Origin: Bacteroidales bacterium
GTDB lineage: Bacteria > Bacteroidota > Bacteroidia > Bacteroidales > UBA4181
Reading direction: 5' to 3'
Length of the DNA: 50,705 nucleotides
Assembly: GCA_031549585.1 (NCBI GenBank)
Contig: JAVBPN010000223.1
Location: forward strand, 1 to 50,705
In this document: piece by piece, positions 1 to 50,705 of the stretch
Position numbering within the stretch: the stretch's first letter is position 1
Layout of the letters: each line of letters opens with the position of its first letter
The notes under the pieces: generated by a model
Told to the model about the DNA's origin: nothing
Databases searched by the model: none
Seen by the model: the letters and a program-made list of their open reading frames with translations, nothing else
Program-made: the position numbers and the translations under genes

Positions 1-1
1 A

Positions 2-214
2 ACTTTTACTTTTGGGTCAGGCATGATCGACGTTGATCCTAAATTCGTCAATCCATCTGCTAGACAATATCAATTATCTTCTTCTTCACCATGCATTGAC
101 GCTGGTGATCCAGATAGCAAATGGAATGATGTTAATTTTCCGCCAAGTCGCGGTACTGTTCGAAATGATATGGGGACATATGGGGGAAAAGTTGCTAAAC
201 AACCATACCAATAA
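2..214 (+). CDS. C-terminal fragment of a secreted beta-helix-type protein (5' end lies outside the window)
   Basis: The frame is open from position 2 with no stop before the listed ATG at 23. The tail motif SPCIDAGDP...RNDMGTYGG resembles the C-terminal region common in parallel beta-helix repeat proteins. Stop codon TAA at 212-214. Confidence 0.5.
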   Translation, partial: TFTFGSGMIDVDPKFVNPSARQYQLSSSSPCIDAGDPDSKWNDVNFPPSRGTVRNDMGTYGGKVAKQPYQ

Positions 215-278
215 GGTAAATGCTAAATATTAATCCAAAAGGAATAATCGTCTATTTTCATAAAAGTAATTGCAAAAA

Positions 279-1418
279 TTAATGTTTTTTATCATTCGTT
301 ATTTGTCGGTAAATATCCAAATAATGAGGGATAATATGTTCCCATGTATTTTGGCTTACTTTAACATATGCGGCATTAGCTAATTGTTGTATTTGGGCGG
401 GATTCATAATAAGTTCATCAAGTTGTTTTTCAAACTCATCATATTCGGAACAAAATATCATTTCTTTTCCATCGTCAAACACCCCATCAACACCTTCGTC
501 CCGATGGCAAATCACAGCATTATGTTTGGCTGCGGCTTCGAGATATACCAATCCAAATGTTTCATTGACGCTTGGTAATGCAAAAATGTGGCTTTTTTCC
601 AGCATAGTCAGAACTTCATCATGACTGATTTTCCCCAGAAAATGAATATTGGAAACATCGTTGGATAATTGTTGTAATGCATCTCGACAAACACCGTCGC
701 CGGCAATTAAGACTTGAATATTTTGCTTATCAGTATATTTTTTAACTGCCCGAATTACCCAATCAATATTTTTTCGCCGGATTAGCTCAGCTACTACTGA
801 TATAGTAATTAGAGCGTCTGTTTTCTTTGTAGTAGCATTCAATATATTGCTTTCCATTCCGTGTGGAATCAAAACACTATCAAAGCCCAATTGCGCAATC
901 AATTCTTGTTGAGGCCGGTTATGGACAATTATTTTATCAGCATTTTTTAATACAGTAATAAACTTTTTACTAACAATACCCTTACAACCAAGCGTTTTTA
1001 AATGTCGCACATCACTTGCTCTCACCGATACTACATATGGAGTACTATATTTTTGCTTGATTCGGTAAGCGATATAACCATCGGGCATAATGAAGTGAGC
1101 ATGACACAGATCGGGTAATTTTTTTTCATCTATATAATGCTTCGGACGGACGGCATCAATCAATAAGTAAGATAATTTTTTGCCCGGAAGCCGAGGATAA
1201 CACACCGGTTTCACTATGAAATCTCCATCCGTCCATGGTTTCAAATTCACTAATTGCTTATACTTTTTCATGAAAGAAAATGGAGGAAAAACAATGGCTG
1301 CAGGAAAAACAAATGATATGTCACACGATAGTGACAATTTTTCGGCAATAGTTAATATGATCCGGTTGTTTTTTTGCTTCGGTAGAGGAATATTATTGGC
1401 AATATACAAGACCTTCAT
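279..1418 (-). CDS. Glycosyltransferase family 4 (Glycos_transf_1 type)
   Basis: 379 aa with an ATG start (MKVLYIANN). The C-terminal half has the GT1/GT4 signature ETFGLVYLEAAAKHNAVICHRDEGVDG (E-x7-E-like region). Confidence 0.85.
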   Translation of the reverse strand: MKVLYIANNIPLPKQKNNRIILTIAEKLSLSCDISFVFPAAIVFPPFSFMKKYKQLVNLKPWTDGDFIVKPVCYPRLPGKKLSYLLIDAVRPKHYIDEKKLPDLCHAHFIMPDGYIAYRIKQKYSTPYVVSVRASDVRHLKTLGCKGIVSKKFITVLKNADKIIVHNRPQQELIAQLGFDSVLIPHGMESNILNATTKKTDALITISVVAELIRRKNIDWVIRAVKKYTDKQNIQVLIAGDGVCRDALQQLSNDVSNIHFLGKISHDEVLTMLEKSHIFALPSVNETFGLVYLEAAAKHNAVICHRDEGVDGVFDDGKEMIFCSEYDEFEKQLDELIMNPAQIQQLANAAYVKVSQNTWEHIIPHYLDIYRQITNDKKH

Positions 1419-1519
1419 GCTTTTGTTTGTGATTGATATAGCCTTTTAATTTATAGTTTCGATTAATAATTAGATAATGATTTTACGATTTTTGATTTCT
1501 CAGGAAAAATCAAATTAAA

Positions 1520-3190
1520 CTAATGCGAAGCATTCTCCACAGCAGGCTTTTGTGTTACTTCTCCTGTATCGGTTTGATTAGCTGTCGCAGAATCAATTTT
1601 ATCAAAAAAGAATGTTCGCTCGGTAGTATTGCCATATAAATCGGTTACTTTAATCTCAAATGCGTCTTTATTACCGATGTCTATGATGGAAGAAAATACA
1701 GGATTGGATGTATCCTGATCGAAATCTACAGGTTTCCCATCAATGGTAATAGAAGCAATTGCACTGTCATCTGTGATTTTTCCTTCAATGTAGAGCGTAT
1801 TGCTTCCAGCAATAACGGTAACTACTCCGCTATCTGTTGCTTTAGGAGTGTACAGAGCGATTTCAGGGGCTGATATCTCATTTCGTACCAACCTGTATGT
1901 CAACTTATCTGTATTGTCATATACATCAGCAACCGCTATATTAAGATATTGTGTTGTATCAGTTGCCACTTCCGTTTCAAAATGAAACTCATTTCCCGCT
2001 TTCGTTAAAGAAACTTTTTTCCCGTTTATAGTAAATGAACCAATGGGACTTTCATCAATCACAATACCTTTCAATATTATTGTTTTTTGATTCTCCGGCA
2101 ATTGTATGCTGAAATTTTCCGGCATTGGCCCGGTTAATATCAATTGAGGAGCATGAGTTTCCCTATTTAATTCGAAAATTTGTCGATTAGCCAATTGGGT
2201 AATGGTTTCTTTTTCCGAATAAAGATGCGCATTAGCCAATAATTTTTCATAATCAGCCAACGCCGACTTTTTATCGCCGATCTTGGCAGAACATTCAGCC
2301 TTGCCAGCCAAAGCTTGCCAATAATCAGGATTAAGTGTCAACGAGCGGTCAAAATCCTTGATTGCGTCCTGCGGTTTGTTATCTCCTTGATAATATGTCC
2401 CTCTCCAATAATAAGCCATCGCATTCTCCGGATTCAATTTGATCACATAAGAAATATCATCAATTGCATCGTCAAAATGCTTCAGCATGGCAAATCCTCG
2501 ACTACGAGCAAGTAGTGCTTCTTCAGAATCAGGATTGATTGCCAAAGCTCCATCGGCTGCGGCTAATGCTTCTTCAGCCTTATTCATTTCTACAGCCAGA
2601 TTAGATGCTGCGATATACGCATCAATAAAGCCTTTATCTATTCTCGTTGCTTTAGCATATGCCCATTCCGCTTTTTGGCGAGCGTTCATCCTTTCGTTTA
2701 CTTGTCCTTGAAGAAAGTAATTCATAGCAGTTTCGCCGATCATTAATGTTGAGTCGCTGACTTTCAAAGCTTGATCGACTTTATTAAGATGAAGTAACGC
2801 CTGTATTTTGATATGATATGCAGGAAGATACTGCGGATTAAGCGCTGTGGCATGATTTAAACTTTTCAATGCTTCCGAATAGTTGCCGATTTTATATTGG
2901 CAATACCCGAGTCGATACCACAAAATTTCTTCATCAGAGTGTTCTTCAACTAGAAAAGTATAATCAGTTATAGCTTTTTCATATTGCCCCAGTTTTTCGT
3001 ATAAAATTGCTCGTGATTCACGTGATTCAGTGGGTCCCTGATCGTCAAGAATTTCTTGACTTAAGACCCTTATGCTGGATTCGATCTGTTCGGTCGACGT
3101 ATCATTGGATGATGACAAAGTATCGGGATCTTGAGCCTGTATGGTCCAAAGACACATACACGATAAAAATATTATTCCGAAACTCTTCAT
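1520..3190 (-). CDS. Secreted TPR-repeat protein with two C-terminal Ig-like modules
   Basis: The listed ORF starts at a TTG (3325). The internal ATG at 3190 gives MKSFGIIFLSCMCLWTIQAQD, a typical signal peptide. Multiple TPR-like repeats follow (YEKLGQYEKAI, YCQYKIGNYSEAL, YYWRGTYYQGDNKPQDAI). The C-terminus has two similar beta-rich modules (GKKVSL...VADVYDNT and GKPVDF...VTDLYGNT). Confidence 0.8.
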   Translation of the reverse strand: MKSFGIIFLSCMCLWTIQAQDPDTLSSSNDTSTEQIESSIRVLSQEILDDQGPTESRESRAILYEKLGQYEKAITDYTFLVEEHSDEEILWYRLGYCQYKIGNYSEALKSLNHATALNPQYLPAYHIKIQALLHLNKVDQALKVSDSTLMIGETAMNYFLQGQVNERMNARQKAEWAYAKATRIDKGFIDAYIAASNLAVEMNKAEEALAAADGALAINPDSEEALLARSRGFAMLKHFDDAIDDISYVIKLNPENAMAYYWRGTYYQGDNKPQDAIKDFDRSLTLNPDYWQALAGKAECSAKIGDKKSALADYEKLLANAHLYSEKETITQLANRQIFELNRETHAPQLILTGPMPENFSIQLPENQKTIILKGIVIDESPIGSFTINGKKVSLTKAGNEFHFETEVATDTTQYLNIAVADVYDNTDKLTYRLVRNEISAPEIALYTPKATDSGVVTVIAGSNTLYIEGKITDDSAIASITIDGKPVDFDQDTSNPVFSSIIDIGNKDAFEIKVTDLYGNTTERTFFFDKIDSATANQTDTGEVTQKPAVENASH

Positions 3191-3611
3191 CCGAATCAAA
3201 TTGTTTTCAAAAACCAGACATGTGCTTGTAACCCAAGATTTTATCCTTCTAACAATATTCACTGAATGCTTAAAAAATCTATCAGAGCTACAAAGAATTG
3301 TTTTCCAATCATTACCACTATGCAAAAGTATGCTTCTTTGCTCACCAATCCAAGCAAATAATGCTAATTATTTGTATTCAAATATCATGCCGCCTTACTG
3401 TCAAAAATGTTTGAAACGTTTTGATTTTGAAAACAATATGCATTAAGGCTTGTTTAAAAGAATCGATGAATGATTTTTATGTGATTTGTGAAATATTCTG
3501 AAAATCAACATCATTCATTTGCAATATTCTTATTTATTGGTAATTTTATGATGAACAAACAGATCATTTTATGTGTTTCAACCACGTAATAAATTCAATC
3601 TTTCATGCAAG

Positions 3612-4058
3612 ATGAATAGGAATCCAAACGACAGGGATTACACCAACGGAGAAATAACGGTTCATTGGCGGCCGGCAGAATGTATCCACGATACGACTTG
3701 TTTTGTAAAGTTGCGTTCTGTCTTTAATCCGGGTAGACGCCCGTGGGTGGATATGTTTGGCGCTACAACAGAACAAATTATCGATATTGTAGACCAATGT
3801 CCGACCAATGCATTGACATACAGTTGGAATAAAGATGTTGATTCCGACCAAAAAAGATTAAACCAAAATGAGAATAAATTATCCATCAAAGTATTAAGAA
3901 ATGGTCCATTGGTTTGCAAAGGTGATTTCATATTATCCGACCAGGAAGGAAAAGTGTTTTCAACTCAATCGTCAGTTACTTTATGTCGTTGCGCTTATTC
4001 AAGAAGACAACCATATTGCGACGGACGGCACAAAATGATGGGATTTTCAGATCAATAA
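3612..4058 (+). CDS. Iron-sulfur protein: divergent 4Fe-4S mono-cluster-like N-domain fused to a CDGSH-type domain
   Basis: The listed ORF begins at GTG 3573, and ATG 3612 (MNRNPND) is the more likely start. The N-terminal ITVHWRPAECIHDTTCF...CPTNAL resembles the (4Fe-4S)-binding Fer4_19-type family. The C-terminal CRCAYSRRQPYCDGRH matches the CDGSH cluster-binding motif. Confidence 0.75.
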   Translation: MNRNPNDRDYTNGEITVHWRPAECIHDTTCFVKLRSVFNPGRRPWVDMFGATTEQIIDIVDQCPTNALTYSWNKDVDSDQKRLNQNENKLSIKVLRNGPLVCKGDFILSDQEGKVFSTQSSVTLCRCAYSRRQPYCDGRHKMMGFSDQ

Positions 4059-4062
4059 ATCT

Positions 4063-4272
4063 ATGGCAGAATCAATAAATCCAGCACGCATTACTATTTG
4101 TCCACATGGCCCGATGAAAGTGGAAGGGCTTTGTGAATTATATGATGCAGATGGTTGTTTGGTCAGAATAGACAAAGAAGTATCTTTGTGTCGTTGCGGG
4201 CGTTCACAAAACAAGCCTTTTTGCGATCAATCCCATAGAAAACATAAATGGCCGGTAAAAGATAGTTTTTAA
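4063..4272 (+). CDS. Small CDGSH-type iron-sulfur domain protein
   Basis: 69 aa with an ATG start 4 nt after the previous stop. CRCGRSQNKPFCDQSH is a CDGSH-like motif. Confidence 0.75.
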   Translation: MAESINPARITICPHGPMKVEGLCELYDADGCLVRIDKEVSLCRCGRSQNKPFCDQSHRKHKWPVKDSF

Positions 4273-4344
4273 CTCCAACAATAACTTGCTTCAATTCGGA
4301 CCATTACATAATTATTTTCAAACTGGTTATTAATTATTAATCCT

Positions 4345-6429
4345 CTATTCCTTCACCATTTTTACTGTTTGTACTTTACCTTGAAGTTCCAACTGAACGA
4401 AATATATCCCTTTGGATAAATCTGTTATGTCTATATAGATTTCAGTTGATGTAACAACAATTGCACGTACTACTTTTCCTGTAATATTGATGATTCGAAT
4501 GGTTGTTGGCGCTTCAATACCAGTTATAGTAACAAATTCGGTTGCCGGATTTGGATAGATTTTTATTACAGAAATATTAAAATCATTGAGAGCCGTTGCT
4601 GACATAATCGTAAAATCAGCACTTATAAACGTAATCGTATAATTGTCGCCGGCTGTCAGAGTTCCTTGTTTAATCTGGTAAGTTCCCACTAATTCGCCAT
4701 CTTCACGAATTAGTGCCCCGTCCAGGGCATCATTTGACAGCAAATCTCCAGAAGTCAGGGTATAAGTTAATAGGGGGTCTGGTTCTCCTTGTTTCTTACT
4801 TTGTCCGAGATTTGCTGTTATTGTCAGTGGCCGAGGAGCGATTTCAACTATATTTGAACGAAGTACACATATGCCCGAAGAAATTGCCACATAGTATGTT
4901 CCTATACTATTAGGCATGTATATGTTGGAGTTAGCCCCATCTATTGTTACGCCAGATTCATACCATTGGTAAGTCAGGTTTTCTCCAGTCGCAACCACCG
5001 ATAATGCGTTTCCGTATATATCATCTTGAGGTTGAGTGATAATAGCTGGATTTATACTAAGGGTGTAATCTAAAGAAACAACCGATCCAGAGTAAAAATT
5101 AAAATCATTATTAACAGTGATGCTTAAGTTATATGTTCCTCCTTGTGTGGGAACTCCCGATAAACTTATGTTTCTAGATAGTTCATCATATTCAAATGAC
5201 ATACCCATAGGCAGGATCCCTGACAAAATGACCTTAATTTCGGGTGTTCCATCAATAATCCAATTTTCATTAAAAGGATTTCCTGCACAAGCGTTGCCAC
5301 TTGTTGCACCATCGATGCTTGGATCGATTCCAACAACTACACGAATATCTGCTAAACGGAATATTTCGTTATCTTCAATTTGACCGGTTTCATTCAAATC
5401 ATAAGCAAATTGTAAGGTATAAAGCCCTGCATCATCCATAGTAATATTGCTTTTTAAATAGTCAGGAGATCCGAATTCACCAACGATAGGCGATCCGTCC
5501 TTATACCACTGCATATTACCTATGCCACTCATTACATCCAACCCTGATTCCAACCGTAACTCGTCACCCGGGGCAAGTAACAAAATAGATGGCATGATGA
5601 TATCTTTTACCACAGATTTTGTGCCTGCCTGCAAAGGAATTTCCACAAGATTCCCATATTGACTAATATCAGGAGCCAGCACAAGCAACGGATGCCCTGC
5701 GGAATATAAACCTGTTCCCATATAAGGCGGTTGAGTTGGCAATTCTACAACTTGAAGAACCAAACACCCAGAAAATGCAGCTGGACCAATCCTTGTAACT
5801 GCGGGTAAAGAAACAGAAGATAACGATACACAACTATGAAAAGCAGTAATTCCAATGTTTGTAACTGCTGGTAGGACAATGGAAGATAGTGATACGCAAT
5901 TCTCAAATGTTCCTCTTCCAATGCTTTCAACTATTGGCAAAGAAACTGCAGATAATAACGTACAATATGAAAATGCCCCCTCTCCAATATCTGTACTTGA
6001 TGGTAAAGAAATTTCAGGTAAAGATGAACACTGCGAAAAGGCAGAAGCTCCAACATTTTCAACTTTTGGTAAGAAAAATGAAATCAATGATTTGCAGGAG
6101 GCAAACGCAGCTTCTCCAATATTAATAATATGTTCAGCATGGATAGATAACAAAGAAGTGTTATACTCATCTTTATGAAACGCTTCTTCAGGAATTTCGG
6201 TATTGCCTGTTTTAAGCACCAAATGGTAAGCTTTTGTGGCATCCCTGAGTATAGACCAATCTGTAGCTTCCAAATCAGATCCACTAACTACCAAAATATC
6301 GTTATCGGTAAAAGCAGTAGGGAATGTGATATCTATATCGCTTGTTTTTATTATAGAATGAGTAGTTTGTGCATGAGAAATAATTGTATAAACCAGTAAA
6401 AAACAACATAAAGTAAATTTTATTTTCAT
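4345..6429 (-). CDS. Surface protein: BspA-type leucine-rich repeats, Ig-like and MBG-like region, T9SS C-terminal sorting domain
   Basis: The listed start at 6435 is TTG. ATG at 6429 gives MKIKFTLCCFLLVYTIISHAQ, a signal peptide. There are repeated ~22-aa LRR units (xSLxSVSLPxVxxIGxxAFxxC). YTITFISADFTI is MBG-like. The tail IKIYPNPATEFVTI...GIYFVQLELQGKVQTVKMVKE is a typical Por/T9SS C-terminal domain. Confidence 0.85.
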   Translation of the reverse strand: MKIKFTLCCFLLVYTIISHAQTTHSIIKTSDIDITFPTAFTDNDILVVSGSDLEATDWSILRDATKAYHLVLKTGNTEIPEEAFHKDEYNTSLLSIHAEHIINIGEAAFASCKSLISFFLPKVENVGASAFSQCSSLPEISLPSSTDIGEGAFSYCTLLSAVSLPIVESIGRGTFENCVSLSSIVLPAVTNIGITAFHSCVSLSSVSLPAVTRIGPAAFSGCLVLQVVELPTQPPYMGTGLYSAGHPLLVLAPDISQYGNLVEIPLQAGTKSVVKDIIMPSILLLAPGDELRLESGLDVMSGIGNMQWYKDGSPIVGEFGSPDYLKSNITMDDAGLYTLQFAYDLNETGQIEDNEIFRLADIRVVVGIDPSIDGATSGNACAGNPFNENWIIDGTPEIKVILSGILPMGMSFEYDELSRNISLSGVPTQGGTYNLSITVNNDFNFYSGSVVSLDYTLSINPAIITQPQDDIYGNALSVVATGENLTYQWYESGVTIDGANSNIYMPNSIGTYYVAISSGICVLRSNIVEIAPRPLTITANLGQSKKQGEPDPLLTYTLTSGDLLSNDALDGALIREDGELVGTYQIKQGTLTAGDNYTITFISADFTIMSATALNDFNISVIKIYPNPATEFVTITGIEAPTTIRIINITGKVVRAIVVTSTEIYIDITDLSKGIYFVQLELQGKVQTVKMVKE

Positions 6430-6667
6430 AATCAATGTATTAATAATGATTCTGTGGTAATCTATTCTTAGACATACATGTTATCTTGCTATTATTGATG
6501 ATATTTATTCAGCAATTAATAGACATCATAATTTTCCTTTGGTTTAACTATAAGCATGCAAATAACATGTTGTTAATTCAAACCAAAGATATAATTATTT
6601 TTGAACAATAAAAAGTGTCAATTCAAGTTATATTCTCTTCTTACAAGTAAGTAAATACTCTTCAAGA

Positions 6668-9600
6668 TTATATGGCTTTATTGAGTTTCACATTCTTTTT
6701 CCTTTTAAAGAAAAATAATGGTAAATAAAATAATATCCCTACCAATGAAAACAATAACCCGCCCATCGTTCCAGCGGCAAGAGCAAACCAGAATGGCTCC
6801 CGATGTTCTCCCACAATGAAAGGTGTTAACCCAAGTATGGTAGAAAGAATGGTAAGCATCACGGGTGTTATTTTGCCATGTAATGCTTGCATATAAAGAC
6901 GATGCGACGAGCAGGGAGAATTTTTTCTTAAATTGTTGTAATCATTAATGATATATATGGCCGCATTTACAGTGAGCCCACAAAGCAGAACCAATGCGGC
7001 AAAACCACCTTGGTCAAAGTTCAAGTGGAATAGATAAAATGTGAGAAACAATCCAATAAAAGCAAATGGGACTAAAGCAATGACTGCCAACGGTTGCCAT
7101 AACGACTCAAATAGTATAGCACAAAGCACATACATAACCGCCATGATTAATAAGATAAGCCAATATTGTTTCTTTTCCTTTTGCCAGCCATACCAGCCTA
7201 TTAATTCAGCTTTATAACCCAACGGCAATATCTCATTTGTTTCCTTTACCGTTTGTTCATGCAATTGGTTACCAAATTTGGATGATCCGATGTAGTCATA
7301 ACTTACGATCATGGTATATTGTTGGTTTTCTTTACAAACTTCCTGTTGTTCGGGCTCTTTTACCATTTCACTTATTGATGACAATTTCAGATAACTATCA
7401 CCCAAATGCAATAAGTTGTTGTACAAAATCCAACGGTCTGTTTCGGCCAATTGCTGGGCTCGATATCTAATTTGTTGATATGTCCCGTCAATAACAGCGC
7501 CATATGCTGTTTGTTCGTTGCCAGCAGCATTTCGTATCATGCTAAAATACATAGGTAGAGAAATACCGCTCATGGCTAAACGCCCAATATCCGGTGTGAT
7601 TGTAAATTCACGATTCGTATTTTTCTCATAAGTATATCGACTCATGATATTTACTTCTTTGATACGGGGATTTACCATAAGCCTTTTGCCAATATCCTCT
7701 GCATAACCATATAATTGATCATAATTATATCCGTATAATTGCATTCGGTATGAACCGGAGCTCTCGTATAGCCGGTTTGAAAAAGCATCCCCCAAACCAG
7801 AAACTACCCAATCGGCAGCACCGGAACTAATGCCCCATGTAATCAACCGACTTTTCAAATCATAAGGAAAGTAGCCAAATTCATATTCTTTTTTGAATGT
7901 GATGTTGATGCTGGCGTTTTGCGCATTATATATATTTGTTTGAAAGCGGTCAATCTCTTTAAATCCTGAGAGGTATTGCTCTAAGGCTTCCATAGATTGG
8001 TTCATCTGAACGATGGTTGCTCCCGGAGGCATATAGGCACGAACATGCAATGTGGTACGCGAACGATCCGGATTCCACTGCGATCCTTCATAAACGAACT
8101 GTGCAAAGAGCCGTAAACTGCCTCCTAAAGCTTTGTCAACAACGGGTTTGGCCTTTTCAATATACCATGAACTGCCCAATGTTTTATTGTAAAGTTCCGC
8201 CCAACGACTTTCATCTTCTATTTTATTGGGTAACAGGAATACCGGAAGTCCGAATCCTATAATAAAAATGATCCATGCAATCCAGCGATAACGCCGTATC
8301 CTAAGAAGAACAGATGTATAAATGCGGGATGAAAAGGCTGTACCTCTTCTCTTACCTTTTCTTAAAAGAGACGGAAGAAACCTTTGGGGAATTGTTAATC
8401 TTTTTCTTTTCGATTTTTTAGGTATAGTCGTTTGACTTGGAGAAGGACTTAGTTTGGAATACAATGCCGGAGTGAGAAACCATGCGCTAGCCAAAGATAC
8501 AAATAAGTTGATGATCACTACTATAGCAAAGTCGCTCAAATTAATTTTAATACGATCGTCTAAAAAGAAGACCGCAGAAAGTGAAATAGCAGTAGTAAGT
8601 GTTGCCGCCAGAATAGCCACAAATACATTTTTATTGCCACGGCTTCGCATATGTTCCACCATCACGATGGCATTGTCAATGATTAACCCCAATGAAATAG
8701 TGATACCTGCCAGTGAATAGATATGTATTTCAATACCCAAAAGATAATACATCCCTAAAGCAATACAGATATTGACAATAATGCTTAGTAGAATGATCAT
8801 CAGGAAACGGAACTTACGCGTCACAAGCAGGATAAATAACAAAAGGATGCAAATCGTTGCAATGGTACGTGTATAAATCTTGTCAAGCTCTTCTCCGATA
8901 TATTCTGTGGAATCGTAAGTATTTATTAGTACATAACCTTTAGGTAATGAGGGCTCTAATTCCTTGATCTTCTTTTTTACTTCTTGCGCCAATACAATAT
9001 GGTTGGCTTGTGACGAGGCATACATTACCAAATTGATGGTGCTCATTCCGTTGATGCGGTAATATGACGTAGGCTCTTGTTCTATATGTCTCACAGTAGC
9101 CACATCGCCAAGATGCACTACACGTCCTTCAGATAATTGGATGGGTATTTCTTCGAGGCGAGTACGATGCGCATTGGGATTGCCGATGGTCAGCTGCATC
9201 CATGCTTTGTTCCCTTTATCATCGGTATCTTGCACCATACCCAGCGAAACAATTGCATAGTGGCGGGCAATAGCTTGCTGCAACGCATAAGTTGTCATGC
9301 CAATGGCTTGTAATTGCTCAGCATCGTACTCGACCATCCACTGGTAAGGAGAAGCGCCATATACGGTAATACGATTGACCCCATCAATCTGAGCCAGCAC
9401 AGGCTTAATCTGTTCTTCGGCGTATTGTTGTATCCCGGCAGGATTTGCAGAAGCTTGTAACGAATAAACCAACAATTCAGCTTCTTGTTCGTCGTTGGGA
9501 CGGTTAAGTGATAATATAGGAAAACTAACGCCTTCGGGTAATTTCGGATAAAGTTGCCGGACAGCCGATGCGACCTCAAAACGTGCCGCATCCATATCCA

Positions 9601-9877
9601 CTGTTTTATCAAATTCAATGGTGATGTAGCCGCTGTTGTTCCGTGATGTGGACAGGATTCTACGAATACCATGTATGCGATTCAGTCCTCCTTCAAGCAT
9701 CGCAGTCGCTTCTTGTTCAATCACCCGTCCCGACACATTAGACCAGGAATAGCTCACCGTTACCGACGGAAGGGTACGAGATGGTTGCCATTGCACATGC
9801 AGCAATGGCAAAAACGCTAATCCTGCAATGCTTAGCGTTACCCAAATGAGCAATACGGTGAAAGAAGAAAGTTTCAA
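6668..9877 (-). CDS. Efflux RND transporter permease (AcrB/MdtC-like), second pump gene of the operon
   Basis: 1069 aa with AcrB-family layout: large periplasmic loops and two clusters of TM helices. It starts at TTG, with no in-frame ATG between it and the upstream stop at 9905. It lacks the usual xFxIxRP N-terminus. A Lys/Arg-rich insert (PKKSKRKRLTIPQRFLPSLLRKGKRRG) sits mid-protein. Confidence 0.85.
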   Translation of the reverse strand: MKLSSFTVLLIWVTLSIAGLAFLPLLHVQWQPSRTLPSVTVSYSWSNVSGRVIEQEATAMLEGGLNRIHGIRRILSTSRNNSGYITIEFDKTVDMDAARFEVASAVRQLYPKLPEGVSFPILSLNRPNDEQEAELLVYSLQASANPAGIQQYAEEQIKPVLAQIDGVNRITVYGASPYQWMVEYDAEQLQAIGMTTYALQQAIARHYAIVSLGMVQDTDDKGNKAWMQLTIGNPNAHRTRLEEIPIQLSEGRVVHLGDVATVRHIEQEPTSYYRINGMSTINLVMYASSQANHIVLAQEVKKKIKELEPSLPKGYVLINTYDSTEYIGEELDKIYTRTIATICILLLFILLVTRKFRFLMIILLSIIVNICIALGMYYLLGIEIHIYSLAGITISLGLIIDNAIVMVEHMRSRGNKNVFVAILAATLTTAISLSAVFFLDDRIKINLSDFAIVVIINLFVSLASAWFLTPALYSKLSPSPSQTTIPKKSKRKRLTIPQRFLPSLLRKGKRRGTAFSSRIYTSVLLRIRRYRWIAWIIFIIGFGLPVFLLPNKIEDESRWAELYNKTLGSSWYIEKAKPVVDKALGGSLRLFAQFVYEGSQWNPDRSRTTLHVRAYMPPGATIVQMNQSMEALEQYLSGFKEIDRFQTNIYNAQNASINITFKKEYEFGYFPYDLKSRLITWGISSGAADWVVSGLGDAFSNRLYESSGSYRMQLYGYNYDQLYGYAEDIGKRLMVNPRIKEVNIMSRYTYEKNTNREFTITPDIGRLAMSGISLPMYFSMIRNAAGNEQTAYGAVIDGTYQQIRYRAQQLAETDRWILYNNLLHLGDSYLKLSSISEMVKEPEQQEVCKENQQYTMIVSYDYIGSSKFGNQLHEQTVKETNEILPLGYKAELIGWYGWQKEKKQYWLILLIMAVMYVLCAILFESLWQPLAVIALVPFAFIGLFLTFYLFHLNFDQGGFAALVLLCGLTVNAAIYIINDYNNLRKNSPCSSHRLYMQALHGKITPVMLTILSTILGLTPFIVGEHREPFWFALAAGTMGGLLFSLVGILFYLPLFFFKRKKNVKLNKAI

Positions 9878-9904
9878 TTTGATAAAATTGATATTGTTTG
9901 CTTT

Positions 9905-12900
9905 TTATCTTTTCTTTCTATAATTTGTTCTATATGCCAATGGTACCAAAAATAAGCTGATAACTGTTCCAATACTCATCCCGCCAATAAGCGCCCATGC
10001 AAACGGCTGTTGCAACTCGGCTCCCATATCGTTGGTAAACAATAATGGAACTACTGCCAACATGGTAGTGAGGCACGTAAGTATAATGGCTTTTAAACGC
10101 CGGTCACCCGCAGTGTGAACAGCGTCGTCTACATTCATTCCTTCACGGCGTAAGCGGTTAATAGTATCAATCTTTAAGATTGAATCGTTAAGAATAACGC
10201 CGCACATAACGATCAAGCCAATAGCCGACATTAAATTAAGCGTGTTGCCTGTGAACCAAAGGAATAACAGTGCCGCCGCGATGCCAACCGGGAGCTCTAT
10301 CATCAATATAAGGGGTTGTAGAAGCGACTCAAATTGCGCCGCAAGAATAAAATACAACATTAATACCGAAACAACCAGCACCAACATAAGCTCGCGAAGC
10401 ATCTGGCGGTTTTCAAAAATAGAACCAAAGAAACGTACTTCCGCTTCAGGGTGACGGTTTACCACTTCTTGCACTTTAGCTGCAATGGAAGGGTATTCTT
10501 TGTCATTGACATCGAAACTGACAGGAACATATTCCCCATCTTTACCTGCAGTAATAGTTTTTAAGTCAAATTCGCGATGCAGATATACCAAAGCTCTTAG
10601 GGGTATTTCTATTCCATTGTTATTGCGTATTTTTAATTGATCAATCATGTCGCTTACCCTTTGCGATTCTCCGCCGATTACCAATGGGACGAATTGTTGA
10701 TATGAACGCAATAATCCGATATCATTTTCATGGCAAGCGGTTTTTAGCTCCTGTATCAAGGTATTGTAATTTACATCGTAGAGCAATAACCGTTCGTGAT
10801 TAACTTCCACACGAAGATGCTCCCGAAAGGCCACAGAATGAGCGTGTGGCGTACCAAGATTTTCATCAATTTCTGTTACCAAAGTGTTGATCTCCGCAGG
10901 TGTAAAACCTACTGTTTTGCGCATGGGCGATAAGGCCGCGACCAATGGAGCATTACCGCTCTCAAAAATACGATCAAATAATGTGCTGGGAGGATAAAGA
11001 CGGTAAGATGCCTGAGGATAGTTTTTCCGCATATAATCCGACAACTGCGCTTGTCCCTGATGCAATTCTTTCTCACTTGTATAAGCAAAATAAATTTGGG
11101 CTTCTGAAAAACCCATGTCCGTATCCGCATTAATGAGAAATTGCTGCTGCCCGACAAAACGGTTTTCTTGCTTTGCCTTCACCGGAATAGATTCCAGCAT
11201 ACGGCTGATTCTCAAATTATTTTCATCGGGATGAATTTGTTCATTCCAGTCAATATACATCATGCAATCGATTTGGGTCATCTCAGGAAGGCGCGCTACA
11301 TTTAATGATGTGAAAAAGAAATACATGGAAGAACAAAAAACAACGGCTATCACAACAATAACAACAGGATAGCGGAATGTAAATGCCATGCCTGCATGAT
11401 ATAGACGATTGGTAATACGTACCATGAACGGCTCCCGTGTCTGGGTCAATCCTACTTGAGGCTTTCGTTGAAATATAACGCGATAGAGCACAGGAAGCAA
11501 TGTTACCGAAACGATAAGAGAAACGCCTAATCCGATTGCCACACCCATAGCTTGATCATAAAATAAAGCTCCGGCAATACCGCTTAAAAAGATCAAAGGA
11601 ACAAAAATACATACTGTGGTAAGCGCCGAACTGATCAACGGACGGATTACCTCATTAGCTCCCGCAACACAAGCGTCGCTTAATGACATGCCACGTTTTC
11701 TGTATTGTCCGATATTGTCTGTTACAATGATGGAGTTATCTACCATCATCCCCACTGCCATGATTAACCCAGACAGAGAGATAACGTTGAATGACATCCC
11801 AGCGAGATAGAAAAAAATGAGACACAATACCACCGATACAGGAATACTGACAGCCACCAATAAAGGAGACCGCCATTCACTCTGGAAAAAAAACAAAATA
11901 ATACACACCAACAGGATGCCCCAAGTAAGGTCTTGACGAAGGTTAGTAATCGAAAAGTCAAGCAGGGCGGTTTGATCTTGCGAAATGTCGAACTGTAAAT
12001 CAGGATAATCAGTTTCAAAACGTGTCATGAGCAACTTGATATTTTCGGTCATATCGGACATCCTTGCTTCACTTTGCTTAATGATGGCTAATGCAATTGC
12101 AGGTTGCCCGTTGCTCACAAACATGCCTTGTTTGGGTTGCGGCTCCATACGTACATTGGCAATATCGTGCAATGGAATAATACGGTTGCCGCCACGTATA
12201 GTGACATTCCCAACATCTTCGGCAGTACGTAATGCAGAAGTTAAGCGAATATTATATCGAAAAGAGCCTTCGCGTACCCAAAGGCTACCTACCGACAAGT
12301 TCTGACTACTAAGGGCATTCTCGATATCGTTGATTGTAAGGCCCAGACTTTGCATTTTGCTAAGATCCGGTTCTATCATCAGACGCGGTTCGGTGGTACC
12401 GCTCATATCAGCCATAGCCACTTCGGGCAATTGTTCAATGCGGTGACGGATTACAGTCGAAACAAAACTACTTAGTTCGAGAAAGTCTGTTTCATTTGTA
12501 TGTGCTGTTAAGGAAGAATTTGTATTTTGTAAGGCTTGTGGTGAAACTTCTTCCGAAGAATTGGGAGTAGACAAATTTTTAGGACGAAGCGACACATTGA
12601 GATAAAACACAGGAATATCGGTAGCGCTGGCTTTTAATACGCGCGGCCTGTCCATATCACGCGGCAGGTTTTGCATGGCAGCGTCAATTTTTTCATTGAC
12701 CTCAATAAAGGCATAATGTGTATTAATACCATATTGAAAACGCAAATGTAATACGCCCGTTCCATCACGTGTTTCGCTATGAATATCCTCCAAATGTCCT
12801 ACCTGTAATAATTGCCGCCGCAGAAGAGATGTAACGGCATTTTCCAATTCCCGCGCTGAACTATGCGGATAACTGTATTGAATAGTGATTTCTGGAATTG

Positions 12901-13015
12901 CCACATTGGGCATCAAAGATACCGGAAGATACGTATACGACACCCAACCAATGGCCATCAATGCCACGAAGGTCATTAAAACCGCAATGGGACGATCAAC
13001 GAGAAATTTTACCAT
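9905..13015 (-). CDS. Efflux RND transporter permease (AcrB/MdtB-like), first pump gene
   Basis: 1036 aa with an ATG start and a canonical N-terminus (MVKFLVDRPIAVLMTFVALMAIGWVSYTYLPVSLMPNVAIPEITIQ). AcrB-family architecture throughout. Confidence 0.9.
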   Translation of the reverse strand: MVKFLVDRPIAVLMTFVALMAIGWVSYTYLPVSLMPNVAIPEITIQYSYPHSSARELENAVTSLLRRQLLQVGHLEDIHSETRDGTGVLHLRFQYGINTHYAFIEVNEKIDAAMQNLPRDMDRPRVLKASATDIPVFYLNVSLRPKNLSTPNSSEEVSPQALQNTNSSLTAHTNETDFLELSSFVSTVIRHRIEQLPEVAMADMSGTTEPRLMIEPDLSKMQSLGLTINDIENALSSQNLSVGSLWVREGSFRYNIRLTSALRTAEDVGNVTIRGGNRIIPLHDIANVRMEPQPKQGMFVSNGQPAIALAIIKQSEARMSDMTENIKLLMTRFETDYPDLQFDISQDQTALLDFSITNLRQDLTWGILLVCIILFFFQSEWRSPLLVAVSIPVSVVLCLIFFYLAGMSFNVISLSGLIMAVGMMVDNSIIVTDNIGQYRKRGMSLSDACVAGANEVIRPLISSALTTVCIFVPLIFLSGIAGALFYDQAMGVAIGLGVSLIVSVTLLPVLYRVIFQRKPQVGLTQTREPFMVRITNRLYHAGMAFTFRYPVVIVVIAVVFCSSMYFFFTSLNVARLPEMTQIDCMMYIDWNEQIHPDENNLRISRMLESIPVKAKQENRFVGQQQFLINADTDMGFSEAQIYFAYTSEKELHQGQAQLSDYMRKNYPQASYRLYPPSTLFDRIFESGNAPLVAALSPMRKTVGFTPAEINTLVTEIDENLGTPHAHSVAFREHLRVEVNHERLLLYDVNYNTLIQELKTACHENDIGLLRSYQQFVPLVIGGESQRVSDMIDQLKIRNNNGIEIPLRALVYLHREFDLKTITAGKDGEYVPVSFDVNDKEYPSIAAKVQEVVNRHPEAEVRFFGSIFENRQMLRELMLVLVVSVLMLYFILAAQFESLLQPLILMIELPVGIAAALLFLWFTGNTLNLMSAIGLIVMCGVILNDSILKIDTINRLRREGMNVDDAVHTAGDRRLKAIILTCLTTMLAVVPLLFTNDMGAELQQPFAWALIGGMSIGTVISLFLVPLAYRTNYRKKR

Positions 13016-13105
13016 ACCAATAGACAGTTTGACAATTGATTAGGGATATTTTTAATTTTTATTTATTGAATTCAAGACTCGTTTCATTCTCAAGTAATCA
13101 CTCTA

Positions 13106-14176
13106 TCATTTGTCAATTACTTCGACTTCCACATCATGTGCCAAGTTGAAGTTTCCGCTGATAATTACCTGTTCACCCGGTTCAAGTTGGTCTTCAACCG
13201 TATATTCACGGCTATTTTCTAATCCGGTTTTCACATAACGCCATTGTGAACGGCCATTGGAGTACACAAATAAAACTTGGCGGTCGGAACGAAGCACCAC
13301 TGCTGATTTAGGTACAACTAATTTATCAGGAATAGATTGTTGCACAAGTACCCGTACATTCATCCCCTCATAAAGCTTGCCTTGTGCATTTTCTACAATA
13401 GCTTTAGCTTGTACCATACCGTTTTTATCTACTACGGGATTCATTCCGCTTAATGTTCCTTTGACTTTTGTTCCGGGATATGCAAGAGGCTCTATTTGCA
13501 CCTCGTTGCCCGACTTTAATAATTCTATTTCACTTTCCAGAACAGGAAATTCCACTTCAAATCGATCATCGCCAATAATGGTGCAAAAAGCCTCAGAAGT
13601 AGGAGCAATATTGTATTCTTTAACGGTAATGTTGGCCACTATACCTCTAATTGGGCTACGCAACACAGCATGCTGTAAATTATAGCGCGCTTGTGATAAA
13701 GCGACACGTGAACCGAGAAGTTGTGATTTATTGTATCCGGCTTGTAATATTGCCGGCGGAACCGATAATGTATCTTTTAATTCATAACGATAATTCAATA
13801 AATGATCATTTAAGGTCATTAAAGAGTTTTCTAGTGTTTCAGTAGCAATAATTACCTTATTCTGTAATTCGAATTCATCAATACGGGCAATTTCTTGGCC
13901 GGGCTCCACACGTTGGCCGTTGTGGACAGATATAGAAGTGATAAATTCTGCTGTGCGGAAGCGCAAATCGACTTTATTTAACGCTCCTAACCGGCCATTG
14001 CTTTGTAATTCGCGCAAAAAAACACCACGCTGAACGGTCATCGTAGTTACTTGCGGTAATTCTTGTACACGCTGTTGTGTGCGTTCATCATCTACAGACA
14101 AATCGGATTTACTCGCATTACCACAAGATAATAGGCCGAGGCAAAATGCGACGGGAAAAATGAGTTTTCGGATCAT
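13106..14176 (-). CDS. Efflux RND periplasmic adaptor (membrane fusion protein, HlyD family) lipoprotein
   Basis: The listed start at 14200 is TTG. ATG at 14176 gives MIRKLIFPVAFCLGLLSCG, a lipoprotein signal with a lipobox Cys. The body has HlyD/MFP-like barrel and hairpin segments. It lies directly upstream of the two RND pump genes. Confidence 0.85.
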   Translation of the reverse strand: MIRKLIFPVAFCLGLLSCGNASKSDLSVDDERTQQRVQELPQVTTMTVQRGVFLRELQSNGRLGALNKVDLRFRTAEFITSISVHNGQRVEPGQEIARIDEFELQNKVIIATETLENSLMTLNDHLLNYRYELKDTLSVPPAILQAGYNKSQLLGSRVALSQARYNLQHAVLRSPIRGIVANITVKEYNIAPTSEAFCTIIGDDRFEVEFPVLESEIELLKSGNEVQIEPLAYPGTKVKGTLSGMNPVVDKNGMVQAKAIVENAQGKLYEGMNVRVLVQQSIPDKLVVPKSAVVLRSDRQVLFVYSNGRSQWRYVKTGLENSREYTVEDQLEPGEQVIISGNFNLAHDVEVEVIDK

Positions 14177-14501
14177 AGACGTGGATAAAAGAATTTTCAA
14201 ATATAAAAATTATTTTGTGGAATGATACTGTATTATCGTAAATATCAACCTCATGAATAGATGATATTTGAACTAACTCATCCACATATAAATAAGACAG
14301 CCTTTTGACAAAGAAATTTTTCTTTGTCTTAATGATCAGGTGAGAGCAAATGCAGAGCAAAATGCCTCAGCGGTTTCTTATCTTTATCAATCGTCTGTTT
14401 AGCTATATTATTTTCGTTGTAAATAAAATAAAAAAAATCTGAAAAATGTAAATGGTAACAAAAAGGTAACTGAATTTTGAAGTAGCTTGATACGCACATT
14501 A

Positions 14502-14526
14502 TTCTTCCATACCACATATGGAAGAA
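14502..14526 (-). terminator. Hairpin downstream of cheD (weak terminator candidate)
   Basis: TTCTTCCATA-ccaca-TATGGAAGAA is a perfect 10-bp inverted repeat about 25 nt past the cheD stop. There is no clear U tract. Confidence 0.3.
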
Positions 14527-14550
14527 CGTAAATATTTGGTCAATAGCTTA

Positions 14551-15081
14551 TTACTTCCCGTTTCCTGATTTCTGGTAATTGAACCAGTCTATTTTTCGGG
14601 TATCCGGATTATCATTTCGACCATGAACAAACCGTTCAACAACTTCTCCCGTTTGGGTATTGAATTCTATAATCCTTCCTTTTTTCCCGCCTGTGCTTTC
14701 AGTGATAATCGGAATTTGAAATTCGTTAAGAATCTCATGGGCAACTTGAATATTGCGTTGTCCAATATGAAAATTTGTTGGCCTGTCAGCTAGAACTTCT
14801 GCCCCGCCATATACTTTGGCAACGATATTTTTGTATTCACTGCCTGCCTTTATCAATTCTTCCAAAATGTGAATAGTTGATAGATTGCCATATTTCATAA
14901 CGTCTAAATCGATACCATTCCAATATGGTAGCATAAAGTGATTAATTGCCCCCTTTTGCAATACAGTATCATAGAGGCAAACAGATATACATGAGCCCAA
15001 TACAGTACTAACAATACGTGAAGAAGAACCATCAACGTAAATATCAGCCGGGTATAACATATGTTTTGATAAGGGCATCAT
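14551..15081 (-). CDS. cheD: CheD-like chemoreceptor glutamine deamidase homologue
   Basis: 176 aa. LGSCISVCLYD carries the catalytic-Cys context typical of CheD. Also AKVYGGAEVL, IGQRNI and ESTGGKKGRIIEFNTQTGEV. No other che genes are in the window. Confidence 0.7.
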   Translation of the reverse strand: MMPLSKHMLYPADIYVDGSSSRIVSTVLGSCISVCLYDTVLQKGAINHFMLPYWNGIDLDVMKYGNLSTIHILEELIKAGSEYKNIVAKVYGGAEVLADRPTNFHIGQRNIQVAHEILNEFQIPIITESTGGKKGRIIEFNTQTGEVVERFVHGRNDNPDTRKIDWFNYQKSGNGK

Positions 15082-15361
15082 GTCTTCATTTTTTATATTA
15101 TACGAAAATTCACGATGACAAGTTTCATTTATGAATAATATTTTAGAGGTTGCTTAATTAGAGTAAATGTCCATTGGCAATATTATAAATTTTTATTAAT
15201 CAACAGCTTACGCGAATCAATAATAAGAAGTGATTATTTTATTGATTAGTAGCGTACTACATATATTTTTCGAAATCCCTTTAATGCTGCCAACTAATAG
15301 ATAACCAACGGTGTCGTTCATCAAGCAGTTGTCAGATGTCATGCAAAAATCGATATGAAAG

Positions 15362-16456
15362 CTATTTTGGAAGCAAATCAATGATTCTTTGCCCTGTATC
15401 GCCTAAATATGACAAAACAGTAGGAATATAAAGTTTTCCGCCATTATCGCTATTCGTGAACACAACCAGACCTTGTTTGGTCTTAGGCAAAACAATGACC
15501 AAAGTGCGGACTCCCTGGTCAGCTCCAGTGTGCATCAATGCAAACTCTGCCGTACCGATATTCTTAATGACTTCCCAACCTAATCCATAATACCGGTTGT
15601 CATCAAGACTTACTTGATTGGAAATCATATCGGTATAAATATCTTCCTTTAGTCCGCCATGATTCAGGATATACAGCACAAACTTGCAATAATCTTCCAC
15701 TGTAGTTAACAAATCATCTGATGCACTTGCCGTAGTTCTGTAGGTAGTTTCATATAAATTTCCCGACCGGTCATGCCACTTGGCAAACCTTGTTTCATCA
15801 ACGGATGAATCCCAACAATACCTTGTATCTTTCATCTGCAATGGCTCAAAAATCAATTCTTTGGCCAATTGATCAAATTTTTTCCCTGTCTTTTTCTCTA
15901 TGGCTTTTAACATATATTCATAACCTTCGCCCGAATATTGAAATTTCGTTCCCGGATCAAACTCGAACGCCAATTTTCCAGACGGCAAGTTCCACCGCCA
16001 ATTAGGAAATCCTGTTTGATGGCTTAAAACAATCCGTGTTGTTAATAGTTTGGTTCTCGGATCATCAGCAATGTCTGGATCTACCCAATATTTGTAAAGC
16101 GGTTCGTCCAAATCCCATACTCCCAGACTCGCCAATTTCAAGGCAACCAAAGCGGAAACCGGTTTGGTCAATGAAGCTACATTAAAAATCGCATTGACCG
16201 GAGCCGGCCTGCCTTTTTCCAACTCACCATATACATCTATGTTTTGAATTTGGCCATTTTGTATATACCCAACAGCCAGAGCCGGAACTTGATTTGCTAC
16301 CAACCACTTTTCCGTTTCTTTCCTGTCTTTGAATAGCATTGTCATATCAATAGTACTGGATGATGTTGTTTTGCCTGTTTGAGCACTCGCATCAGGTCTC
16401 TGTGCAAACATCACTACAACACAAAACATAAAAAACTCATTTAGATATCTTTTCAT
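15362..16456 (-). CDS. Serine hydrolase of the beta-lactamase/transpeptidase-like family (secreted)
   Basis: 364 aa with a signal peptide (FMFCVVVMFAQRPDASAQ) and an S-x-x-K active-site motif in NVASLTKPVSALV. Length and overall pattern fit class-C-like esterases/beta-lactamases. Confidence 0.85.
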   Translation of the reverse strand: MKRYLNEFFMFCVVVMFAQRPDASAQTGKTTSSSTIDMTMLFKDRKETEKWLVANQVPALAVGYIQNGQIQNIDVYGELEKGRPAPVNAIFNVASLTKPVSALVALKLASLGVWDLDEPLYKYWVDPDIADDPRTKLLTTRIVLSHQTGFPNWRWNLPSGKLAFEFDPGTKFQYSGEGYEYMLKAIEKKTGKKFDQLAKELIFEPLQMKDTRYCWDSSVDETRFAKWHDRSGNLYETTYRTTASASDDLLTTVEDYCKFVLYILNHGGLKEDIYTDMISNQVSLDDNRYYGLGWEVIKNIGTAEFALMHTGADQGVRTLVIVLPKTKQGLVVFTNSDNGGKLYIPTVLSYLGDTGQRIIDLLPK

Positions 16457-16523
16457 TTATTAATCACTTTATAGACATTTTTAACTGAAAATCTGAAACT
16501 TTAAATTTGAAATCTTAAATTTT

Positions 16524-18917
16524 CTATTCTGTTTTAATACTTTTCACCGGATTGACCATAGCCGCCTTGACCGCTTGAAAACCAACCGTAAGCAATGTTA
16601 ATATGACAACGATAACAATTGCTGCAACAAACATCCACCATCCGAGCGAAATACGATAGGCAAAGCTTTCCAGGTAACGGCTACCTACCCACCATGCTAT
16701 GGGAACAGCAATCAGTAAGGCAACACCTAACAATTTGATGTAACTGCCGGTAAATAAATTAACAATCTGAGGTATACTAGCGCCCAATACCTTGCGAACG
16801 CCGATCTCTTTGGTACGTTGCTCTGCCATAAAAGCTGTCAATCCAAATACACCAAGACAAGCTACCAAGATGGCCAGTATCGAAAAACAAACCGCTACAT
16901 GACTGGTACGCCGTTCCGCATCATATGCATTTTGTATTTGCACGTCAGGAAAACTGACTTCAAATAATTCATTGGGATAATATTTTTTGAATACCGTTTC
17001 ATAAGTTTTGAGTTGTTCCGATATATCTCCTTCTTTTACCCGAACGATCAGGAAAGGCTTTGACATGCGCATACTGTTATGAAACCCGACAGGAGTAATG
17101 GGGCGATGCAAACTCTCTACATTGAAGTTTTCTACCACACCACATACGTACACAGGATCGCCCCAACCAAGATTCGCCATTACTCTTTTCCCGACAGCTT
17201 CTTCGGGGGTTAACTCCAAATATTCCACTGCTTTCCGGTTGAGCACTATTTGTACAATTGAATCCCCCGCTGCTTGTTCGGCCAATGGTTTTCCGGCAAT
17301 AAATTTCAATTCCAACAATTCCGTCAAATGGGAATCAGCAGCAGTCGACCATAATCCTGAACCATTCCTATCTTCAGTATTTTTCTGTAAAACTACCTGA
17401 TTGTCTTCACCACGTACCGGAAAACCTTGCGACCGGGAAATCATCACGACCGAACTTTGCGCCTTATATTCATTTTCCAGGCTTTCAAAATTTGTATTCT
17501 CTGGGAATGCGTTCAATGAAATTCCCATTAAATGATGCGGGTTATAACCAATGTCTTTACTGTTGACATACCGGATCTGGGTTTGAACGACAATCACCCA
17601 TACAATCAGAATCATGGCAACAGCAAATTGGCCTACTGTTAATACCTTTCGTACCATGGCATGTTTTCCTCTGCCAGAAAATGAGCTTTGGCGAATTGCC
17701 AACAAAGGTGGGAATCCGGACAGATAAACAGCTGGATAAGAAGCTGCAATTAGTGTGGTTATCAACCATATCAAGGTTATACCTAACAAGAAGGCTGGAT
17801 GAAATATCAAACTAAAGTTTAGTTGTTCACCCAGTAGGCTGTTGAAAACAGGCAGCAAAGCCAATGATAATAAAAATGCGATGACAAAAGAAACAAATGT
17901 TAATAAGCCGGTTTCCACATATAGCCGGACAATTAACCCTCCGCGCTTGGCACCCAATGTTTTGCTTACGCCAATCTCTTTAAAACGTTTTTGTGCACGA
18001 GCAGTTGATAAATTCATATAGTTAACACAGGCCACCAATAAAATGATCGTAGCCAGCAGGGACAACATGTTTACTTTTCCTACATCACTCGGTGCATGGG
18101 TATAGGTTGACCGAAAGTTTGAAGAATGCAAATGGATGTCATCCAAACGTTGCAATGAAGGACGAAAAAAACTCTCTTGTTTGACTGCGGCATCCATCAC
18201 CTTTATCATTTGGCTTTCCACCATAGCAGCATCCGCATGATCAGCTAACAAGCAAAATGTTTCAAATACAACATTTCCCCAAATGATATACCCACTCAAC
18301 CAAGGAATAGGTGAAGATTCAAATTGTCCGATCATCTCATACGAGGCAAAAGAACTGTTCTCAGGAAAATCCTTGTATACAGCACTCACTTCTAACTGTT
18401 TCTGGTTGTCAATGATCAATGGTTCTCCCACTGGGTTTTGGTTACCAAAAAACCTTTTAGCTACTCTTTCAGATATGGCTACAGTATTTGGCCGAGACAA
18501 AGCCCCTTCTGCCGAACCTTGAATAAACGGAGTATCAAACAAACGGAAAAAATCTTTATCTGCCCAACAAAAATGACTGATTTTGAAAGGCCTATCACCC
18601 GCTTTCACTACATGGGTGTGCACATAAGTTCTCACCGTTGTTTCCACATCCGGGATGGCTTCCTGCATGGCTGGGCCAACAGCATTAGCCGTAGTACAGA
18701 GCGTTTCACCAACCTTTATTTTTGTCAACAACGAATTAATCCGGTAAATATTTTTATGTTCCTTGAATTGCTGATCAAACGAACGTTCGTTGTATACGAG
18801 CAGACAGATCAATAACACAACTGCCAATCCAATCGAAAGGCTCAAAATATTAATGATGGGAAACGTACCCCGCTTGGTCAGGTTACGCCACGAAATGTTG
18901 AGAAAAAATCGGTACAT
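16524..18917 (-). CDS. ABC-transporter permease, double FtsX / MacB-like (subfamily I)
   Basis: 797 aa with an ATG start. The N-terminus is MYRFFLNISWRNLTKRG followed by TM1. Two FtsX signature loops are present (NLSTARAQKRFKEIGVSKTLGAKR and EQRTKEIGVRKVLGAS), each preceded by a large extracytoplasmic domain. The C-terminus is NPVKSIKTE. Confidence 0.9.
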   Translation of the reverse strand: MYRFFLNISWRNLTKRGTFPIINILSLSIGLAVVLLICLLVYNERSFDQQFKEHKNIYRINSLLTKIKVGETLCTTANAVGPAMQEAIPDVETTVRTYVHTHVVKAGDRPFKISHFCWADKDFFRLFDTPFIQGSAEGALSRPNTVAISERVAKRFFGNQNPVGEPLIIDNQKQLEVSAVYKDFPENSSFASYEMIGQFESSPIPWLSGYIIWGNVVFETFCLLADHADAAMVESQMIKVMDAAVKQESFFRPSLQRLDDIHLHSSNFRSTYTHAPSDVGKVNMLSLLATIILLVACVNYMNLSTARAQKRFKEIGVSKTLGAKRGGLIVRLYVETGLLTFVSFVIAFLLSLALLPVFNSLLGEQLNFSLIFHPAFLLGITLIWLITTLIAASYPAVYLSGFPPLLAIRQSSFSGRGKHAMVRKVLTVGQFAVAMILIVWVIVVQTQIRYVNSKDIGYNPHHLMGISLNAFPENTNFESLENEYKAQSSVVMISRSQGFPVRGEDNQVVLQKNTEDRNGSGLWSTAADSHLTELLELKFIAGKPLAEQAAGDSIVQIVLNRKAVEYLELTPEEAVGKRVMANLGWGDPVYVCGVVENFNVESLHRPITPVGFHNSMRMSKPFLIVRVKEGDISEQLKTYETVFKKYYPNELFEVSFPDVQIQNAYDAERRTSHVAVCFSILAILVACLGVFGLTAFMAEQRTKEIGVRKVLGASIPQIVNLFTGSYIKLLGVALLIAVPIAWWVGSRYLESFAYRISLGWWMFVAAIVIVVILTLLTVGFQAVKAAMVNPVKSIKTE

Positions 18918-18948
18918 GGTATGCTGATTTAAGGTTTAAGGTTTAATA

Positions 18949-19002
18949 TTTAAAGTTTCAGCTACTAACCTGAAATCTTAAATTTGAAACTTTAAATTAT
19001 TT
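18949..19002. repeat. AT-rich palindromic intergenic repeat (54 nt identical to 21422-21475)
   Basis: Sequence: TTTAAAGTTTCAGCTACTAACCTGAAATCTTAAATTTGAAACTTTAAATTATTTT. TTTAAAGTTTC (18949-18959) is the exact reverse complement of GAAACTTTAAA (18986-18996). It lies just 3' of the stop of 19003..21390. Confidence 0.85.
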
Positions 19003-21390
19003 TTATTCTGTTTTAATGCTCTTCACTGGATTGGACACAGCCGCTTTGAGCGCTTGAAATCCAACCGTAAACAAGGTTAATATCACAACAACAATAGCAG
19101 CTACGGCAAACATCCACCATCCAAGTGATATACGATAGGCAAAACTTTCCAGATAGCGGCTACCTACCCACCACGCCACAGGAACAGCGATCAGTAATGA
19201 AATACCCAATAGTTTGACATAGCTATGGGTAAACAAATTAACAATATGAGGTACACTGGCACCCATTACTTTTCGGATACCAATTTCTTTGGTACGTTGC
19301 TCAGCCATGAAAGCCGTCAATCCAAATACACCAAGGCAAGCTACTATGATCGCCAATATTGAGAAACAAATAGCTACACGGCTGGTGCGTCGTTCTGCGT
19401 CATAAGCATTTTGCACCTGCACATCCAGAAAATTGACTTCAAACAATTCGTTGGGAAAATATTTCTTGAATACCTCTTCATACGCTTTGAGCTGAGCCGA
19501 CATGTCTCCTTCTTTCACACGCAACAACAGAAAAGGTTTCGTTTCTTGCAAGCGGTTATTAAACGCAACCGGAATAATGGGGCGATGCAAACTTTCAAAG
19601 TTGAAGTTTTCAACAACACCGCAAACACGCATGTGTTCTTTCCATCCAAGGCTGAACATCACGTCTTTGCCTATTATTTCTTCCGGAGTCATTTCCAAAT
19701 ATTCTACCGCTTTCCGGTTGAGTACGACTTGAACGATTGAATCCCCAGGAACTTGTTCGGTCATAGGTTTTCCTGCTATAAACTTCAATTCCAATAATTC
19801 TGTCAAATGGAAATCACCAGAAACACACCAAAGACTGGTGCCAACATGGTCATCTGCATTCTTTTGAAGTAAAACCAGACTGCCACCACCTTGTGCCGGA
19901 AAAGATTGAGAACGGGCAGTCATCAAAACCGAACTTTGTGACCGGTATTCATTTTCCAGACTTTCATAATTCATGCCTCCTGCAGGAATGACAACGCTAA
20001 TCAAATGATTCGGGTTATATCCAATATCTTTATTATTAACATATCGTATCTGGGATTGAATCACGATCACCCATACGATCAAAATGATAGCCACAGCAAA
20101 TTGGCCCACGGTTAATATTTTCCGAACAACAGCATGGCTTCCGGTTCCGGAAAATTTGCTTTGACGAATAGCCAACAATGGCGGAAAACTTGACAAATAA
20201 ATAGCCGGATATGACGCTGCAATGATTGTGGTTGCTAACCATATCAATATCGTTCCACACAAAAATGAAGGCGTAAATACCAAATCAAAGCTGAGTTTTT
20301 CACCCAACAAATTGTTAAAAACAGATAGTAAAGCCAATGATAATAAAAAAGCAATAACAAAAGAAATCAATGTGAGTAAACCGGTTTCGACATATAACCG
20401 TGCAATTAACCCTCCACGTTTGGCTCCTAGTGTCTTGCTTACACCTATTTCCTTACAGCGTTTCTGTGCACGGGCAGTCGACAAATTCATATAATTGATA
20501 CAAGCGACCAGCAAAATGATCACGGCCAACAATGACAACATTTCTACTTTCCCAATATCACTTGGTGCATAAGTATATGTGTTCAGAAATTTTGAAGAAT
20601 GCAAATGAATGTCGTCCAACTGTTGTAAATATGGTATAAAGAAACGATTTTCCTCACTCACCGCATTTTCCAATATTTTTTGTATTTGGCTTTCCACTGA
20701 GGCGGTATTTGCTTGGTTATTTAACAGACAGAAGGTTTCAAGTACAATATTTCCCCAATTGCTACGGTTCAGCCATGAAACATGAGAAGATTTGAAATGG
20801 CCGATCATTTGATATGTAGCAAAAGAAGTATTTTCGGGGAAATCTTGATACACCGCACTTACCTCCATTTCTGTCTGGTTGTCAACCAATATCATTTCTC
20901 CTACCGGATTTAGATCTCCAAAAAGTTTTTGTGCTGTTTTTTCTGATATAGCCACAGTATTAGGCCGAGATATCGCTTCCCCGATTGAACCTTGTATAAA
21001 CGGCGTATCAAACAATTCAAAGAAACCGTCATCTGCCCAACAGAATTTATCAATTTTAAAAGGCTGGTTATTGACCTTCACCACATAAGTCTGTACGTAA
21101 GTTCTCACAACTGTTTTTGCCTCTGGTATGGCTTCTTGCACGGCAGGCCCTAATGCATTGGGTACAGAACAAAATGTTTCCCCAGGCATCACTCTTGTGA
21201 GTAATGCGTTGATCCGGTAAATATGTTTGTGTTCTTTGAATCGCTTATCAAACGAACTTTCGTTATACACCAAGAGGCAAATCAACAACACAACTGCCAA
21301 TCCAATAGCAAGGCTTAGAATATTAATGACGGGAAATACACCCCGTTTTGTAAGATTTCGCCATGAGATGTTGAGGAAGAATTTGTACAT
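19003..21390 (-). CDS. ABC-transporter permease, double FtsX / MacB-like (subfamily I)
   Basis: 795 aa. A close paralogue of 16524..18917, with the same N-terminus, FtsX loops and C-terminus. Confidence 0.9.
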   Translation of the reverse strand: MYKFFLNISWRNLTKRGVFPVINILSLAIGLAVVLLICLLVYNESSFDKRFKEHKHIYRINALLTRVMPGETFCSVPNALGPAVQEAIPEAKTVVRTYVQTYVVKVNNQPFKIDKFCWADDGFFELFDTPFIQGSIGEAISRPNTVAISEKTAQKLFGDLNPVGEMILVDNQTEMEVSAVYQDFPENTSFATYQMIGHFKSSHVSWLNRSNWGNIVLETFCLLNNQANTASVESQIQKILENAVSEENRFFIPYLQQLDDIHLHSSKFLNTYTYAPSDIGKVEMLSLLAVIILLVACINYMNLSTARAQKRCKEIGVSKTLGAKRGGLIARLYVETGLLTLISFVIAFLLSLALLSVFNNLLGEKLSFDLVFTPSFLCGTILIWLATTIIAASYPAIYLSSFPPLLAIRQSKFSGTGSHAVVRKILTVGQFAVAIILIVWVIVIQSQIRYVNNKDIGYNPNHLISVVIPAGGMNYESLENEYRSQSSVLMTARSQSFPAQGGGSLVLLQKNADDHVGTSLWCVSGDFHLTELLELKFIAGKPMTEQVPGDSIVQVVLNRKAVEYLEMTPEEIIGKDVMFSLGWKEHMRVCGVVENFNFESLHRPIIPVAFNNRLQETKPFLLLRVKEGDMSAQLKAYEEVFKKYFPNELFEVNFLDVQVQNAYDAERRTSRVAICFSILAIIVACLGVFGLTAFMAEQRTKEIGIRKVMGASVPHIVNLFTHSYVKLLGISLLIAVPVAWWVGSRYLESFAYRISLGWWMFAVAAIVVVILTLFTVGFQALKAAVSNPVKSIKTE

Positions 21391-21421
21391 AGTATATTGA
21401 TTTAAGGTTCAAGATTCAAAG

Positions 21422-21475
21422 TTTAAAGTTTCAGCTACTAACCTGAAATCTTAAATTTGAAACTTTAAATTATTT
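21422..21475. repeat. AT-rich palindromic intergenic repeat (second copy)
   Basis: Same 54-nt sequence as 18949-19002. Stem halves are 21422-21432 and 21459-21469. A related GAAAYYTTAAATTT x2 motif is at 16495-16522. Confidence 0.85.
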
Positions 21476-23853
21476 TATTCAGTTTTAATGCTCTTCACAG
21501 GATTAACTGTTGCTGCCCTAACGGCCTTCCAACCAACTGTTAACAAGGTTAAAAGTATGGTTATCAACCCCGCAACAGCAAACATCCACCAACTGATACT
21601 GATGTGATAAGCATAGTCCTGCAACATCTTTTCCAGCCAATAATAGGTCAATGGGAAAGCGATAAACATTGCAATGCACACCAGGAGAAGGAACTCTTTC
21701 AAGAGCATTTGTACAATGCCGGAGACACTGGCGCCAAGTACTTTGCGAATACCGATTTCCTTAGTTTTGGTTTCGGCAGTGTAGGTTACTAACCCGAAGA
21801 GGCCAAGACAGGATATCATAATGGCGATAAACGCAAAGATATACAGCAATTTGCCTAACCTGATATCCGTTTGGTATAGGCGCTCGAAATTGTCATCGAG
21901 AAATGAATAGCTAAAGCGTTGGTCCGGACAGTATTCTTTCCACAATTTTTCAACGGATGCCAATGTGCTTTTGGTCCCTTGAGTGGTTGTTTTAACATAA
22001 AAAAAGTTCTGGTAATTTTTGGTACAAAATAAAATCAAAGGTGAAACGGGTTGGTTCAAACTTTCAAAATTGAAGTCTTTGAAGATTCCGGAAACAGTAT
22101 AGGTCTTATTGCCTTGATGGATGATTTGGTGCAAAGGATCTTGCAACTGCATCTCCCGCACGGCTGTTTCATTCAAAAGACAGTATTCTTCACTGACAGT
22201 TTCCGGAGACATTTGTCCTTCAACTAATTGAATATTCATCAATTGCAAAAAGTCGAAATCGACAGTTCCGATGCCAAACTTAAGTGTCTTTTCTTTGCCC
22301 TGCCATGAAATTCCATAGTCAAAATTATAACCGAGCATATTATCGAGGCTTGCCGTGGCCATTCCGGCTACATCTGGATTTTTTTGCAATTCACCCCGTA
22401 CGGCATCCATATGCTTATTCATACCCCATGCCGAAAAACAAATGATATTTTCCTTATCATATCCCAAATCTTTTTTCCGGATGAAATTCATTTGTAAGGT
22501 GATGATCAGCGTGGATACAATCAGGGCTACTGAACAGACAAACTGAAGGACGACCAACACCCTCCGAAAAGAACTATGCGTGTTTTTGCTTTTTGCATAT
22601 TCCGATGAATCAAATGACGCAAGGTAAAACGAGGGATAAATCCCGGCAAGACCTAATACACTAATGATGGCAATTCCGTATATGGTAAGTACATGAAAGG
22701 AAAAGAGGTAGAATTCCATGTTTTTCCCCGCAATATGATTGTAGGCGGGCATTAACAGGTAGATCAGCGCAGTAGCCAAAACGATTGCTATCAATAGTAT
22801 GACACAAGTTTCCAGCATGGACTGCCCGACAATATCTTTCCATTTGGCGCCCAAAAATTTGCGGACCCCCATTTCTTTAGCTCGCTTTCCTGTATGGGCT
22901 GTGACTAAGTTCACATAATTGATACATGCAATCACCAGAATAAGGCCGGCAATAATTGCAAATAGGCGAACTTTTACCATTTCTCCAGGGCTTCCGTCTG
23001 CATTGTATAAATGTTGCGCAGTTATTTGCTGTAAGGGGAATTTCATGGATGGTACTTCTGATAAACCAAAAAGACTTGCATAGGGCGTCATCCCGCGAAT
23101 TACTATATCTTTCAATTTTGTTTCCACCTTCTGTAGGTTACCTTCCGGATAAAGTTCAAGGTATGTAAAATAATTAAAGCCCATTAAATCTTCATCAGGC
23201 CCTTTAAAACTGAAAGGTTCAGGAGAAACATATGTCTGTTTCATCAAACTAAAAGGAACAAGATAGTCATGCTGAAGAGAGGAATTTTCAGGCATATCTT
23301 TCATGATTCCCGTAACATAGAAATACTCATCACCCCAACTGGTTTTGATTGCTTTTCCCATGGGATTTTCATCTCCAAATATTGACCTGGCTGTTGATTC
23401 GGAAAGAATAATGGAAAAATCACCAGTAAACGGTTTTTGAGCATCTCCTTCTAATAAAGGAAAAGAGAACATGCTAAAAAAACTGCTATCTACTGCAGCG
23501 CCCCGGGTCGTGTTGTTATCATTGAGCAGCTGCCGGCCATTATAGTTGAAGTAACTAAATGAGAACCATTTATAAATACGACAAGCCTCCTTTATTTCAG
23601 GAATTTCCGCTTTTGCATAAACAGATAACCCTGCCGGAGTAGAATTAAAGAAATTCTCATTGTTGATGGAAGCATTTATCAAATAAATATTTTCTTTATT
23701 GCTGTGAAAACGGTCATAGCTCAATTCATCGTATACCCATAGGATAATCAGAATACAAGTTACCAGGCTCACCGTTAAACCGGTAATATTGATAACCGAA
23801 TACATGCCATTACGACGAAGGTTACGGAAAGCTATTTTTAAGTGATAGAGCAT
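21475..23853 (-). CDS. ABC-transporter permease, double FtsX / MacB-like (subfamily II)
   Basis: The listed ORF (to 23898) starts at an ATG inside the repeat arm (MSYGL...). ATG at 23853 gives MLYHLKIAFRNLRRNGMYSVINITGL, which aligns with the N-termini of the paralogues at 46616 and 44036. FtsX loops: KRAKEMGVRKFLGAK and ETKTKEIGIRKVLGAS. Confidence 0.88.
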   Translation of the reverse strand: MLYHLKIAFRNLRRNGMYSVINITGLTVSLVTCILIILWVYDELSYDRFHSNKENIYLINASINNENFFNSTPAGLSVYAKAEIPEIKEACRIYKWFSFSYFNYNGRQLLNDNNTTRGAAVDSSFFSMFSFPLLEGDAQKPFTGDFSIILSESTARSIFGDENPMGKAIKTSWGDEYFYVTGIMKDMPENSSLQHDYLVPFSLMKQTYVSPEPFSFKGPDEDLMGFNYFTYLELYPEGNLQKVETKLKDIVIRGMTPYASLFGLSEVPSMKFPLQQITAQHLYNADGSPGEMVKVRLFAIIAGLILVIACINYVNLVTAHTGKRAKEMGVRKFLGAKWKDIVGQSMLETCVILLIAIVLATALIYLLMPAYNHIAGKNMEFYLFSFHVLTIYGIAIISVLGLAGIYPSFYLASFDSSEYAKSKNTHSSFRRVLVVLQFVCSVALIVSTLIITLQMNFIRKKDLGYDKENIICFSAWGMNKHMDAVRGELQKNPDVAGMATASLDNMLGYNFDYGISWQGKEKTLKFGIGTVDFDFLQLMNIQLVEGQMSPETVSEEYCLLNETAVREMQLQDPLHQIIHQGNKTYTVSGIFKDFNFESLNQPVSPLILFCTKNYQNFFYVKTTTQGTKSTLASVEKLWKEYCPDQRFSYSFLDDNFERLYQTDIRLGKLLYIFAFIAIMISCLGLFGLVTYTAETKTKEIGIRKVLGASVSGIVQMLLKEFLLLVCIAMFIAFPLTYYWLEKMLQDYAYHISISWWMFAVAGLITILLTLLTVGWKAVRAATVNPVKSIKTE

Positions 23854-23885
23854 ATCGTTCGATTTTTTAAATGAGAGATGAAAGA

Positions 23886-24053
23886 GACCGTAAGACATGT
23901 AAGATGGTAAGACCGTAAGAGGTTGGGATGCTAACGGGGTCTACTATATATTTTGGTTGATTCAACATATGATCTATGATTGTATTTATTTGGCAAAAGG
24001 CAAATTCTTTCATTTTCTTACGGTCTTACGTGTCTTGCGATCTTACGGTCTTC
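23886..24053. repeat. Inverted-repeat intergenic cassette, copy A (L arm 23886-23922, core, R arm 24017-24053)
   Basis: L arm is GACCGTAAGACATGTAAGATGGTAAGACCGTAAGAGG. R arm is CTTACGGTCTTACGTGTCTTGCGATCTTACGGTCTTC. The R arm ends 2 nt before the stop of 24056..26407. The L arm lies 33 nt from the start of 21475..23853. Confidence 0.95.
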
Positions 24054-24055
24054 TT

Positions 24056-26407
24056 TTATTCCGTTTTAATACTATTCACCGGATTGGCTGTTGCCGCTTT
24101 GATTGCTTGGAAACCAACCGTCAATAAAGCAATTAATACGCTCACAAAGCCAACCAATACAAATATCCACCATGGCATATTGGTACGATATGAATAATTG
24201 CTTAACCATTGACTCATTGCCCACCATGCAATGGGAGCAGCAATGACAAAGGAAATCAATACCAATATCAAAAATTCTTTGGATAGTAATATCGTAATAT
24301 TTGGTACAGACGCCCCAAGCACTTTGCGGATTCCAATTTCTTTTTTGCGGGTTTCAGCCATATAGGAAACCAATGCAAACAATCCCAGGCAGGAAATAAA
24401 AATGGTAAAACCTGCAAACCATCCTGCCAAAGCGCTCGTTCTTTGTTCATTTGCAAATTTACGGGCATACGCTTCATCAATAAACTTGTATTCAAACGGA
24501 TAAGCCGGAGTGTATTCTTTAAAAACCTGCTCTATTGTAGCCAGGTTATCTGCTATTGAGCGTTTCTCATTTAATTTTATGTGCATCACATCAAAAAAAC
24601 CTGCAGGGCCACCGATTATCATAGGCGCAGTAGATTCATAGGGCGATCTGAGGATAAAATCCTTGAAAACCCCTACCACGTGCCAATTTGTGCCTTGAGT
24701 ATTGACGATCTCGCCAACAGGATGATCAAAATTCATGATTTTTACAGCCGTTTCACTCAATAGCATCGCTGTAGAATCTGTAGAATAGGTATGGATATCG
24801 ATATCTCGCCCATCGATCATAGTCGCGCCTACTGTTTGTACCCAATTATCATCTGTAAAAAATATTTCAAAGGTTGTCTTTTCATCCGGATTTTTCCCTT
24901 TCCAATTAACACTCCAGGTACTATTCCATCCCTCCGACATGGGCGAACTATTTTTGGTCACAGATGTGGCAGCCCCCGAATTCAATAAATCCTGCCTAAC
25001 TAATTCATAGTTCTTTCTTAAGTCGGCATTCAACATATGATAAACCAACAAATCCTTGTTGTAACCGGATTCTCTATTCTGTGCATACATGATTTGTCGA
25101 TGGACAATAAGGGTGGCAATGATCAGGAAACAAGCAACAGAAAATTGTACCACCACCAGGATCTTCCGGGGAGCCACCAATGCCCGTTCTTTTCTGAACA
25201 TCCCTTTCAATACCTTGATGGGTAAAAATGATGATAGATAAAAAGCCGGATAACTTCCCGCCAGCAAACCGGTAAAAAGGATAAAAACCAACCATGCCAA
25301 CCAAAACCAACCACTGGTCAAATCCAAGGTCATGGTGGTACCCATCAATATCTCAAAAACAGGTAAAGCCAGTAACACCAAGGCGAGGGCTAATATGCCG
25401 GCTATAAAAGCCGTAATTACTGATTCGCCCAAAAATTGCCCGACCAATGACGACCGCTTGCTTCCCATCACTTTACGAACCCCCACTTCCTTAGCTCGTT
25501 TTTCACTACGCGCAGTGCTCAGGTTCATGAAATTGATACAAGCAACCAGTAAGATCAAAATGGCAATCACGCCAAATAAACGCAAGGTATCGATTAATCC
25601 ACCGACCGGAACTCCATTCTCAAATTTGGTATACAAATGATATTTATTCAAGGGATACAGGAAAACTTCGGTCTGCACCTCATTATTGGTATGCTCTTTC
25701 ACAATATTCCGGATGGCTTGATTCGTTGCATCCAAACTAGCCATCGGTTGAAGCTCCACATAGGTTTGCAATGAATTACCACGCCAATTTTCCTTATACT
25801 GGCCCCTTACTTTTATAAAAGAAACAGGTACCAATATTTCAAAACGAAATGCCGTATTGCTGGGTAGGTCTTTCATAACACCGGTCACAGTCAACGGATA
25901 CTCGTTGTCAATCAATACCGTTTTTCCCATAGGATCTTCGCCACCGAACAATCGTTCTACTATTTTTTCGGTCAGAATAACCGAATAAGGATCATTCAAT
26001 GCCGTTTCCTTATTCCCTTGCAACAATGGAAAATCAAACATGGTCAAAAAATCAGGATCGGTAATACCTGTCGCGAGATTTAGTTTTTTATCTTCATTGG
26101 TATATAGCATTGTATGATACCGCATCCTTGCTGTCGCCGCAATATCCGGATAATCTGTTTTTAATGTTGGCCCCAGGGGACTGGATGTCCAATCCCAGCA
26201 TTGTAAGGAGCCATCCAATTCGGCTCGATTCCATACCGAGTATAATAACTTTTCTTTGGCATGAAAACGATCATACGACCATTCATGATAAATCCAAACA
26301 AACATCAGCATAGCGACTGCCATACCAATAGCTAACCCGGCAATATTGACAGAAGAGTAAAATTTGTTGTGCTTTAAACTCCGAAAGGTGGTACGAATAA
26401 GATTCAT
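24056..26407 (-). CDS. ABC-transporter permease, double FtsX / MacB-like (subfamily III)
   Basis: 783 aa with an ATG start. The N-terminus is MNLIRTTFRSLKHNKFYSSVNIAGLAIGMAVAMLMFVWIYHEWSYDRFH. FtsX loops: NLSTARSEKRAKEVGVRKVMGSKR and ETRKKEIGIRKVLGAS. Confidence 0.9.
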   Translation of the reverse strand: MNLIRTTFRSLKHNKFYSSVNIAGLAIGMAVAMLMFVWIYHEWSYDRFHAKEKLLYSVWNRAELDGSLQCWDWTSSPLGPTLKTDYPDIAATARMRYHTMLYTNEDKKLNLATGITDPDFLTMFDFPLLQGNKETALNDPYSVILTEKIVERLFGGEDPMGKTVLIDNEYPLTVTGVMKDLPSNTAFRFEILVPVSFIKVRGQYKENWRGNSLQTYVELQPMASLDATNQAIRNIVKEHTNNEVQTEVFLYPLNKYHLYTKFENGVPVGGLIDTLRLFGVIAILILLVACINFMNLSTARSEKRAKEVGVRKVMGSKRSSLVGQFLGESVITAFIAGILALALVLLALPVFEILMGTTMTLDLTSGWFWLAWLVFILFTGLLAGSYPAFYLSSFLPIKVLKGMFRKERALVAPRKILVVVQFSVACFLIIATLIVHRQIMYAQNRESGYNKDLLVYHMLNADLRKNYELVRQDLLNSGAATSVTKNSSPMSEGWNSTWSVNWKGKNPDEKTTFEIFFTDDNWVQTVGATMIDGRDIDIHTYSTDSTAMLLSETAVKIMNFDHPVGEIVNTQGTNWHVVGVFKDFILRSPYESTAPMIIGGPAGFFDVMHIKLNEKRSIADNLATIEQVFKEYTPAYPFEYKFIDEAYARKFANEQRTSALAGWFAGFTIFISCLGLFALVSYMAETRKKEIGIRKVLGASVPNITILLSKEFLILVLISFVIAAPIAWWAMSQWLSNYSYRTNMPWWIFVLVGFVSVLIALLTVGFQAIKAATANPVNSIKTE

Positions 26408-26527
26408 AACTTTTTTATTTAGCTAACTTTTAATAACAGATGGTGTAACAAAGAACGATGAATTATGAGTGATGAGTTTTTGAAAAACTCATCGTTCTTC
26501 TTTTATATCTCATCACTCTTTCATGTT

Positions 26528-28876
26528 TTATTCCGTTTTAATACTGTTCACAGGATTGGCTGTTGCTGCCTTGATAGCTTGAAAACCGACTGTAAACAAG
26601 GCTATCACCAAACTTATGAAACCAACCAATACAAATATCCACCAAGGCACATTGGTATGATATGAATAATTATTCAACCATTGATTCATTGCCCACCATG
26701 CAATGGGAGCAGCAATAGCAAAAGAAATCAATACCAATATCAAAAATTCCTTGGATAGTAATGTGGTGATACTTTGTACCGACGCTCCAAGTACCTTGCG
26801 GATGCCAATTTCTTTTTTACGGGTTTCAGCCATGTAGGAAACCAATGCAAATAACCCCAAACATGAAATAAATATGGTGAGGCCTGCAAACCATCCTGCC
26901 AAAGCGCTCGTTCTTTGTTCGTTTGCAAATTTACGGGCATACGCTTCATCAATAAACTTGTATTCAAACGGATAAGCCGGATTGTACTTTTTAAAGACCT
27001 GCTCTACCATGGCCAGGTTATCTGCTATTGAGCGGGTTCCATTCAATTTAATATGTACCACATCAAAAAAACCTGCGGGACCACCAATCATCATAGGTGT
27101 AACGGATTCGTAGGGCGACCTGAGAATAAAATCCTTGAAAACACCAACCACATGCCAATCCTTGCCTTGGGTATTGATAATTTCTCCAATGGGATGCTCT
27201 AAGTTCATCGCTTTTACAGCCGTTTCGTTGAGCAACATAGCAGTAGAATCTGTCGAATAGGTATGGATATCTATATCCCGCCCATCGATCATAGTCGTGC
27301 CTACTGTTTGTACCCAATCATCGTCAGTAAAAAATATTTCAAAGATTGTCTTTGCATCCGGATTTTTCCCTTTCCAATTAACTCCCCAGGTACTATTCCA
27401 GCCCTCTGACATAGGGGAACTATTCTTTGTCACAGATAATACAGCTCCCGAATTTAATAAATCTTGCCTAACCAATTCATAGTTCTTTTTTAATTCGGTA
27501 CCCAACATATGATAAATCAACAAGTCCTTGTTGTAACCAGACTCTCTGTTCTGTCCATACTTGATCTGGCGATGGACAATAAGGGTAGCAATGATCAGGA
27601 AACAAGCAACGGAAAACTGAACCACAACCAATATCTTTCGAGGCGATACCAATGCCTGCCCCGCTCTAAATATACCTTTCAATACCTTGATGGGTAAAAA
27701 TGATGATAAATAAAAAGCCGGGTAGCTTCCCGCCAGCAAACCAGTAAAAAGGATAAAAGCCGACCATGCCAACCAAAACCAACCACTGGTCAAATCCAAG
27801 GTCATGGTGGTACCCATCAAGGTTTCAAAAACAGGCAAAGCCAGTAACACCAAAGCAAGGGCTAGTATGCCAGCTATAAAAGCCGTAATCACCGATTCTC
27901 CCAAAAATTGCCCGACCAATGATGACCGTTTGCCTCCCATCACTTTTCGAACCCCTACTTCTTTGGCTCGTTTTTCGCTACGCGCAGTACTCAGGTTCAT
28001 GAAATTGATACAGGCAACCAGTAAAATCAAGGTGGCAATCAGGCCAAATAAACGCAAAGTATCGATTAACCCTCCCACGGGTATTCCATTCTCAAATTTG
28101 GTATACAAATGATATTTGTTCAAGGGATACAGGAAAGCTTCGACCGGATCATTATTGTTATGCTCTTTTACAATATCCCGGATAGCCTGATTCGTTGCAT
28201 CCAGACTAGCCATCGGTTGAAGCTCCACATAGGTCTGCAATACATTGCTACCCCAATGATCGGGATACGGACCCATTATTTTCTGCAAAGAAAAAGGCAC
28301 CAGTACTTCAAAGCGAAATGTCGTATTGCTGGGTAAATCTTTCATCACGCCAGTCACAGTTACGGGATATTTATTGTCAATCAATACCGTTTTTCCCATA
28401 GGATTTTCGCCATCGAACAATCGTCCCACTATTTTTTCAGTCAGAATAACCGAATAAGGATCTTTCAACGCCGTTTCCTTATCTCCTTGCAGCAATGGGA
28501 AATCAAACATGGTCAAGAAATCAGGATCGGTAATACCTGTTGCCAGATTCAGTTTTTTATCTTCATTGGTATATAACATCGTATTATCCCGCATTCTTGT
28601 TGTTGCCACAATATCCGGATAATCTGCTTTTAAAGTTGGCGCCATGGGAATAGGCGTCCAATTCCAGCATCTTAAAGAGCCGTCCAATTCGGAACGATTC
28701 CAGACCGTATACAATTGCTTCTCTTTGGTATGAAAACGGTCATATGACCATTCATGATAAATCCAAACAAACATCAGCATAGCGACTGCCATACCAATAG
28801 CTAACCCGGCAATATTGACAGAAGAGTAAAATTTGTTGTGCTTTAAACTCCGAAAAGTGGTTTTAATAAGATTCAT
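26528..28876 (-). CDS. ABC-transporter permease, double FtsX / MacB-like (subfamily III)
   Basis: The listed ORF (to 28975) reads through the repeat arm. ATG at 28876 gives MNLIKTTFRSLKHNKFYS, aligned with 24056..26407. It is that gene's closest paralogue. Confidence 0.9.
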   Translation of the reverse strand: MNLIKTTFRSLKHNKFYSSVNIAGLAIGMAVAMLMFVWIYHEWSYDRFHTKEKQLYTVWNRSELDGSLRCWNWTPIPMAPTLKADYPDIVATTRMRDNTMLYTNEDKKLNLATGITDPDFLTMFDFPLLQGDKETALKDPYSVILTEKIVGRLFDGENPMGKTVLIDNKYPVTVTGVMKDLPSNTTFRFEVLVPFSLQKIMGPYPDHWGSNVLQTYVELQPMASLDATNQAIRDIVKEHNNNDPVEAFLYPLNKYHLYTKFENGIPVGGLIDTLRLFGLIATLILLVACINFMNLSTARSEKRAKEVGVRKVMGGKRSSLVGQFLGESVITAFIAGILALALVLLALPVFETLMGTTMTLDLTSGWFWLAWSAFILFTGLLAGSYPAFYLSSFLPIKVLKGIFRAGQALVSPRKILVVVQFSVACFLIIATLIVHRQIKYGQNRESGYNKDLLIYHMLGTELKKNYELVRQDLLNSGAVLSVTKNSSPMSEGWNSTWGVNWKGKNPDAKTIFEIFFTDDDWVQTVGTTMIDGRDIDIHTYSTDSTAMLLNETAVKAMNLEHPIGEIINTQGKDWHVVGVFKDFILRSPYESVTPMMIGGPAGFFDVVHIKLNGTRSIADNLAMVEQVFKKYNPAYPFEYKFIDEAYARKFANEQRTSALAGWFAGLTIFISCLGLFALVSYMAETRKKEIGIRKVLGASVQSITTLLSKEFLILVLISFAIAAPIAWWAMNQWLNNYSYHTNVPWWIFVLVGFISLVIALFTVGFQAIKAATANPVNSIKTE

Positions 28877-28929
28877 GACTTTTTTATTTACTTGACTTTG
28901 TATAAAAACAATGAGTGATCTTTTAGATA

Positions 28930-29096
28930 GACCGTAAGACATGTAAGATGGTAAGACCGTAAGAGGTTGCGGCATTTACATGCATTGACGCTATATTTTG
29001 TTTGTTCGACATACGATCTATGATTGCATTCATTTGATAAAAATTAAATTTTCTCATTTTCTTACGGTCTTACGTGTCTTGCGATCTTACGGTCTT
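28930..29096. repeat. Inverted-repeat intergenic cassette, copy B (L arm 28930-28966, R arm 29060-29096)
   Basis: Both arms are identical to copy A. The core is homologous: …CTATATTTTGTTTGTTCGACATACGATCTATGATTG…. Confidence 0.95.
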
Positions 29097-29099
29097 CTT

Positions 29100-31454
29100 T
29101 TATTCCATTTTAATACTATTCATCGGATTGGCCGTTGCCGCTTTAACAGACTGAAAGCCAACCGTCAATAACGCAATAGCCAAACTAATCAACCCAACGA
29201 CAACAAAAATCCACCAAGGGATATTCGTACGATAAGAATAAGTACTTAACCATTTGTTCATCGCCCACCATGCAATGGGCGTAGCAATGGCAAAGGAGAT
29301 CAATACCAACACCAAAAATTCTCTGGAAAGTAAGGTGGTAATATTTTGTACAGACGCCCCAAGAACCTTACGAATGCCAATTTCTTTTTTGCGGGTTTCT
29401 GCCATGTAAGCTACCAGTGCAAATAAGCCCAAGCAAGAAATAAAAATGGTTAAACCGGCAAACCAGGTAGCCAATGATCCCATTTTTCGTTCTTCAGCAA
29501 ATTTATGGGCATATTCCTCATCCACAAATTTGTAATCGAAAGGATAAGCAGCATTGTATTGCTTTAATGCCTGTTCCACCTTAGCCAGATTATCCGCCAT
29601 ACGATTTTGTCCGTTCAATTTGATATGCATAATGCTCATCCACCCGCCGGGACCACCAATAAGCATAGGAACTACAGGTTCATAGGGTGAACGAAGGATA
29701 AAATCTTTAACCACACCCACCACATGCCAATCTTTGCCTTGTGTATTGACGATTTCGCCAATGGGATTCTCTAAATTCATCAATTTCAAAGCCGATTCAT
29801 TTAGCAACATAGCTGTAGAATCCGTTGGATAAGTATAAATATCAATATCCCGCCCTTCTACAATGGTTGTACCTGCTGTCTTTACCCAATCTGAATCCGT
29901 AAAATACAAGTCAAAAGTCAACCTTGCATTGGGGTCTTTTCCTTGCCAATTGACACCCCATGTGTTGCTCCATCCTTGCGACATAGGAGAAAGGGTTTTT
30001 GTCATAGATATGGCTGCTCCGGAGCTTAATAAATCTTGTTTGATGAGTTCATAATTTTTGACCATATCCCCTTCTAAAGAAACATAAATGAGTTGATCCT
30101 TATCATATCCGGATTCCCTGTTCTGCGCATATTTAATTTGGCGATGAATAACCAACGTAGATACAATCAAAGCGCAAGCAACGGTAAACTGTACCACTAC
30201 CAATATCTTTCGAGGCGACACCAATGCCTGTCCCGTTCTAAATATGCCTTTCAATGCCTTCACAGGAATAAAAGACGACAAATAGAAAGCCGGATAACTA
30301 CCGGCCAATAAACCGGTTAATAGGACAAAACCCAGTCCGGCCAACCAAAACCAACCATTGGCTAAACTTAAGGTTACATGTTGTCCCATCAATTTACCAA
30401 ATACCGGCAAAGCGAATATGGCAAGAATCAATGCGGCCACTCCGGCAATCAATGCGATGATGGTCGACTCACCCAGAAATTGCCAAATCAGCGACAAACG
30501 TTTACCGCCCATCACTTTCCGAACGCCCACTTCTTTTGCCCTTTTCTCACTACGAGCAGTACTCAAATTCATAAAATTGATACAAGCAATCAATAAAATC
30601 AATCCGGCAATGAGGCCAAACAAGCGTAATGACTCTATCAACCCTCCCGCAGGAACCCCATTTTCAAATTTGGCATATAGATGCCGCTTGCTGAGCGGGT
30701 ATAAAAACACTTCGACCGGTTCCTCATTATTGGTATGTGCTCGAGTAATATTACGAATGGATTCATTGACCAAATCCAATTGTGCATTGGGTTGTAATTC
30801 CACATAAGTTTGCAAGTTATTAGCAGTCCAACTATCGCTGGTCCAATCTAAAAGTTCCACAATAAACGGAATGGTGACTAATGCTTCGAACTGAAACAAG
30901 GTATTGCCGGGCAGGTCTTTCATCACGCCGGTGACCGTTACGGAACGCTGGTTATTGATCAAGAGTGTCTTACCCATTGGATCTTCATCACCGAACAAAC
31001 GTATAGCAACTTTTTCAGTCAAAACAACCGAATACGGATCATTCAATGCGGTTGTTGTATTCCCTTGTAATAAAGGAAAATCAAACATAGTTAAAAAATC
31101 AGGATCAGTGCAACTCGTTTGAATTTTAAACTTAGCATCTTCTTTGGCATAAAGCAAGGGTACATTCATTATTCTTGCTACTCCTGCCATTTCAGGATAA
31201 TCGGCTTTTAATGTTGGCGCCATAATCTTGGGCGTCCAATCCCAACAACGTACTGTGCCGTCAAACATAGAACGATTATATACCACATAGAGCTGTTTCT
31301 CCTTGGTATGAAAACGGTCATATGACCACTCGTAATGTATCCATGCAAGGATCAAAATAGTGGCTGCCATACCAATGGTTAAGCCTGCTATGTTGATGAA
31401 AGAATAAAATCCATTGCGCTTTAAACTCCGAAAAGTGGTTTTAATAAGATTCAT
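29100..31454 (-). CDS. ABC-transporter permease, double FtsX / MacB-like (subfamily III)
   Basis: 784 aa with an ATG start (MNLIKTTFRSLKRNGFYS). Same architecture and FtsX loops as its paralogues. Confidence 0.9.
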   Translation of the reverse strand: MNLIKTTFRSLKRNGFYSFINIAGLTIGMAATILILAWIHYEWSYDRFHTKEKQLYVVYNRSMFDGTVRCWDWTPKIMAPTLKADYPEMAGVARIMNVPLLYAKEDAKFKIQTSCTDPDFLTMFDFPLLQGNTTTALNDPYSVVLTEKVAIRLFGDEDPMGKTLLINNQRSVTVTGVMKDLPGNTLFQFEALVTIPFIVELLDWTSDSWTANNLQTYVELQPNAQLDLVNESIRNITRAHTNNEEPVEVFLYPLSKRHLYAKFENGVPAGGLIESLRLFGLIAGLILLIACINFMNLSTARSEKRAKEVGVRKVMGGKRLSLIWQFLGESTIIALIAGVAALILAIFALPVFGKLMGQHVTLSLANGWFWLAGLGFVLLTGLLAGSYPAFYLSSFIPVKALKGIFRTGQALVSPRKILVVVQFTVACALIVSTLVIHRQIKYAQNRESGYDKDQLIYVSLEGDMVKNYELIKQDLLSSGAAISMTKTLSPMSQGWSNTWGVNWQGKDPNARLTFDLYFTDSDWVKTAGTTIVEGRDIDIYTYPTDSTAMLLNESALKLMNLENPIGEIVNTQGKDWHVVGVVKDFILRSPYEPVVPMLIGGPGGWMSIMHIKLNGQNRMADNLAKVEQALKQYNAAYPFDYKFVDEEYAHKFAEERKMGSLATWFAGLTIFISCLGLFALVAYMAETRKKEIGIRKVLGASVQNITTLLSREFLVLVLISFAIATPIAWWAMNKWLSTYSYRTNIPWWIFVVVGLISLAIALLTVGFQSVKAATANPMNSIKME

Positions 31455-31824
31455 AATTTTAATATTTCAGATTTAAAATTTAAAGTTCCAAGTTATTTTA
31501 TACGTTCCCTTTAAACTTATTTCGTTTTAGTGATATCAATTTATAGCCCTAATGTTTGTAACCGTTGTTGCCAAATACGATCTTTTGATTTGACATATCC
31601 CCTACTCATTGGGAACAATACAGAAAATACTGACCTTTTGCCCAAGTGTATTTTCGATATGGTTGAAAAAGTATTCATGGCTTTATTTTTTACAATTCAT
31701 ACTGCACAATGAAAAACAATCGCCATGCCGCAATGATAAAATACTGTATTTGTGTGCTATACAAAATAATTTATCATGGGAAATGTTCGGCTATAGTACA
31801 TAAGTGTTAGTTTTCGGACAGTCA

Positions 31825-31911
31825 GAAGACCGTAAGACATGTAAAATAGTAAGACCGTAAGAGATTGTTGTTTTCTTACGGTCTTACGTGTCTTGCGATC
31901 TTACGGTCTTC
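31825..31911. repeat. Core-less hairpin form of the cassette, copy C (arms separated by an 11-nt loop)
   Basis: Sequence: GAAGACCGTAAGA-CATGTAAAATAG-TAAGACCGTAAGAG / attgttgtttt / CTTACGGTCTTA-CGTGTCTTGCGA-TCTTACGGTCTTC. It lies immediately 3' of the stop of 31914..34340. Confidence 0.9.
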
Positions 31912-31913
31912 TT

Positions 31914-34340
31914 CTACTCCGCTTTAATCGCTTTTACCGGATTGGCTGTTGCTGCTTTAATGGCCTGAAAACACACCGTAAACAATGTCAACACAACCGT
32001 AATAACAGCTGCTACGGCAAACATCCACCACGCAAGCGAAATGCGAAAAGCAAAACTTTCCAGGTATTTGCTGCCGAGCCACCAGGCTATGGGAACAGCA
32101 ATAACAAGGGAAATTAACAATAGCCGCAAATAATTATTGGTGAACAGGCTTATGATGCTGCTTACACTTGCTCCCAACACCTTGCGGATACCGATTTCTT
32201 TGGTGCGCTGCTCGGCCATAAACGCCGTCAACCCGAACACACCCATACAGGCTACCAATATAGCTAATACAGAAAAACTCACTGCCATACGATTGGTCTG
32301 TCTATCGGATTCATATGCCTTTTGCTGCAATAAAGAGGGGAAATAGACTTCAAATAAGTCGTTCGGAAAATGTTTCTTGAAAATAGCTTCATAAGAAGCA
32401 AGTTGTTGTGACATATTGCCCTCGTTGACACGCATCAGTAAAAATTCATTATCTGACCATGAATTATGAAAACAATACGGTTCGATAGGATTGTGCAAGT
32501 CCAAATAGTTAAAATCTTCCACTACACCGGCAACACGGGTATCACCACCGATGCCATACGCATAAATATTTTTTCCGATCATCTCCTCAGGTGTCATACC
32601 CAAAAACTCTGCGGCTTTCCGGTTAATCACGGCATACGAAACCGCATCACCGACTTTTCTTTCCGTGTATATGGCGCCTGCGATCAGTTTCAGATGCAGC
32701 ATTTCCACGATTTCTGGAGTAGCATACGATGTACACAAGTCGGCAACCTGATCCGGTGCCGGTTGTTTTCCGTTACGTCGTTCCTGCATTACTTCATGGC
32801 TTTTAAAAAAGGTGTTGGAAGGCCCTCGAAACAACGGAAATGCCGAAGTAAATGCCACAGCCGACACATTACTTTGTGCGGCAAAATCGTTCTTCAATGC
32901 GGTAAAATCATTTTGCGATGATACTCCCGACAAAGGTACGGCCACAACACCGGTTACATCGTAACCAAGATCCTTATCGGTAACATAATTCATTTGACTG
33001 CCGATGACGAATACCCATGTAATCAAAACTACGGAAACAGAAAACTGAACGACGGAAAGCCCCTTACGAACCACGGCATGACGTCCTCCTTTTGTATATC
33101 CCTGCCGAATAATGGTTAACGGAGCAAAGCCCGACAGGTATAATGCCGGATAGGAGGCTGCAAAAAAAACGGTTACCAGATATACGGACAGTAGTCCCAA
33201 CAGAAAAGTAGGATAAAGAAAAATACCCGGAGGTATTTGTTGTCCCAATAATTTGTTAAAAATAGGCAATAGGATGAAGGAAAGTACAAATGCTGCTGCA
33301 AAAGCAATAAATGTAACCATGCCGGTTTCGATGTACAACCTGCCGACGATATTACCGCGCCGTGCACCGAAAGTTTTGCTAACACCAATATCTTTTGAGC
33401 GTTTTTGCGCACGGGCAGTCGACAAGTTCATGTAGTTGATGCACGCCACCACCAGTATGATTGCGGCCAACAACGAAAGCATCTTTAACCTGTTGATATC
33501 TCCGGGAGCGTGAATATAAGTATATCCTACAGAATACAGGTGTATTTTTTCAAACAATTGTAATTGTACCCGGAAAAAACCATCAGGCCCATTATTCTTT
33601 TCCAATATTTGCTGCATTTGTTCTTCTGCTTGGCCGGCATCAACACCATCGGCCAATAGGCAAAATGTTTCGAACCCTATATTCCCCCAATGATAAGAAC
33701 CTTTGTCGCGCGGGGTAATGGGAAGATGCGACGACATAAATGGCCCAATGATGCTGTAGTCAGCAAATGAAGAATTGGCAGGAAAATCCTTGTAAACAGC
33801 CTGCACTGTCATTTCGTTCTTTCCGTCGACCAATATGGTTTCACCTATAGGATTCCTATCATCGAACAGTATCCGCGACTTTGATTCAGACAACGCCACA
33901 CTGCCCGGTTTCAACAATGCTGTTTCGGACGAACCGTACACAAAAGGTGTATTAAAAATCCGGAAAAAATCCTCGTCAGCCCAACAAAATTTATCCATTT
34001 TGAAAAAATTACCGGATACTTTTACAACAGCCGGATTAACAAAAGTCCTTGTTACATAAGCGACTTCGGACACCTCTTCTTGCACGGCCGGTGCAAATGG
34101 ATTGACGGTTAAGCCATAAACCTCTCCACCATATTTTTCGGTAGATACCGAATTCATTCGGTAGATACGACTTCCGTTCGGGAACGATTTGTCAAATGAA
34201 TACTCATTGTAAATCATAGCACAAATGATCAATACAACGGTCAATCCCACAGATAAACCAATAAGATTAACCAAAGAGAACACACCATCGCGACGAAGAC
34301 TACGCCAGGCAAATTTTAAGTAATAAGAAAAATTGTTCAT
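31914..34340 (-). CDS. ABC-transporter permease, double FtsX / MacB-like (divergent subfamily I)
   Basis: 808 aa with an ATG start. LKFAWRSLRRDGVFSLVNLIGLSVG at the N-terminus. FtsX loops: NLSTARAQKRSKDIGVSKTFGARR and EQRTKEIGIRKVLGAS. The C-terminus is NPVKAIKAE. Confidence 0.9.
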   Translation of the reverse strand: MNNFSYYLKFAWRSLRRDGVFSLVNLIGLSVGLTVVLIICAMIYNEYSFDKSFPNGSRIYRMNSVSTEKYGGEVYGLTVNPFAPAVQEEVSEVAYVTRTFVNPAVVKVSGNFFKMDKFCWADEDFFRIFNTPFVYGSSETALLKPGSVALSESKSRILFDDRNPIGETILVDGKNEMTVQAVYKDFPANSSFADYSIIGPFMSSHLPITPRDKGSYHWGNIGFETFCLLADGVDAGQAEEQMQQILEKNNGPDGFFRVQLQLFEKIHLYSVGYTYIHAPGDINRLKMLSLLAAIILVVACINYMNLSTARAQKRSKDIGVSKTFGARRGNIVGRLYIETGMVTFIAFAAAFVLSFILLPIFNKLLGQQIPPGIFLYPTFLLGLLSVYLVTVFFAASYPALYLSGFAPLTIIRQGYTKGGRHAVVRKGLSVVQFSVSVVLITWVFVIGSQMNYVTDKDLGYDVTGVVAVPLSGVSSQNDFTALKNDFAAQSNVSAVAFTSAFPLFRGPSNTFFKSHEVMQERRNGKQPAPDQVADLCTSYATPEIVEMLHLKLIAGAIYTERKVGDAVSYAVINRKAAEFLGMTPEEMIGKNIYAYGIGGDTRVAGVVEDFNYLDLHNPIEPYCFHNSWSDNEFLLMRVNEGNMSQQLASYEAIFKKHFPNDLFEVYFPSLLQQKAYESDRQTNRMAVSFSVLAILVACMGVFGLTAFMAEQRTKEIGIRKVLGASVSSIISLFTNNYLRLLLISLVIAVPIAWWLGSKYLESFAFRISLAWWMFAVAAVITVVLTLFTVCFQAIKAATANPVKAIKAE

Positions 34341-34369
34341 AATCGTTTTGTTTATTCTGTGTTATTCTG

Positions 34370-36718
34370 TTATTCACTCTTGATGCTATCCACCGGGTTG
34401 GCCGTTGCCGCCTTGATGGCCTGAAAACTCACCGTCAATAAAGCAATCAATAAACTGGCACACCCAACAACAGCAAATACCCACCATGGTATGTTTGTGT
34501 GATATGCATAGTTTCCCAACCATTTATTCATCGCCCACCATGCAACAGGCGAAGCAATTGCAATGGAAATAAGGACAAGGATCAAAAACTCTTTTGTTAA
34601 TAACGAAGTAACATCTTTTATGGAAGCACCGAGTATTTTACGGATTCCTATCTCCCTTTTTCTTGTTTCGGCCATATAAGCAACCAGCGCAAACAATCCC
34701 ATGCAGGAAATAAAAATGGTCAAAACAGCGAACCATGTCGCCAATGAACCCATTGTTTTTTCTTCCTGGAATTTACGGGCATATTCTTCATCAATAAATT
34801 GGTATTCGAATGGATAAGCCGGATTGTATGTTTTGAAAATGGCTTCAGCTTTAGCCAAATTTTCAGATGTTGAATTAGCTCCATTGAGGCGGATATGGAC
34901 AGTACTGAGAAAACCTGTACCCGGTCCGGCAATAATCATGGGTTTGGTGGCTTCGTAAGGCGAGTGGAGTATGAAATCCTTGATGACACCTACCACATGA
35001 ACTTGTCCACCCCAAAATTCTACTGATTCGCCAATAGGATTATCAAATCCCATCTTTTTTACTGCTGCTTCGTTCAATAATGCAGCCGTAGAATCGGTCG
35101 GCCAATTAACCAAATCCATATCCCGGCCTTCGACAATGGTGGTACCTACAGTTCTTGTCCAGTCGGCGTCCGCAAAAAAGATATCAATAGATGTTTTATC
35201 GTCCGGATCACTCCCTCTCCAACTCACACCGGAAGCGTCTGCCCATTGTTGTGTCATGGGTGCAAATGTCCGTGTCACCGATGTTGCTGCGCCGGAACTC
35301 AATAGGTCGTATTTGATTAATTCGTAATTTTTGCCTATATCCCCAGTTATGTCGTGATAAACAAGATGATCTTTATTGTAACCGCTATCTCTATCCTGCG
35401 CATAAAGCACTTGACGATGAATCACAAGTGTTGCGGTAATCAGGAATACCGCAACAGTAAATTGTATAATCACCAACACCTTACGGGGAGCAACCCATTT
35501 CTTTTCTTCACTAAATGTTCCTTTCAATACCTTGATCGGCAAGAAAGATGATAGATGAAACGCAGGGTAGCTACCGGCAAGCAGGCCAGTAAAAAGAACA
35601 AAACCCAAACTAGTCAACCAAAACCAGCCATTGGCCAAATCCAGCGTTAATGTTTTTCCTACTAATTTGCTATAAGTAGGTAATGTCAATTCAACAATGA
35701 CAATGGCAATCACACCGGCAATAAAAGCCAACAGGGTCGATTCACTCAAAAATTGCCTGACCAATGATATGCGCTTTCCGCCCATTACCTTGCGTACTCC
35801 GATTTCTTTGGCTCTCTTTTCACCACGTGCAGTACTCAGATTCATAAAGTTGATACAAGCGATCAGTAATATCAATAAGGCAACCAAACCAAATAAACGC
35901 AATGTGTCGATTAATCCTCCCGTCAACACTCCGTTTTCGGACTTGGTATACAGATGCGATTTACTTAGCGGGAATATAAATACTTCTGAATGATCCTTGT
36001 TTTCAGTCCGCTCCTTAATGATAGAACTAATAGATTGGTTTACCCGATCTGCCTGAGCTTGAGGCTGAAGTTCTACATAAGTAGGAATGGTATGATTTCC
36101 CCATGCACGGTTATGCCAATTTTCAGCATAAGCAAAAGGAATCAAAGCTTCAAAATCAAAAGTCGTATTGTTTGGAATATCTTTCATAATTCCAGTAACA
36201 GTCATGGGCTGTTTGTTACTTAACAATATTGTTTTCCCCATTGGATCTTCACCCCCAAACAACCGTTTCGCTGTTTTTTCAGTAAGAATCACTGAATATG
36301 TATCATTTAAAGCCGAACCGGTATTTCCATAGAGTAACGGAAAACTGAACATAGTTAAAAATCCAGGATCAACTGTGGCAACTTGGAGCATCAAATGATT
36401 ATCTCCCGATGCACAAAGGAAATCACTCACATACACGCGTGTCACCTCTGCAATATCGGGATAATCAGCCTTCAAAGCAGGTCCTATCAAGACAGATGTT
36501 GCACCTACACATTCTACCGGCCCATCGTATTGAACCCGATTCCAAACCTGATACAATTGTTTTTCCTTGGTATGGAAGCGGTCGTAAGACCACTCATGGT
36601 AAATCCAAACCAACAAAAGGATAGCAGCAGCCATCCCTATTGAAAGTCCAACGACATTGATCACCGTATAAAAACTGTTGCGCCTGAACCCCCGAAAGGC
36701 AAATTTTAGATGATTCAT
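34370..36718 (-). CDS. ABC-transporter permease, double FtsX / MacB-like (subfamily III)
   Basis: 782 aa with an ATG start (MNHLKFAFRGFRRNSFYTVINVVGLSIGMAAAILL). Its stop lies only 29 nt from the start of the next gene downstream. Confidence 0.9.
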   Translation of the reverse strand: MNHLKFAFRGFRRNSFYTVINVVGLSIGMAAAILLLVWIYHEWSYDRFHTKEKQLYQVWNRVQYDGPVECVGATSVLIGPALKADYPDIAEVTRVYVSDFLCASGDNHLMLQVATVDPGFLTMFSFPLLYGNTGSALNDTYSVILTEKTAKRLFGGEDPMGKTILLSNKQPMTVTGIMKDIPNNTTFDFEALIPFAYAENWHNRAWGNHTIPTYVELQPQAQADRVNQSISSIIKERTENKDHSEVFIFPLSKSHLYTKSENGVLTGGLIDTLRLFGLVALLILLIACINFMNLSTARGEKRAKEIGVRKVMGGKRISLVRQFLSESTLLAFIAGVIAIVIVELTLPTYSKLVGKTLTLDLANGWFWLTSLGFVLFTGLLAGSYPAFHLSSFLPIKVLKGTFSEEKKWVAPRKVLVIIQFTVAVFLITATLVIHRQVLYAQDRDSGYNKDHLVYHDITGDIGKNYELIKYDLLSSGAATSVTRTFAPMTQQWADASGVSWRGSDPDDKTSIDIFFADADWTRTVGTTIVEGRDMDLVNWPTDSTAALLNEAAVKKMGFDNPIGESVEFWGGQVHVVGVIKDFILHSPYEATKPMIIAGPGTGFLSTVHIRLNGANSTSENLAKAEAIFKTYNPAYPFEYQFIDEEYARKFQEEKTMGSLATWFAVLTIFISCMGLFALVAYMAETRKREIGIRKILGASIKDVTSLLTKEFLILVLISIAIASPVAWWAMNKWLGNYAYHTNIPWWVFAVVGCASLLIALLTVSFQAIKAATANPVDSIKSE

Positions 36719-36769
36719 AATTTATGTGTTTTAATAGTGTTTCTATGATGATGAGTAATCTTTTAGATA

Positions 36770-37042
36770 GACCGTAAGACATGTAAGATGGTAAGACCGT
36801 AAGAGGTTGGGATGCTAACGGAATTGACTATATATTTGTGTTTATCCGGCATCTGGTTTATGATTGTATTTATTTGACAAGATCAAATTCTTTCATTTTT
36901 CTTACGGTCTTACGTGTCTTGCGATCTTACGGTCTTTTTTATTTTGTTGATTCAACATACGATCTATGATTGTATTTATTTGACAAGATCAAATTCTTTT
37001 ATTTTTCCTACGGTCTTACGTGTCTTGCGATCTTACGGTCTT
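36770..37042. repeat. Cassette copy D with a duplicated distal core and R arm (L 36770-36806; R1 36901-36936; R2 37007-37042)
   Basis: The ~106-bp segment ending in R1 is repeated directly after it. The core piece TGATTGTATTTATTTGACAAGATCAAATTCTTT occurs twice. R2 has one mismatch (CCTACGG). Confidence 0.9.
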
Positions 37043-37043
37043 T

Positions 37044-39404
37044 TTATTCCGCTTTAATCGCTTTCACCGGATTGGCCGTTGCCGCCTTGATGGCTTGAAA
37101 AGAAACGGTCAACAAAGCAATGGATAAACTGACGCATCCGACAACTATAAATATCCACCAGGGAATATTGGTATGATAAGCATATTTGGCCAACCATTTA
37201 TTCATTGCCCACCATGCAATGGGAGAAGCAACCGCAAGGGAAATGAGCACCAGGATTAAAAATTCTTTGGATAATAAAGACGTAACACTGGTCACTGAAG
37301 CTCCCAAAACCTTGCGGATACCGATCTCCTTTTTGCGTGTTTCGGCCATATAGGCAACCAAAGCAAATAATCCCATGCAGGAAATCACAATGGCTAAGAT
37401 AGCAAATCCGGTAGCCAATGAACCCATTTTTTGTTCTTCCTGAAATTTATGGGCATATTCTTCATCGATGAATTTATATTCGAACGGATAGGCCGGATTG
37501 TATTGCCTGAAAATCTTTTCGGCCGCAGCCAAATTATCTGCTGTCTTATTTTCACCATTTAACCGGATATGAATCGTTCCAAAACTGCCGATGCCGGGCC
37601 CTCCGATAATCATCGGCATCATTGGGTTGTATGGTGAACGGAGGATAAAATCCTTGACTACGCCGATTACATGCCCTTCCCTACCCCAAAGCCGGACAGT
37701 TTCTCCAATAGGATGATCCAGATTCATTGCTTTGAGGGCTGATTCATTCAGTAAAACTGCCGTAGCATCGGTTGGATAGGTGTAAATATCTATATCTCTT
37801 CCTTCAACAATGGTCGTCCCCACTGTTCCCGTCCAATCGGCATCCACAAAGAATAGGTCAAACAATGTTTTGTCATCGGGAAGAATACCTTTCCATTGAA
37901 CGCCCAAAGCGCTTGAATTACAATCCGTCATCGGCGAATTGGTTCTTGTCACCGATATGGCCGTCCCGGAAGCCAATAAATCCTGTTTAATCAATGCGTA
38001 ATTTTTGGCGATATCACCATTTATTTCCTGGTAAATAAGCTGTTCCTTATTGTATCCGCTGTCCCTGTCTTGTACATAATATATTTGCCGGTGAATGACA
38101 AGGGTTGCAATAATCAAACAAATAGCAACAGTAAATTGCACTACTACCAATACTTTACGGGGTGAAACCACTTTCCATGCAGCTTTGAATGTTCCTTTCA
38201 ACACCTTGACCGGCAAAAAAGACGATAGGTGAAAAGCAGGATAGCTACCGGCAAGCAGGCCGGTAAAAAATACAAACACCAGCCCAGTCAACCAGAACCA
38301 AACACTCCCTAGATTTAAGCTCAATGTTTTACCCATTAATGTACTATAAGCCGGTAGAACCAATGTCGCAATAACAATAGCAAGCAATCCGGCCAGAAAA
38401 GCCACGATGGTTGATTCACCCAAAAATTGACTGATCAAGGAAATCCGTTTCGCACCCATCACTTTGCGCACTCCTACTTCTTTTGCTCTTTTTGCACTTC
38501 GGGCCGTGCTCAGGTTCATAAAATTAATACAGGCTATCAGCAATATCAACAAGGCAATCAATCCAAACAACTGCAAAGTATCAACCAATCCTCCGGCAGG
38601 CACTCCATTTTCAAATTTGGAATATAAATGCACCCGGCTTAACGGATAGATGAATGCCTCAAACGGCACTTCATTGTTGGAGTGTTCTTTGATAATATTC
38701 TGAATGGATTGATCGATGCCACTTTCTTGGGAAGGCGACTGAAGTTCAATATAAGTAGATACCGAAAAAGCACCCCAAGAATCATTATGCTTGTACCAAT
38801 CATGACTTTCTGCAAAAGTAAATGGGAGCAAGACGTCAAATTCGAATGATGTATTGCGTGGCAAATCTTTCATGACACCGGTAACGGTCATCGAATATTG
38901 AGCATCGCATAACAACACTTTCCCCATCGGATCTTCAGAACCAAATAAACGTTGAGCGGCTTGCTCGGTAAGGATTACCGAATACGGATCTTTCAATGCA
39001 GATTCCATATTTCCTTGCAACAAAGGAAAGCTGAACATAGTAAGGAATCCCGGATCGACACACGTAGTTTTCATTTTCAAACGGTTCTCGCCTAATGTAT
39101 ACAGCATGCTTCTCGTATCCATCCGCGTCATTTCTTCTACTTCCGGATAGTCAGCTTTTAAGGTAGGCCCCATCACCACCGGATTTTCACCCCAGCACTC
39201 CACTTTGCCGTTAAATTCACCACGGCTCCAAACCTGATATAATTGTTTTTCTTTAGCATGAAAACGGTCATATGACCACTCGTTATAAACCCAAACCAAT
39301 AAAAGGATGGCGGCAGCCATGCCAATGGCAAGGCCGGAAATATTGATGACGGAATAAAATCCGTTCCGTTTCAAACTTCTGAAAACAACTTTAAAGAAAT
39401 TCAT
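37044..39404 (-). CDS. ABC-transporter permease, double FtsX / MacB-like (subfamily III)
   Basis: 786 aa with an ATG start (MNFFKVVFRSLKRNGFYSVINISGLAIGMAAAILL). Same architecture as its paralogues. Confidence 0.9.
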   Translation of the reverse strand: MNFFKVVFRSLKRNGFYSVINISGLAIGMAAAILLLVWVYNEWSYDRFHAKEKQLYQVWSRGEFNGKVECWGENPVVMGPTLKADYPEVEEMTRMDTRSMLYTLGENRLKMKTTCVDPGFLTMFSFPLLQGNMESALKDPYSVILTEQAAQRLFGSEDPMGKVLLCDAQYSMTVTGVMKDLPRNTSFEFDVLLPFTFAESHDWYKHNDSWGAFSVSTYIELQSPSQESGIDQSIQNIIKEHSNNEVPFEAFIYPLSRVHLYSKFENGVPAGGLVDTLQLFGLIALLILLIACINFMNLSTARSAKRAKEVGVRKVMGAKRISLISQFLGESTIVAFLAGLLAIVIATLVLPAYSTLMGKTLSLNLGSVWFWLTGLVFVFFTGLLAGSYPAFHLSSFLPVKVLKGTFKAAWKVVSPRKVLVVVQFTVAICLIIATLVIHRQIYYVQDRDSGYNKEQLIYQEINGDIAKNYALIKQDLLASGTAISVTRTNSPMTDCNSSALGVQWKGILPDDKTLFDLFFVDADWTGTVGTTIVEGRDIDIYTYPTDATAVLLNESALKAMNLDHPIGETVRLWGREGHVIGVVKDFILRSPYNPMMPMIIGGPGIGSFGTIHIRLNGENKTADNLAAAEKIFRQYNPAYPFEYKFIDEEYAHKFQEEQKMGSLATGFAILAIVISCMGLFALVAYMAETRKKEIGIRKVLGASVTSVTSLLSKEFLILVLISLAVASPIAWWAMNKWLAKYAYHTNIPWWIFIVVGCVSLSIALLTVSFQAIKAATANPVKAIKAE

Positions 39405-39637
39405 GATTGAAATATTTCAGGTTTAAAATTTAAAGTTTCTGGTTGTTTTATACGTTCTTTTTAAACTTATTTCGTTTTAGTGGTATCAATGCTTTATTTT
39501 TTTACAATTTACACTACACAATGACAAACAATCAACGTGCCGTAATGCTAACATGCTATATTTATGCGCAATACAAAATAATTTATCTTGAAAAAATGTT
39601 CGGATATAGTACATAAGTGTCCGTTTTCGAACAGTGG

Positions 39638-39717
39638 GAAGATCGTAAGACCATAAGACACGTAAGACCGTAAGATGCTGTCGTTTCCTTACGATCTTAC
39701 CATTTACACGTCTCGAC
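39638..39717. repeat. Degenerate core-less hairpin, copy E, with arm centres in the opposite arrangement to copy C
   Basis: Sequence: GAAGATCGTAAGA-CCATAAGACACG-TAAGACCGTAAGA / tgctgtcgtttc / CTTACGATCTTAC-CATTTACACGTCTCGAC. The first arm matches the reverse complement of the R arm (34/38 by hand). The second arm matches the reverse complement of the L arm. Confidence 0.75.
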
Positions 39718-40095
39718 TTTTGAGATAGCCTCTTTTTAAAACAATTTTTTGATACTATTATGAAAAATAAAATATACTTTGTTTATAAACTACTGCAGTT
39801 TGTAAACTCAATAGTTTATCCAGAATTCATATTATTAATAAATAATGTAAATCAAAAGGCGAACTTATTGTTACATACTCTATAATTCCGAAAATTCATA
39901 CAACCGGCATATAACTCCTATGATTCATACCTAATTAATCGTCCTTATATCTATAAACATGTGAATTCTTCGGATTCTTATCCTAAGCTTACGTCAAGTG
40001 ATAAATTTTATATACTCATCACTCATCGTTTATAACTCATCACTATTTATTTGCTTTTTTGTTGATGATTATTAAAAAAAATCAGAATTTTATTT

Positions 40096-40103
40096 TATTT
40101 TTG
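40096..40103 (+). promoter_or_regulatory. Possible Bacteroidetes -7 box upstream of 40157..40633
   Basis: TATTTTTG matches TAnnTTTG, 54 nt upstream of the ATG. No well-spaced -33 TTTG was found. Confidence 0.3.
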
Positions 40104-40156
40104 CTTCGCCTGTTGCATACAGGATAACATTATTATTCATTTAAAAAATTAACATT

Positions 40157-40633
40157 ATGGAAAACAGACATTCTCAGGCTGTCCCCGAAGACATCATCAA
40201 CCAGGTGAAAAGCCGCCTGTCGGAAGCAAAAAAACTTCTTGAACCTTATTGCCCGACGCTTACCGTAGAGCAGCGCAAGTCACTTCCCAAAATGAGCGAC
40301 GGAACCCTTGCATTCGGCGAAAAATCGCTAGAACATGCCATCAACCATCCCGAATTCCTGCCTTCGCACATCAGCTTGGATGATTGGAAGATCGACATGG
40401 CCGATGTGAATAACCTCAAGCAGGTGATGGTACTGGTTGGCGATATCAACCAAATGGTGGACGATACCCGCATGACAGCCGGTAATGAAGCCTATTTTGC
40501 TGGTCGCGGCTATTATCACAATGTGCAACGAGCATCTGGCGACGGCGTTCAGGGTGCCTTACCTATTCAAAAAGACCTGGCTACCCAGTTTGCAAACCGC
40601 AGGCCTTTGTCGGCCAACAAAAAAGCGGAGTAA
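40157..40633 (+). CDS. Conserved hypothetical protein (no domain I can name)
   Basis: 158 aa with an ATG start. It is the only plus-strand gene in the right 35 kb. It has non-repetitive, coding-like composition and is followed by a good intrinsic-terminator hairpin. The sequence resembles a helical Bacteroidetes hypothetical family (…LTVEQRKSLPKMSDGTLAF…DDTRMTAGNEAYF…), recalled from memory only. Confidence 0.55.
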   Translation: MENRHSQAVPEDIINQVKSRLSEAKKLLEPYCPTLTVEQRKSLPKMSDGTLAFGEKSLEHAINHPEFLPSHISLDDWKIDMADVNNLKQVMVLVGDINQMVDDTRMTAGNEAYFAGRGYYHNVQRASGDGVQGALPIQKDLATQFANRRPLSANKKAE

Positions 40634-40657
40634 GTCCGGAATTTGACCAACAAGTAC

Positions 40658-40692
40658 AAGCGGGGAACTATGTTTTCCGCTTTTGCTTTTTT
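40658..40692 (+). terminator. Intrinsic terminator candidate for 40157..40633
   Basis: AAGCGGGGAA-ctatg-TTTTCCGCTT gives a 10-bp stem including two G-U pairs. It is followed by TTGCTTTTTT and begins 25 nt after the stop codon. Confidence 0.6.
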
Positions 40693-40942
40693 CCGGGAAG
40701 ACATACCCCGGAGGTGGGCTGTCAAAAATTCATATATTGATAAAAATACGTTCGTCCCATTTTTCATATCCATCGGTGGTGAGTATGTTCGGCGGCATTT
40801 GTAATGCCGTCGCTCAACATTGTCGAACCTTTAGCTCGCCGCAGGCAATTTAAAATTCGACGAAGATAAAAAGCGGCAATACAACTTAGCAAAGCGATCT
40901 CACCGTAAGGTAATTGCCGCTTAGCGAAGTGCGGTACAGAGA

Positions 40943-41189
40943 GACATACCCCGGAGGTATGTTGACATACCTTTTTGTTATGTAGACATCCCACCATAGC
41001 ATGTCTACATGACTCCAAACTATGTTGACATACCTTTTTTGCTACATCGACATCATACCATACCATCTCGACATGGCTCCGAACTATGTTGACATACCTT
41101 TTTGCTATGTCGACATCATATCATACCATCTTGACATAGCTCTGAACCATGTTGACATACCTTTTTGCCGTGTCGAGATACCTTATTGG
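40943..41189. repeat. Phased 21-bp direct-repeat array (12 GACAT-type cores), also readable as ~3.6 units of 63-64 bp from 40959
   Basis: GACAT cores start at 40943, 40964, 40985, 41006 (TACAT), 41027, 41049, 41070, 41091, 41112, 41133, 41154 and 41175 (GAGAT). Spacing is 21 bp, with one 22-bp step. The motif context is ATGT(T/C)GACAT. The 63-64-bp units start at 40959, 41022, 41086 and 41149. Confidence 0.9.
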
Positions 41190-41202
41190 ATATTATTCAA
41201 TA

Positions 41203-41415
41203 GACCGTAAGACATGTAAGATGGTAAGATCGTAAGAGGTTGTGATACTTACATGTATTGATGATATATTTTGTTTATTCAATATATAATCTATAATTGT
41301 ATTTGTTTGGTAAAATCAAACTTCTTCTTTTTCTTACGGTCTTACGTGTCTTACGGTCTTACGGTCTTCTTTCATTTTCTTACGGTCTTACGTGTCTTGC
41401 GATCTTACGGTCTTC
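41203..41415. repeat. Cassette copy F with an extra variant R arm (L 41203-41239; R' 41333-41369; R 41379-41415)
   Basis: The L arm has 1 mismatch. R' is CTTACGGTCTTACGTGTCTTACGGTCTTACGGTCTTC, in which the CTTGCGAT unit is replaced by CTTACGGT. R is canonical and abuts the stop of 41416..43782. Confidence 0.9.
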
Positions 41416-43782
41416 TCATTCCGTTTTGATACTATTCACCGGGTTGCTACTTGCCACGCGCCAATTCTGGAACGTCACCGTACCGGCCGTAATTGCGGCT
41501 ATAACGACAAAAGCCAATAAATAAACCCACCAGTATACCGGTGTTTTGTATGCGAAATTCTCCAACCAGCGATTAACGGCATACCATGCAAGCGGGACTG
41601 CCACAACAAAGCAGATTACCAATATCTTAAAATACGCCTTGTTGAACATGACGATGATGCCAATGACAGATGCCCCCAGCACTTTGCGGATGCCGATTTC
41701 TTTCCGGCGGCATTCGCTGTCGAACACCACTAATCCGAATACACCGACAACGGCTATGAAGATGGCAATGAGGCTAAACAATGAAATCAATGAACTCAGC
41801 GAAGATTCCTTTTCATACAACCGTTGCAATACTTCATCAAAAAAACGGACTTCAAACGGGTAATTCGCATCAAACCAGGCAAGTGTTGAGCGAATATGCG
41901 ACATCCCCGCATGCAGATTAGTTCCTGCCTTTAGTTTAATATAAGCAAAATTAGGTTGTCGTCCCCAGTTCTCGGTTCCAAATACATAAAATGCCATCGG
42001 TTCAACCGCCATGCGGAAAGAGGCAAATTTAATATCGGGCATAAATCCGATAATTTCACCGTCATTACCACCGCCACCTCCTATTGATGTGTTCAGCTCC
42101 AGGCCGAATTGCTCCCGTGCAGCTTCATTAAATATGTACGCGCCATGTTGCGTATGGGTATCTTCTTGCCTGAAATCGCGGCCCTCAGTAATCTTGATGT
42201 CCATCACTTTCAGAAACGAGTAATGCACGGGAAAGACCTGGTACATAATATCATCACCTTTATATTCCTTCCCCCAACTCATATACGCGTCGGAACTCGA
42301 CAACAGGAATTGTCCGTAAGTAACATCCTCAACCCCCGAATACGATTTCAATTGATCGGTAAATGCTTCGCGACTTTTTTGTATCTGACCGATATCGGCA
42401 GTAATTAAAGCGGCTTTGTCGTAACCCAAAGACGAATTTTGCATGAACCGGTTTTGCAGGTACATGAAGGATGCACCGATAATCAGCGCAAAAGAAGCGA
42501 TAAACTGGATGCCGATCAATGTATTGCGCAAACTTTTCCCTTTGGGCGACAGCCCGAAGTTTCCCTTCAATACCAACGCCGGGGCAAATGAAGTGATGTA
42601 ACGCGCCGGATATAAGCCCGCAAACAAACCGGTGAGCAATGCCACCAAAGCCGTTCCACCGGCAATCAACAGATGAGCCGCAAGCGACAAATCGGCGTCT
42701 GTCAACTTTGCCAACGGACTGCTATTGAACAACAAAACGAACAAAATAGCGACAAGATATGACAGTAGGCTGATGGCAACCGCTTCGAAAACAAGCGCAA
42801 AACGCAAGATGCTTTGCCTTGCTCCCAATACGCGTTGCGTGTTGATATTTTTGATACGCATGGGCGTCAACGCCGTGCTGAAATTGGTAAAATTGATAGC
42901 CGCTATGGCGATTAGCACAATGGCAATGGCAAACAAAATCATCAATGTCTGCCGGCTTGCTTTGGGTACGAAATCAAATTGTACATCCGTTACGAAATGA
43001 AGTTCCGGAAGAGCTGTAAGCCGCAAGCTGACACCCGATTCCTCCCAATTGAAATTTTTACCAAAAGATGATTCAGGGAGATTGAAATTCCGCTTGAAGT
43101 TATCGAATAACAAAGGCGCCTGAGATGCGTCGTTGACCCGGATATAGGTAAGGTAATTAAAATTCCCCCAGTTATCCTTATTTTCCTTTTCAGGGATAGG
43201 AGCATATATGCTATTATTGACGATGGTATTTGCAGGAAAATCGCGATATACCGCTCCTACCGTTTGGCTTCCCCGGTCGCTGACAAGCTGTTTGCCCACA
43301 GCCGACTCTTTTCCGAATATTTTGTGCGCCAGACTCAGCGGGAGAATTACCTTTTCGGGCGTTGTAAGGGCATCCTCCGTTCCTTCCACAAAATCAAATG
43401 TAAACACATCGGCAAATCCGGGTGATACCGACATTCCTTTTTCCTTGTAGAAATTCCGCACACCATCCTTCTCCACATGGAAAAAAACATCTTCATTCGC
43501 GGGGTTGCTGAACGCACCACTGACAATATAAGGCGACGATTCAAAGAAACGCTCGGCAATGGGACGGCTAAGAACTGCCCATATATTATCTTTTTGAATT
43601 AATTCCACACGAAAAATCTGATCGTGGCCTTGATGGAATTTGTCAAAACCGTTATCATAATCCAGTTGGATCATGATGACCATAAATGCTGCAAAAGCAA
43701 CCGAAAGGCCTAATATATTCAGGATTGTCGCCATCTTAAAACGGCGGATGACACTTAAAAGGTTACGCAAAACAGGTTTCAT
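41416..43782 (-). CDS. ABC-transporter permease, double FtsX / MacB-like (subfamily IV, most divergent)
   Basis: 788 aa with an ATG start (MKPVLRNLLSVIRRFKMATILNILGLSVAF). FtsX-type loops: TQRVLGARQ and ECRRKEIGIRKVLGAS. The C-terminus is NPVNSIKTE. It appears GC-richer than its neighbours by eye. Confidence 0.88.
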   Translation of the reverse strand: MKPVLRNLLSVIRRFKMATILNILGLSVAFAAFMVIMIQLDYDNGFDKFHQGHDQIFRVELIQKDNIWAVLSRPIAERFFESSPYIVSGAFSNPANEDVFFHVEKDGVRNFYKEKGMSVSPGFADVFTFDFVEGTEDALTTPEKVILPLSLAHKIFGKESAVGKQLVSDRGSQTVGAVYRDFPANTIVNNSIYAPIPEKENKDNWGNFNYLTYIRVNDASQAPLLFDNFKRNFNLPESSFGKNFNWEESGVSLRLTALPELHFVTDVQFDFVPKASRQTLMILFAIAIVLIAIAAINFTNFSTALTPMRIKNINTQRVLGARQSILRFALVFEAVAISLLSYLVAILFVLLFNSSPLAKLTDADLSLAAHLLIAGGTALVALLTGLFAGLYPARYITSFAPALVLKGNFGLSPKGKSLRNTLIGIQFIASFALIIGASFMYLQNRFMQNSSLGYDKAALITADIGQIQKSREAFTDQLKSYSGVEDVTYGQFLLSSSDAYMSWGKEYKGDDIMYQVFPVHYSFLKVMDIKITEGRDFRQEDTHTQHGAYIFNEAAREQFGLELNTSIGGGGGNDGEIIGFMPDIKFASFRMAVEPMAFYVFGTENWGRQPNFAYIKLKAGTNLHAGMSHIRSTLAWFDANYPFEVRFFDEVLQRLYEKESSLSSLISLFSLIAIFIAVVGVFGLVVFDSECRRKEIGIRKVLGASVIGIIVMFNKAYFKILVICFVVAVPLAWYAVNRWLENFAYKTPVYWWVYLLAFVVIAAITAGTVTFQNWRVASSNPVNSIKTE

Positions 43783-43861
43783 GACATTATTTTATTTACT
43801 TGACTTTTGAATAACAGATGATGTAACAAAGAGCGATGAATTATGAGTGATCTTTTAGATA

Positions 43862-44033
43862 GACCGTAAGACATGTAAGATGGTAAGACCGTAAGAGGTT
43901 GCGACACTTACATGTATTGGCGCTATATTTTGTTTATTCGACGCCATATCTAGTCTATGGTTACATCTATTTGACAAAAATTAAATTTTATCATTTTCTT
44001 ACGGTCTTACGTGTCTTGCGATCTTACGGTCTT
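43862..44033. repeat. Inverted-repeat intergenic cassette, copy G (L 43862-43898; R 43998-44033)
   Basis: Arms are identical to copy A and the core is homologous. It lies between subfamily IV and subfamily III genes. Confidence 0.95.
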
Positions 44034-44035
44034 TC

Positions 44036-46408
44036 TTATTCCGTTTTAATCGCCTTTACCGGATTAGACGTGGCTACTTTGACTGTTTGAAAACCAACCG
44101 TAAGTATGGCGATGAGCAGAATAAGCACACCGACCGCCATAATCAGCCATACGGTTATGTTCGTACGATAGGGAAATATCATCAACAATTGATTCATCAT
44201 GAACCAGGCCAAAGGTGCGGCAATAACAAAAGCAATGCCCGTCAGCACCAAATATTCCCTGGAAATCAGCAATGAGATGTTGGCTATCGAAGCGCCTAAT
44301 ACTTTACGGATGCCAACTTCTTTTTTACGCCGTTCGGCTGTAAGGGCGGCCAATGCAAACATACCCATGCATGAGATCAGGATAGTAATGATGGTAAAGA
44401 AATCTGCCAGCGATTTGATTGGTTTTACCATAGCGAAATGCGTAGCAACGTATTCTTCGTCTATAAACCTGTAATCGAACGGATGGGCGGGGTTGTATTT
44501 TCTATAAATACTTTCTACTGAAGATAGTTTGTCGGCCGTTTTGCCGGGGCTTAACCGGATATGCACCGTGGTGCGCTCAACCACTTTTTCGTTGCAACCG
44601 ACAACCAAAGGATGGATATTTTCGAACGGATGAAGTACTAAATCCTTGATTACTCCCGCCACCTGGCCCTCTTGGCCCCAAAAAGAAATCGTCTCTCCGA
44701 TGGGATTTTCGAATCCGATGATTTTCACAGCCGTTTCGTTGAGCAAGAAGGCCGTGGAGTCTGCAGGCCGGGTTGCCGGGTCGGGATAACGCCCCGCAAC
44801 GAGTTCTACACCCATCATTTCCGCCCAATTACCATCCGCAAAATAATAATCGAAGAATTGTTGGGCATCGGGATCTTTACCTTGCCATTTTATGCCATCA
44901 GTTAGTGACCCAAACGTCGACATGGGCGCATTTGTTTTTGTTACATCCGTTACCGCGCCCGATGCCATCAAATCGTTCCGGAAAGCCGGATAATGTTTCC
45001 TGATTTCATCCGTAAGCGAAATACGGATTAAATTTTCGTTATCCCATCCCATCTGGCGGTCTTGCGCATAAACGATTTGTTTGCGCAGTGTCAAGGCGCC
45101 AATAATTAAAATCACAGTAACGAAGAATTGAAATACCACCAATGTTTTGCGTAGCGTAATGCGGCCACCGAAGTGAACATCGCCTTTTAATACCTTGACA
45201 GGACGAAATCCTGACAGATAGAAGGCCGGATAGCAACCGGCCAATAGCCCTGTGAAAAGAATGAACCCCACAGCAAATACCCAAAAATGCCTGTCGAAAA
45301 TATCCAAAGACAATACTTTTCCGCTAAATCCGCTCAACCATTCCGAAAAATAGGGCAACGCCATATAAATCAAAAGAAATGCAATAACGCCCGAAACAGA
45401 AGCCAACACAATCGATTCCCTTAGAAAATGCCCGATAAGCCCAATACGCCTGCCGCCCATCACTTTACGCACTCCCACTTCCTTAGCCCGCAACGTTGCC
45501 CTGGCCGTGCTGAGGTTCACAAAATTAATGCAGGCAATAAGCAGAATAACACTTGCCAGAATGGTAAATATGCGCAGGAAAGTGATCAGCCCCCTCGAGG
45601 GAACACCGTTTTCAAAATCCCTATACAGATGTGATTTGTACGACGGAAACAGAAATGTTTCCCTTTGCGCCCGCTGCTCGGTATGATTTTTAATGATGTC
45701 ACAGATAGAAGCATTCAACCGGGCTAATGGTACATGAGGGGCTACTTCCACATATGTCTCAACCATATTGACCCACCACGACGTTGTATTCCAGTTATGC
45801 ACTTTTTCTACGAATTGAATCGAGCCGACTATTTCGAAGTCAAAACGGGTGTTGTTGGGCAAGTCTTTCATGATTCCCATCACTGTCACCGGATATTTTG
45901 CATCGCACATGATGGTTTTCCCCATCGGATCTTCATCACCGAAAATTCGCCGGGCAGCCTTTTCGGTCAGGATAATGGAATACGGGTCGTTGAGCGCCGT
46001 ACGTATATCTCCCTGCAACAACGGAAAATCAAACATGGTGAGAAAGGAAGGATCGGTATGCAGGGTACGCATACTTATATGCCTTTCGCCTTCACCGAAA
46101 TAATAAATGCCACCCCTCGAGACACGTGCCGATTCGACAATTTCCGGATATTCGTCTTCCAGGGCGGGGCCGATCACTAATGAAGTGTAGTTGGTATATG
46201 AATCCTGTCCGTTATATGTCGCCTTATTCCACACCATGTATATTTGTTCGGCTTTGGTATGGAAACGATCGGACGACCATTGATTATACACCCATATCAG
46301 CAAAAGTGCGGAAGCAGCCATGCCGATGGCCAATCCGCCGATGTTGATGATAGAATAGAACTTGTCGCGGCGCAGATTGCGCAAAAAGATTTTAAGATGA
46401 TAGAACAT
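44036..46408 (-). CDS. ABC-transporter permease, double FtsX / MacB-like (subfamily III-like)
   Basis: The listed ORF (to 46492) reads through the repeat arm. ATG at 46408 gives MFYHLKIFLRNLRRDKFYSIINIGGLAIGMAASALL. FtsX loops: NLSTARATLRAKEVGVRKVMGGRR and ERRKKEVGIRKVLGAS. Confidence 0.88.
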   Translation of the reverse strand: MFYHLKIFLRNLRRDKFYSIINIGGLAIGMAASALLLIWVYNQWSSDRFHTKAEQIYMVWNKATYNGQDSYTNYTSLVIGPALEDEYPEIVESARVSRGGIYYFGEGERHISMRTLHTDPSFLTMFDFPLLQGDIRTALNDPYSIILTEKAARRIFGDEDPMGKTIMCDAKYPVTVMGIMKDLPNNTRFDFEIVGSIQFVEKVHNWNTTSWWVNMVETYVEVAPHVPLARLNASICDIIKNHTEQRAQRETFLFPSYKSHLYRDFENGVPSRGLITFLRIFTILASVILLIACINFVNLSTARATLRAKEVGVRKVMGGRRIGLIGHFLRESIVLASVSGVIAFLLIYMALPYFSEWLSGFSGKVLSLDIFDRHFWVFAVGFILFTGLLAGCYPAFYLSGFRPVKVLKGDVHFGGRITLRKTLVVFQFFVTVILIIGALTLRKQIVYAQDRQMGWDNENLIRISLTDEIRKHYPAFRNDLMASGAVTDVTKTNAPMSTFGSLTDGIKWQGKDPDAQQFFDYYFADGNWAEMMGVELVAGRYPDPATRPADSTAFLLNETAVKIIGFENPIGETISFWGQEGQVAGVIKDLVLHPFENIHPLVVGCNEKVVERTTVHIRLSPGKTADKLSSVESIYRKYNPAHPFDYRFIDEEYVATHFAMVKPIKSLADFFTIITILISCMGMFALAALTAERRKKEVGIRKVLGASIANISLLISREYLVLTGIAFVIAAPLAWFMMNQLLMIFPYRTNITVWLIMAVGVLILLIAILTVGFQTVKVATSNPVKAIKTE

Positions 46409-46447
46409 AGGGCAATGTGTGTTAAGTGATGAGTAATCTTTTAGATA

Positions 46448-46613
46448 GACCGTAAGACATGTAAGATGGTAAGACCGTAAGAGGTCGCGCACTTACATGT
46501 ATTGATGCTATATTTGGTTTATTCGACATTTAATCTATGATTGTACTTATTTGGTAAAATCGAACTCTTTCATTTTTCTTACGGTCTTACGTGTCTTGCG
46601 ATTTTACGGTCTT
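46448..46613. repeat. Inverted-repeat intergenic cassette, copy H (L 46448-46484; R 46578-46613)
   Basis: The L arm is identical to copy A. The R arm has one mismatch (GATTTTACGG). The core contains an exact TATATTTG at 46509-46516 on the plus strand. Confidence 0.95.
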
Positions 46614-46615
46614 TT

Positions 46616-48970
46616 TTATTCTGTTTTTAACGATTTCACCGGATTAGACGTCGCTGCTTTTATCGCTTGCCAGCCAATCGTAATCAAAGTCAACGCCAAC
46701 GTGATCACTGCTGCAATAACAAATACCGTCCAGGTAATGCTGATACGATAGGCAAAGTCCTGCAACATCTGATTTAACCAATAATACGCCAATGGGAAAG
46801 CAATCAGCCCGGCAATAACCACCAATATGAAAAATTCTTTTGAAAGCAAGATCACGATATTTGGCACACTGGCGCCAAGCACCTTACGAATGCCAATCTC
46901 TTTCGTCTTCGTTTCGGCAGTATAAGTCACCAAACCAAAAAGCCCAAGGCAAGAAATAAAGATGGCAATAACGGCAAAGATGGTGAACAGCTTTCCGGTA
47001 CGGATATCTGCCTTATATACCTGATCAAAATGATCATCCAAAAAATTGTATTTGAATTCGTAGTCGGCATTATATTCCTTCCACACTTTTTCGACAGCAG
47101 CAATGGCTTGCTTCGCTTGCCCGGGAGCCGTTTTGACATATAAGGATGATTCCCATTCCAAGCCACAGTTGATCACCAGAGGTTTAATCTCCGAATGCAA
47201 ATTTTGAAAATTAAAGTCTTTGATCACACCTACGATTTCGGTATCGCCACCATTGAAAGACAACGGCATCCCAATCACAGAAGCCCCTTCACCCATCAAC
47301 TTTGCTGCCGTTTCATTTACAATAGTTCCTCTTTGCATCATTTCTCCGGATGATCGAAAATATGTTCCTTCTACAAGGGGAATATCCATGAATGAAAGAA
47401 AGCTGGAATCAACCATAGCCCAAGCAAAAGAAGGCGATTGATCGTTTTTATCGCGCCAGACGTCTGCCCTGCTCGACTCACAGATCATTTTATTGAACAT
47501 CGATGCCGATGTGGCAATAATAGCCGGTTCGGAAGATAATCGTTCCATCATCACCCGGAAATGTGAACCCGATGAACCCGGCAAGTTAACTGTCAGTATA
47601 TTTTCCTTCTCATATCCCGGATTCATGTGCTGCATGTATTTTAGTTGTGATGCAATCACAATGGTAGCAACAATCAACGCTGCGGAAAAAGAAAACTGGC
47701 ATATAACCAAAGCTTTCCGGAACAATGCTTTGCTTTTTCCCTGTGCCCCTATTCCAAAAGCGTCGACCGGACGAAACGAAGCCAACGTAAATGCCGGGTA
47801 TAATCCGGCCAACAATAAAGTAACCGCTCCGACAGACAAATATATGAGTGCTGTTGATCGTTCAAATAAGGTGAAATGCATGTTTTTCCCTGCAAGGTCA
47901 TTGTAGAATGGAAGCAATACATAAATAAGCGCTGTAGCCAATATAACCGCCACAACCAACATGACTGCCGTTTCTCCCATCAGTTGCCCGAATAACCTTT
48001 TTTTACCTGCCCCTACAATTTTACGGACGCCAATTTCACGGCTGCGTTTGCTCGCCCGGGCAGTCACCAGATTGACATGATTGATGCAGGCAATGATTAA
48101 AATCAAAACCGCTATGACAGAAAATATATAAATGTTTTTGAGGCCTGCCGGTTGTCCGGACAAATTATACAAATGCATTTCATACAAAGGTTGTAGCCTG
48201 TATCCAAGGTCGACCGTATTTATTTTTTTCTCAGCCATCATCCCTGCAATTGTTTCCGGATTACTGCCAATAGCCAATTTAAAATAGGTTTGAAAACTAA
48301 AATTCCCCCAATCCTCTTCAATCAATTTCCATGGTCCATTTCCTCCGAATGTCCGTTGTTGCACATCAAACCGCACAAGCACATCCGGCCGGATGGAAGA
48401 ATTTTCAGGAATATCCTTTATCACCCCGGTTACCTGTAAAGAAAAATCATGAGGTGTCTTCAGCATTTTTCCAATGGGATCTTCATTTCCGAAAAACGCT
48501 TTTGCCTTAGACTCAGAAATGATAGCAGATAAATCGTCCGGGAAAGGCTCGCGCAAGTCACCCCTAAGCAAAGTAAAATCAAACATACGAAAGAACGAAG
48601 TATCTACAGCCAATATGGAAAGATCACGGAATTTGGTATTCTCGTAGTCCAGATAACTACACTGATAGTTGTAGGTCCCAATCCGGCAATATTCTTCGAT
48701 TTGAGCGATATCATTCTGCAAAAATGAAGCCATGGGAGCCGATGATGTGGGCCAATAACCGTCATTCCCTTTTATCGAAGTTAAAACCTTATATATACGG
48801 TCTCCATCTTTGTGAAGCCGGTCATAACTCAATTCATCCTTTACCCAAAGCGAGATCAGGATACAAACAGTCAAACTTACAGCCAAGCCGCCAATATTAA
48901 TGACCGAATACAAGCCATTGCGGCGAAGGTTGCGCAAGGCGATTTTCATGTAATACAAAAAATTATTCAT
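46616..48970 (-). CDS. ABC-transporter permease, double FtsX / MacB-like (subfamily II)
   Basis: 784 aa with an ATG start (MNNFLYYMKIALRNLRRNGLYSVINIGGLAVSL). FtsX loops: KRSREIGVRKIVGAGK and ETKTKEIGIRKVLGAS. Confidence 0.9.
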   Translation of the reverse strand: MNNFLYYMKIALRNLRRNGLYSVINIGGLAVSLTVCILISLWVKDELSYDRLHKDGDRIYKVLTSIKGNDGYWPTSSAPMASFLQNDIAQIEEYCRIGTYNYQCSYLDYENTKFRDLSILAVDTSFFRMFDFTLLRGDLREPFPDDLSAIISESKAKAFFGNEDPIGKMLKTPHDFSLQVTGVIKDIPENSSIRPDVLVRFDVQQRTFGGNGPWKLIEEDWGNFSFQTYFKLAIGSNPETIAGMMAEKKINTVDLGYRLQPLYEMHLYNLSGQPAGLKNIYIFSVIAVLILIIACINHVNLVTARASKRSREIGVRKIVGAGKKRLFGQLMGETAVMLVVAVILATALIYVLLPFYNDLAGKNMHFTLFERSTALIYLSVGAVTLLLAGLYPAFTLASFRPVDAFGIGAQGKSKALFRKALVICQFSFSAALIVATIVIASQLKYMQHMNPGYEKENILTVNLPGSSGSHFRVMMERLSSEPAIIATSASMFNKMICESSRADVWRDKNDQSPSFAWAMVDSSFLSFMDIPLVEGTYFRSSGEMMQRGTIVNETAAKLMGEGASVIGMPLSFNGGDTEIVGVIKDFNFQNLHSEIKPLVINCGLEWESSLYVKTAPGQAKQAIAAVEKVWKEYNADYEFKYNFLDDHFDQVYKADIRTGKLFTIFAVIAIFISCLGLFGLVTYTAETKTKEIGIRKVLGASVPNIVILLSKEFFILVVIAGLIAFPLAYYWLNQMLQDFAYRISITWTVFVIAAVITLALTLITIGWQAIKAATSNPVKSLKTE

Positions 48971-49043
48971 ATAGTTTCGGTTTTTAGGTTATCATTTATT
49001 TTATATAGTTATCGGTTTTGATGCCTAATCGCAGTTTTTGGCT

Positions 49044-49119
49044 CGTCATTGCGAACCTGAAAGGTGAAGCAATCTTTTGATAAGAAAATTAGATTGCTTC
49101 GCTCACGCTCGCAATGACG
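49044..49119. repeat. Two-part imperfect palindrome (REP-like hairpin)
   Basis: CGTCATTGCGA…GAAGCAATCT / loop / AGATTGCTTC…TCGCAATGACG. The outer 11 bp and inner 10 bp are complementary. The motif resembles small palindromic repeats seen in Bacteroidota intergenic DNA (from memory, not verified). Confidence 0.6.
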
Positions 49120-49299
49120 TTCATCTTTAACTTTTGAATTTCTTTAGGCATACTTTCCGACAATCATTTAATTTTATCTCTGTCAAAGAGCACAACCACA
49201 GACAAAAAATTCCTCTCCGACAGTAATCGATGGATCCTGTCAGCGGAGGAATGCTTCATATTTCGGTTGATCACTTTGATCATAGGCTATTTATCTCTT

Positions 49300-49335
49300 C
49301 TTACGGTCTTACATGTCTTGCGATCTTACGGTCTT
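49300..49335. repeat. Solo R arm of the cassette (no partner L arm)
   Basis: CTTACGGTCTTACATGTCTTGCGATCTTACGGTCTT lies 2 nt from the stop of 49338..50705. The 48971-49299 interval contains no L arm or cassette core. Confidence 0.85.
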
Positions 49336-49337
49336 TT

Positions 49338-50705
49338 TTATTCTGCTTTGATTGAGTTCACCGGATTAGCCCGTGCCGCCTTAATAGACTGCCAACCCAC
49401 TGTAAACAATGTTAACACAACTATTACCAATGCTGCTATCGCAAATATTACCCATGTAATATGAATACGGTAAGCATAGTCCTGCAACATCTTATCCGAC
49501 CAGTAATATGCTAATGGGAAAGCAATTAACATGGCGATTGTAACCAAAATAAGAAATTCTTTGGAAAGCATTTCCACAATGTTTGTTACGCTTGCCCCAA
49601 GCACTTTTCGAATGCCTATTTCTTTGGTTTTCATTTCGGCGGTATAAGTAACCAAGCCAAACAACCCAAAGCAGGAAATAAGGATAGCAATGATGGCAAA
49701 TGCATTGAATAATTTCCCGGTGCGAATATCCGATTTGTACATTTTGTCAAATTCCTCATCGAGAAAACTATATTCAAACGGATAAGCTTCATTGTAACGC
49801 TTCCATATTTTTTCCACTTCAGCAACCGCTTGAGCGGTATGGCCGGGAGCTGATTTTATATAAAAATAATCGACATCTTCCAATAAGTAGAAAACAGCCG
49901 TCGGTCCAATTTCTTGATGAAAGCTTTGGAAATTAAAATCTTCTACTTCTCCTATAATCTTTTTTTCAGACGAGAATAATGGGATAGACCTACCAAGCAA
50001 ATCATCCCAGCCCAACATCTCTGCCAGTTTACGATTGACAATAATGCCATTGAACTGATTGTCCTCTATAGTGAATTTAGTCCCTCCGACAGAAGAGATA
50101 TTAAAAAAATCCAATATATTGTAATCACCCCAGAAGGCATATATCGTAAAGTTTTTTGTACCGTCCTTGCATTGGAAATTGTTGCTTAAACCCCAACCAG
50201 CATTATTGATTGGTAATCTGGTAGCAGTTATTTCAGAAATAGCGCTTTGTTGCAACAATTCGTTCTTAACGGTAGCATAATGGTCCTTTATCTCATGCAT
50301 ACGGATGGAAAAAATATTTTCCCGCTCATATCCCGGATTTTTTTCTCGCATAAAATTCAATTGAGAACCAAGCACGATGGTAATGACAATTAGTATAACA
50401 GAAAAAGAAAATTGCATTACTACCAGTACCTTTCGGAGAAATGACTTTTTTAATACCGGCGAATAGGCTGCAGTCAATCCTATTGGTTTGGATGATGATA
50501 AAATAATGGACGGATAAATACCGGCAAGCATGATCACTGCAACGGACAATACCAAATAAAACAACCATATCCCGGATGAAAACAAGTCAAAGTAAAGTTG
50601 TTTTCCTGTCAGTTCATTTAAGAAAGGCAATAGCAAAAAGACCAAAACCGTTGCTATGAACATGGCTAATACCAACAACAACCCCGACACATGCAGCATC
50701 TGCTG
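49338..50705 (-). CDS. ABC-transporter permease, double FtsX / MacB-like (subfamily II), 5' end outside the window
   Basis: The frame stays open to the window edge (…QQ before the listed MLHVSG). The part present corresponds to TM2-4, the second extracytoplasmic domain and the second FtsX domain (EMKTKEIGIRKVLGAS; C-terminus NPVNSIKAE). Confidence 0.88.
   Translation of the reverse strand, partial: QQMLHVSGLLLVLAMFIATVLVFLLLPFLNELTGKQLYFDLFSSGIWLFYLVLSVAVIMLAGIYPSIILSSSKPIGLTAAYSPVLKKSFLRKVLVVMQFSFSVILIVITIVLGSQLNFMREKNPGYERENIFSIRMHEIKDHYATVKNELLQQSAISEITATRLPINNAGWGLSNNFQCKDGTKNFTIYAFWGDYNILDFFNISSVGGTKFTIEDNQFNGIIVNRKLAEMLGWDDLLGRSIPLFSSEKKIIGEVEDFNFQSFHQEIGPTAVFYLLEDVDYFYIKSAPGHTAQAVAEVEKIWKRYNEAYPFEYSFLDEEFDKMYKSDIRTGKLFNAFAIIAILISCFGLFGLVTYTAEMKTKEIGIRKVLGASVTNIVEMLSKEFLILVTIAMLIAFPLAYYWSDKMLQDYAYRIHITWVIFAIAALVIVVLTLFTVGWQSIKAARANPVNSIKAE

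Follow-up and report, generated by a model that had tools for sequence, protein, structure and literature searches.

Why should the non-coding DNA that separates a series of transporter genes be better conserved than the genes themselves? The question is raised by a contig of a Bacteroidales bacterium (GCA_031549585.1, contig JAVBPN010000223.1), of which the whole stretch of 50,705 nucleotides, called the window here, was analysed. It codes for 13 MacB/FtsX-type permease paralogs in tandem on the minus strand, in an array running off the contig end. These proteins of ~785-818 aa combine MacB_PCD and FtsX domains, and every long open reading frame of the array region lies on the minus strand. 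Exact-protein look-up of a window permease returned no record, and a 158-aa open reading frame within the array had no match in Pfam, NCBIfam or PDB. An initial annotation, made from the letters alone, had singled out an inverted repeat of ~167 bp at the permease junctions, stating that the proteins on either side can be very different. They can indeed, since the paralogs are pairwise 27-87% identical.

Read on the gene strand, the cassette follows a constant order, with a stop codon, 1-3 nt, the R arm (AAGACCGTAAGATCGCAAGACACGTAAGACCGTAAGA), an AT-rich core of ~94 nt (93-99 nt across the cored copies), the complement of the L arm (CCTCTTACGGTCTTACCATCTTACATGTCTTACGGTC) and, after a further 32-79 nt, the ATG of the next gene, real ATGs having been placed by N-terminal alignment. 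The initial annotation rightly saw two arms flanking a core; because the genes are on the minus strand, however, R is the 5' arm, placed behind the stop codon, and L is the 3' arm, ahead of the next gene. Its distance of ~35-80 nt between the L arm and the next start codon in copies A, B, D, G and H agrees with these values, while its 2-3 nt between stop codon and R arm, right as to the close spacing, has to be widened to the range just given. The features are as follows, the letters naming the copies.

24017..24052, minus strand: R arm of cassette A, 4.5 units of GTAAGA+YN, 3 nt past the stop codon of P4 (24056..26407)
23923..24016, minus strand: core of cassette A, 94 nt, AT-rich
23886..23922, minus strand: L arm of cassette A, reading on the gene strand as an inverted array of TCTTAC and lying 32 nt ahead of the real P3 ATG (~23853)
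28930..29096, minus strand: cassette B at the P6/P5 junction (R arm 29061-29096, core 28967-29060, L arm 28930-28966)
31828..31910, minus strand: copy C, a coreless hairpin (R arm 31875-31910, 10-nt loop, L arm 31828-31864) after the P7 stop codon, ahead of a 373-nt leader to P6
36770..37042, minus strand: cassette D at the P9/P8 junction (outer R arm 37007-37042, partial core copy 36937-37006, inner R arm 36901-36936, core 36807-36900, L arm 36770-36806)
39637..39717, minus strand: copy E, a diverged coreless hairpin with its R-like arm on the plus strand (39639-39675), followed by a 232-nt leader to P9
41203..41414, minus strand: cassette F (outer R arm 41379-41414, R' arm 41333-41368, core 41240-41332, L arm 41203-41239) after the P10 stop codon, then 1.5 kb of non-permease DNA
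43862..44033, minus strand: cassette G at the P11/P10 junction (R arm 43998-44033, core 43899-43997, 99 nt, L arm 43862-43898)
46448..46613, minus strand: cassette H at the P12/P11 junction (R arm 46578-46613, one mismatch, core 46485-46577, L arm 46448-46484)
49300..49335, minus strand: solo R arm (S), 2 nt past the P13 stop codon, with no inverted partner
49203..49250, minus strand: canonical hairpin with a T6 terminator, read from the sequence, ~50 nt beyond the solo arm S
43844..43861, minus strand: conserved leader ATCTAAAAGATYACTCAT of cassette G, immediately after the L arm
28912-28929 (B), 36752-36769 (D) and 46430-46447 (H), minus strand: the same leader in other copies, adjoining the L arm

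The copies listed by the initial annotation were recovered at their places, far beyond chance. The 37-nt L arm has seven matches in the window at up to three mismatches and none in 100 shuffles; five are exact (23886, 28930, 36770, 43862 and 46448), which upholds its identity in A, B, D, G and H, while F departs by one mismatch and C by three. The 36-nt R arm has ten matches, six of them exact, and shuffles gave none. It had been described as identical, or with one mismatch, in every copy, and this is nearly so: the matches at 37007, 46578 and 49300 have one mismatch, but that at 41333 has two and copy E is diverged. The division into full, coreless and solo copies likewise holds, except that two cassettes contain an extra R arm (D consists of R, 67 nt of core sequence, a second R, the core and L; F of R, 9 nt, R', the core and L) and that E, besides its divergence, is oriented opposite to every other copy. 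All matches to the two arms fall within 23.8-49.3 kb, in a single orientation, and the other 23 kb of the window, with ~12 junctions, has no arrays even by a looser, unit-based search. Leaders of 232-373 nt lie downstream of C, E and the solo arm. An artefact of assembly, considered at the outset, is excluded by the position of the 36-nt arms between strongly diverged genes.

How old, then, is this arrangement? Identity among the six cored copies is 97% in the R arm and 99% in the L arm, against 71% (range 60-83%) in the core, so that the cores are less conserved than the arms, as had been claimed. The last 150 nt of the upstream gene are 61% identical and the downstream flanks 47% and 40%, shuffled sequence giving ~33%; the non-coding arms are thus better conserved than the adjacent coding DNA, the very anomaly from which the initial annotation had started. 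Relatives of the permeases in other genomes represent the same subfamilies, at 67-77% identity. Their junctions carry one-sided arrays, GTAAGA hairpins without a core, or a C-rich hairpin of another kind, and in none of them is the core present. An nhmmer profile of the six cores found no copy in 186 fetched loci beyond those of the window, and a metagenome scan for arms 85-112 nt apart returned nothing. Since arms and cores are more alike than their flanks, and since the core is absent from relatives with orthologous subfamilies, the cassette either is much younger than the gene duplications or is undergoing homogenisation.

The internal structure of the copies points to the way in which this may have happened. 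Core sites are mosaic, with incompatible partitions such as {A,D} against {B,F,G,H}, {B,G}, {F,H}, {D,G} and {A,F,H}. Homology extends up to the ATG in G, in B and in an arm-less junction (26408-26527), while the genes behind the shared ATCTAAAAGATYACTCAT leader have just 28-30% identity. Mosaic cores, together with a leader shared ahead of diverged genes, favour copying or gene conversion over transposition. Furthermore, each of the ten R arms is made up of 4.5 units, with at most two bases of difference, a uniformity which, given that arrays elsewhere change their unit number fast, speaks for recent homogenisation. Of the options that the initial annotation had left side by side, concerted evolution or recent copying is the one that gains from the absence of the core in relatives, from the mosaic cores and from the duplicated R arms of D and F. 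It is largely shown that one hairpin, with an AT-rich insert of ~94 nt in its loop and a short leader, was copied between the junctions of an old tandem array, and that gene conversion or unequal recombination between junctions keeps its copies alike. A conversion process limited to 36-nt arms, with cores 29% diverged, would be unusual, and selection on whole arms, or at the level of transposition, would explain the uniformity of the arms equally well.

The last point is the strength of an interpretation in which the cassette is a mobile element of the MITE or REPIN kind. The arms would be terminal inverted repeats on which a transposase from another locus acts, and the diverged cores would represent several old sub-lineages, a scenario that we consider unlikely. 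Arms would then stay identical because only intact ends transpose, which in the same unlikely scenario explains arms at 100% and cores at 71% without very short conversion tracts. A size of ~167 bp, long inverted ends, an AT-rich non-coding interior, ends far better conserved than this interior and copies younger than the flanking genes all fit such an element. However, the window encodes no transposase, the nine copies all sit in the permease array, with none in the other 23 kb, and the insertion point is invariably 1-3 nt past a stop codon. Nor is there a target-site duplication: ATCTAAAAGATYACTCAT recurs as the 3' flank of B, D, G and H whichever 5' flank they have, and A, C and F are without it. 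A candidate duplication, TAAAAG, was discarded for the same kind of reason, its 3' copy being constant and its 5' copy variable. The mosaic state of the cores also counts against transposition, and so does the ordinary nature of the arms, which belong to a repeat with a freely varying number of units.

This repeat extends well beyond the permease genes. Each arm consists of 4.5 tandem units, either GTAAGA+Y+N (8 nt) or GTAAGA+C+R+Y (9 nt), and TRF applied to the R arms returns a period of 8 with 4.5 copies. A genome scan with the pattern CGTAARA-N9-13-GTAAGAYCGTAAGA, using one genome per species, returned at least 112 loci. Among the matches listed, ~40 loci are scattered over the contigs of Danxiaibacter flavus (Chitinophagaceae) and ~60 belong to metagenome-assembled genomes of Bacteroidales, Dysgonomonadaceae, Tannerella and Culturomica; further carriers among them are Chitinophagaceae, Sphingobacteriales, Lewinellaceae and Cytophagaceae, and the few listed from outside Bacteroidota are pure microsatellites. 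Another 70 loci came from metagenomes, scanned with a pattern resembling the R arm. A logo of the unit, built from 150 arrays of at least six units with two mismatches tolerated per hexamer, shows each position of GTAAGA conserved at 96-99%, while the variable positions of the spacer carry 0.5-0.8 bits. The spacer reads Y then N in units of 8 nt, and C-R-Y in units of 9 nt, the former period being two to four times as common as the latter.

The arrays start at a stop codon, or within ~10 nt of it, on the sense strand; in many cases the opening unit itself supplies the stop codon with its TAA, or else (A)AGAAGAC and CGTAAGA come directly after the stop. Strand preference was measured by comparing sense open reading frames of at least 80 aa that stop between -8 and +20 nt from the array start with opposite-strand frames that stop just past the array end. 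For one-sided arrays, the stop codon lay upstream on the sense strand in 50 cases versus 6 antisense (p 1e-9), and the metagenome set gave 31:7 (p 1e-4). The upstream genes are unrelated, coding for enolase, PEPCK, isocitrate dehydrogenase, gyrB, FtsK, Cas1, LacI and others, and FtsX permeases account for 8 of 69. A signal specific to permeases, a point on which the initial annotation had asked for a check, is not supported, the same arrays following unrelated genes genome-wide in other Bacteroidota. It had also named random genome-wide scatter, with target-site duplications, as the sign of an ordinary MITE: in other genomes the arrays are scattered genome-wide, but with a fixed strand and with stop codons as their anchor, and the copies of the window show no such duplication. 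One hairpin immediately follows a tRNA-Thr gene, which implies that the element is independent of translation.

About one third of the arrays have an inverted partner at most 150 nt away. Where an inverted pair lies between convergent genes, GTAAGA is on the sense strand of both, and where hairpins lie between tandem genes elsewhere, 9 of 11 end 0-61 nt ahead of the next ATG. In other genomes, complementarity between the spacers of partner arms is not above chance (20 of 143, against 15.6 +/- 3.5 expected), so that the arms behave as independent arrays pairing via their hexamers. As many arrays have no partner at all, hairpin formation does not suffice to account for the conservation of the hexamer.

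One is therefore led to ask whether something reads the hexamer. The arrays of the form GTAAGA(Y)N would make up a Bacteroidota-wide cis-signal, strand-specific and anchored to stop codons, for a putative trans-acting factor, and the permease arms would be a locally amplified, high-occupancy version setting the expression of each paralog; we regard this as possible, although distinctly on the doubtful side. The factor might be an RNA-binding protein, a component of the termination or 3'-end machinery, or a DNA-binding protein, with the arms as a constrained, high-affinity target, and we would put this no higher than a tentative possibility. The proposal draws on a hexamer conserved at 96-99% next to variable spacers across several orders of Bacteroidota, on the strong strand bias and stop-codon anchoring, and on one-sided arrays that are common and in some cases have separate terminators after them; the middle units of the permease arms, which are unpaired, are invariant too. 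Yet the number of units varies between strains as it does in neutral minisatellites. The motif is also nearly absent from phages, where the pattern occurs in 1 of 2.9 million viral contigs, and the unrelated arrays described below suggest a general tendency to build arrays.

Near-identical strains differ by whole units (5 in one and 14 in another, or one more unit in each arm), and arrays reach ~30 units, with assembly gaps falling within them. Other, unrelated arrays of 7-8-nt units accompany the GTAAGA arrays in the same intergenic regions. It might be argued from these minisatellite-like features, and from the coexistence of several array types, that we deal with a neutral by-product: slippage arrays that survive only in 3' intergenic DNA, the cassettes being a functionless duplicate homogenised by recombination. 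We find this improbable, because slippage is expected to produce neither a hexamer conserved over its spacers and identical in distant families nor a sense bias of 50 to 6.

What would the cassette do once transcribed? On the gene strand cassette A folds at -48 kcal/mol (z -6.2), and the coreless copy C at -50 kcal/mol (-49.9, z -9). The arms are complementary over the inner 14-15 nt and the outer 11-12 nt. A consensus fold contains the arm stem only and, the arms being invariant, provides no covariation evidence for or against it. A structured RNA in the core was rejected, this fold giving no supported helix there and just one compensatory change. The antisense strand pairs the middle of the arms better (-74 versus -48 kcal/mol), with three G.U pairs. 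In the mRNA the arm middle is unpaired and nonetheless invariant, which means that mRNA pairing cannot be the sole constraint.

With this reservation, our preferred reading, held tentatively and at somewhat less than an even chance, is that of an octamer-built, cis-acting intercistronic RNA hairpin resembling REP, BIME, ERIC and Correia elements, spread and homogenised among the junctions by gene conversion. We infer that transcription runs through the cassettes, that the stem forms in vivo and that it is processed. The 5' arm would start inside the footprint of the terminating ribosome and pair with the 3' arm into an interrupted stem of ~30 bp; this stem could shield the 3' end of the upstream cistron, or offer an RNase III-type processing site, or both, and in so doing may uncouple the levels of adjacent paralogs. 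Judging from spacing only, cored copies A, B, D, G and H would lie within putative operons, and coreless or solo copies at putative operon ends; F, unlike the other five cored copies, is at a putative operon end. The tight coreless hairpin C, and the solo arm S with its terminator, would mark operon ends ahead of long leaders, and the 94-nt loop of cored copies would weaken termination and permit read-through.

Intrinsic terminators as such were rejected for the cored copies, which have loops of 93-99 nt and then GGUCUAUCUAAAAG instead of a U tract. A U-rich tail (CUUCUUUUAUU) exists in the antisense direction only, and the tight stem of coreless C is followed by merely UUCU. At the P13 junction, the separate terminator after the solo R arm (49203..49250) shows that the array is not itself the terminator.

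The geometry of the cassette also calls to mind the invertons of gut Bacteroidales, in which inverted repeats, shared between loci, surround 100-200 bp upstream of clusters of surface or membrane genes. The arms might invert a core of ~94 bp carrying a promoter, making the permeases phase-variable, or the core might hold a fixed antisense promoter that silences the upstream gene; either would be most surprising to us. Every core does carry, on the plus strand, GTTG, 19-22 nt and TATAT(T)TTG, a shared recombinase would maintain identical repeats around diverged interiors, and hairpin E is flipped. But E has no core, the six assembled cores all point the same way, and the window contains no recombinase gene. 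TAnnTTTG is exact in just two of the six cores, and complete -33/-7 matches are similarly frequent inside coding DNA. In many genomes, moreover, the same arrays form hairpins with loops of 8-20 nt, too short to invert. On the gene strand, no TTTG/TAnnTTTG promoter was matched between R arm and ATG in the window; full matches elsewhere are mostly inside genes, which makes the motif uninformative here.

Other identities were considered for the core and for the cassette as a whole. A small open reading frame in the core was rejected, since it is open in A and B only, has early stops in D, G and H and lacks an ATG in F. An FNR/CRP-like palindrome, TTGAT-N4-ATCAA, fits B alone, its spacing varying among copies. 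The initial annotation had pointed to Rfam as a place to look, and no family matched anywhere in the window, at gathering score or at E <= 1. The literature searched contained no paper with the string GTAAGACCGTAAGA, and the 14-mer and its octamers led to no relevant paper. Integron attC sites, for example the repeats of Vibrio cholerae, are similar in that an imperfect inverted repeat, far better conserved than the genes, follows each gene of a series in the same orientation. The cassette does not fit this class: the sequence shows no R''/L''-L'/R' boxes or GTTRRRY core site, the window encodes no integrase, and the genes are paralogs rather than unrelated cassettes.

Comparison with known intergenic repeats is more rewarding. 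REP, BIME and REPIN elements are likewise extragenic and multicopy, sit just past stop codons and between the cistrons of operons, and combine as inverted pairs into long hairpins with a less conserved spacer. REPs are mobilised by the RAYT transposase. Newbury and colleagues reportedly found in 1987 that they stabilise upstream mRNA, and Liang, Rudd and Deutscher are said to have shown in 2015 that a REP at most ~15 nt from the stop codon lowers translation of the upstream gene. We know of no RAYT gene in the genomes discussed here. The REP itself spans 20-40 nt, forms an imperfect palindrome and is headed by GTAG or CGTC (PMC3733652), whereas the present arms are neither palindromic nor self-complementary and consist of 8-9-nt tandem units in variable number. 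Correia elements of Neisseria, ERIC/IRU of enterobacteria and RUP of pneumococcus share a length of 100-170 bp, terminal inverted repeats of ~25-35 bp and an AT-rich interior. Hairpins of this type are co-transcribed with their neighbours and their long stems are processed by RNases. They are, however, dispersed, with target-site duplications (TA for Correia) and ends of unique sequence, while the cassette has no duplication, is confined within the window to one paralog array and ends in generic octamer arrays. For the arrays themselves, a parallel is to be sought among short tandem heptamer repeats, namely the cyanobacterial STRR and the TAACTGA repeats of Beggiatoaceae, Cyanobacteria and some Bacteroidetes (PMC4679880). 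These too are intergenic tandem units of 7-8 nt containing stop codons, strand-biased, patchy in distribution and variable in copy number, with no function assigned (PMC4679880). The unit is different, though, and GTAAGA arrays often have an inverted partner; most TAACTGA sets immediately precede a start codon, and it is at stop codons that GTAAGA arrays begin. Lacking palindromic REP arms and a target-site duplication, and being anchored to stop rather than start codons, the cassette fails defining features of each of these kinds.

The octamer hairpin cassette is thus real, and apparently an undescribed variant of bacterial intergenic repeat, with a putative function. We rate the cassette as a local curiosity, and the octamer array, conserved in its hexamer and anchored to stop codons across Bacteroidota, as the more interesting finding. 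Even as mere repeats, these arrays explain assembly breaks at permease arrays and generate spurious N-terminal extensions of open reading frames, and identical direct repeats of 36 nt can reshuffle, delete or duplicate transporter paralogs. Bacteroidota, to our knowledge, have no Shine-Dalgarno sequence and mostly do without Hfq. Their Rho is unusual. If functional, the arrays would mark the 3' ends of genes in a phylum with poorly known post-transcriptional signals, and they would offer a convenient way to track down whatever factor recognises them, a question that a cultured carrier, Danxiaibacter flavus SYSU DXS3180, renders testable.

Several features of the permease array accompany the arms of its intergenic cassette, which consists of an R arm, an AT-rich core and an L arm. 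Because the reading frames on the gene strand run through the L arm without a stop, permease ORFs acquire spurious N-terminal extensions of 15-32 codons (ORFs 21475..23898, 26528..28975 and 44036..46492), while alignment places the real starts near 23853, 28876 and 46408, respectively. One junction, 26408-26527 in the window, is devoid of arms and separates the two most similar paralogs (87%). It has a hairpin of its own (GAGTGATGAG ... CTCATCACTC), in which the conserved leader takes part, and it opens with bases (AAACATGAAAGAG) similar to those at the beginning of the cassette core. Further elements, in the window and in comparison loci (L-numbers, L114 belonging to the relative Bacteroidales EPI_MAG_00084), are as follows.

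Extragenic elements and ORF in the window and comparison loci
Window 16457-16523: one-sided array of A/T-rich 7-8-nt units
Window 18918-19002 and 21391-21474: hairpins of A/T-rich units (TTTAAAGTTTCAAATTTAAGATTTCAG ... CTGAAACTTTAAATATTAAACCTTAAACC)
Window, immediately 5' of two start codons (ATG at 31454 and at 39404): arrays of A/T-rich 7-8-nt units
Window 31455-31825 and 39405-39637, L114 2040-2365, L115 7090-7416: long leaders 3' of coreless hairpins
Window 40157-40633, plus strand: 158-aa ORF within the permease array, opposite in strand to the permeases
Window 40958-41176: 63-nt tandem repeat, 3.5 copies, 85% matches
Window 49044-49119, and L114 junction 4694-5015: REP-like inverted repeat CGTCATTGCGAACCTGA / TCACGCTCGCAATGACG, arms 88% complementary

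Across genera, the long leaders have conserved blocks in common (GTNCGAAANCGAAC ... TGTA ... CCGAACA ... GGCAYG ... TTTGWT), which gave no match in Rfam and could be a promoter or 5'-UTR element of permease operons. The coreless hairpin E (39637-39717) lies in reverse orientation relative to all other copies: local alignment places its R-type arm on the other strand (score 28 versus 12). Despite this flip, the leader downstream of E is collinear with that of the other coreless copy, C. Between E and cassette F, the 158-aa ORF is 82% identical to an ORF in the equivalent place in the relative (L114 12915-13391), and searches of Pfam, NCBIfam and PDB returned no sequence match to it. The 63-nt repeat, which includes the palindromes ATGTCGACAT / ATGTTGACAT, sits between this ORF and cassette F.

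The REP-like repeat is a second family of extragenic palindromes, unrelated to the GTAAGA type that forms the cassette arms, and common to the window and the relative. Many of the relative's permease junctions are laid out like the cassette, yet with a different repeat (e.g. L114 7372-7548, L115 9770-10001): CCCCCTCCC...GGGGGAGGG hairpins flank a conserved AT-rich core on both sides, and the ATG follows the end of the second hairpin by about 8 nt.

Metagenome contigs that are otherwise nearly identical show differences of entire repeat units (L130 2600-2830 versus L137 30-270; L124 versus L151). One such pair shows a gain of a single unit in both arms of the hairpin, a hint that the arms change in a coupled fashion.

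At the first permease junctions the hairpin is unlike the GTAAGA type, being made of the A/T-rich 7-8-nt units listed, and in metagenome loci further array types adjoin GTAAGA arrays (TGTTCAYT, TTCTTAAT, ACTCTAWA and CTGAAAA). With several array types in the window and in these loci, the genomes concerned therefore seem to be generally rich in short-period intergenic arrays.

Follow-up and report, generated by a model that had tools for sequence, protein, structure and literature searches.

Several described systems resemble the hairpins reported here. The REP and BIME elements of Proteobacteria are multi-copy imperfect extragenic palindromes that occur in either orientation and can form 3' RNA hairpins, and REPs lie close to the stop codon of the gene before them or provide it (PMC3733652). 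Some Bacteroidetes carry intergenic direct repeats of the heptamer TAACTGA, which hold stops in all three frames, have an orientation relative to the genes and mostly sit directly upstream of start codons, not in hairpins (PMC4679880). Plastid DNA offers well-documented cases of hairpin-associated small inversions, 4-50 bp in length (PMC12371153), those in its non-coding part since Kelchner and Wendel 1996 (reviewed in PMC12371153). They are recurrent and need no dedicated enzyme. We compare with these systems a set of hairpins made of TAAGA units in a 50,705-nt stretch of Bacteroidales DNA, hereafter the window, and in particular two copies, C and E, whose arms differ in polarity.

From 16.5 kb to its end the window holds 13 paralogs of a ~790-aa MacB_PCD/FtsX permease in a same-strand (-) array. 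Their pairwise identity ranges from 27% to 87%, and they match the ADOP (duplicated-permease) family model with scores below the NCBIfam curated cut-off. The nearest external homologs are MAG proteins labelled Tannerella and metagenome proteins, the best being 66% identical; for two of the permeases (29100-31454 and 37044-39404) no record was found elsewhere. The sole public DNA run with the window sequence is an invertebrate gut metagenome with contigs at ~6x depth, in which related elements of other organisms overwhelm the signals at the repeats. A Pfam scan of 16 larger window ORFs, including 5 of the 13 permease paralogs, showed permeases, efflux and other genes and no recombinase among the ORFs scanned across the 50.7 kb.

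The tandem permease paralogs are separated by hairpins composed of TAAGA units that are spaced by 3 or 4 nt. The 12-mer AAGACCGTAAGA occurs 55 times in the window with up to 2 mismatches, compared to 2.6 expected, and these matches group into nine elements in addition to E. Every such element begins 0-3 nt past a stop codon of a gene coded on the - strand. On that strand the stop-proximal arm reads AAGA CCG TAAGA TCG CAAGA CACG TAAGA CCG TAAGA and the second arm TCTTA CGG TCTTA CCA TCTTA CATG TCTTA CGG TCT. A core of ~95 nt separates the arms in six copies, while C has the same arms around an 11-nt loop. In five of the six cored copies the next ATG is ~50 nt beyond the second arm; the sixth (41201-41368) faces not a gene but the unrelated stretch upstream of E.

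Cored copies in the canonical orientation are found directly after the stop codons of genes 24056-26407 (copy at 23884-24052, with 37-nt arms and a 95-nt core) and 29100-31454 (28928-29096), and after those of genes 44036-46492 (43860-44033) and 46616-48970 (46446-46613). The copy at 36768-36936 is followed in tandem by a partial duplicate of its stop-proximal arm and half the core (36937-37042), the whole (36768-37042) lying after the stop of gene 37044-39404. Similarly, the copy at 41201-41368, which has a variant right arm with spacers CCG, CCG, CACG, CCG, carries an extra stop-proximal arm (41378-41414), and this compound element (41201-41414) follows the stop of gene 41416-43782. The tandem partial duplications at 36937-37042 and 41369-41414 are consistent with slippage or unequal exchange between repeats. 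A lone stop-proximal arm with no partner (49299-49335, - strand) lies after the stop of gene 49338-50699.

The two arms of a window copy are not exact complements of each other. Read in the TAAGA sense, one arm has spacer lengths of 3-4-3-3 (CCG, CATG, TGG, CCG), which we call A-type, and the other 3-3-4-3 (CCG, TCG, CACG, CCG), which we call B-type. This stagger gives each copy a polarity, and all six cored copies as well as C, thus seven intact copies, share one orientation. In every canonical copy the + (antisense) strand folds better. The cored copies are 97-98% identical in their arms, 75% in their cores and 54-57% in the flanking gene ends. Arms so much more alike than their flanks point to either constraint or homogenisation by conversion, acting on the arms together with their asymmetry.

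The cores (23921-24015, 28965-29059, 36805-36899, 41238-41331, 43897-43996 and 46483-46576) are better conserved in the half beside the stop-proximal arm, where a small stem is found (ATTTGA..TCAAAT, in one copy GTTTG..CAAAC). The possibility that the core encodes a peptide was dropped, as the reading frame differs between copies. Neither the core nor the leaders described below have a BLAST match in any other locus fetched, and the leader pattern has none in JGI metagenomes.

Two further observations concern the gene starts in this array. ORFs 21475-23898, 26528-28975 and 44036-46492 appear 20-35 codons too long because an arm in the TCTTA orientation has no stop in any frame, so that the ORF reads back through it (e.g. 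..LTVLPSYMSYGL..); the true starts probably lie further downstream, at ATGs such as MNLIKTTFRSLK. The gaps between the first permease genes (16457-16523, 18918-19002 and 21391-21474) are occupied by another repeat, AT-rich and with a period of ~8 nt (TTTAAAGTTTCAAATTTAAGATTTCAGG..), which also lies at the start-proximal ends of the leaders of C and E (31461-31490 and 39406-39439) and recurs directly upstream of other start codons.

C (31825-31911) is an intact short-loop hairpin directly after the stop of gene 31914-34340 (-). Its left arm (31825-31862) is A-type with spacers CCG, CATG, TAG, CCG and is followed by the loop (31863-31873) and the right arm (31874-31911). Two pairs of perfect 14-nt inverted repeats are nested in it, an outer pair (31824-31837 and 31899-31912) and an inner pair (31849-31862 and 31874-31887). 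As RNA, C folds with -50.5 kcal/mol on the + strand and -44.3 on the - strand, with a z-score of about -11.

C adjoins the leader (31455-31824, - strand) of permease gene 29100-31454, and E adjoins the leader (39405-39637, - strand) of permease gene 37044-39404. As the sequence-only reading held, these leaders are homologous: positions 31461-31540 and 39411-39490 are 90% identical and positions 31680-31822 and 39491-39635 are 83% identical, the C leader having a 139-nt insertion (31541-31679) relative to that of E. The homology stops 2 nt short of each hairpin, and the junction is kept to the base. The genes behind the leaders are less similar (69% nt and 66% aa identity) than the leaders themselves, which may be constrained or recently converted. 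The exact Bacteroidetes -7 promoter box (TAnnTTTG) occurs in neither leader, nor did inspection by eye reveal one in the cores.

Relative to the shared leader, the arms of E have a polarity opposite to that of C and of every other copy in the window. Arm 1 of E (39638-39675, + strand) has five TAAGA units with spacers TCG, CCA, CACG, CCG, that is, lengths of 3-3-4-3 (B-type), and is similar to the canonical right arm when the latter is reverse-complemented. Arm 2 (39687-39717, + strand) is degenerate and reads CCTTA CGA TCTTA CCA TTTA CACG TCTCGAC; its reverse complement has spacers CGTG, TGG, TCG and is A-type, like the canonical left arm. Between them the loop TGCTGTCGTTT (39676-39686) is T-rich on the + strand, as is that of C. 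The claim that the arms of E are swapped relative to C had been made by eye, and formal pairwise alignment in both orientations bears it out, with the features lying and reading as described; the outcome named beforehand as a refutation, arms of E that fit C better in direct orientation, was not obtained. The whole element scores 58 against C when reverse-complemented and 43 directly (96 versus 88 with flanks included). Arm 1 matches the reverse complement of C arm 2 at 34 of 38 positions with no gap, compared to 32 of 38 for a gapped match to C arm 1, and arm 2 matches the reverse complement of C arm 1 at 25 of 31 positions, compared to 22 of 31 for C arm 2. The 12-nt arm centres score +6.0 and +5.5 when flipped and +0.5 and -4.0 directly. 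Consistent with this, the better-folding strand of E is the - strand, opposite to the canonical copies.

The loop behaves differently. Compared by eye, the 11-nt loops of E and C agree at 7 of 11 positions directly and at 2 of 11 when flipped, and with three flanking bases on each side at 13 of 17 compared to 4 of 17. The sequence-only reading had noted this direct, T-rich loop as a caveat while proposing one inversion of the segment between the repeats GAAGACCGTAAGA and TCTTACGGTCTTC. A single inversion of this kind accounts for the opposite arm polarity and leaves the direct loop unexplained. Nor does E have the intact outer-right repeat that was assumed: TCTCGAC is found there, and the outer-left repeat carries a C>T change.

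We estimated how often such a pattern would arise with no exchange of arms. The arms of C were mutated in direct orientation with 17-35% substitution and 2-6% indels, in 3000 replicates at each of three levels, and the observed flipped-minus-direct score of +14 was reached in 0 of 3000 replicates at every level. A looser null drew arms at random from the TAAGA family in other genomes. Here the preference of E arm 1 for the B-type reference is matched by 17% of the arms, and that of E arm 2 for the A-type by 6-8%; against this null the polarity pattern of E is only moderately unusual. The E arms are also no closer to the window reference arms than many unrelated family arms are. One further character is shared by the two copies: at a unit that reads TAAGA in every other copy, the left arm of C has TAAAA and the right arm of E (reverse complement) TAAA. 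This hints weakly at shared descent, two independent changes being equally parsimonious.

The degeneracy of E, the other caveat of the sequence-only reading, is evident. Besides the loss of the outer-right repeat, one unit is short of a base (TTTA), and the C>T change in the outer-left repeat makes it perfectly complementary to the inner-right repeat of E itself. E folds with -23.5 kcal/mol (z -2.2), compared to -50.5 (z -11) for C. Upstream of E the array is broken by ~1.5 kb of unrelated DNA (39718-41200); the right flanks of E and C are unrelated, and no permease remnant was found upstream of E by tblastn with all paralogs (best E-value 0.035). E is a decayed orphan copy whose upstream gene has been lost.

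The unrelated stretch contains a lone gene of 158 aa (40157-40633) with no Pfam or NCBIfam match, which interrupts the - strand permease array on the + strand and has a canonical terminator beyond it (40658-40692). Further on, 3.5 copies of a 63-nt tandem repeat (40958-41176) are made of 21-nt sub-repeats, each with a palindrome of the ATGTnGACAT type; ORF 40764-41066, which runs across this repeat, is probably spurious. Word depth around the repeat reaches several hundred in metagenome and metatranscriptome contigs, with a peak bin at 40542-40908, and is about 220 across the array itself, suggesting that related sequences are abundant in that community. The idea of E as an assembly artefact was rejected. 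A Logan contig of run X1, independently built, probably from the same reads, spans 37696-40186 with zero differences, and the longest perfect inverted repeat in E is just 11-12 nt, too short to confuse an assembler; mis-assembly is therefore unlikely.

The window hairpins belong to a larger family. Diverse Bacteroidota genomes contain the motif GACCGTAAGA-N12-TAAGACCGTAAGA in 37 stretches, and 117 metagenome contigs carry it as well. Carriers include a Chitinophagaceae isolate and MAGs of termite-gut Bacteroidales, Tannerella, Culturomica, Dysgonamonadaceae, Cytophagaceae and Sphingobacteriales; Danxiaibacter flavus is a cultured carrier. Fourteen loci (15 stretches) match a strict motif in one MAG, and among viral contigs there is only one match to the repeat. 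Rfam gave no match at gathering score for the whole window and none at E<=1 for 23700-50705, and a literature search for the repeat sequence found no paper. Arrays of at least four further units occur alone and as hairpins; an inverted array often follows the first, which allows the DNA or RNA to fold into a long hairpin. Nearly all hairpins have the TAAGA arm 5' and the TCTTA arm 3' with loops of mostly 8-20 nt; L026 may be an exception to this order. The staggered design of A- and B-type arms is also seen in L017, L025, L030 and L037. C and E had been singled out as core-less, which they are, and it is the cored copies that are peculiar: hairpins in other genomes usually have no core, the 95-nt core being a peculiarity of the window.

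Across the family, as in the window, the arrays tend to follow stop codons, beginning in sense orientation at the stop or no more than ~13 nt from it. Of the 185 arrays with enough upstream sequence, 100 follow a long sense ORF with its stop within 40 nt of the array start. The stop-to-array offsets have one peak at 0 (18 cases), where the TAA of the stop is that of the first unit, and another between -13 and -1. For comparison, a convergent ORF ends at the far end of the array in just 31 of 196 cases. In related permease arrays from other metagenomes the post-stop position is filled by different repeats, at 2338-2549, 4881-5116, 9834-10006 and 14717-14836 of L038 and at 1735-1829, 7180-7304 and 9615-10006 of L039. 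These are of three kinds, a G/C-rich inverted repeat with a core, octamer arrays of the TGAATAAC type that contain TAACTGA, and octamer hairpins of TGCCAATA. The post-stop slot is conserved, and the repeat family that occupies it is interchangeable.

Other loci show family hairpins in both orientations beside homologous genes. In MAG EPI_MAG_00218, the 3' ends of a paralogous gene at loci L030 and L037 are 93% identical over 223 nt, and the hairpins of the two loci are 92% identical over 85 nt in inverted orientation only, the loop included. A third paralog, L032, combines the loop orientation of L037 with the arm type of L030, so that arm and loop polarity are decoupled there too, as between C and E. 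Both pairs, C/E and L030/L037, have one homologous flank; a clean flip with both flanks homologous was not found among the loci compared. At an orthologous locus with both flanks ~80% identical (L017, L106, L043, L136, L155 and L126), unit number, spacers and loops vary freely. A fixed coupling of arm type with loop polarity was considered and dropped, as the commonest combination accounts for just 9 of 36 hairpins, and most or all of these nine are window copies.

We think it somewhat probable that the arm centres of E were exchanged by means of its own nested repeats, as a past accident in a decaying copy and not as a programmed switch. E and C are paralogous copies of one hairpin repeat, each duplicated together with the adjoining leader and permease gene, and recombination between the nested 13-bp inverted repeats would then have exchanged the two 12-nt arm centres of E. 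Inversion at the outer repeats would also turn the loop; the loop being direct, at least two events are needed. Two routes would fit. Two hairpin-associated small inversions may have occurred in succession, at the outer pair and then at the inner pair. Alternatively, both arms of E may have been converted from another copy in inverted register, a conversion that would leave out the non-homologous loop or core and that is possible since any two arms have the 12-mer in common in either orientation. We infer that nested small inversions would be the most economical mechanism. Either route would have to be read from a single locus at which the leader flank is the only anchor. As a fossil of arm recombination, the earlier description of E, the copy fits in its polarity; it does not make recombination a property of the element, as it would record one historical event in a decayed copy.

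The exchange has to be weighed against gain, loss and conversion of the 8-9-nt units by replication slippage with no inversion, by which a handful of unit-level indels in a C-like ancestor would have given the spacer pattern of E (3-3-4-3 and 4-3-3) and so mimic a swap. Unit turnover in this family is real: the free variation of unit number, spacer order and loop at the orthologous locus, with its two ~80% identical flanks, indicates that gain and loss of units can shift the 4-nt spacer without inversion. The many arm-type combinations of hairpins in other genomes point the same way, as do the fractions of random family arms that share the type preferences of the two E arms. E itself is not heavily remodelled, however, having kept the unit count and loop of C; turnover would require four indels, a +1 and a compensating -1 spacer change in each arm, beside a neighbour that is 83% identical, and point mutation with indels never gave the pattern in the simulation. 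Since unit count and loop are kept and arm 1 aligns gap-free when flipped, we still favour a true exchange over turnover, by a margin that is not large, and regard turnover as a serious but less likely rival. It is rather improbable that a REP- or MITE-like mobile palindrome landed independently beside the two leaders in opposite orientations. The family is indeed dispersed and multi-copy within genomes, as the MAG with 14 loci illustrates, homology between paralogous loci often stops at the hairpin, and a Bacteroidetes-specific TnpA-REP subclass (2.6) with flanking 'atypical secondary structures' has been described (PMC6006769). Against insertion, the leader junction is identical to the base, target-site duplications are absent, no Y1-transposase motif occurs in any fetched locus, and the loop has the same polarity in C and E, which oppositely oriented insertions would not produce.

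A programmed inversion, in which the nested repeats serve as recombinase sites and the hairpin or the cored copies switch neighbouring permease genes, would make sense of inverted repeats that bracket a short segment, of arms far more conserved than their surroundings and of the existence of flipped copies (E, and L030 versus L037). We nevertheless judge it highly improbable given the lack of a recombinase among the scanned ORFs of the 50.7-kb window, the single orientation of the seven intact copies, the lack of an exact TAnnTTTG box in either leader and the decay of E. Moreover, flippable segments of 11-61 bp are probably too short for ordinary synapsis.

If the arm centres of E were exchanged as we favour, E indicates that small palindromic repeats of gut Bacteroidales undergo minute inversions as plastid hairpins do, and that nested repeats can leave a signature of swapped arms and unswapped loop that may be mistaken for a switch. 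The finding on C and E is itself modest; the repeat family without an Rfam match that stands behind it is of more interest. As to function, the hairpin most likely acts as a REP-like 3' RNA hairpin that ends or protects the upstream transcript, and the stop-codon-hugging TAAGA family is a candidate 3'-end signal in Bacteroidota, a phylum with unusual translation and termination signals. Strand-specific folding was dropped as evidence for a function in RNA, family-wide folding showing no clear strand bias. An intrinsic (Rho-independent) terminator was rejected: C, E and the cored copies lack a T-tract behind the stem on both strands, and they are absent from the terminator scan. The repeats also probably serve as a substrate on which large families of permease genes are amplified in tandem. 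We speculate, with considerable doubt, that TAAGA-unit hairpins are an undescribed phylum-wide post-stop-codon class in which arm centres and loop flip independently and repeatedly and which supplies breakpoints for arrays. Were this true, flips would change the strand on which the better hairpin forms, and gene arrays would be duplicated and reshuffled with these repeats as breakpoints, possibly with a dedicated single-strand DNA enzyme.

How do these hairpins compare with the known systems? Like the TAACTGA heptamers they are short tandem intergenic units carrying stop codons, and they differ in the sequence of the unit. Integron attC sites are likewise imperfect palindromes after each stop codon in a same-direction array, with unpaired bases that give strand polarity. 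In contrast, the units here read GTAAGAC with no GTTRRRY / RYYYAAC core sites, the arms are unit repeats, no integron integrase is found among the scanned ORFs and the genes, being paralogs, have a tandem-duplication history of their own; the lack of the GTTRRRY core and of an integrase led us to reject the hairpin as an attC site. Bacteroides invertons come from the same phylum and have inverted repeats around a short segment beside surface or transport genes. Here the segments are much shorter and contain no recognisable promoter, and the scanned ORFs include no recombinase.

The hairpins come closer to REP/BIME elements. They are imperfect, extragenic and multi-copy, with nine copies in the window and many loci per genome elsewhere. 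Their host, however, is Bacteroidota, and the arms in the window are tandem 8-9-nt TAAGA units, while a REP is a single palindrome of 20-40 nt. The GT[AG]G or CGTC tetranucleotide at the foot of REP stems is absent, the stems beginning with GAAGACCG or TAGACCG. No RAYT gene was found near TAAGA hairpins, and a six-frame search for the HUH and Y..NP motifs of Y1 (HuH) transposases gave none in the window or the fetched loci. With the plastid small inversions, E shares a short segment between short inverted repeats that is reverse-complemented, relative to a conserved flank, between homologous loci. It differs in its bacterial host and in belonging to a multi-copy element family, and also in that its repeats are nested, so that the arm centres and the loop can flip separately.

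What the first reader, a model, noticed from the sequence alone, without database searches (positions are those of the whole stretch)
40943..41189. Twelve phased (T/C)GACAT-core repeats at exactly two helical turns (21 bp)
**Layout**
- Cores start at 40943, 40964, 40985, 41006, 41027, 41049, 41070, 41091, 41112, 41133, 41154 and 41175.
- The period is 21 bp with one 22-bp step.
- The cores are organised as three alternating 21-mer types that together form 63-64-bp units: ATGTTGACATACCTTTTTGCT, ATGTCGACATCATATCATACC and ATCTTGACATAGCTCTGAACC.
- All sites fall on one face of the helix.
- The first unit has turned two cores into a perfect 10-bp inverted repeat (ATGTAGACAT…ATGTCTACAT).

**Location**
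- The array lies between cassette F and the only plus-strand gene, in apparently non-coding, GC-richer DNA.

**Possible roles**
- Phased direct repeats of about this size are typical of iterons, partition-centromere-like sites or cooperative regulator-binding arrays.
- No Rep, Par or regulator gene is visible in the window.
Basis: seen in the sequence. Interest (0 to 1): 0.75.

Follow-up and report, generated by a model that had tools for sequence, protein, structure and literature searches.

The report
Gene-linked phased 21-bp repeat array
The twelve phased 21-bp repeats are real and non-coding, and they form the second half of a conserved, undescribed pair: an unknown 158-aa protein gene almost always followed by an array of repeats spaced exactly two DNA turns apart, in Bacteroidota and one spirochaete.

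Summary
There are twelve units at 40943-41189, period 21 bp with one 22-bp step and a 63-bp super-period (TRF score 303).

The array is not coding. Frames are broken by 1-nt indels between orthologues, conservation has no 3-nt periodicity, and no protein homologues exist.

The decisive result is linkage to the adjacent 158-aa plus-strand gene (40157-40633).
- The gene belongs to an unannotated family with about 1,990 50%-identity clusters.
- It has a confident all-alpha model and no sequence, family or fold match.
- In 11 of 12 family loci examined (27-89% identity; Bacteroidales, Cytophagia, Leadbettera) a 21-bp-period array lies 0-330 nt past the gene.

Unit sequences differ between loci, and sometimes within an array. 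The 21-nt register and the T/A tracts stay fixed (vector strength 0.86-1.00). The Belliella array is inverted relative to its gene, and a terminator separates gene and array in most loci.

Best reading, inferred and not shown: a double-stranded, one-faced, curved binding platform, probably for the adjacent gene's product. It resembles sopC, iterons and parC in architecture but fails their membership tests. An RNA-level role is the main rival. The biological role is unknown.

The parts
40943..41189 (.). Array of 12 units at a 21-bp period (one 22-bp step), with a 63/64-bp super-period of three unit types. Each unit is dyad arms (GsTATGTY|GACATAsC) around a 5-nt linker. T5/T6 linkers lie at 40972-40976, 41035-41040, 41099-41103 and 41162-41166.
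   Evidence: T-tract vector strength is 0.99 at 21 bp and 0.97 at 10.5 bp.
40944..40962 (.). First unit: ACATACC-CCGGA-GGTATGT (7-bp arms, CCGGA linker). This marks the conserved 5' boundary of the array.
   Evidence: Identical in L024 (3256-3274) and near-identical in L023.
40980..41010 (.). Perfect 10-bp inverted repeat ATGTAGACAT-N11-ATGTCTACAT, formed by two neighbouring cores that are not palindromic on their own.
   Evidence: Analogous 10-15-bp inverted repeats lie near the array start in L023, L025, L029 and L033, and inside the orphan array L013. L025 and L033 differ by a compensatory change (T..A versus C..G).
40157..40633 (+). Gene for a 158-aa all-alpha protein of an unannotated family. 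It is the conserved partner of the array.
   Evidence: pLDDT 92. No match in Pfam, NCBIfam, PHROG, PADLOC, PDB or BFVD.
40096..40103 (+). TATTTTTG, which matches the Bacteroidetes -7 promoter box TAnnTTTG. It lies 61 nt upstream of the ATG and is followed by a small 5'-UTR hairpin (CCTGTTGCATACAGG).
   Evidence: A TAnnTTTG box sits at -61 to -69 in 6 of the 8 close loci (window, L023, L024, L025, L027, L033). The consensus is from my own knowledge of Bacteroidetes promoters.
40658..40692 (+). Intrinsic-terminator-like hairpin plus T-run, just after the gene's stop codon and before the array.
   Evidence: Equivalent hairpin plus T-run in L023, L024, L025, L027, L030, L034 and L037.
40716..40958 (.). 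243-bp insertion between terminator and array, flanked by the 17-nt direct repeat AGACATACCCCGGAGGT (40699-40715 and 40942-40958). It is absent from the orthologous loci.
   Evidence: (D5).
41196..41205 (.). 3' boundary motif TTCAATAGAC. The counterpart is TTCAAAGAAC at the array end in L023, L024, L030 and L007.

Best explanation
**What it is (shown)**
The array is the cis-acting half of a conserved two-part chromosomal module. The first half is a stand-alone gene with its own promoter box and its own terminator. It encodes a roughly 158-aa all-alpha protein of an uncharacterised family. Just past the terminator come 7-17 units held at exactly 21 bp.

**How it most likely works (inferred)**
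The array most likely acts as double-stranded DNA.
- A 21-bp period is two helical turns, so every unit faces the same side of the helix.
- The T5/A5 linkers are in helical phase, which should curve the DNA in one plane.
- The dyad-symmetric arms offer repeated binding sites.

I infer that a protein oligomerises cooperatively along, or wraps, this one-faced curved platform. The most plausible candidate is the product of the adjacent gene. It could bind through its conserved basic residues (R40, K45, K56) and its basic C-terminal tail, with the 55-residue helix mediating oligomerisation.

**Status of each step**
- Shown: the array, its non-coding nature, the gene-array linkage and the spacing constraint.
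- Inferred: binding by this protein and action at the DNA level.
- Unknown: the biological purpose of the complex.
For: **Linkage**
- All 8 close homologue loci with enough downstream DNA carry a 21-bp array 0-330 nt past the stop codon. So do 3 of 4 distant loci: Belliella L034, Leadbettera L037 and L038.
- A lag-21 scan of all 330 kb held found only these arrays, one orphan (L013), a displaced region in L036 and one coding repeat. About 150 kb of unrelated loci had none.

**Constraint on geometry rather than sequence**
- Core sequences differ by locus: ATGTCGACAT, ATGCRYGCAT, TGCGCACA, AGGATGACCT, GTTCACC..GGTGAAC.
- In L037, 17 units keep a strict 21-nt register with no indel, although lag-21 identity is only 0.49 and T-run lengths vary.
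- T/A-tract vector strength is 0.86-1.00 at 21 bp and 0.77-1.00 at 10.5 bp in the 12 gene-linked or orphan arrays measured.

**Not dependent on co-transcription**
- A terminator lies between gene and array.
- The Belliella array is inverted relative to its gene. It shows A5 on the gene strand, and its flipped units fit the family motif sCTTTTTGs.

**Hairpins are not universal**
- The L030 and L037 arrays show no significant predicted folding (z from 0.1 to -1.9), while the phasing persists.

**Non-coding**.

**Chromosomal, not on mobile replicons**.
Against: - No binding has been shown.
- The folded part of the protein is acidic (median net charge -5, pI 5.5) and only the last 15 or so residues are basic.
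- No DNA-binding fold or domain is recognisable.
- An orphan array exists with no family gene within 8 kb (L013).
- Cyclobacterium (L036) has the gene but no adjacent array.
- Many arrays have strong hairpin potential, with z from -6 to -10. Some show inverted repeats with compensatory changes. Both would also suit an RNA or single-stranded role.
- Only 12 of roughly 2,000 family clusters were examined, and several close loci are orthologous. There are about 7 independent genomic contexts.
Confidence: 0.4

Rival explanations
1. RNA-level element. The array is transcribed, either by read-through or from its own promoter, and works as a string of hairpins with U-rich linkers. It could be a multi-terminator or roadblock in a convergent intergenic region. 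It could also be a repeat RNA bound or processed by the adjacent protein, loosely like type III toxin-antitoxin arrays.
For: - Predicted folding is far below shuffles in the window, L023, L024, L033, L013 and L034 (z from -6 to -10).
- Units of the form [16-nt palindrome]+U5 look like small intrinsic terminators.
- Inverted repeats of 10-15 bp occur, with a compensatory difference between L025 and L033.
- In 10 of the 11 loci where the next gene can be read, the array lies between convergent genes.
- In 11 of 12 arrays the T-rich strand is the gene's strand.
Against: - A terminator precedes the array.
- The Belliella array is inverted.
- L030 and L037 have no significant structure.
- The minus strand folds as well as or better than the gene strand in most close loci, so there is no G:U asymmetry favouring the gene strand.
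- A strict 21-nt register held through sequence divergence is not required of RNA hairpins.
- There is no Rfam match.
- The protein has no RNase or toxin signature.
- The order gene-then-array is the reverse of ToxIN (own knowledge).
Confidence: 0.2
2. A structural DNA element, either curved DNA or a protein roadblock, that is read by general host proteins such as nucleoid proteins, gyrase or RNA polymerase. It would be functionally independent of the 158-aa protein. Gene and array would travel together only because they move or are inherited as one block.
For: - The orphan array L013 persists without the gene.
- The protein is acidic with no nucleic-acid-binding fold.
- Phased A/T tracts are the only universal feature.
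- L036 has a 540-bp tract-phased region (R = 0.71 at 10.5 bp) lying away from the gene.
Against: Linkage holds over 27-89% protein identity and about 7 different genomic contexts, while the array sequence turns over. That is hard to maintain without a functional tie. The array sits at a fixed position relative to the gene's 3' end.
Confidence: 0.15
3. Neutral or selfish minisatellite. It would expand by slippage or unequal exchange in a harmless convergent intergenic spot, with inverted repeats perfected by template switching.
For: - Unit order and number differ between samples that encode the identical protein (L030, L031, L032).
- Contigs often break at the array (L007, L028, L031, L032).
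- Cores are homogenised within an array but differ between loci.
Against: - A minisatellite would not recur after members of one protein family across phyla.
- It would not keep a 21-nt register with no indel once its units had diverged to 49% identity.
- It would not keep its tracts in helical phase.
Confidence: 0.08
4. Iteron-type replication origin or copy-control array, or a partition centromere, belonging to an integrated plasmid or phage-like element.
For: Repeat size, number and two-turn spacing resemble iterons and sopC or parC. The array lies downstream of a small gene, as sopC lies after sopB and incA after repA (own knowledge). One locus (L025) sits beside phage-tail-like genes.
Against: - No Rep, ParA/ParM/TubZ, ParB or integrase gene appears beside the module in any locus.
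- The family is absent from PLSDB, INPHARED and IMG/VR.
- Flanks are ordinary chromosomal genes such as carAB, uvrB, thrS and FtsX permeases.
- The protein has no winged-helix, ribbon-helix-helix or ParB match.
Confidence: 0.05
5. The repeats encode a heptad-repeat protein, since 21 bp equals 7 codons.
For: - Some arrays have one frame open throughout. Examples are L024, L025, L027, a 128-aa ORF in L037, and a stop-free frame in L034 reading LVHLFGE.
- A strict 21-nt register is what coding would also give.
Against: - Every frame of the window array has stops, and the longest ORF is 62 aa.
- Orthologous arrays differ by 1-nt, 9-nt and 20-nt indels and have 22-bp steps.
- The L034 open frame has no start codon.
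- Conservation sits in contiguous T-run columns with no 3-nt periodicity.
- There is no protein homologue in 5.8 billion sequences and no Pfam hit.
- The open frame and strand differ between loci.
Confidence: 0.02

Closest known systems
F-plasmid sopC centromere with SopB (own knowledge: 12 tandem 43-bp repeats, each with a short dyad, immediately downstream of sopB)
   Same: About a dozen tandem units, each with a dyad-symmetric core, at an integral number of helical turns. The array lies directly 3' of a gene whose product is the candidate binder.
   Different: - The unit is 21 bp, not 43 bp.
- There is no ParA-type ATPase.
- The partner is a 158-aa acidic all-alpha protein with no ParB or HTH match.
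- It is chromosomal and absent from plasmid collections.
Plasmid iterons and copy-control arrays (own knowledge: R6K gamma origin with 7 x 22 bp; P1 incA with 9 repeats downstream of repA)
   Same: Direct repeats of about 20 bp spaced at two helical turns, 7-12 copies, next to a small gene.
   Different: - No Rep-family initiator was found.
- No AT-rich unwinding element or DnaA-box cluster was identified beside it; this was not searched systematically.
- It is not on a replicon of its own.
- Unit sequences are heterogeneous within an array.
pSK41/R1 ParR-parC segrosome and ArgR ARG-box pairs (own knowledge: 20-bp or 11-bp repeats wrapped into a superhelix; 18-bp palindromes at 21-bp centre-to-centre spacing)
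   Same: Dimer-type sites sit on one helical face, allowing cooperative oligomerisation and wrapping. The 21-bp centre-to-centre spacing matches.
   Different: Those sites lie upstream of, or inside, promoters and regulate them. Their proteins have ribbon-helix-helix or winged-helix folds. Here the array follows a terminator and no such fold is seen.
REP/BIME elements and their RAYT transposases (own knowledge)
   Same: Palindromic units in tandem with alternating short linkers of a few types, lying at gene 3' ends or in convergent intergenic regions, with a small associated gene.
   Different: - The array is not dispersed: there is one locus in 50.7 kb.
- The protein has no Y1/HUH domain.
- A strict 21-bp period is not a feature of BIMEs.
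Type III toxin-antitoxin systems such as ToxIN (own knowledge)
   Same: A small protein gene plus a tandem nucleotide repeat array, separated by a terminator. The repeats evolve fast.
   Different: - The order is reversed, with the array after the gene.
- The unit is 21 nt rather than 34-45 nt.
- There is no ToxN-like or other defence-family match.
- One array is inverted relative to its gene.
Intrinsically curved DNA from helically phased A-tracts (own knowledge: kinetoplast-type bent DNA)
   Same: T5/A5 tracts are phased at 21 bp, or at multiples of 10.5 bp, with vector strength up to 1.00.
   Different: Here the phased tracts are embedded in dyad repeats and tied to one protein family. Curvature itself was not measured.

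Membership tests
Iteron replication origin or copy-control array | Direct repeats of about 17-22 bp at roughly two-turn spacing | tested here: met
   12 units at 21 bp.
Iteron replication origin or copy-control array | Adjacent gene for a Rep-family (winged-helix) initiator | tested here: not met
   The adjacent protein has no Pfam, NCBIfam, PDB or Foldseek match and is all-alpha.
Iteron replication origin or copy-control array | Resides on a plasmid, a phage or an element of such origin | tested here: not met
   The family has no hit in PLSDB, INPHARED or IMG/VR. Flanking genes are chromosomal.
Partition centromere (sopC, parC, parS type) | Tandem or dyad repeats next to the centromere-binding-protein gene | tested here: met
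   The array lies 0-330 nt 3' of the gene in 11 of 12 loci.
Partition centromere (sopC, parC, parS type) | Partner NTPase gene (ParA, ParM or TubZ) in the same operon | tested here: not met
   The gene is monocistronic with its own promoter box and terminator. None of the neighbouring genes' Pfam families in any locus is a partition NTPase.
Partition centromere (sopC, parC, parS type) | Binding protein with a ParB/HTH, ribbon-helix-helix or winged-helix fold | tested here: not met
   No sequence or fold match.
Type III toxin-antitoxin (ToxIN-like) | Repeat array upstream of, and co-oriented with, an endoribonuclease toxin gene | tested here: not met
   The array is downstream, and it is inverted in Belliella. 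There is no PADLOC or Pfam hit.
REP/BIME with RAYT | Many dispersed copies in the genome, plus a Y1/HUH transposase | tested here: not met
   One locus in the 50.7-kb window and no Y1_Tnp domain. Whole-genome copy number could not be tested.
Protein-coding heptad repeat | A conserved open frame, with codon-level conservation and homologues | tested here: not met
   There are stops in all frames of the window array, frameshifting indels between orthologues, no 3-nt periodicity and no homologues.
Helically phased A-tract (curved) DNA | A/T tracts of at least 4 nt recurring in phase with the 10.5-bp helical repeat | tested here: met
   Vector strength is 0.97-0.99 in the window. It is 0.86-1.00 at 21 bp and 0.77-1.00 at 10.5 bp in all 12 arrays. 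Physical curvature was not measured.
Cognate protein-binding array for the adjacent gene product | Specific binding of the protein to the repeats | not testable with these tools
   Only co-occurrence is shown. Confirmation needs EMSA, DAP-seq or ChIP.
Known RNA family | Match to an Rfam covariance model | tested here: not met
   Only sub-threshold chance hits to eukaryotic miRNA models.

The most novel reading that the evidence does not exclude
A widespread, undescribed gene-repeat module. It covers about 2,000 protein clusters, mainly Bacteroidota, with a member in a termite-gut spirochaete. A novel-fold 158-aa protein and a helically phased 21-bp repeat array would together form a new kind of chromosomal nucleoprotein (or ribonucleoprotein) device. 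Its role is unknown and could be, for example, an insulator or roadblock, a chromosome-organising site, or an addiction or defence element.
Probability: 0.45. Interest if true: 0.8.

Novelty: new variant of a known kind. Interest (0 to 1): 0.68.

Why it matters
If the adjacent protein does bind its array, this would define a new DNA-binding fold. It would also define a new class of phased nucleoprotein site that is common in Bacteroidota chromosomes yet invisible to current annotation. Every family member is labelled 'hypothetical protein' and has no Pfam family.

The module gives an unannotated family a concrete, testable hypothesis in cultured strains (Belliella baltica DSM 15883 and Leadbettera azotonutricia). 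It also explains a practical nuisance: many family members sit on 1-2-kb contigs because assemblies break at the array.

Even if the protein is not the binder, the strict conservation of a two-turn register through sequence turnover is an unusually clean natural case of selection on DNA geometry.

Tried and rejected
**Searches that led nowhere**
- The exact-pattern scan of genome contigs returned 14 loci. Twelve were single chance hits (about 17 expected) and only L007 and L013 held arrays.
- The metagenome scan with ACATACCTTTTTGCTATGT gave 8 loci, all single chance hits.
- Rfam found nothing real.
- Literature searches for phased or 21-bp repeats in Bacteroidetes found nothing relevant.

**Coding hypothesis**
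- The 62-aa array ORF has no homologue and no Pfam hit.
- A frame and periodicity analysis rejected coding.

**Protein function**
- Pfam, PHROGs, NCBIfam and PADLOC gave nothing.
- A PDB sequence profile search gave nothing.
- Foldseek against PDB and BFVD, with two models, gave a best E-value of 0.3-2.

**Mobile-element origin**
- tblastn against phages and plasmids found no match.
- IMG/VR scans with two family profiles found no match. One further attempt failed for lack of a conserved stretch.

**Other checks**
- I looked for a pseudogene remnant of the family gene beside the orphan array L013 and found none.
- I compared folding of the two strands as a G:U asymmetry test. There was no consistent bias towards the gene strand.
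- I looked for a Bacteroidetes-type promoter reading into the array from its 3' flank (GTTCTTTGAA on the minus strand). It has no TA and no -33 TTTG, so I did not pursue it.
- The second lag-21 signal in L023 (7871-8170) is a coding repeat inside a PDDEXK_2 gene and is unrelated.
Full report
**1.

The step is 21 bp throughout, except for one 22-bp step (41027 to 41049) caused by a T6 run in place of T5.
- Tandem Repeats Finder reports 40958-41176 at period 63, 3.5 copies, 85% matches and score 303, plus a period-21 row.
- ATGTYGACAT with at most 1 mismatch occurs 23 times in the window. Nineteen of those fall within 200 bp here, against 10.3 scattered hits in shuffles.
- Lag-21 self-identity is 0.55 against a window median of 0.27. 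No other place in the 50.7 kb exceeds mean + 4 sd.
- The perfect inverted repeat ATGTAGACAT-N11-ATGTCTACAT lies at 40980-41010.

A more informative parsing of the unit is a roughly 16-bp dyad (GsTATGTY|GACATAsC) plus a 5-nt linker. The linker is TTTTT, TCYGA/CCGGA or ATCAT, which gives the three unit types.

Two details need correcting. The array itself is not GC-rich (41.3% against 40.3% for the window), whereas the neighbouring gene is (50%). A second plus-strand ORF also exists at 3573-4058.

**2. Context**

The window looks like Bacteroidales DNA.
- Thirteen tandem paralogous genes of about 785 aa, for MacB_PCD/FtsX permeases, lie on the minus strand.
- Most are followed by an inverted-repeat-flanked element built from TCTTACGG octamers.
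- The array sits between one such element (41202-41415, just after the permease gene 41416-43782) and the 3' end of the plus-strand 158-aa ORF (40157-40633).
- That ORF has a Bacteroidetes-type -7 box, TATTTTTG, 61 nt upstream of its ATG.
- It also has an intrinsic-terminator-like hairpin plus T-run at 40658-40692.
- Comparison with a paralogous intergenic region shows that about 1.5 kb (roughly 39720-41200) is extra DNA relative to the other permease spacers. It holds the promoter, gene, terminator and array.

**3. Not a gene**

It fails on several counts.
- Every frame of the window array contains stops, and the longest ORF is 62 aa.
- That ORF has no homologue among 5.8 billion proteins and no Pfam match.
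- The orthologous arrays of L023 and L024 align unit by unit with the window but differ by 1-nt, 9-nt and 20-nt indels. L023 has three 22-bp steps.
- The Belliella array has a frame that is stop-free after its first codon and reads LVHLFGE. It has no start codon.
- Column conservation is concentrated in the contiguous T-run and shows no three-base periodicity.

**4. The key result: the array is tied to the neighbouring gene**

The 158-aa protein has about ten close homologues (57-89% identity), all in Bacteroidales or Prevotellaceae assemblies and none with a Pfam domain. I fetched every one that sits on a usable contig.

Each has a 21-bp-period array on the same strand, just past the gene. 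The core differs by locus while the T-rich linker persists:

| Locus | Core |
|---|---|
| Window, L023, L024 | ATGTCGACAT |
| L027, L033 | ATGCRYGCAT |
| L029 | ATGCKCGCAT / ATCCGCGCAT |
| L025 | (C)TGCGCACA |
| L030-L032 | ACAGGATGACCTC |

Genomic contexts also differ:
- between FtsX permease genes in the window, L023, L024, L027 and L030, and probably L033, where the flanking genes are cut by the contig ends;
- beside phage-tail-like genes in L025;
- between susD and uvrB in L029.

An exhaustive profile search shows the family is large: 1,990 50%-identity clusters at E <= 1e-3 and 771 at E <= 1e-10, nearly all 150-165 aa. Every named member is a 'hypothetical protein'. Named members occur in Belliella, Cyclobacterium, Algoriphagus, Marinoscillum, Sunxiuqinia, Tannerella and the spirochaete Leadbettera azotonutricia.

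I examined four distant members (27-37% identity).
- Belliella baltica has 12 units in strict register at 5620-5871 of L034.
- Leadbettera has 17 units in strict register at 5546-5902 of L037. TRF misses this array because the units have diverged.
- L038 has about 10 degenerate units.
- Cyclobacterium marinum (L036) has none adjacent to the gene. It does have a 540-bp region 2.6 kb away whose 29 A/T tracts are phased at 10.5 bp (R = 0.71).

These were the family arrays, one orphan array (L013, next to an RND pump gene, with no family gene or remnant), the L036 region, and one unrelated coding repeat. Nothing appeared in about 150 kb of unrelated control loci.

L007 carries an array at a contig end, downstream of an FtsX gene. 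The side where the family gene would lie is off the contig.

**5. What is conserved, and what that implies**

Sequence is not conserved. Cores change between proteins that are 77% identical, and Leadbettera's units share only 49% identity at lag 21.

Geometry is conserved.
- The 21-nt register is kept without a single indel over 357 bp in Leadbettera, even though its T-runs vary from 4 to 6 nt.
- The centres of the T/A tracts have vector strength 0.86-1.00 at 21 bp and 0.77-1.00 at 10.5 bp in all 12 arrays.
- The family-wide motif is sCTTTTTGs, alternating with a YTCYGA(A/G) type linker. Both appear in the window, Belliella and L038.
- In Belliella the whole array is inverted relative to the gene. 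It shows A5 on the gene strand, and its flipped units fit the family motif.
- A terminator separates gene and array in most loci.
- Hairpin potential is strong in many arrays (z from -6 to -10) but absent in L030 and L037 (z from 0.1 to -1.9). The non-gene strand folds as well as or better than the gene strand in most close loci.

Together these points favour a function of the double helix over a co-transcribed RNA. That function would be one-faced presentation of repeated sites and in-plane curvature from phased A-tracts. The curvature inference rests on established knowledge about phased A-tracts and was not measured here.

**6. The protein**

With a 74-sequence alignment, AlphaFold2 gives a confident model (pLDDT 92, pTM 0.72).
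- The helices span residues 11-28, 37-42, 48-63, a single 55-residue helix at 74-128, and 134-142. A disordered tail follows.
- A profile search of PDB sequences finds nothing relevant.
- PHROGs, NCBIfam and PADLOC are empty.
- The folded part is acidic (median net charge -5, pI 5.5) and only the last 15 or so residues are basic.
- Conserved basic residues cluster in the ER..L.KMGDK...FV.K segment, and the tail often reads RFPGR(K/P)(K/R).

Whether this is a minor-groove or phosphate-contacting surface is speculation. The long helix suggests oligomerisation.

The family is absent from phage, plasmid and IMG/VR collections.

**7. Mechanism**

Best-supported reading (confidence about 0.4): the array is a double-stranded, helically phased, intrinsically curved platform that nucleates a cooperative protein assembly. 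The adjacent gene's product is the most likely binder.
- Shown: the array is real and non-coding, the linkage holds, spacing is under selection, the array's orientation relative to the gene is not fixed, and the gene is a separate transcription unit.
- Inferred: action at the DNA level and the identity of the binder.
- Unknown: the physiological role.

In 10 of the 11 loci where the next gene can be read, the array lies in a convergent intergenic region. An insulator or roadblock role is therefore conceivable.

Rivals, with confidence in brackets:
- a transcribed hairpin or terminator array, or a type-III-TA-like RNA (0.2);
- a structural DNA element read by general host proteins, with the gene merely co-inherited (0.15);
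- a neutral minisatellite (0.08);
- an iteron origin or centromere of an integrated element (0.05);
- a coding heptad repeat (0.02).

The 10-15-bp inverted repeats near array starts, and the compensatory difference between L025 and L033, fit the RNA or cruciform ideas. Template-switch correction of quasi-palindromes can also produce them without selection (own knowledge).

**8. Comparison with known systems**

In architecture the closest are sopC/SopB, iteron arrays (R6K; P1 incA, which lies downstream of repA), the ParR-parC segrosome, and paired ARG boxes with 21-bp spacing. These comparisons rest on my own knowledge.

The repeat geometry criterion is met for these. The defining partner proteins (Rep, ParA/ParB, ribbon-helix-helix or winged-helix folds) and the replicon context were tested and not met. 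I therefore do not file the array as a member of any of them. REP/BIME-RAYT, ToxIN and Rfam families also fail on tested features.

**9. Novelty and verdict**

I found no annotation, domain family or paper describing this gene-array pairing.

I rate it a new variant of a known kind, namely a phased cis-acting repeat array with a cognate gene. The partner protein is of novel fold and the module appears widespread but unrecognised. Interest is 0.68.

The main limits are these:
- only 12 of roughly 2,000 clusters were sampled, representing about 7 independent contexts;
- there is no binding, curvature or transcription data;
- the array differences between L030, L031 and L032 come from short-read metagenome assemblies and may be partly artefactual.

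Noticed in passing
window 16524-50699: Thirteen tandem paralogous genes of about 785 aa for MacB_PCD/FtsX (MacB-like) permeases, all on the minus strand. This is an unusually long paralogue array.
   Followed up: partly
window 23899-24055, 28929-29099, 36769-37043 (two tandem copies), 41202-41415, 43861-44035, 46447-46615; also 31826-31913 and 39639-39715 (inner segment missing): An inverted-repeat-flanked element follows most permease genes. Its roughly 36-bp arms are made of TCTTACGG/AGACCGTA octamers and enclose about 95 bp. The inner segment carries TATATTTTG (close to the Bacteroidetes -7 box) and points away from the downstream gene. It could be an invertible promoter or a long 3' hairpin. 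The same element flanks the arrays in L027, L033 and L023.
   Followed up: no
window 40699-40958: A 243-bp insertion (40716-40958) lies between the 158-aa gene's terminator and the array. It is bounded by a 17-nt direct repeat, AGACATACCCCGGAGGT, and is absent from the orthologous loci L023 and L024. It looks like a small insertion with a target duplication, or a slipped duplication.
   Followed up: partly
window 39700-40633: The 158-aa gene is 50% GC against 40% for the window, and its upstream 450 bp is only 26% GC. The roughly 1.5-kb module is extra DNA relative to paralogous permease spacers, which suggests it was acquired as a block.
   Followed up: partly
L013 4484-4735: An orphan array (period 21 x 11.6, super-period 64) starts right at the stop codon of a 1035-aa RND efflux pump gene. 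It has no family gene or remnant within 8 kb. The same MAG also has a gene-linked array (L023).
   Followed up: partly
L036 8100-8640: Cyclobacterium marinum has the family gene but no adjacent array. Instead, a 540-bp non-coding region 2.6 kb away has 29 A/T tracts phased at 10.5 bp (R = 0.71) but not at 21 bp. It ends in a GGGGGTACTTCTGAAGTACCCC hairpin like the one that follows the Belliella array.
   Followed up: partly
L007 7540-7610; L034 5556-5592; L036 5660-5860: REP-like hairpins of the type ACCTGTCAGGT or AAACCTGGGAGGTTT lie next to the arrays or the family gene in distantly related Bacteroidota.
   Followed up: no
L025 4596-10366: In one Prevotellaceae contig the gene-array module sits beside a phage-tail-like cluster with PTL_trimer, Collar, Glyco_hydro_19 and SH3_3 hits. 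The family is nevertheless absent from phage and viral collections.
   Followed up: partly
L030 2392-2690, L031, L032: Three assemblies encode the identical family protein but differ in the order and number of array units, while the 300 nt before the array is nearly identical. This is either real copy-number and order variation or an assembly artefact.
   Followed up: no
L023 7871-8170: A lag-21 signal lies inside a PDDEXK_2 (Rpn-like) gene. It is a coding repeat and is unrelated to the arrays.
   Followed up: yes
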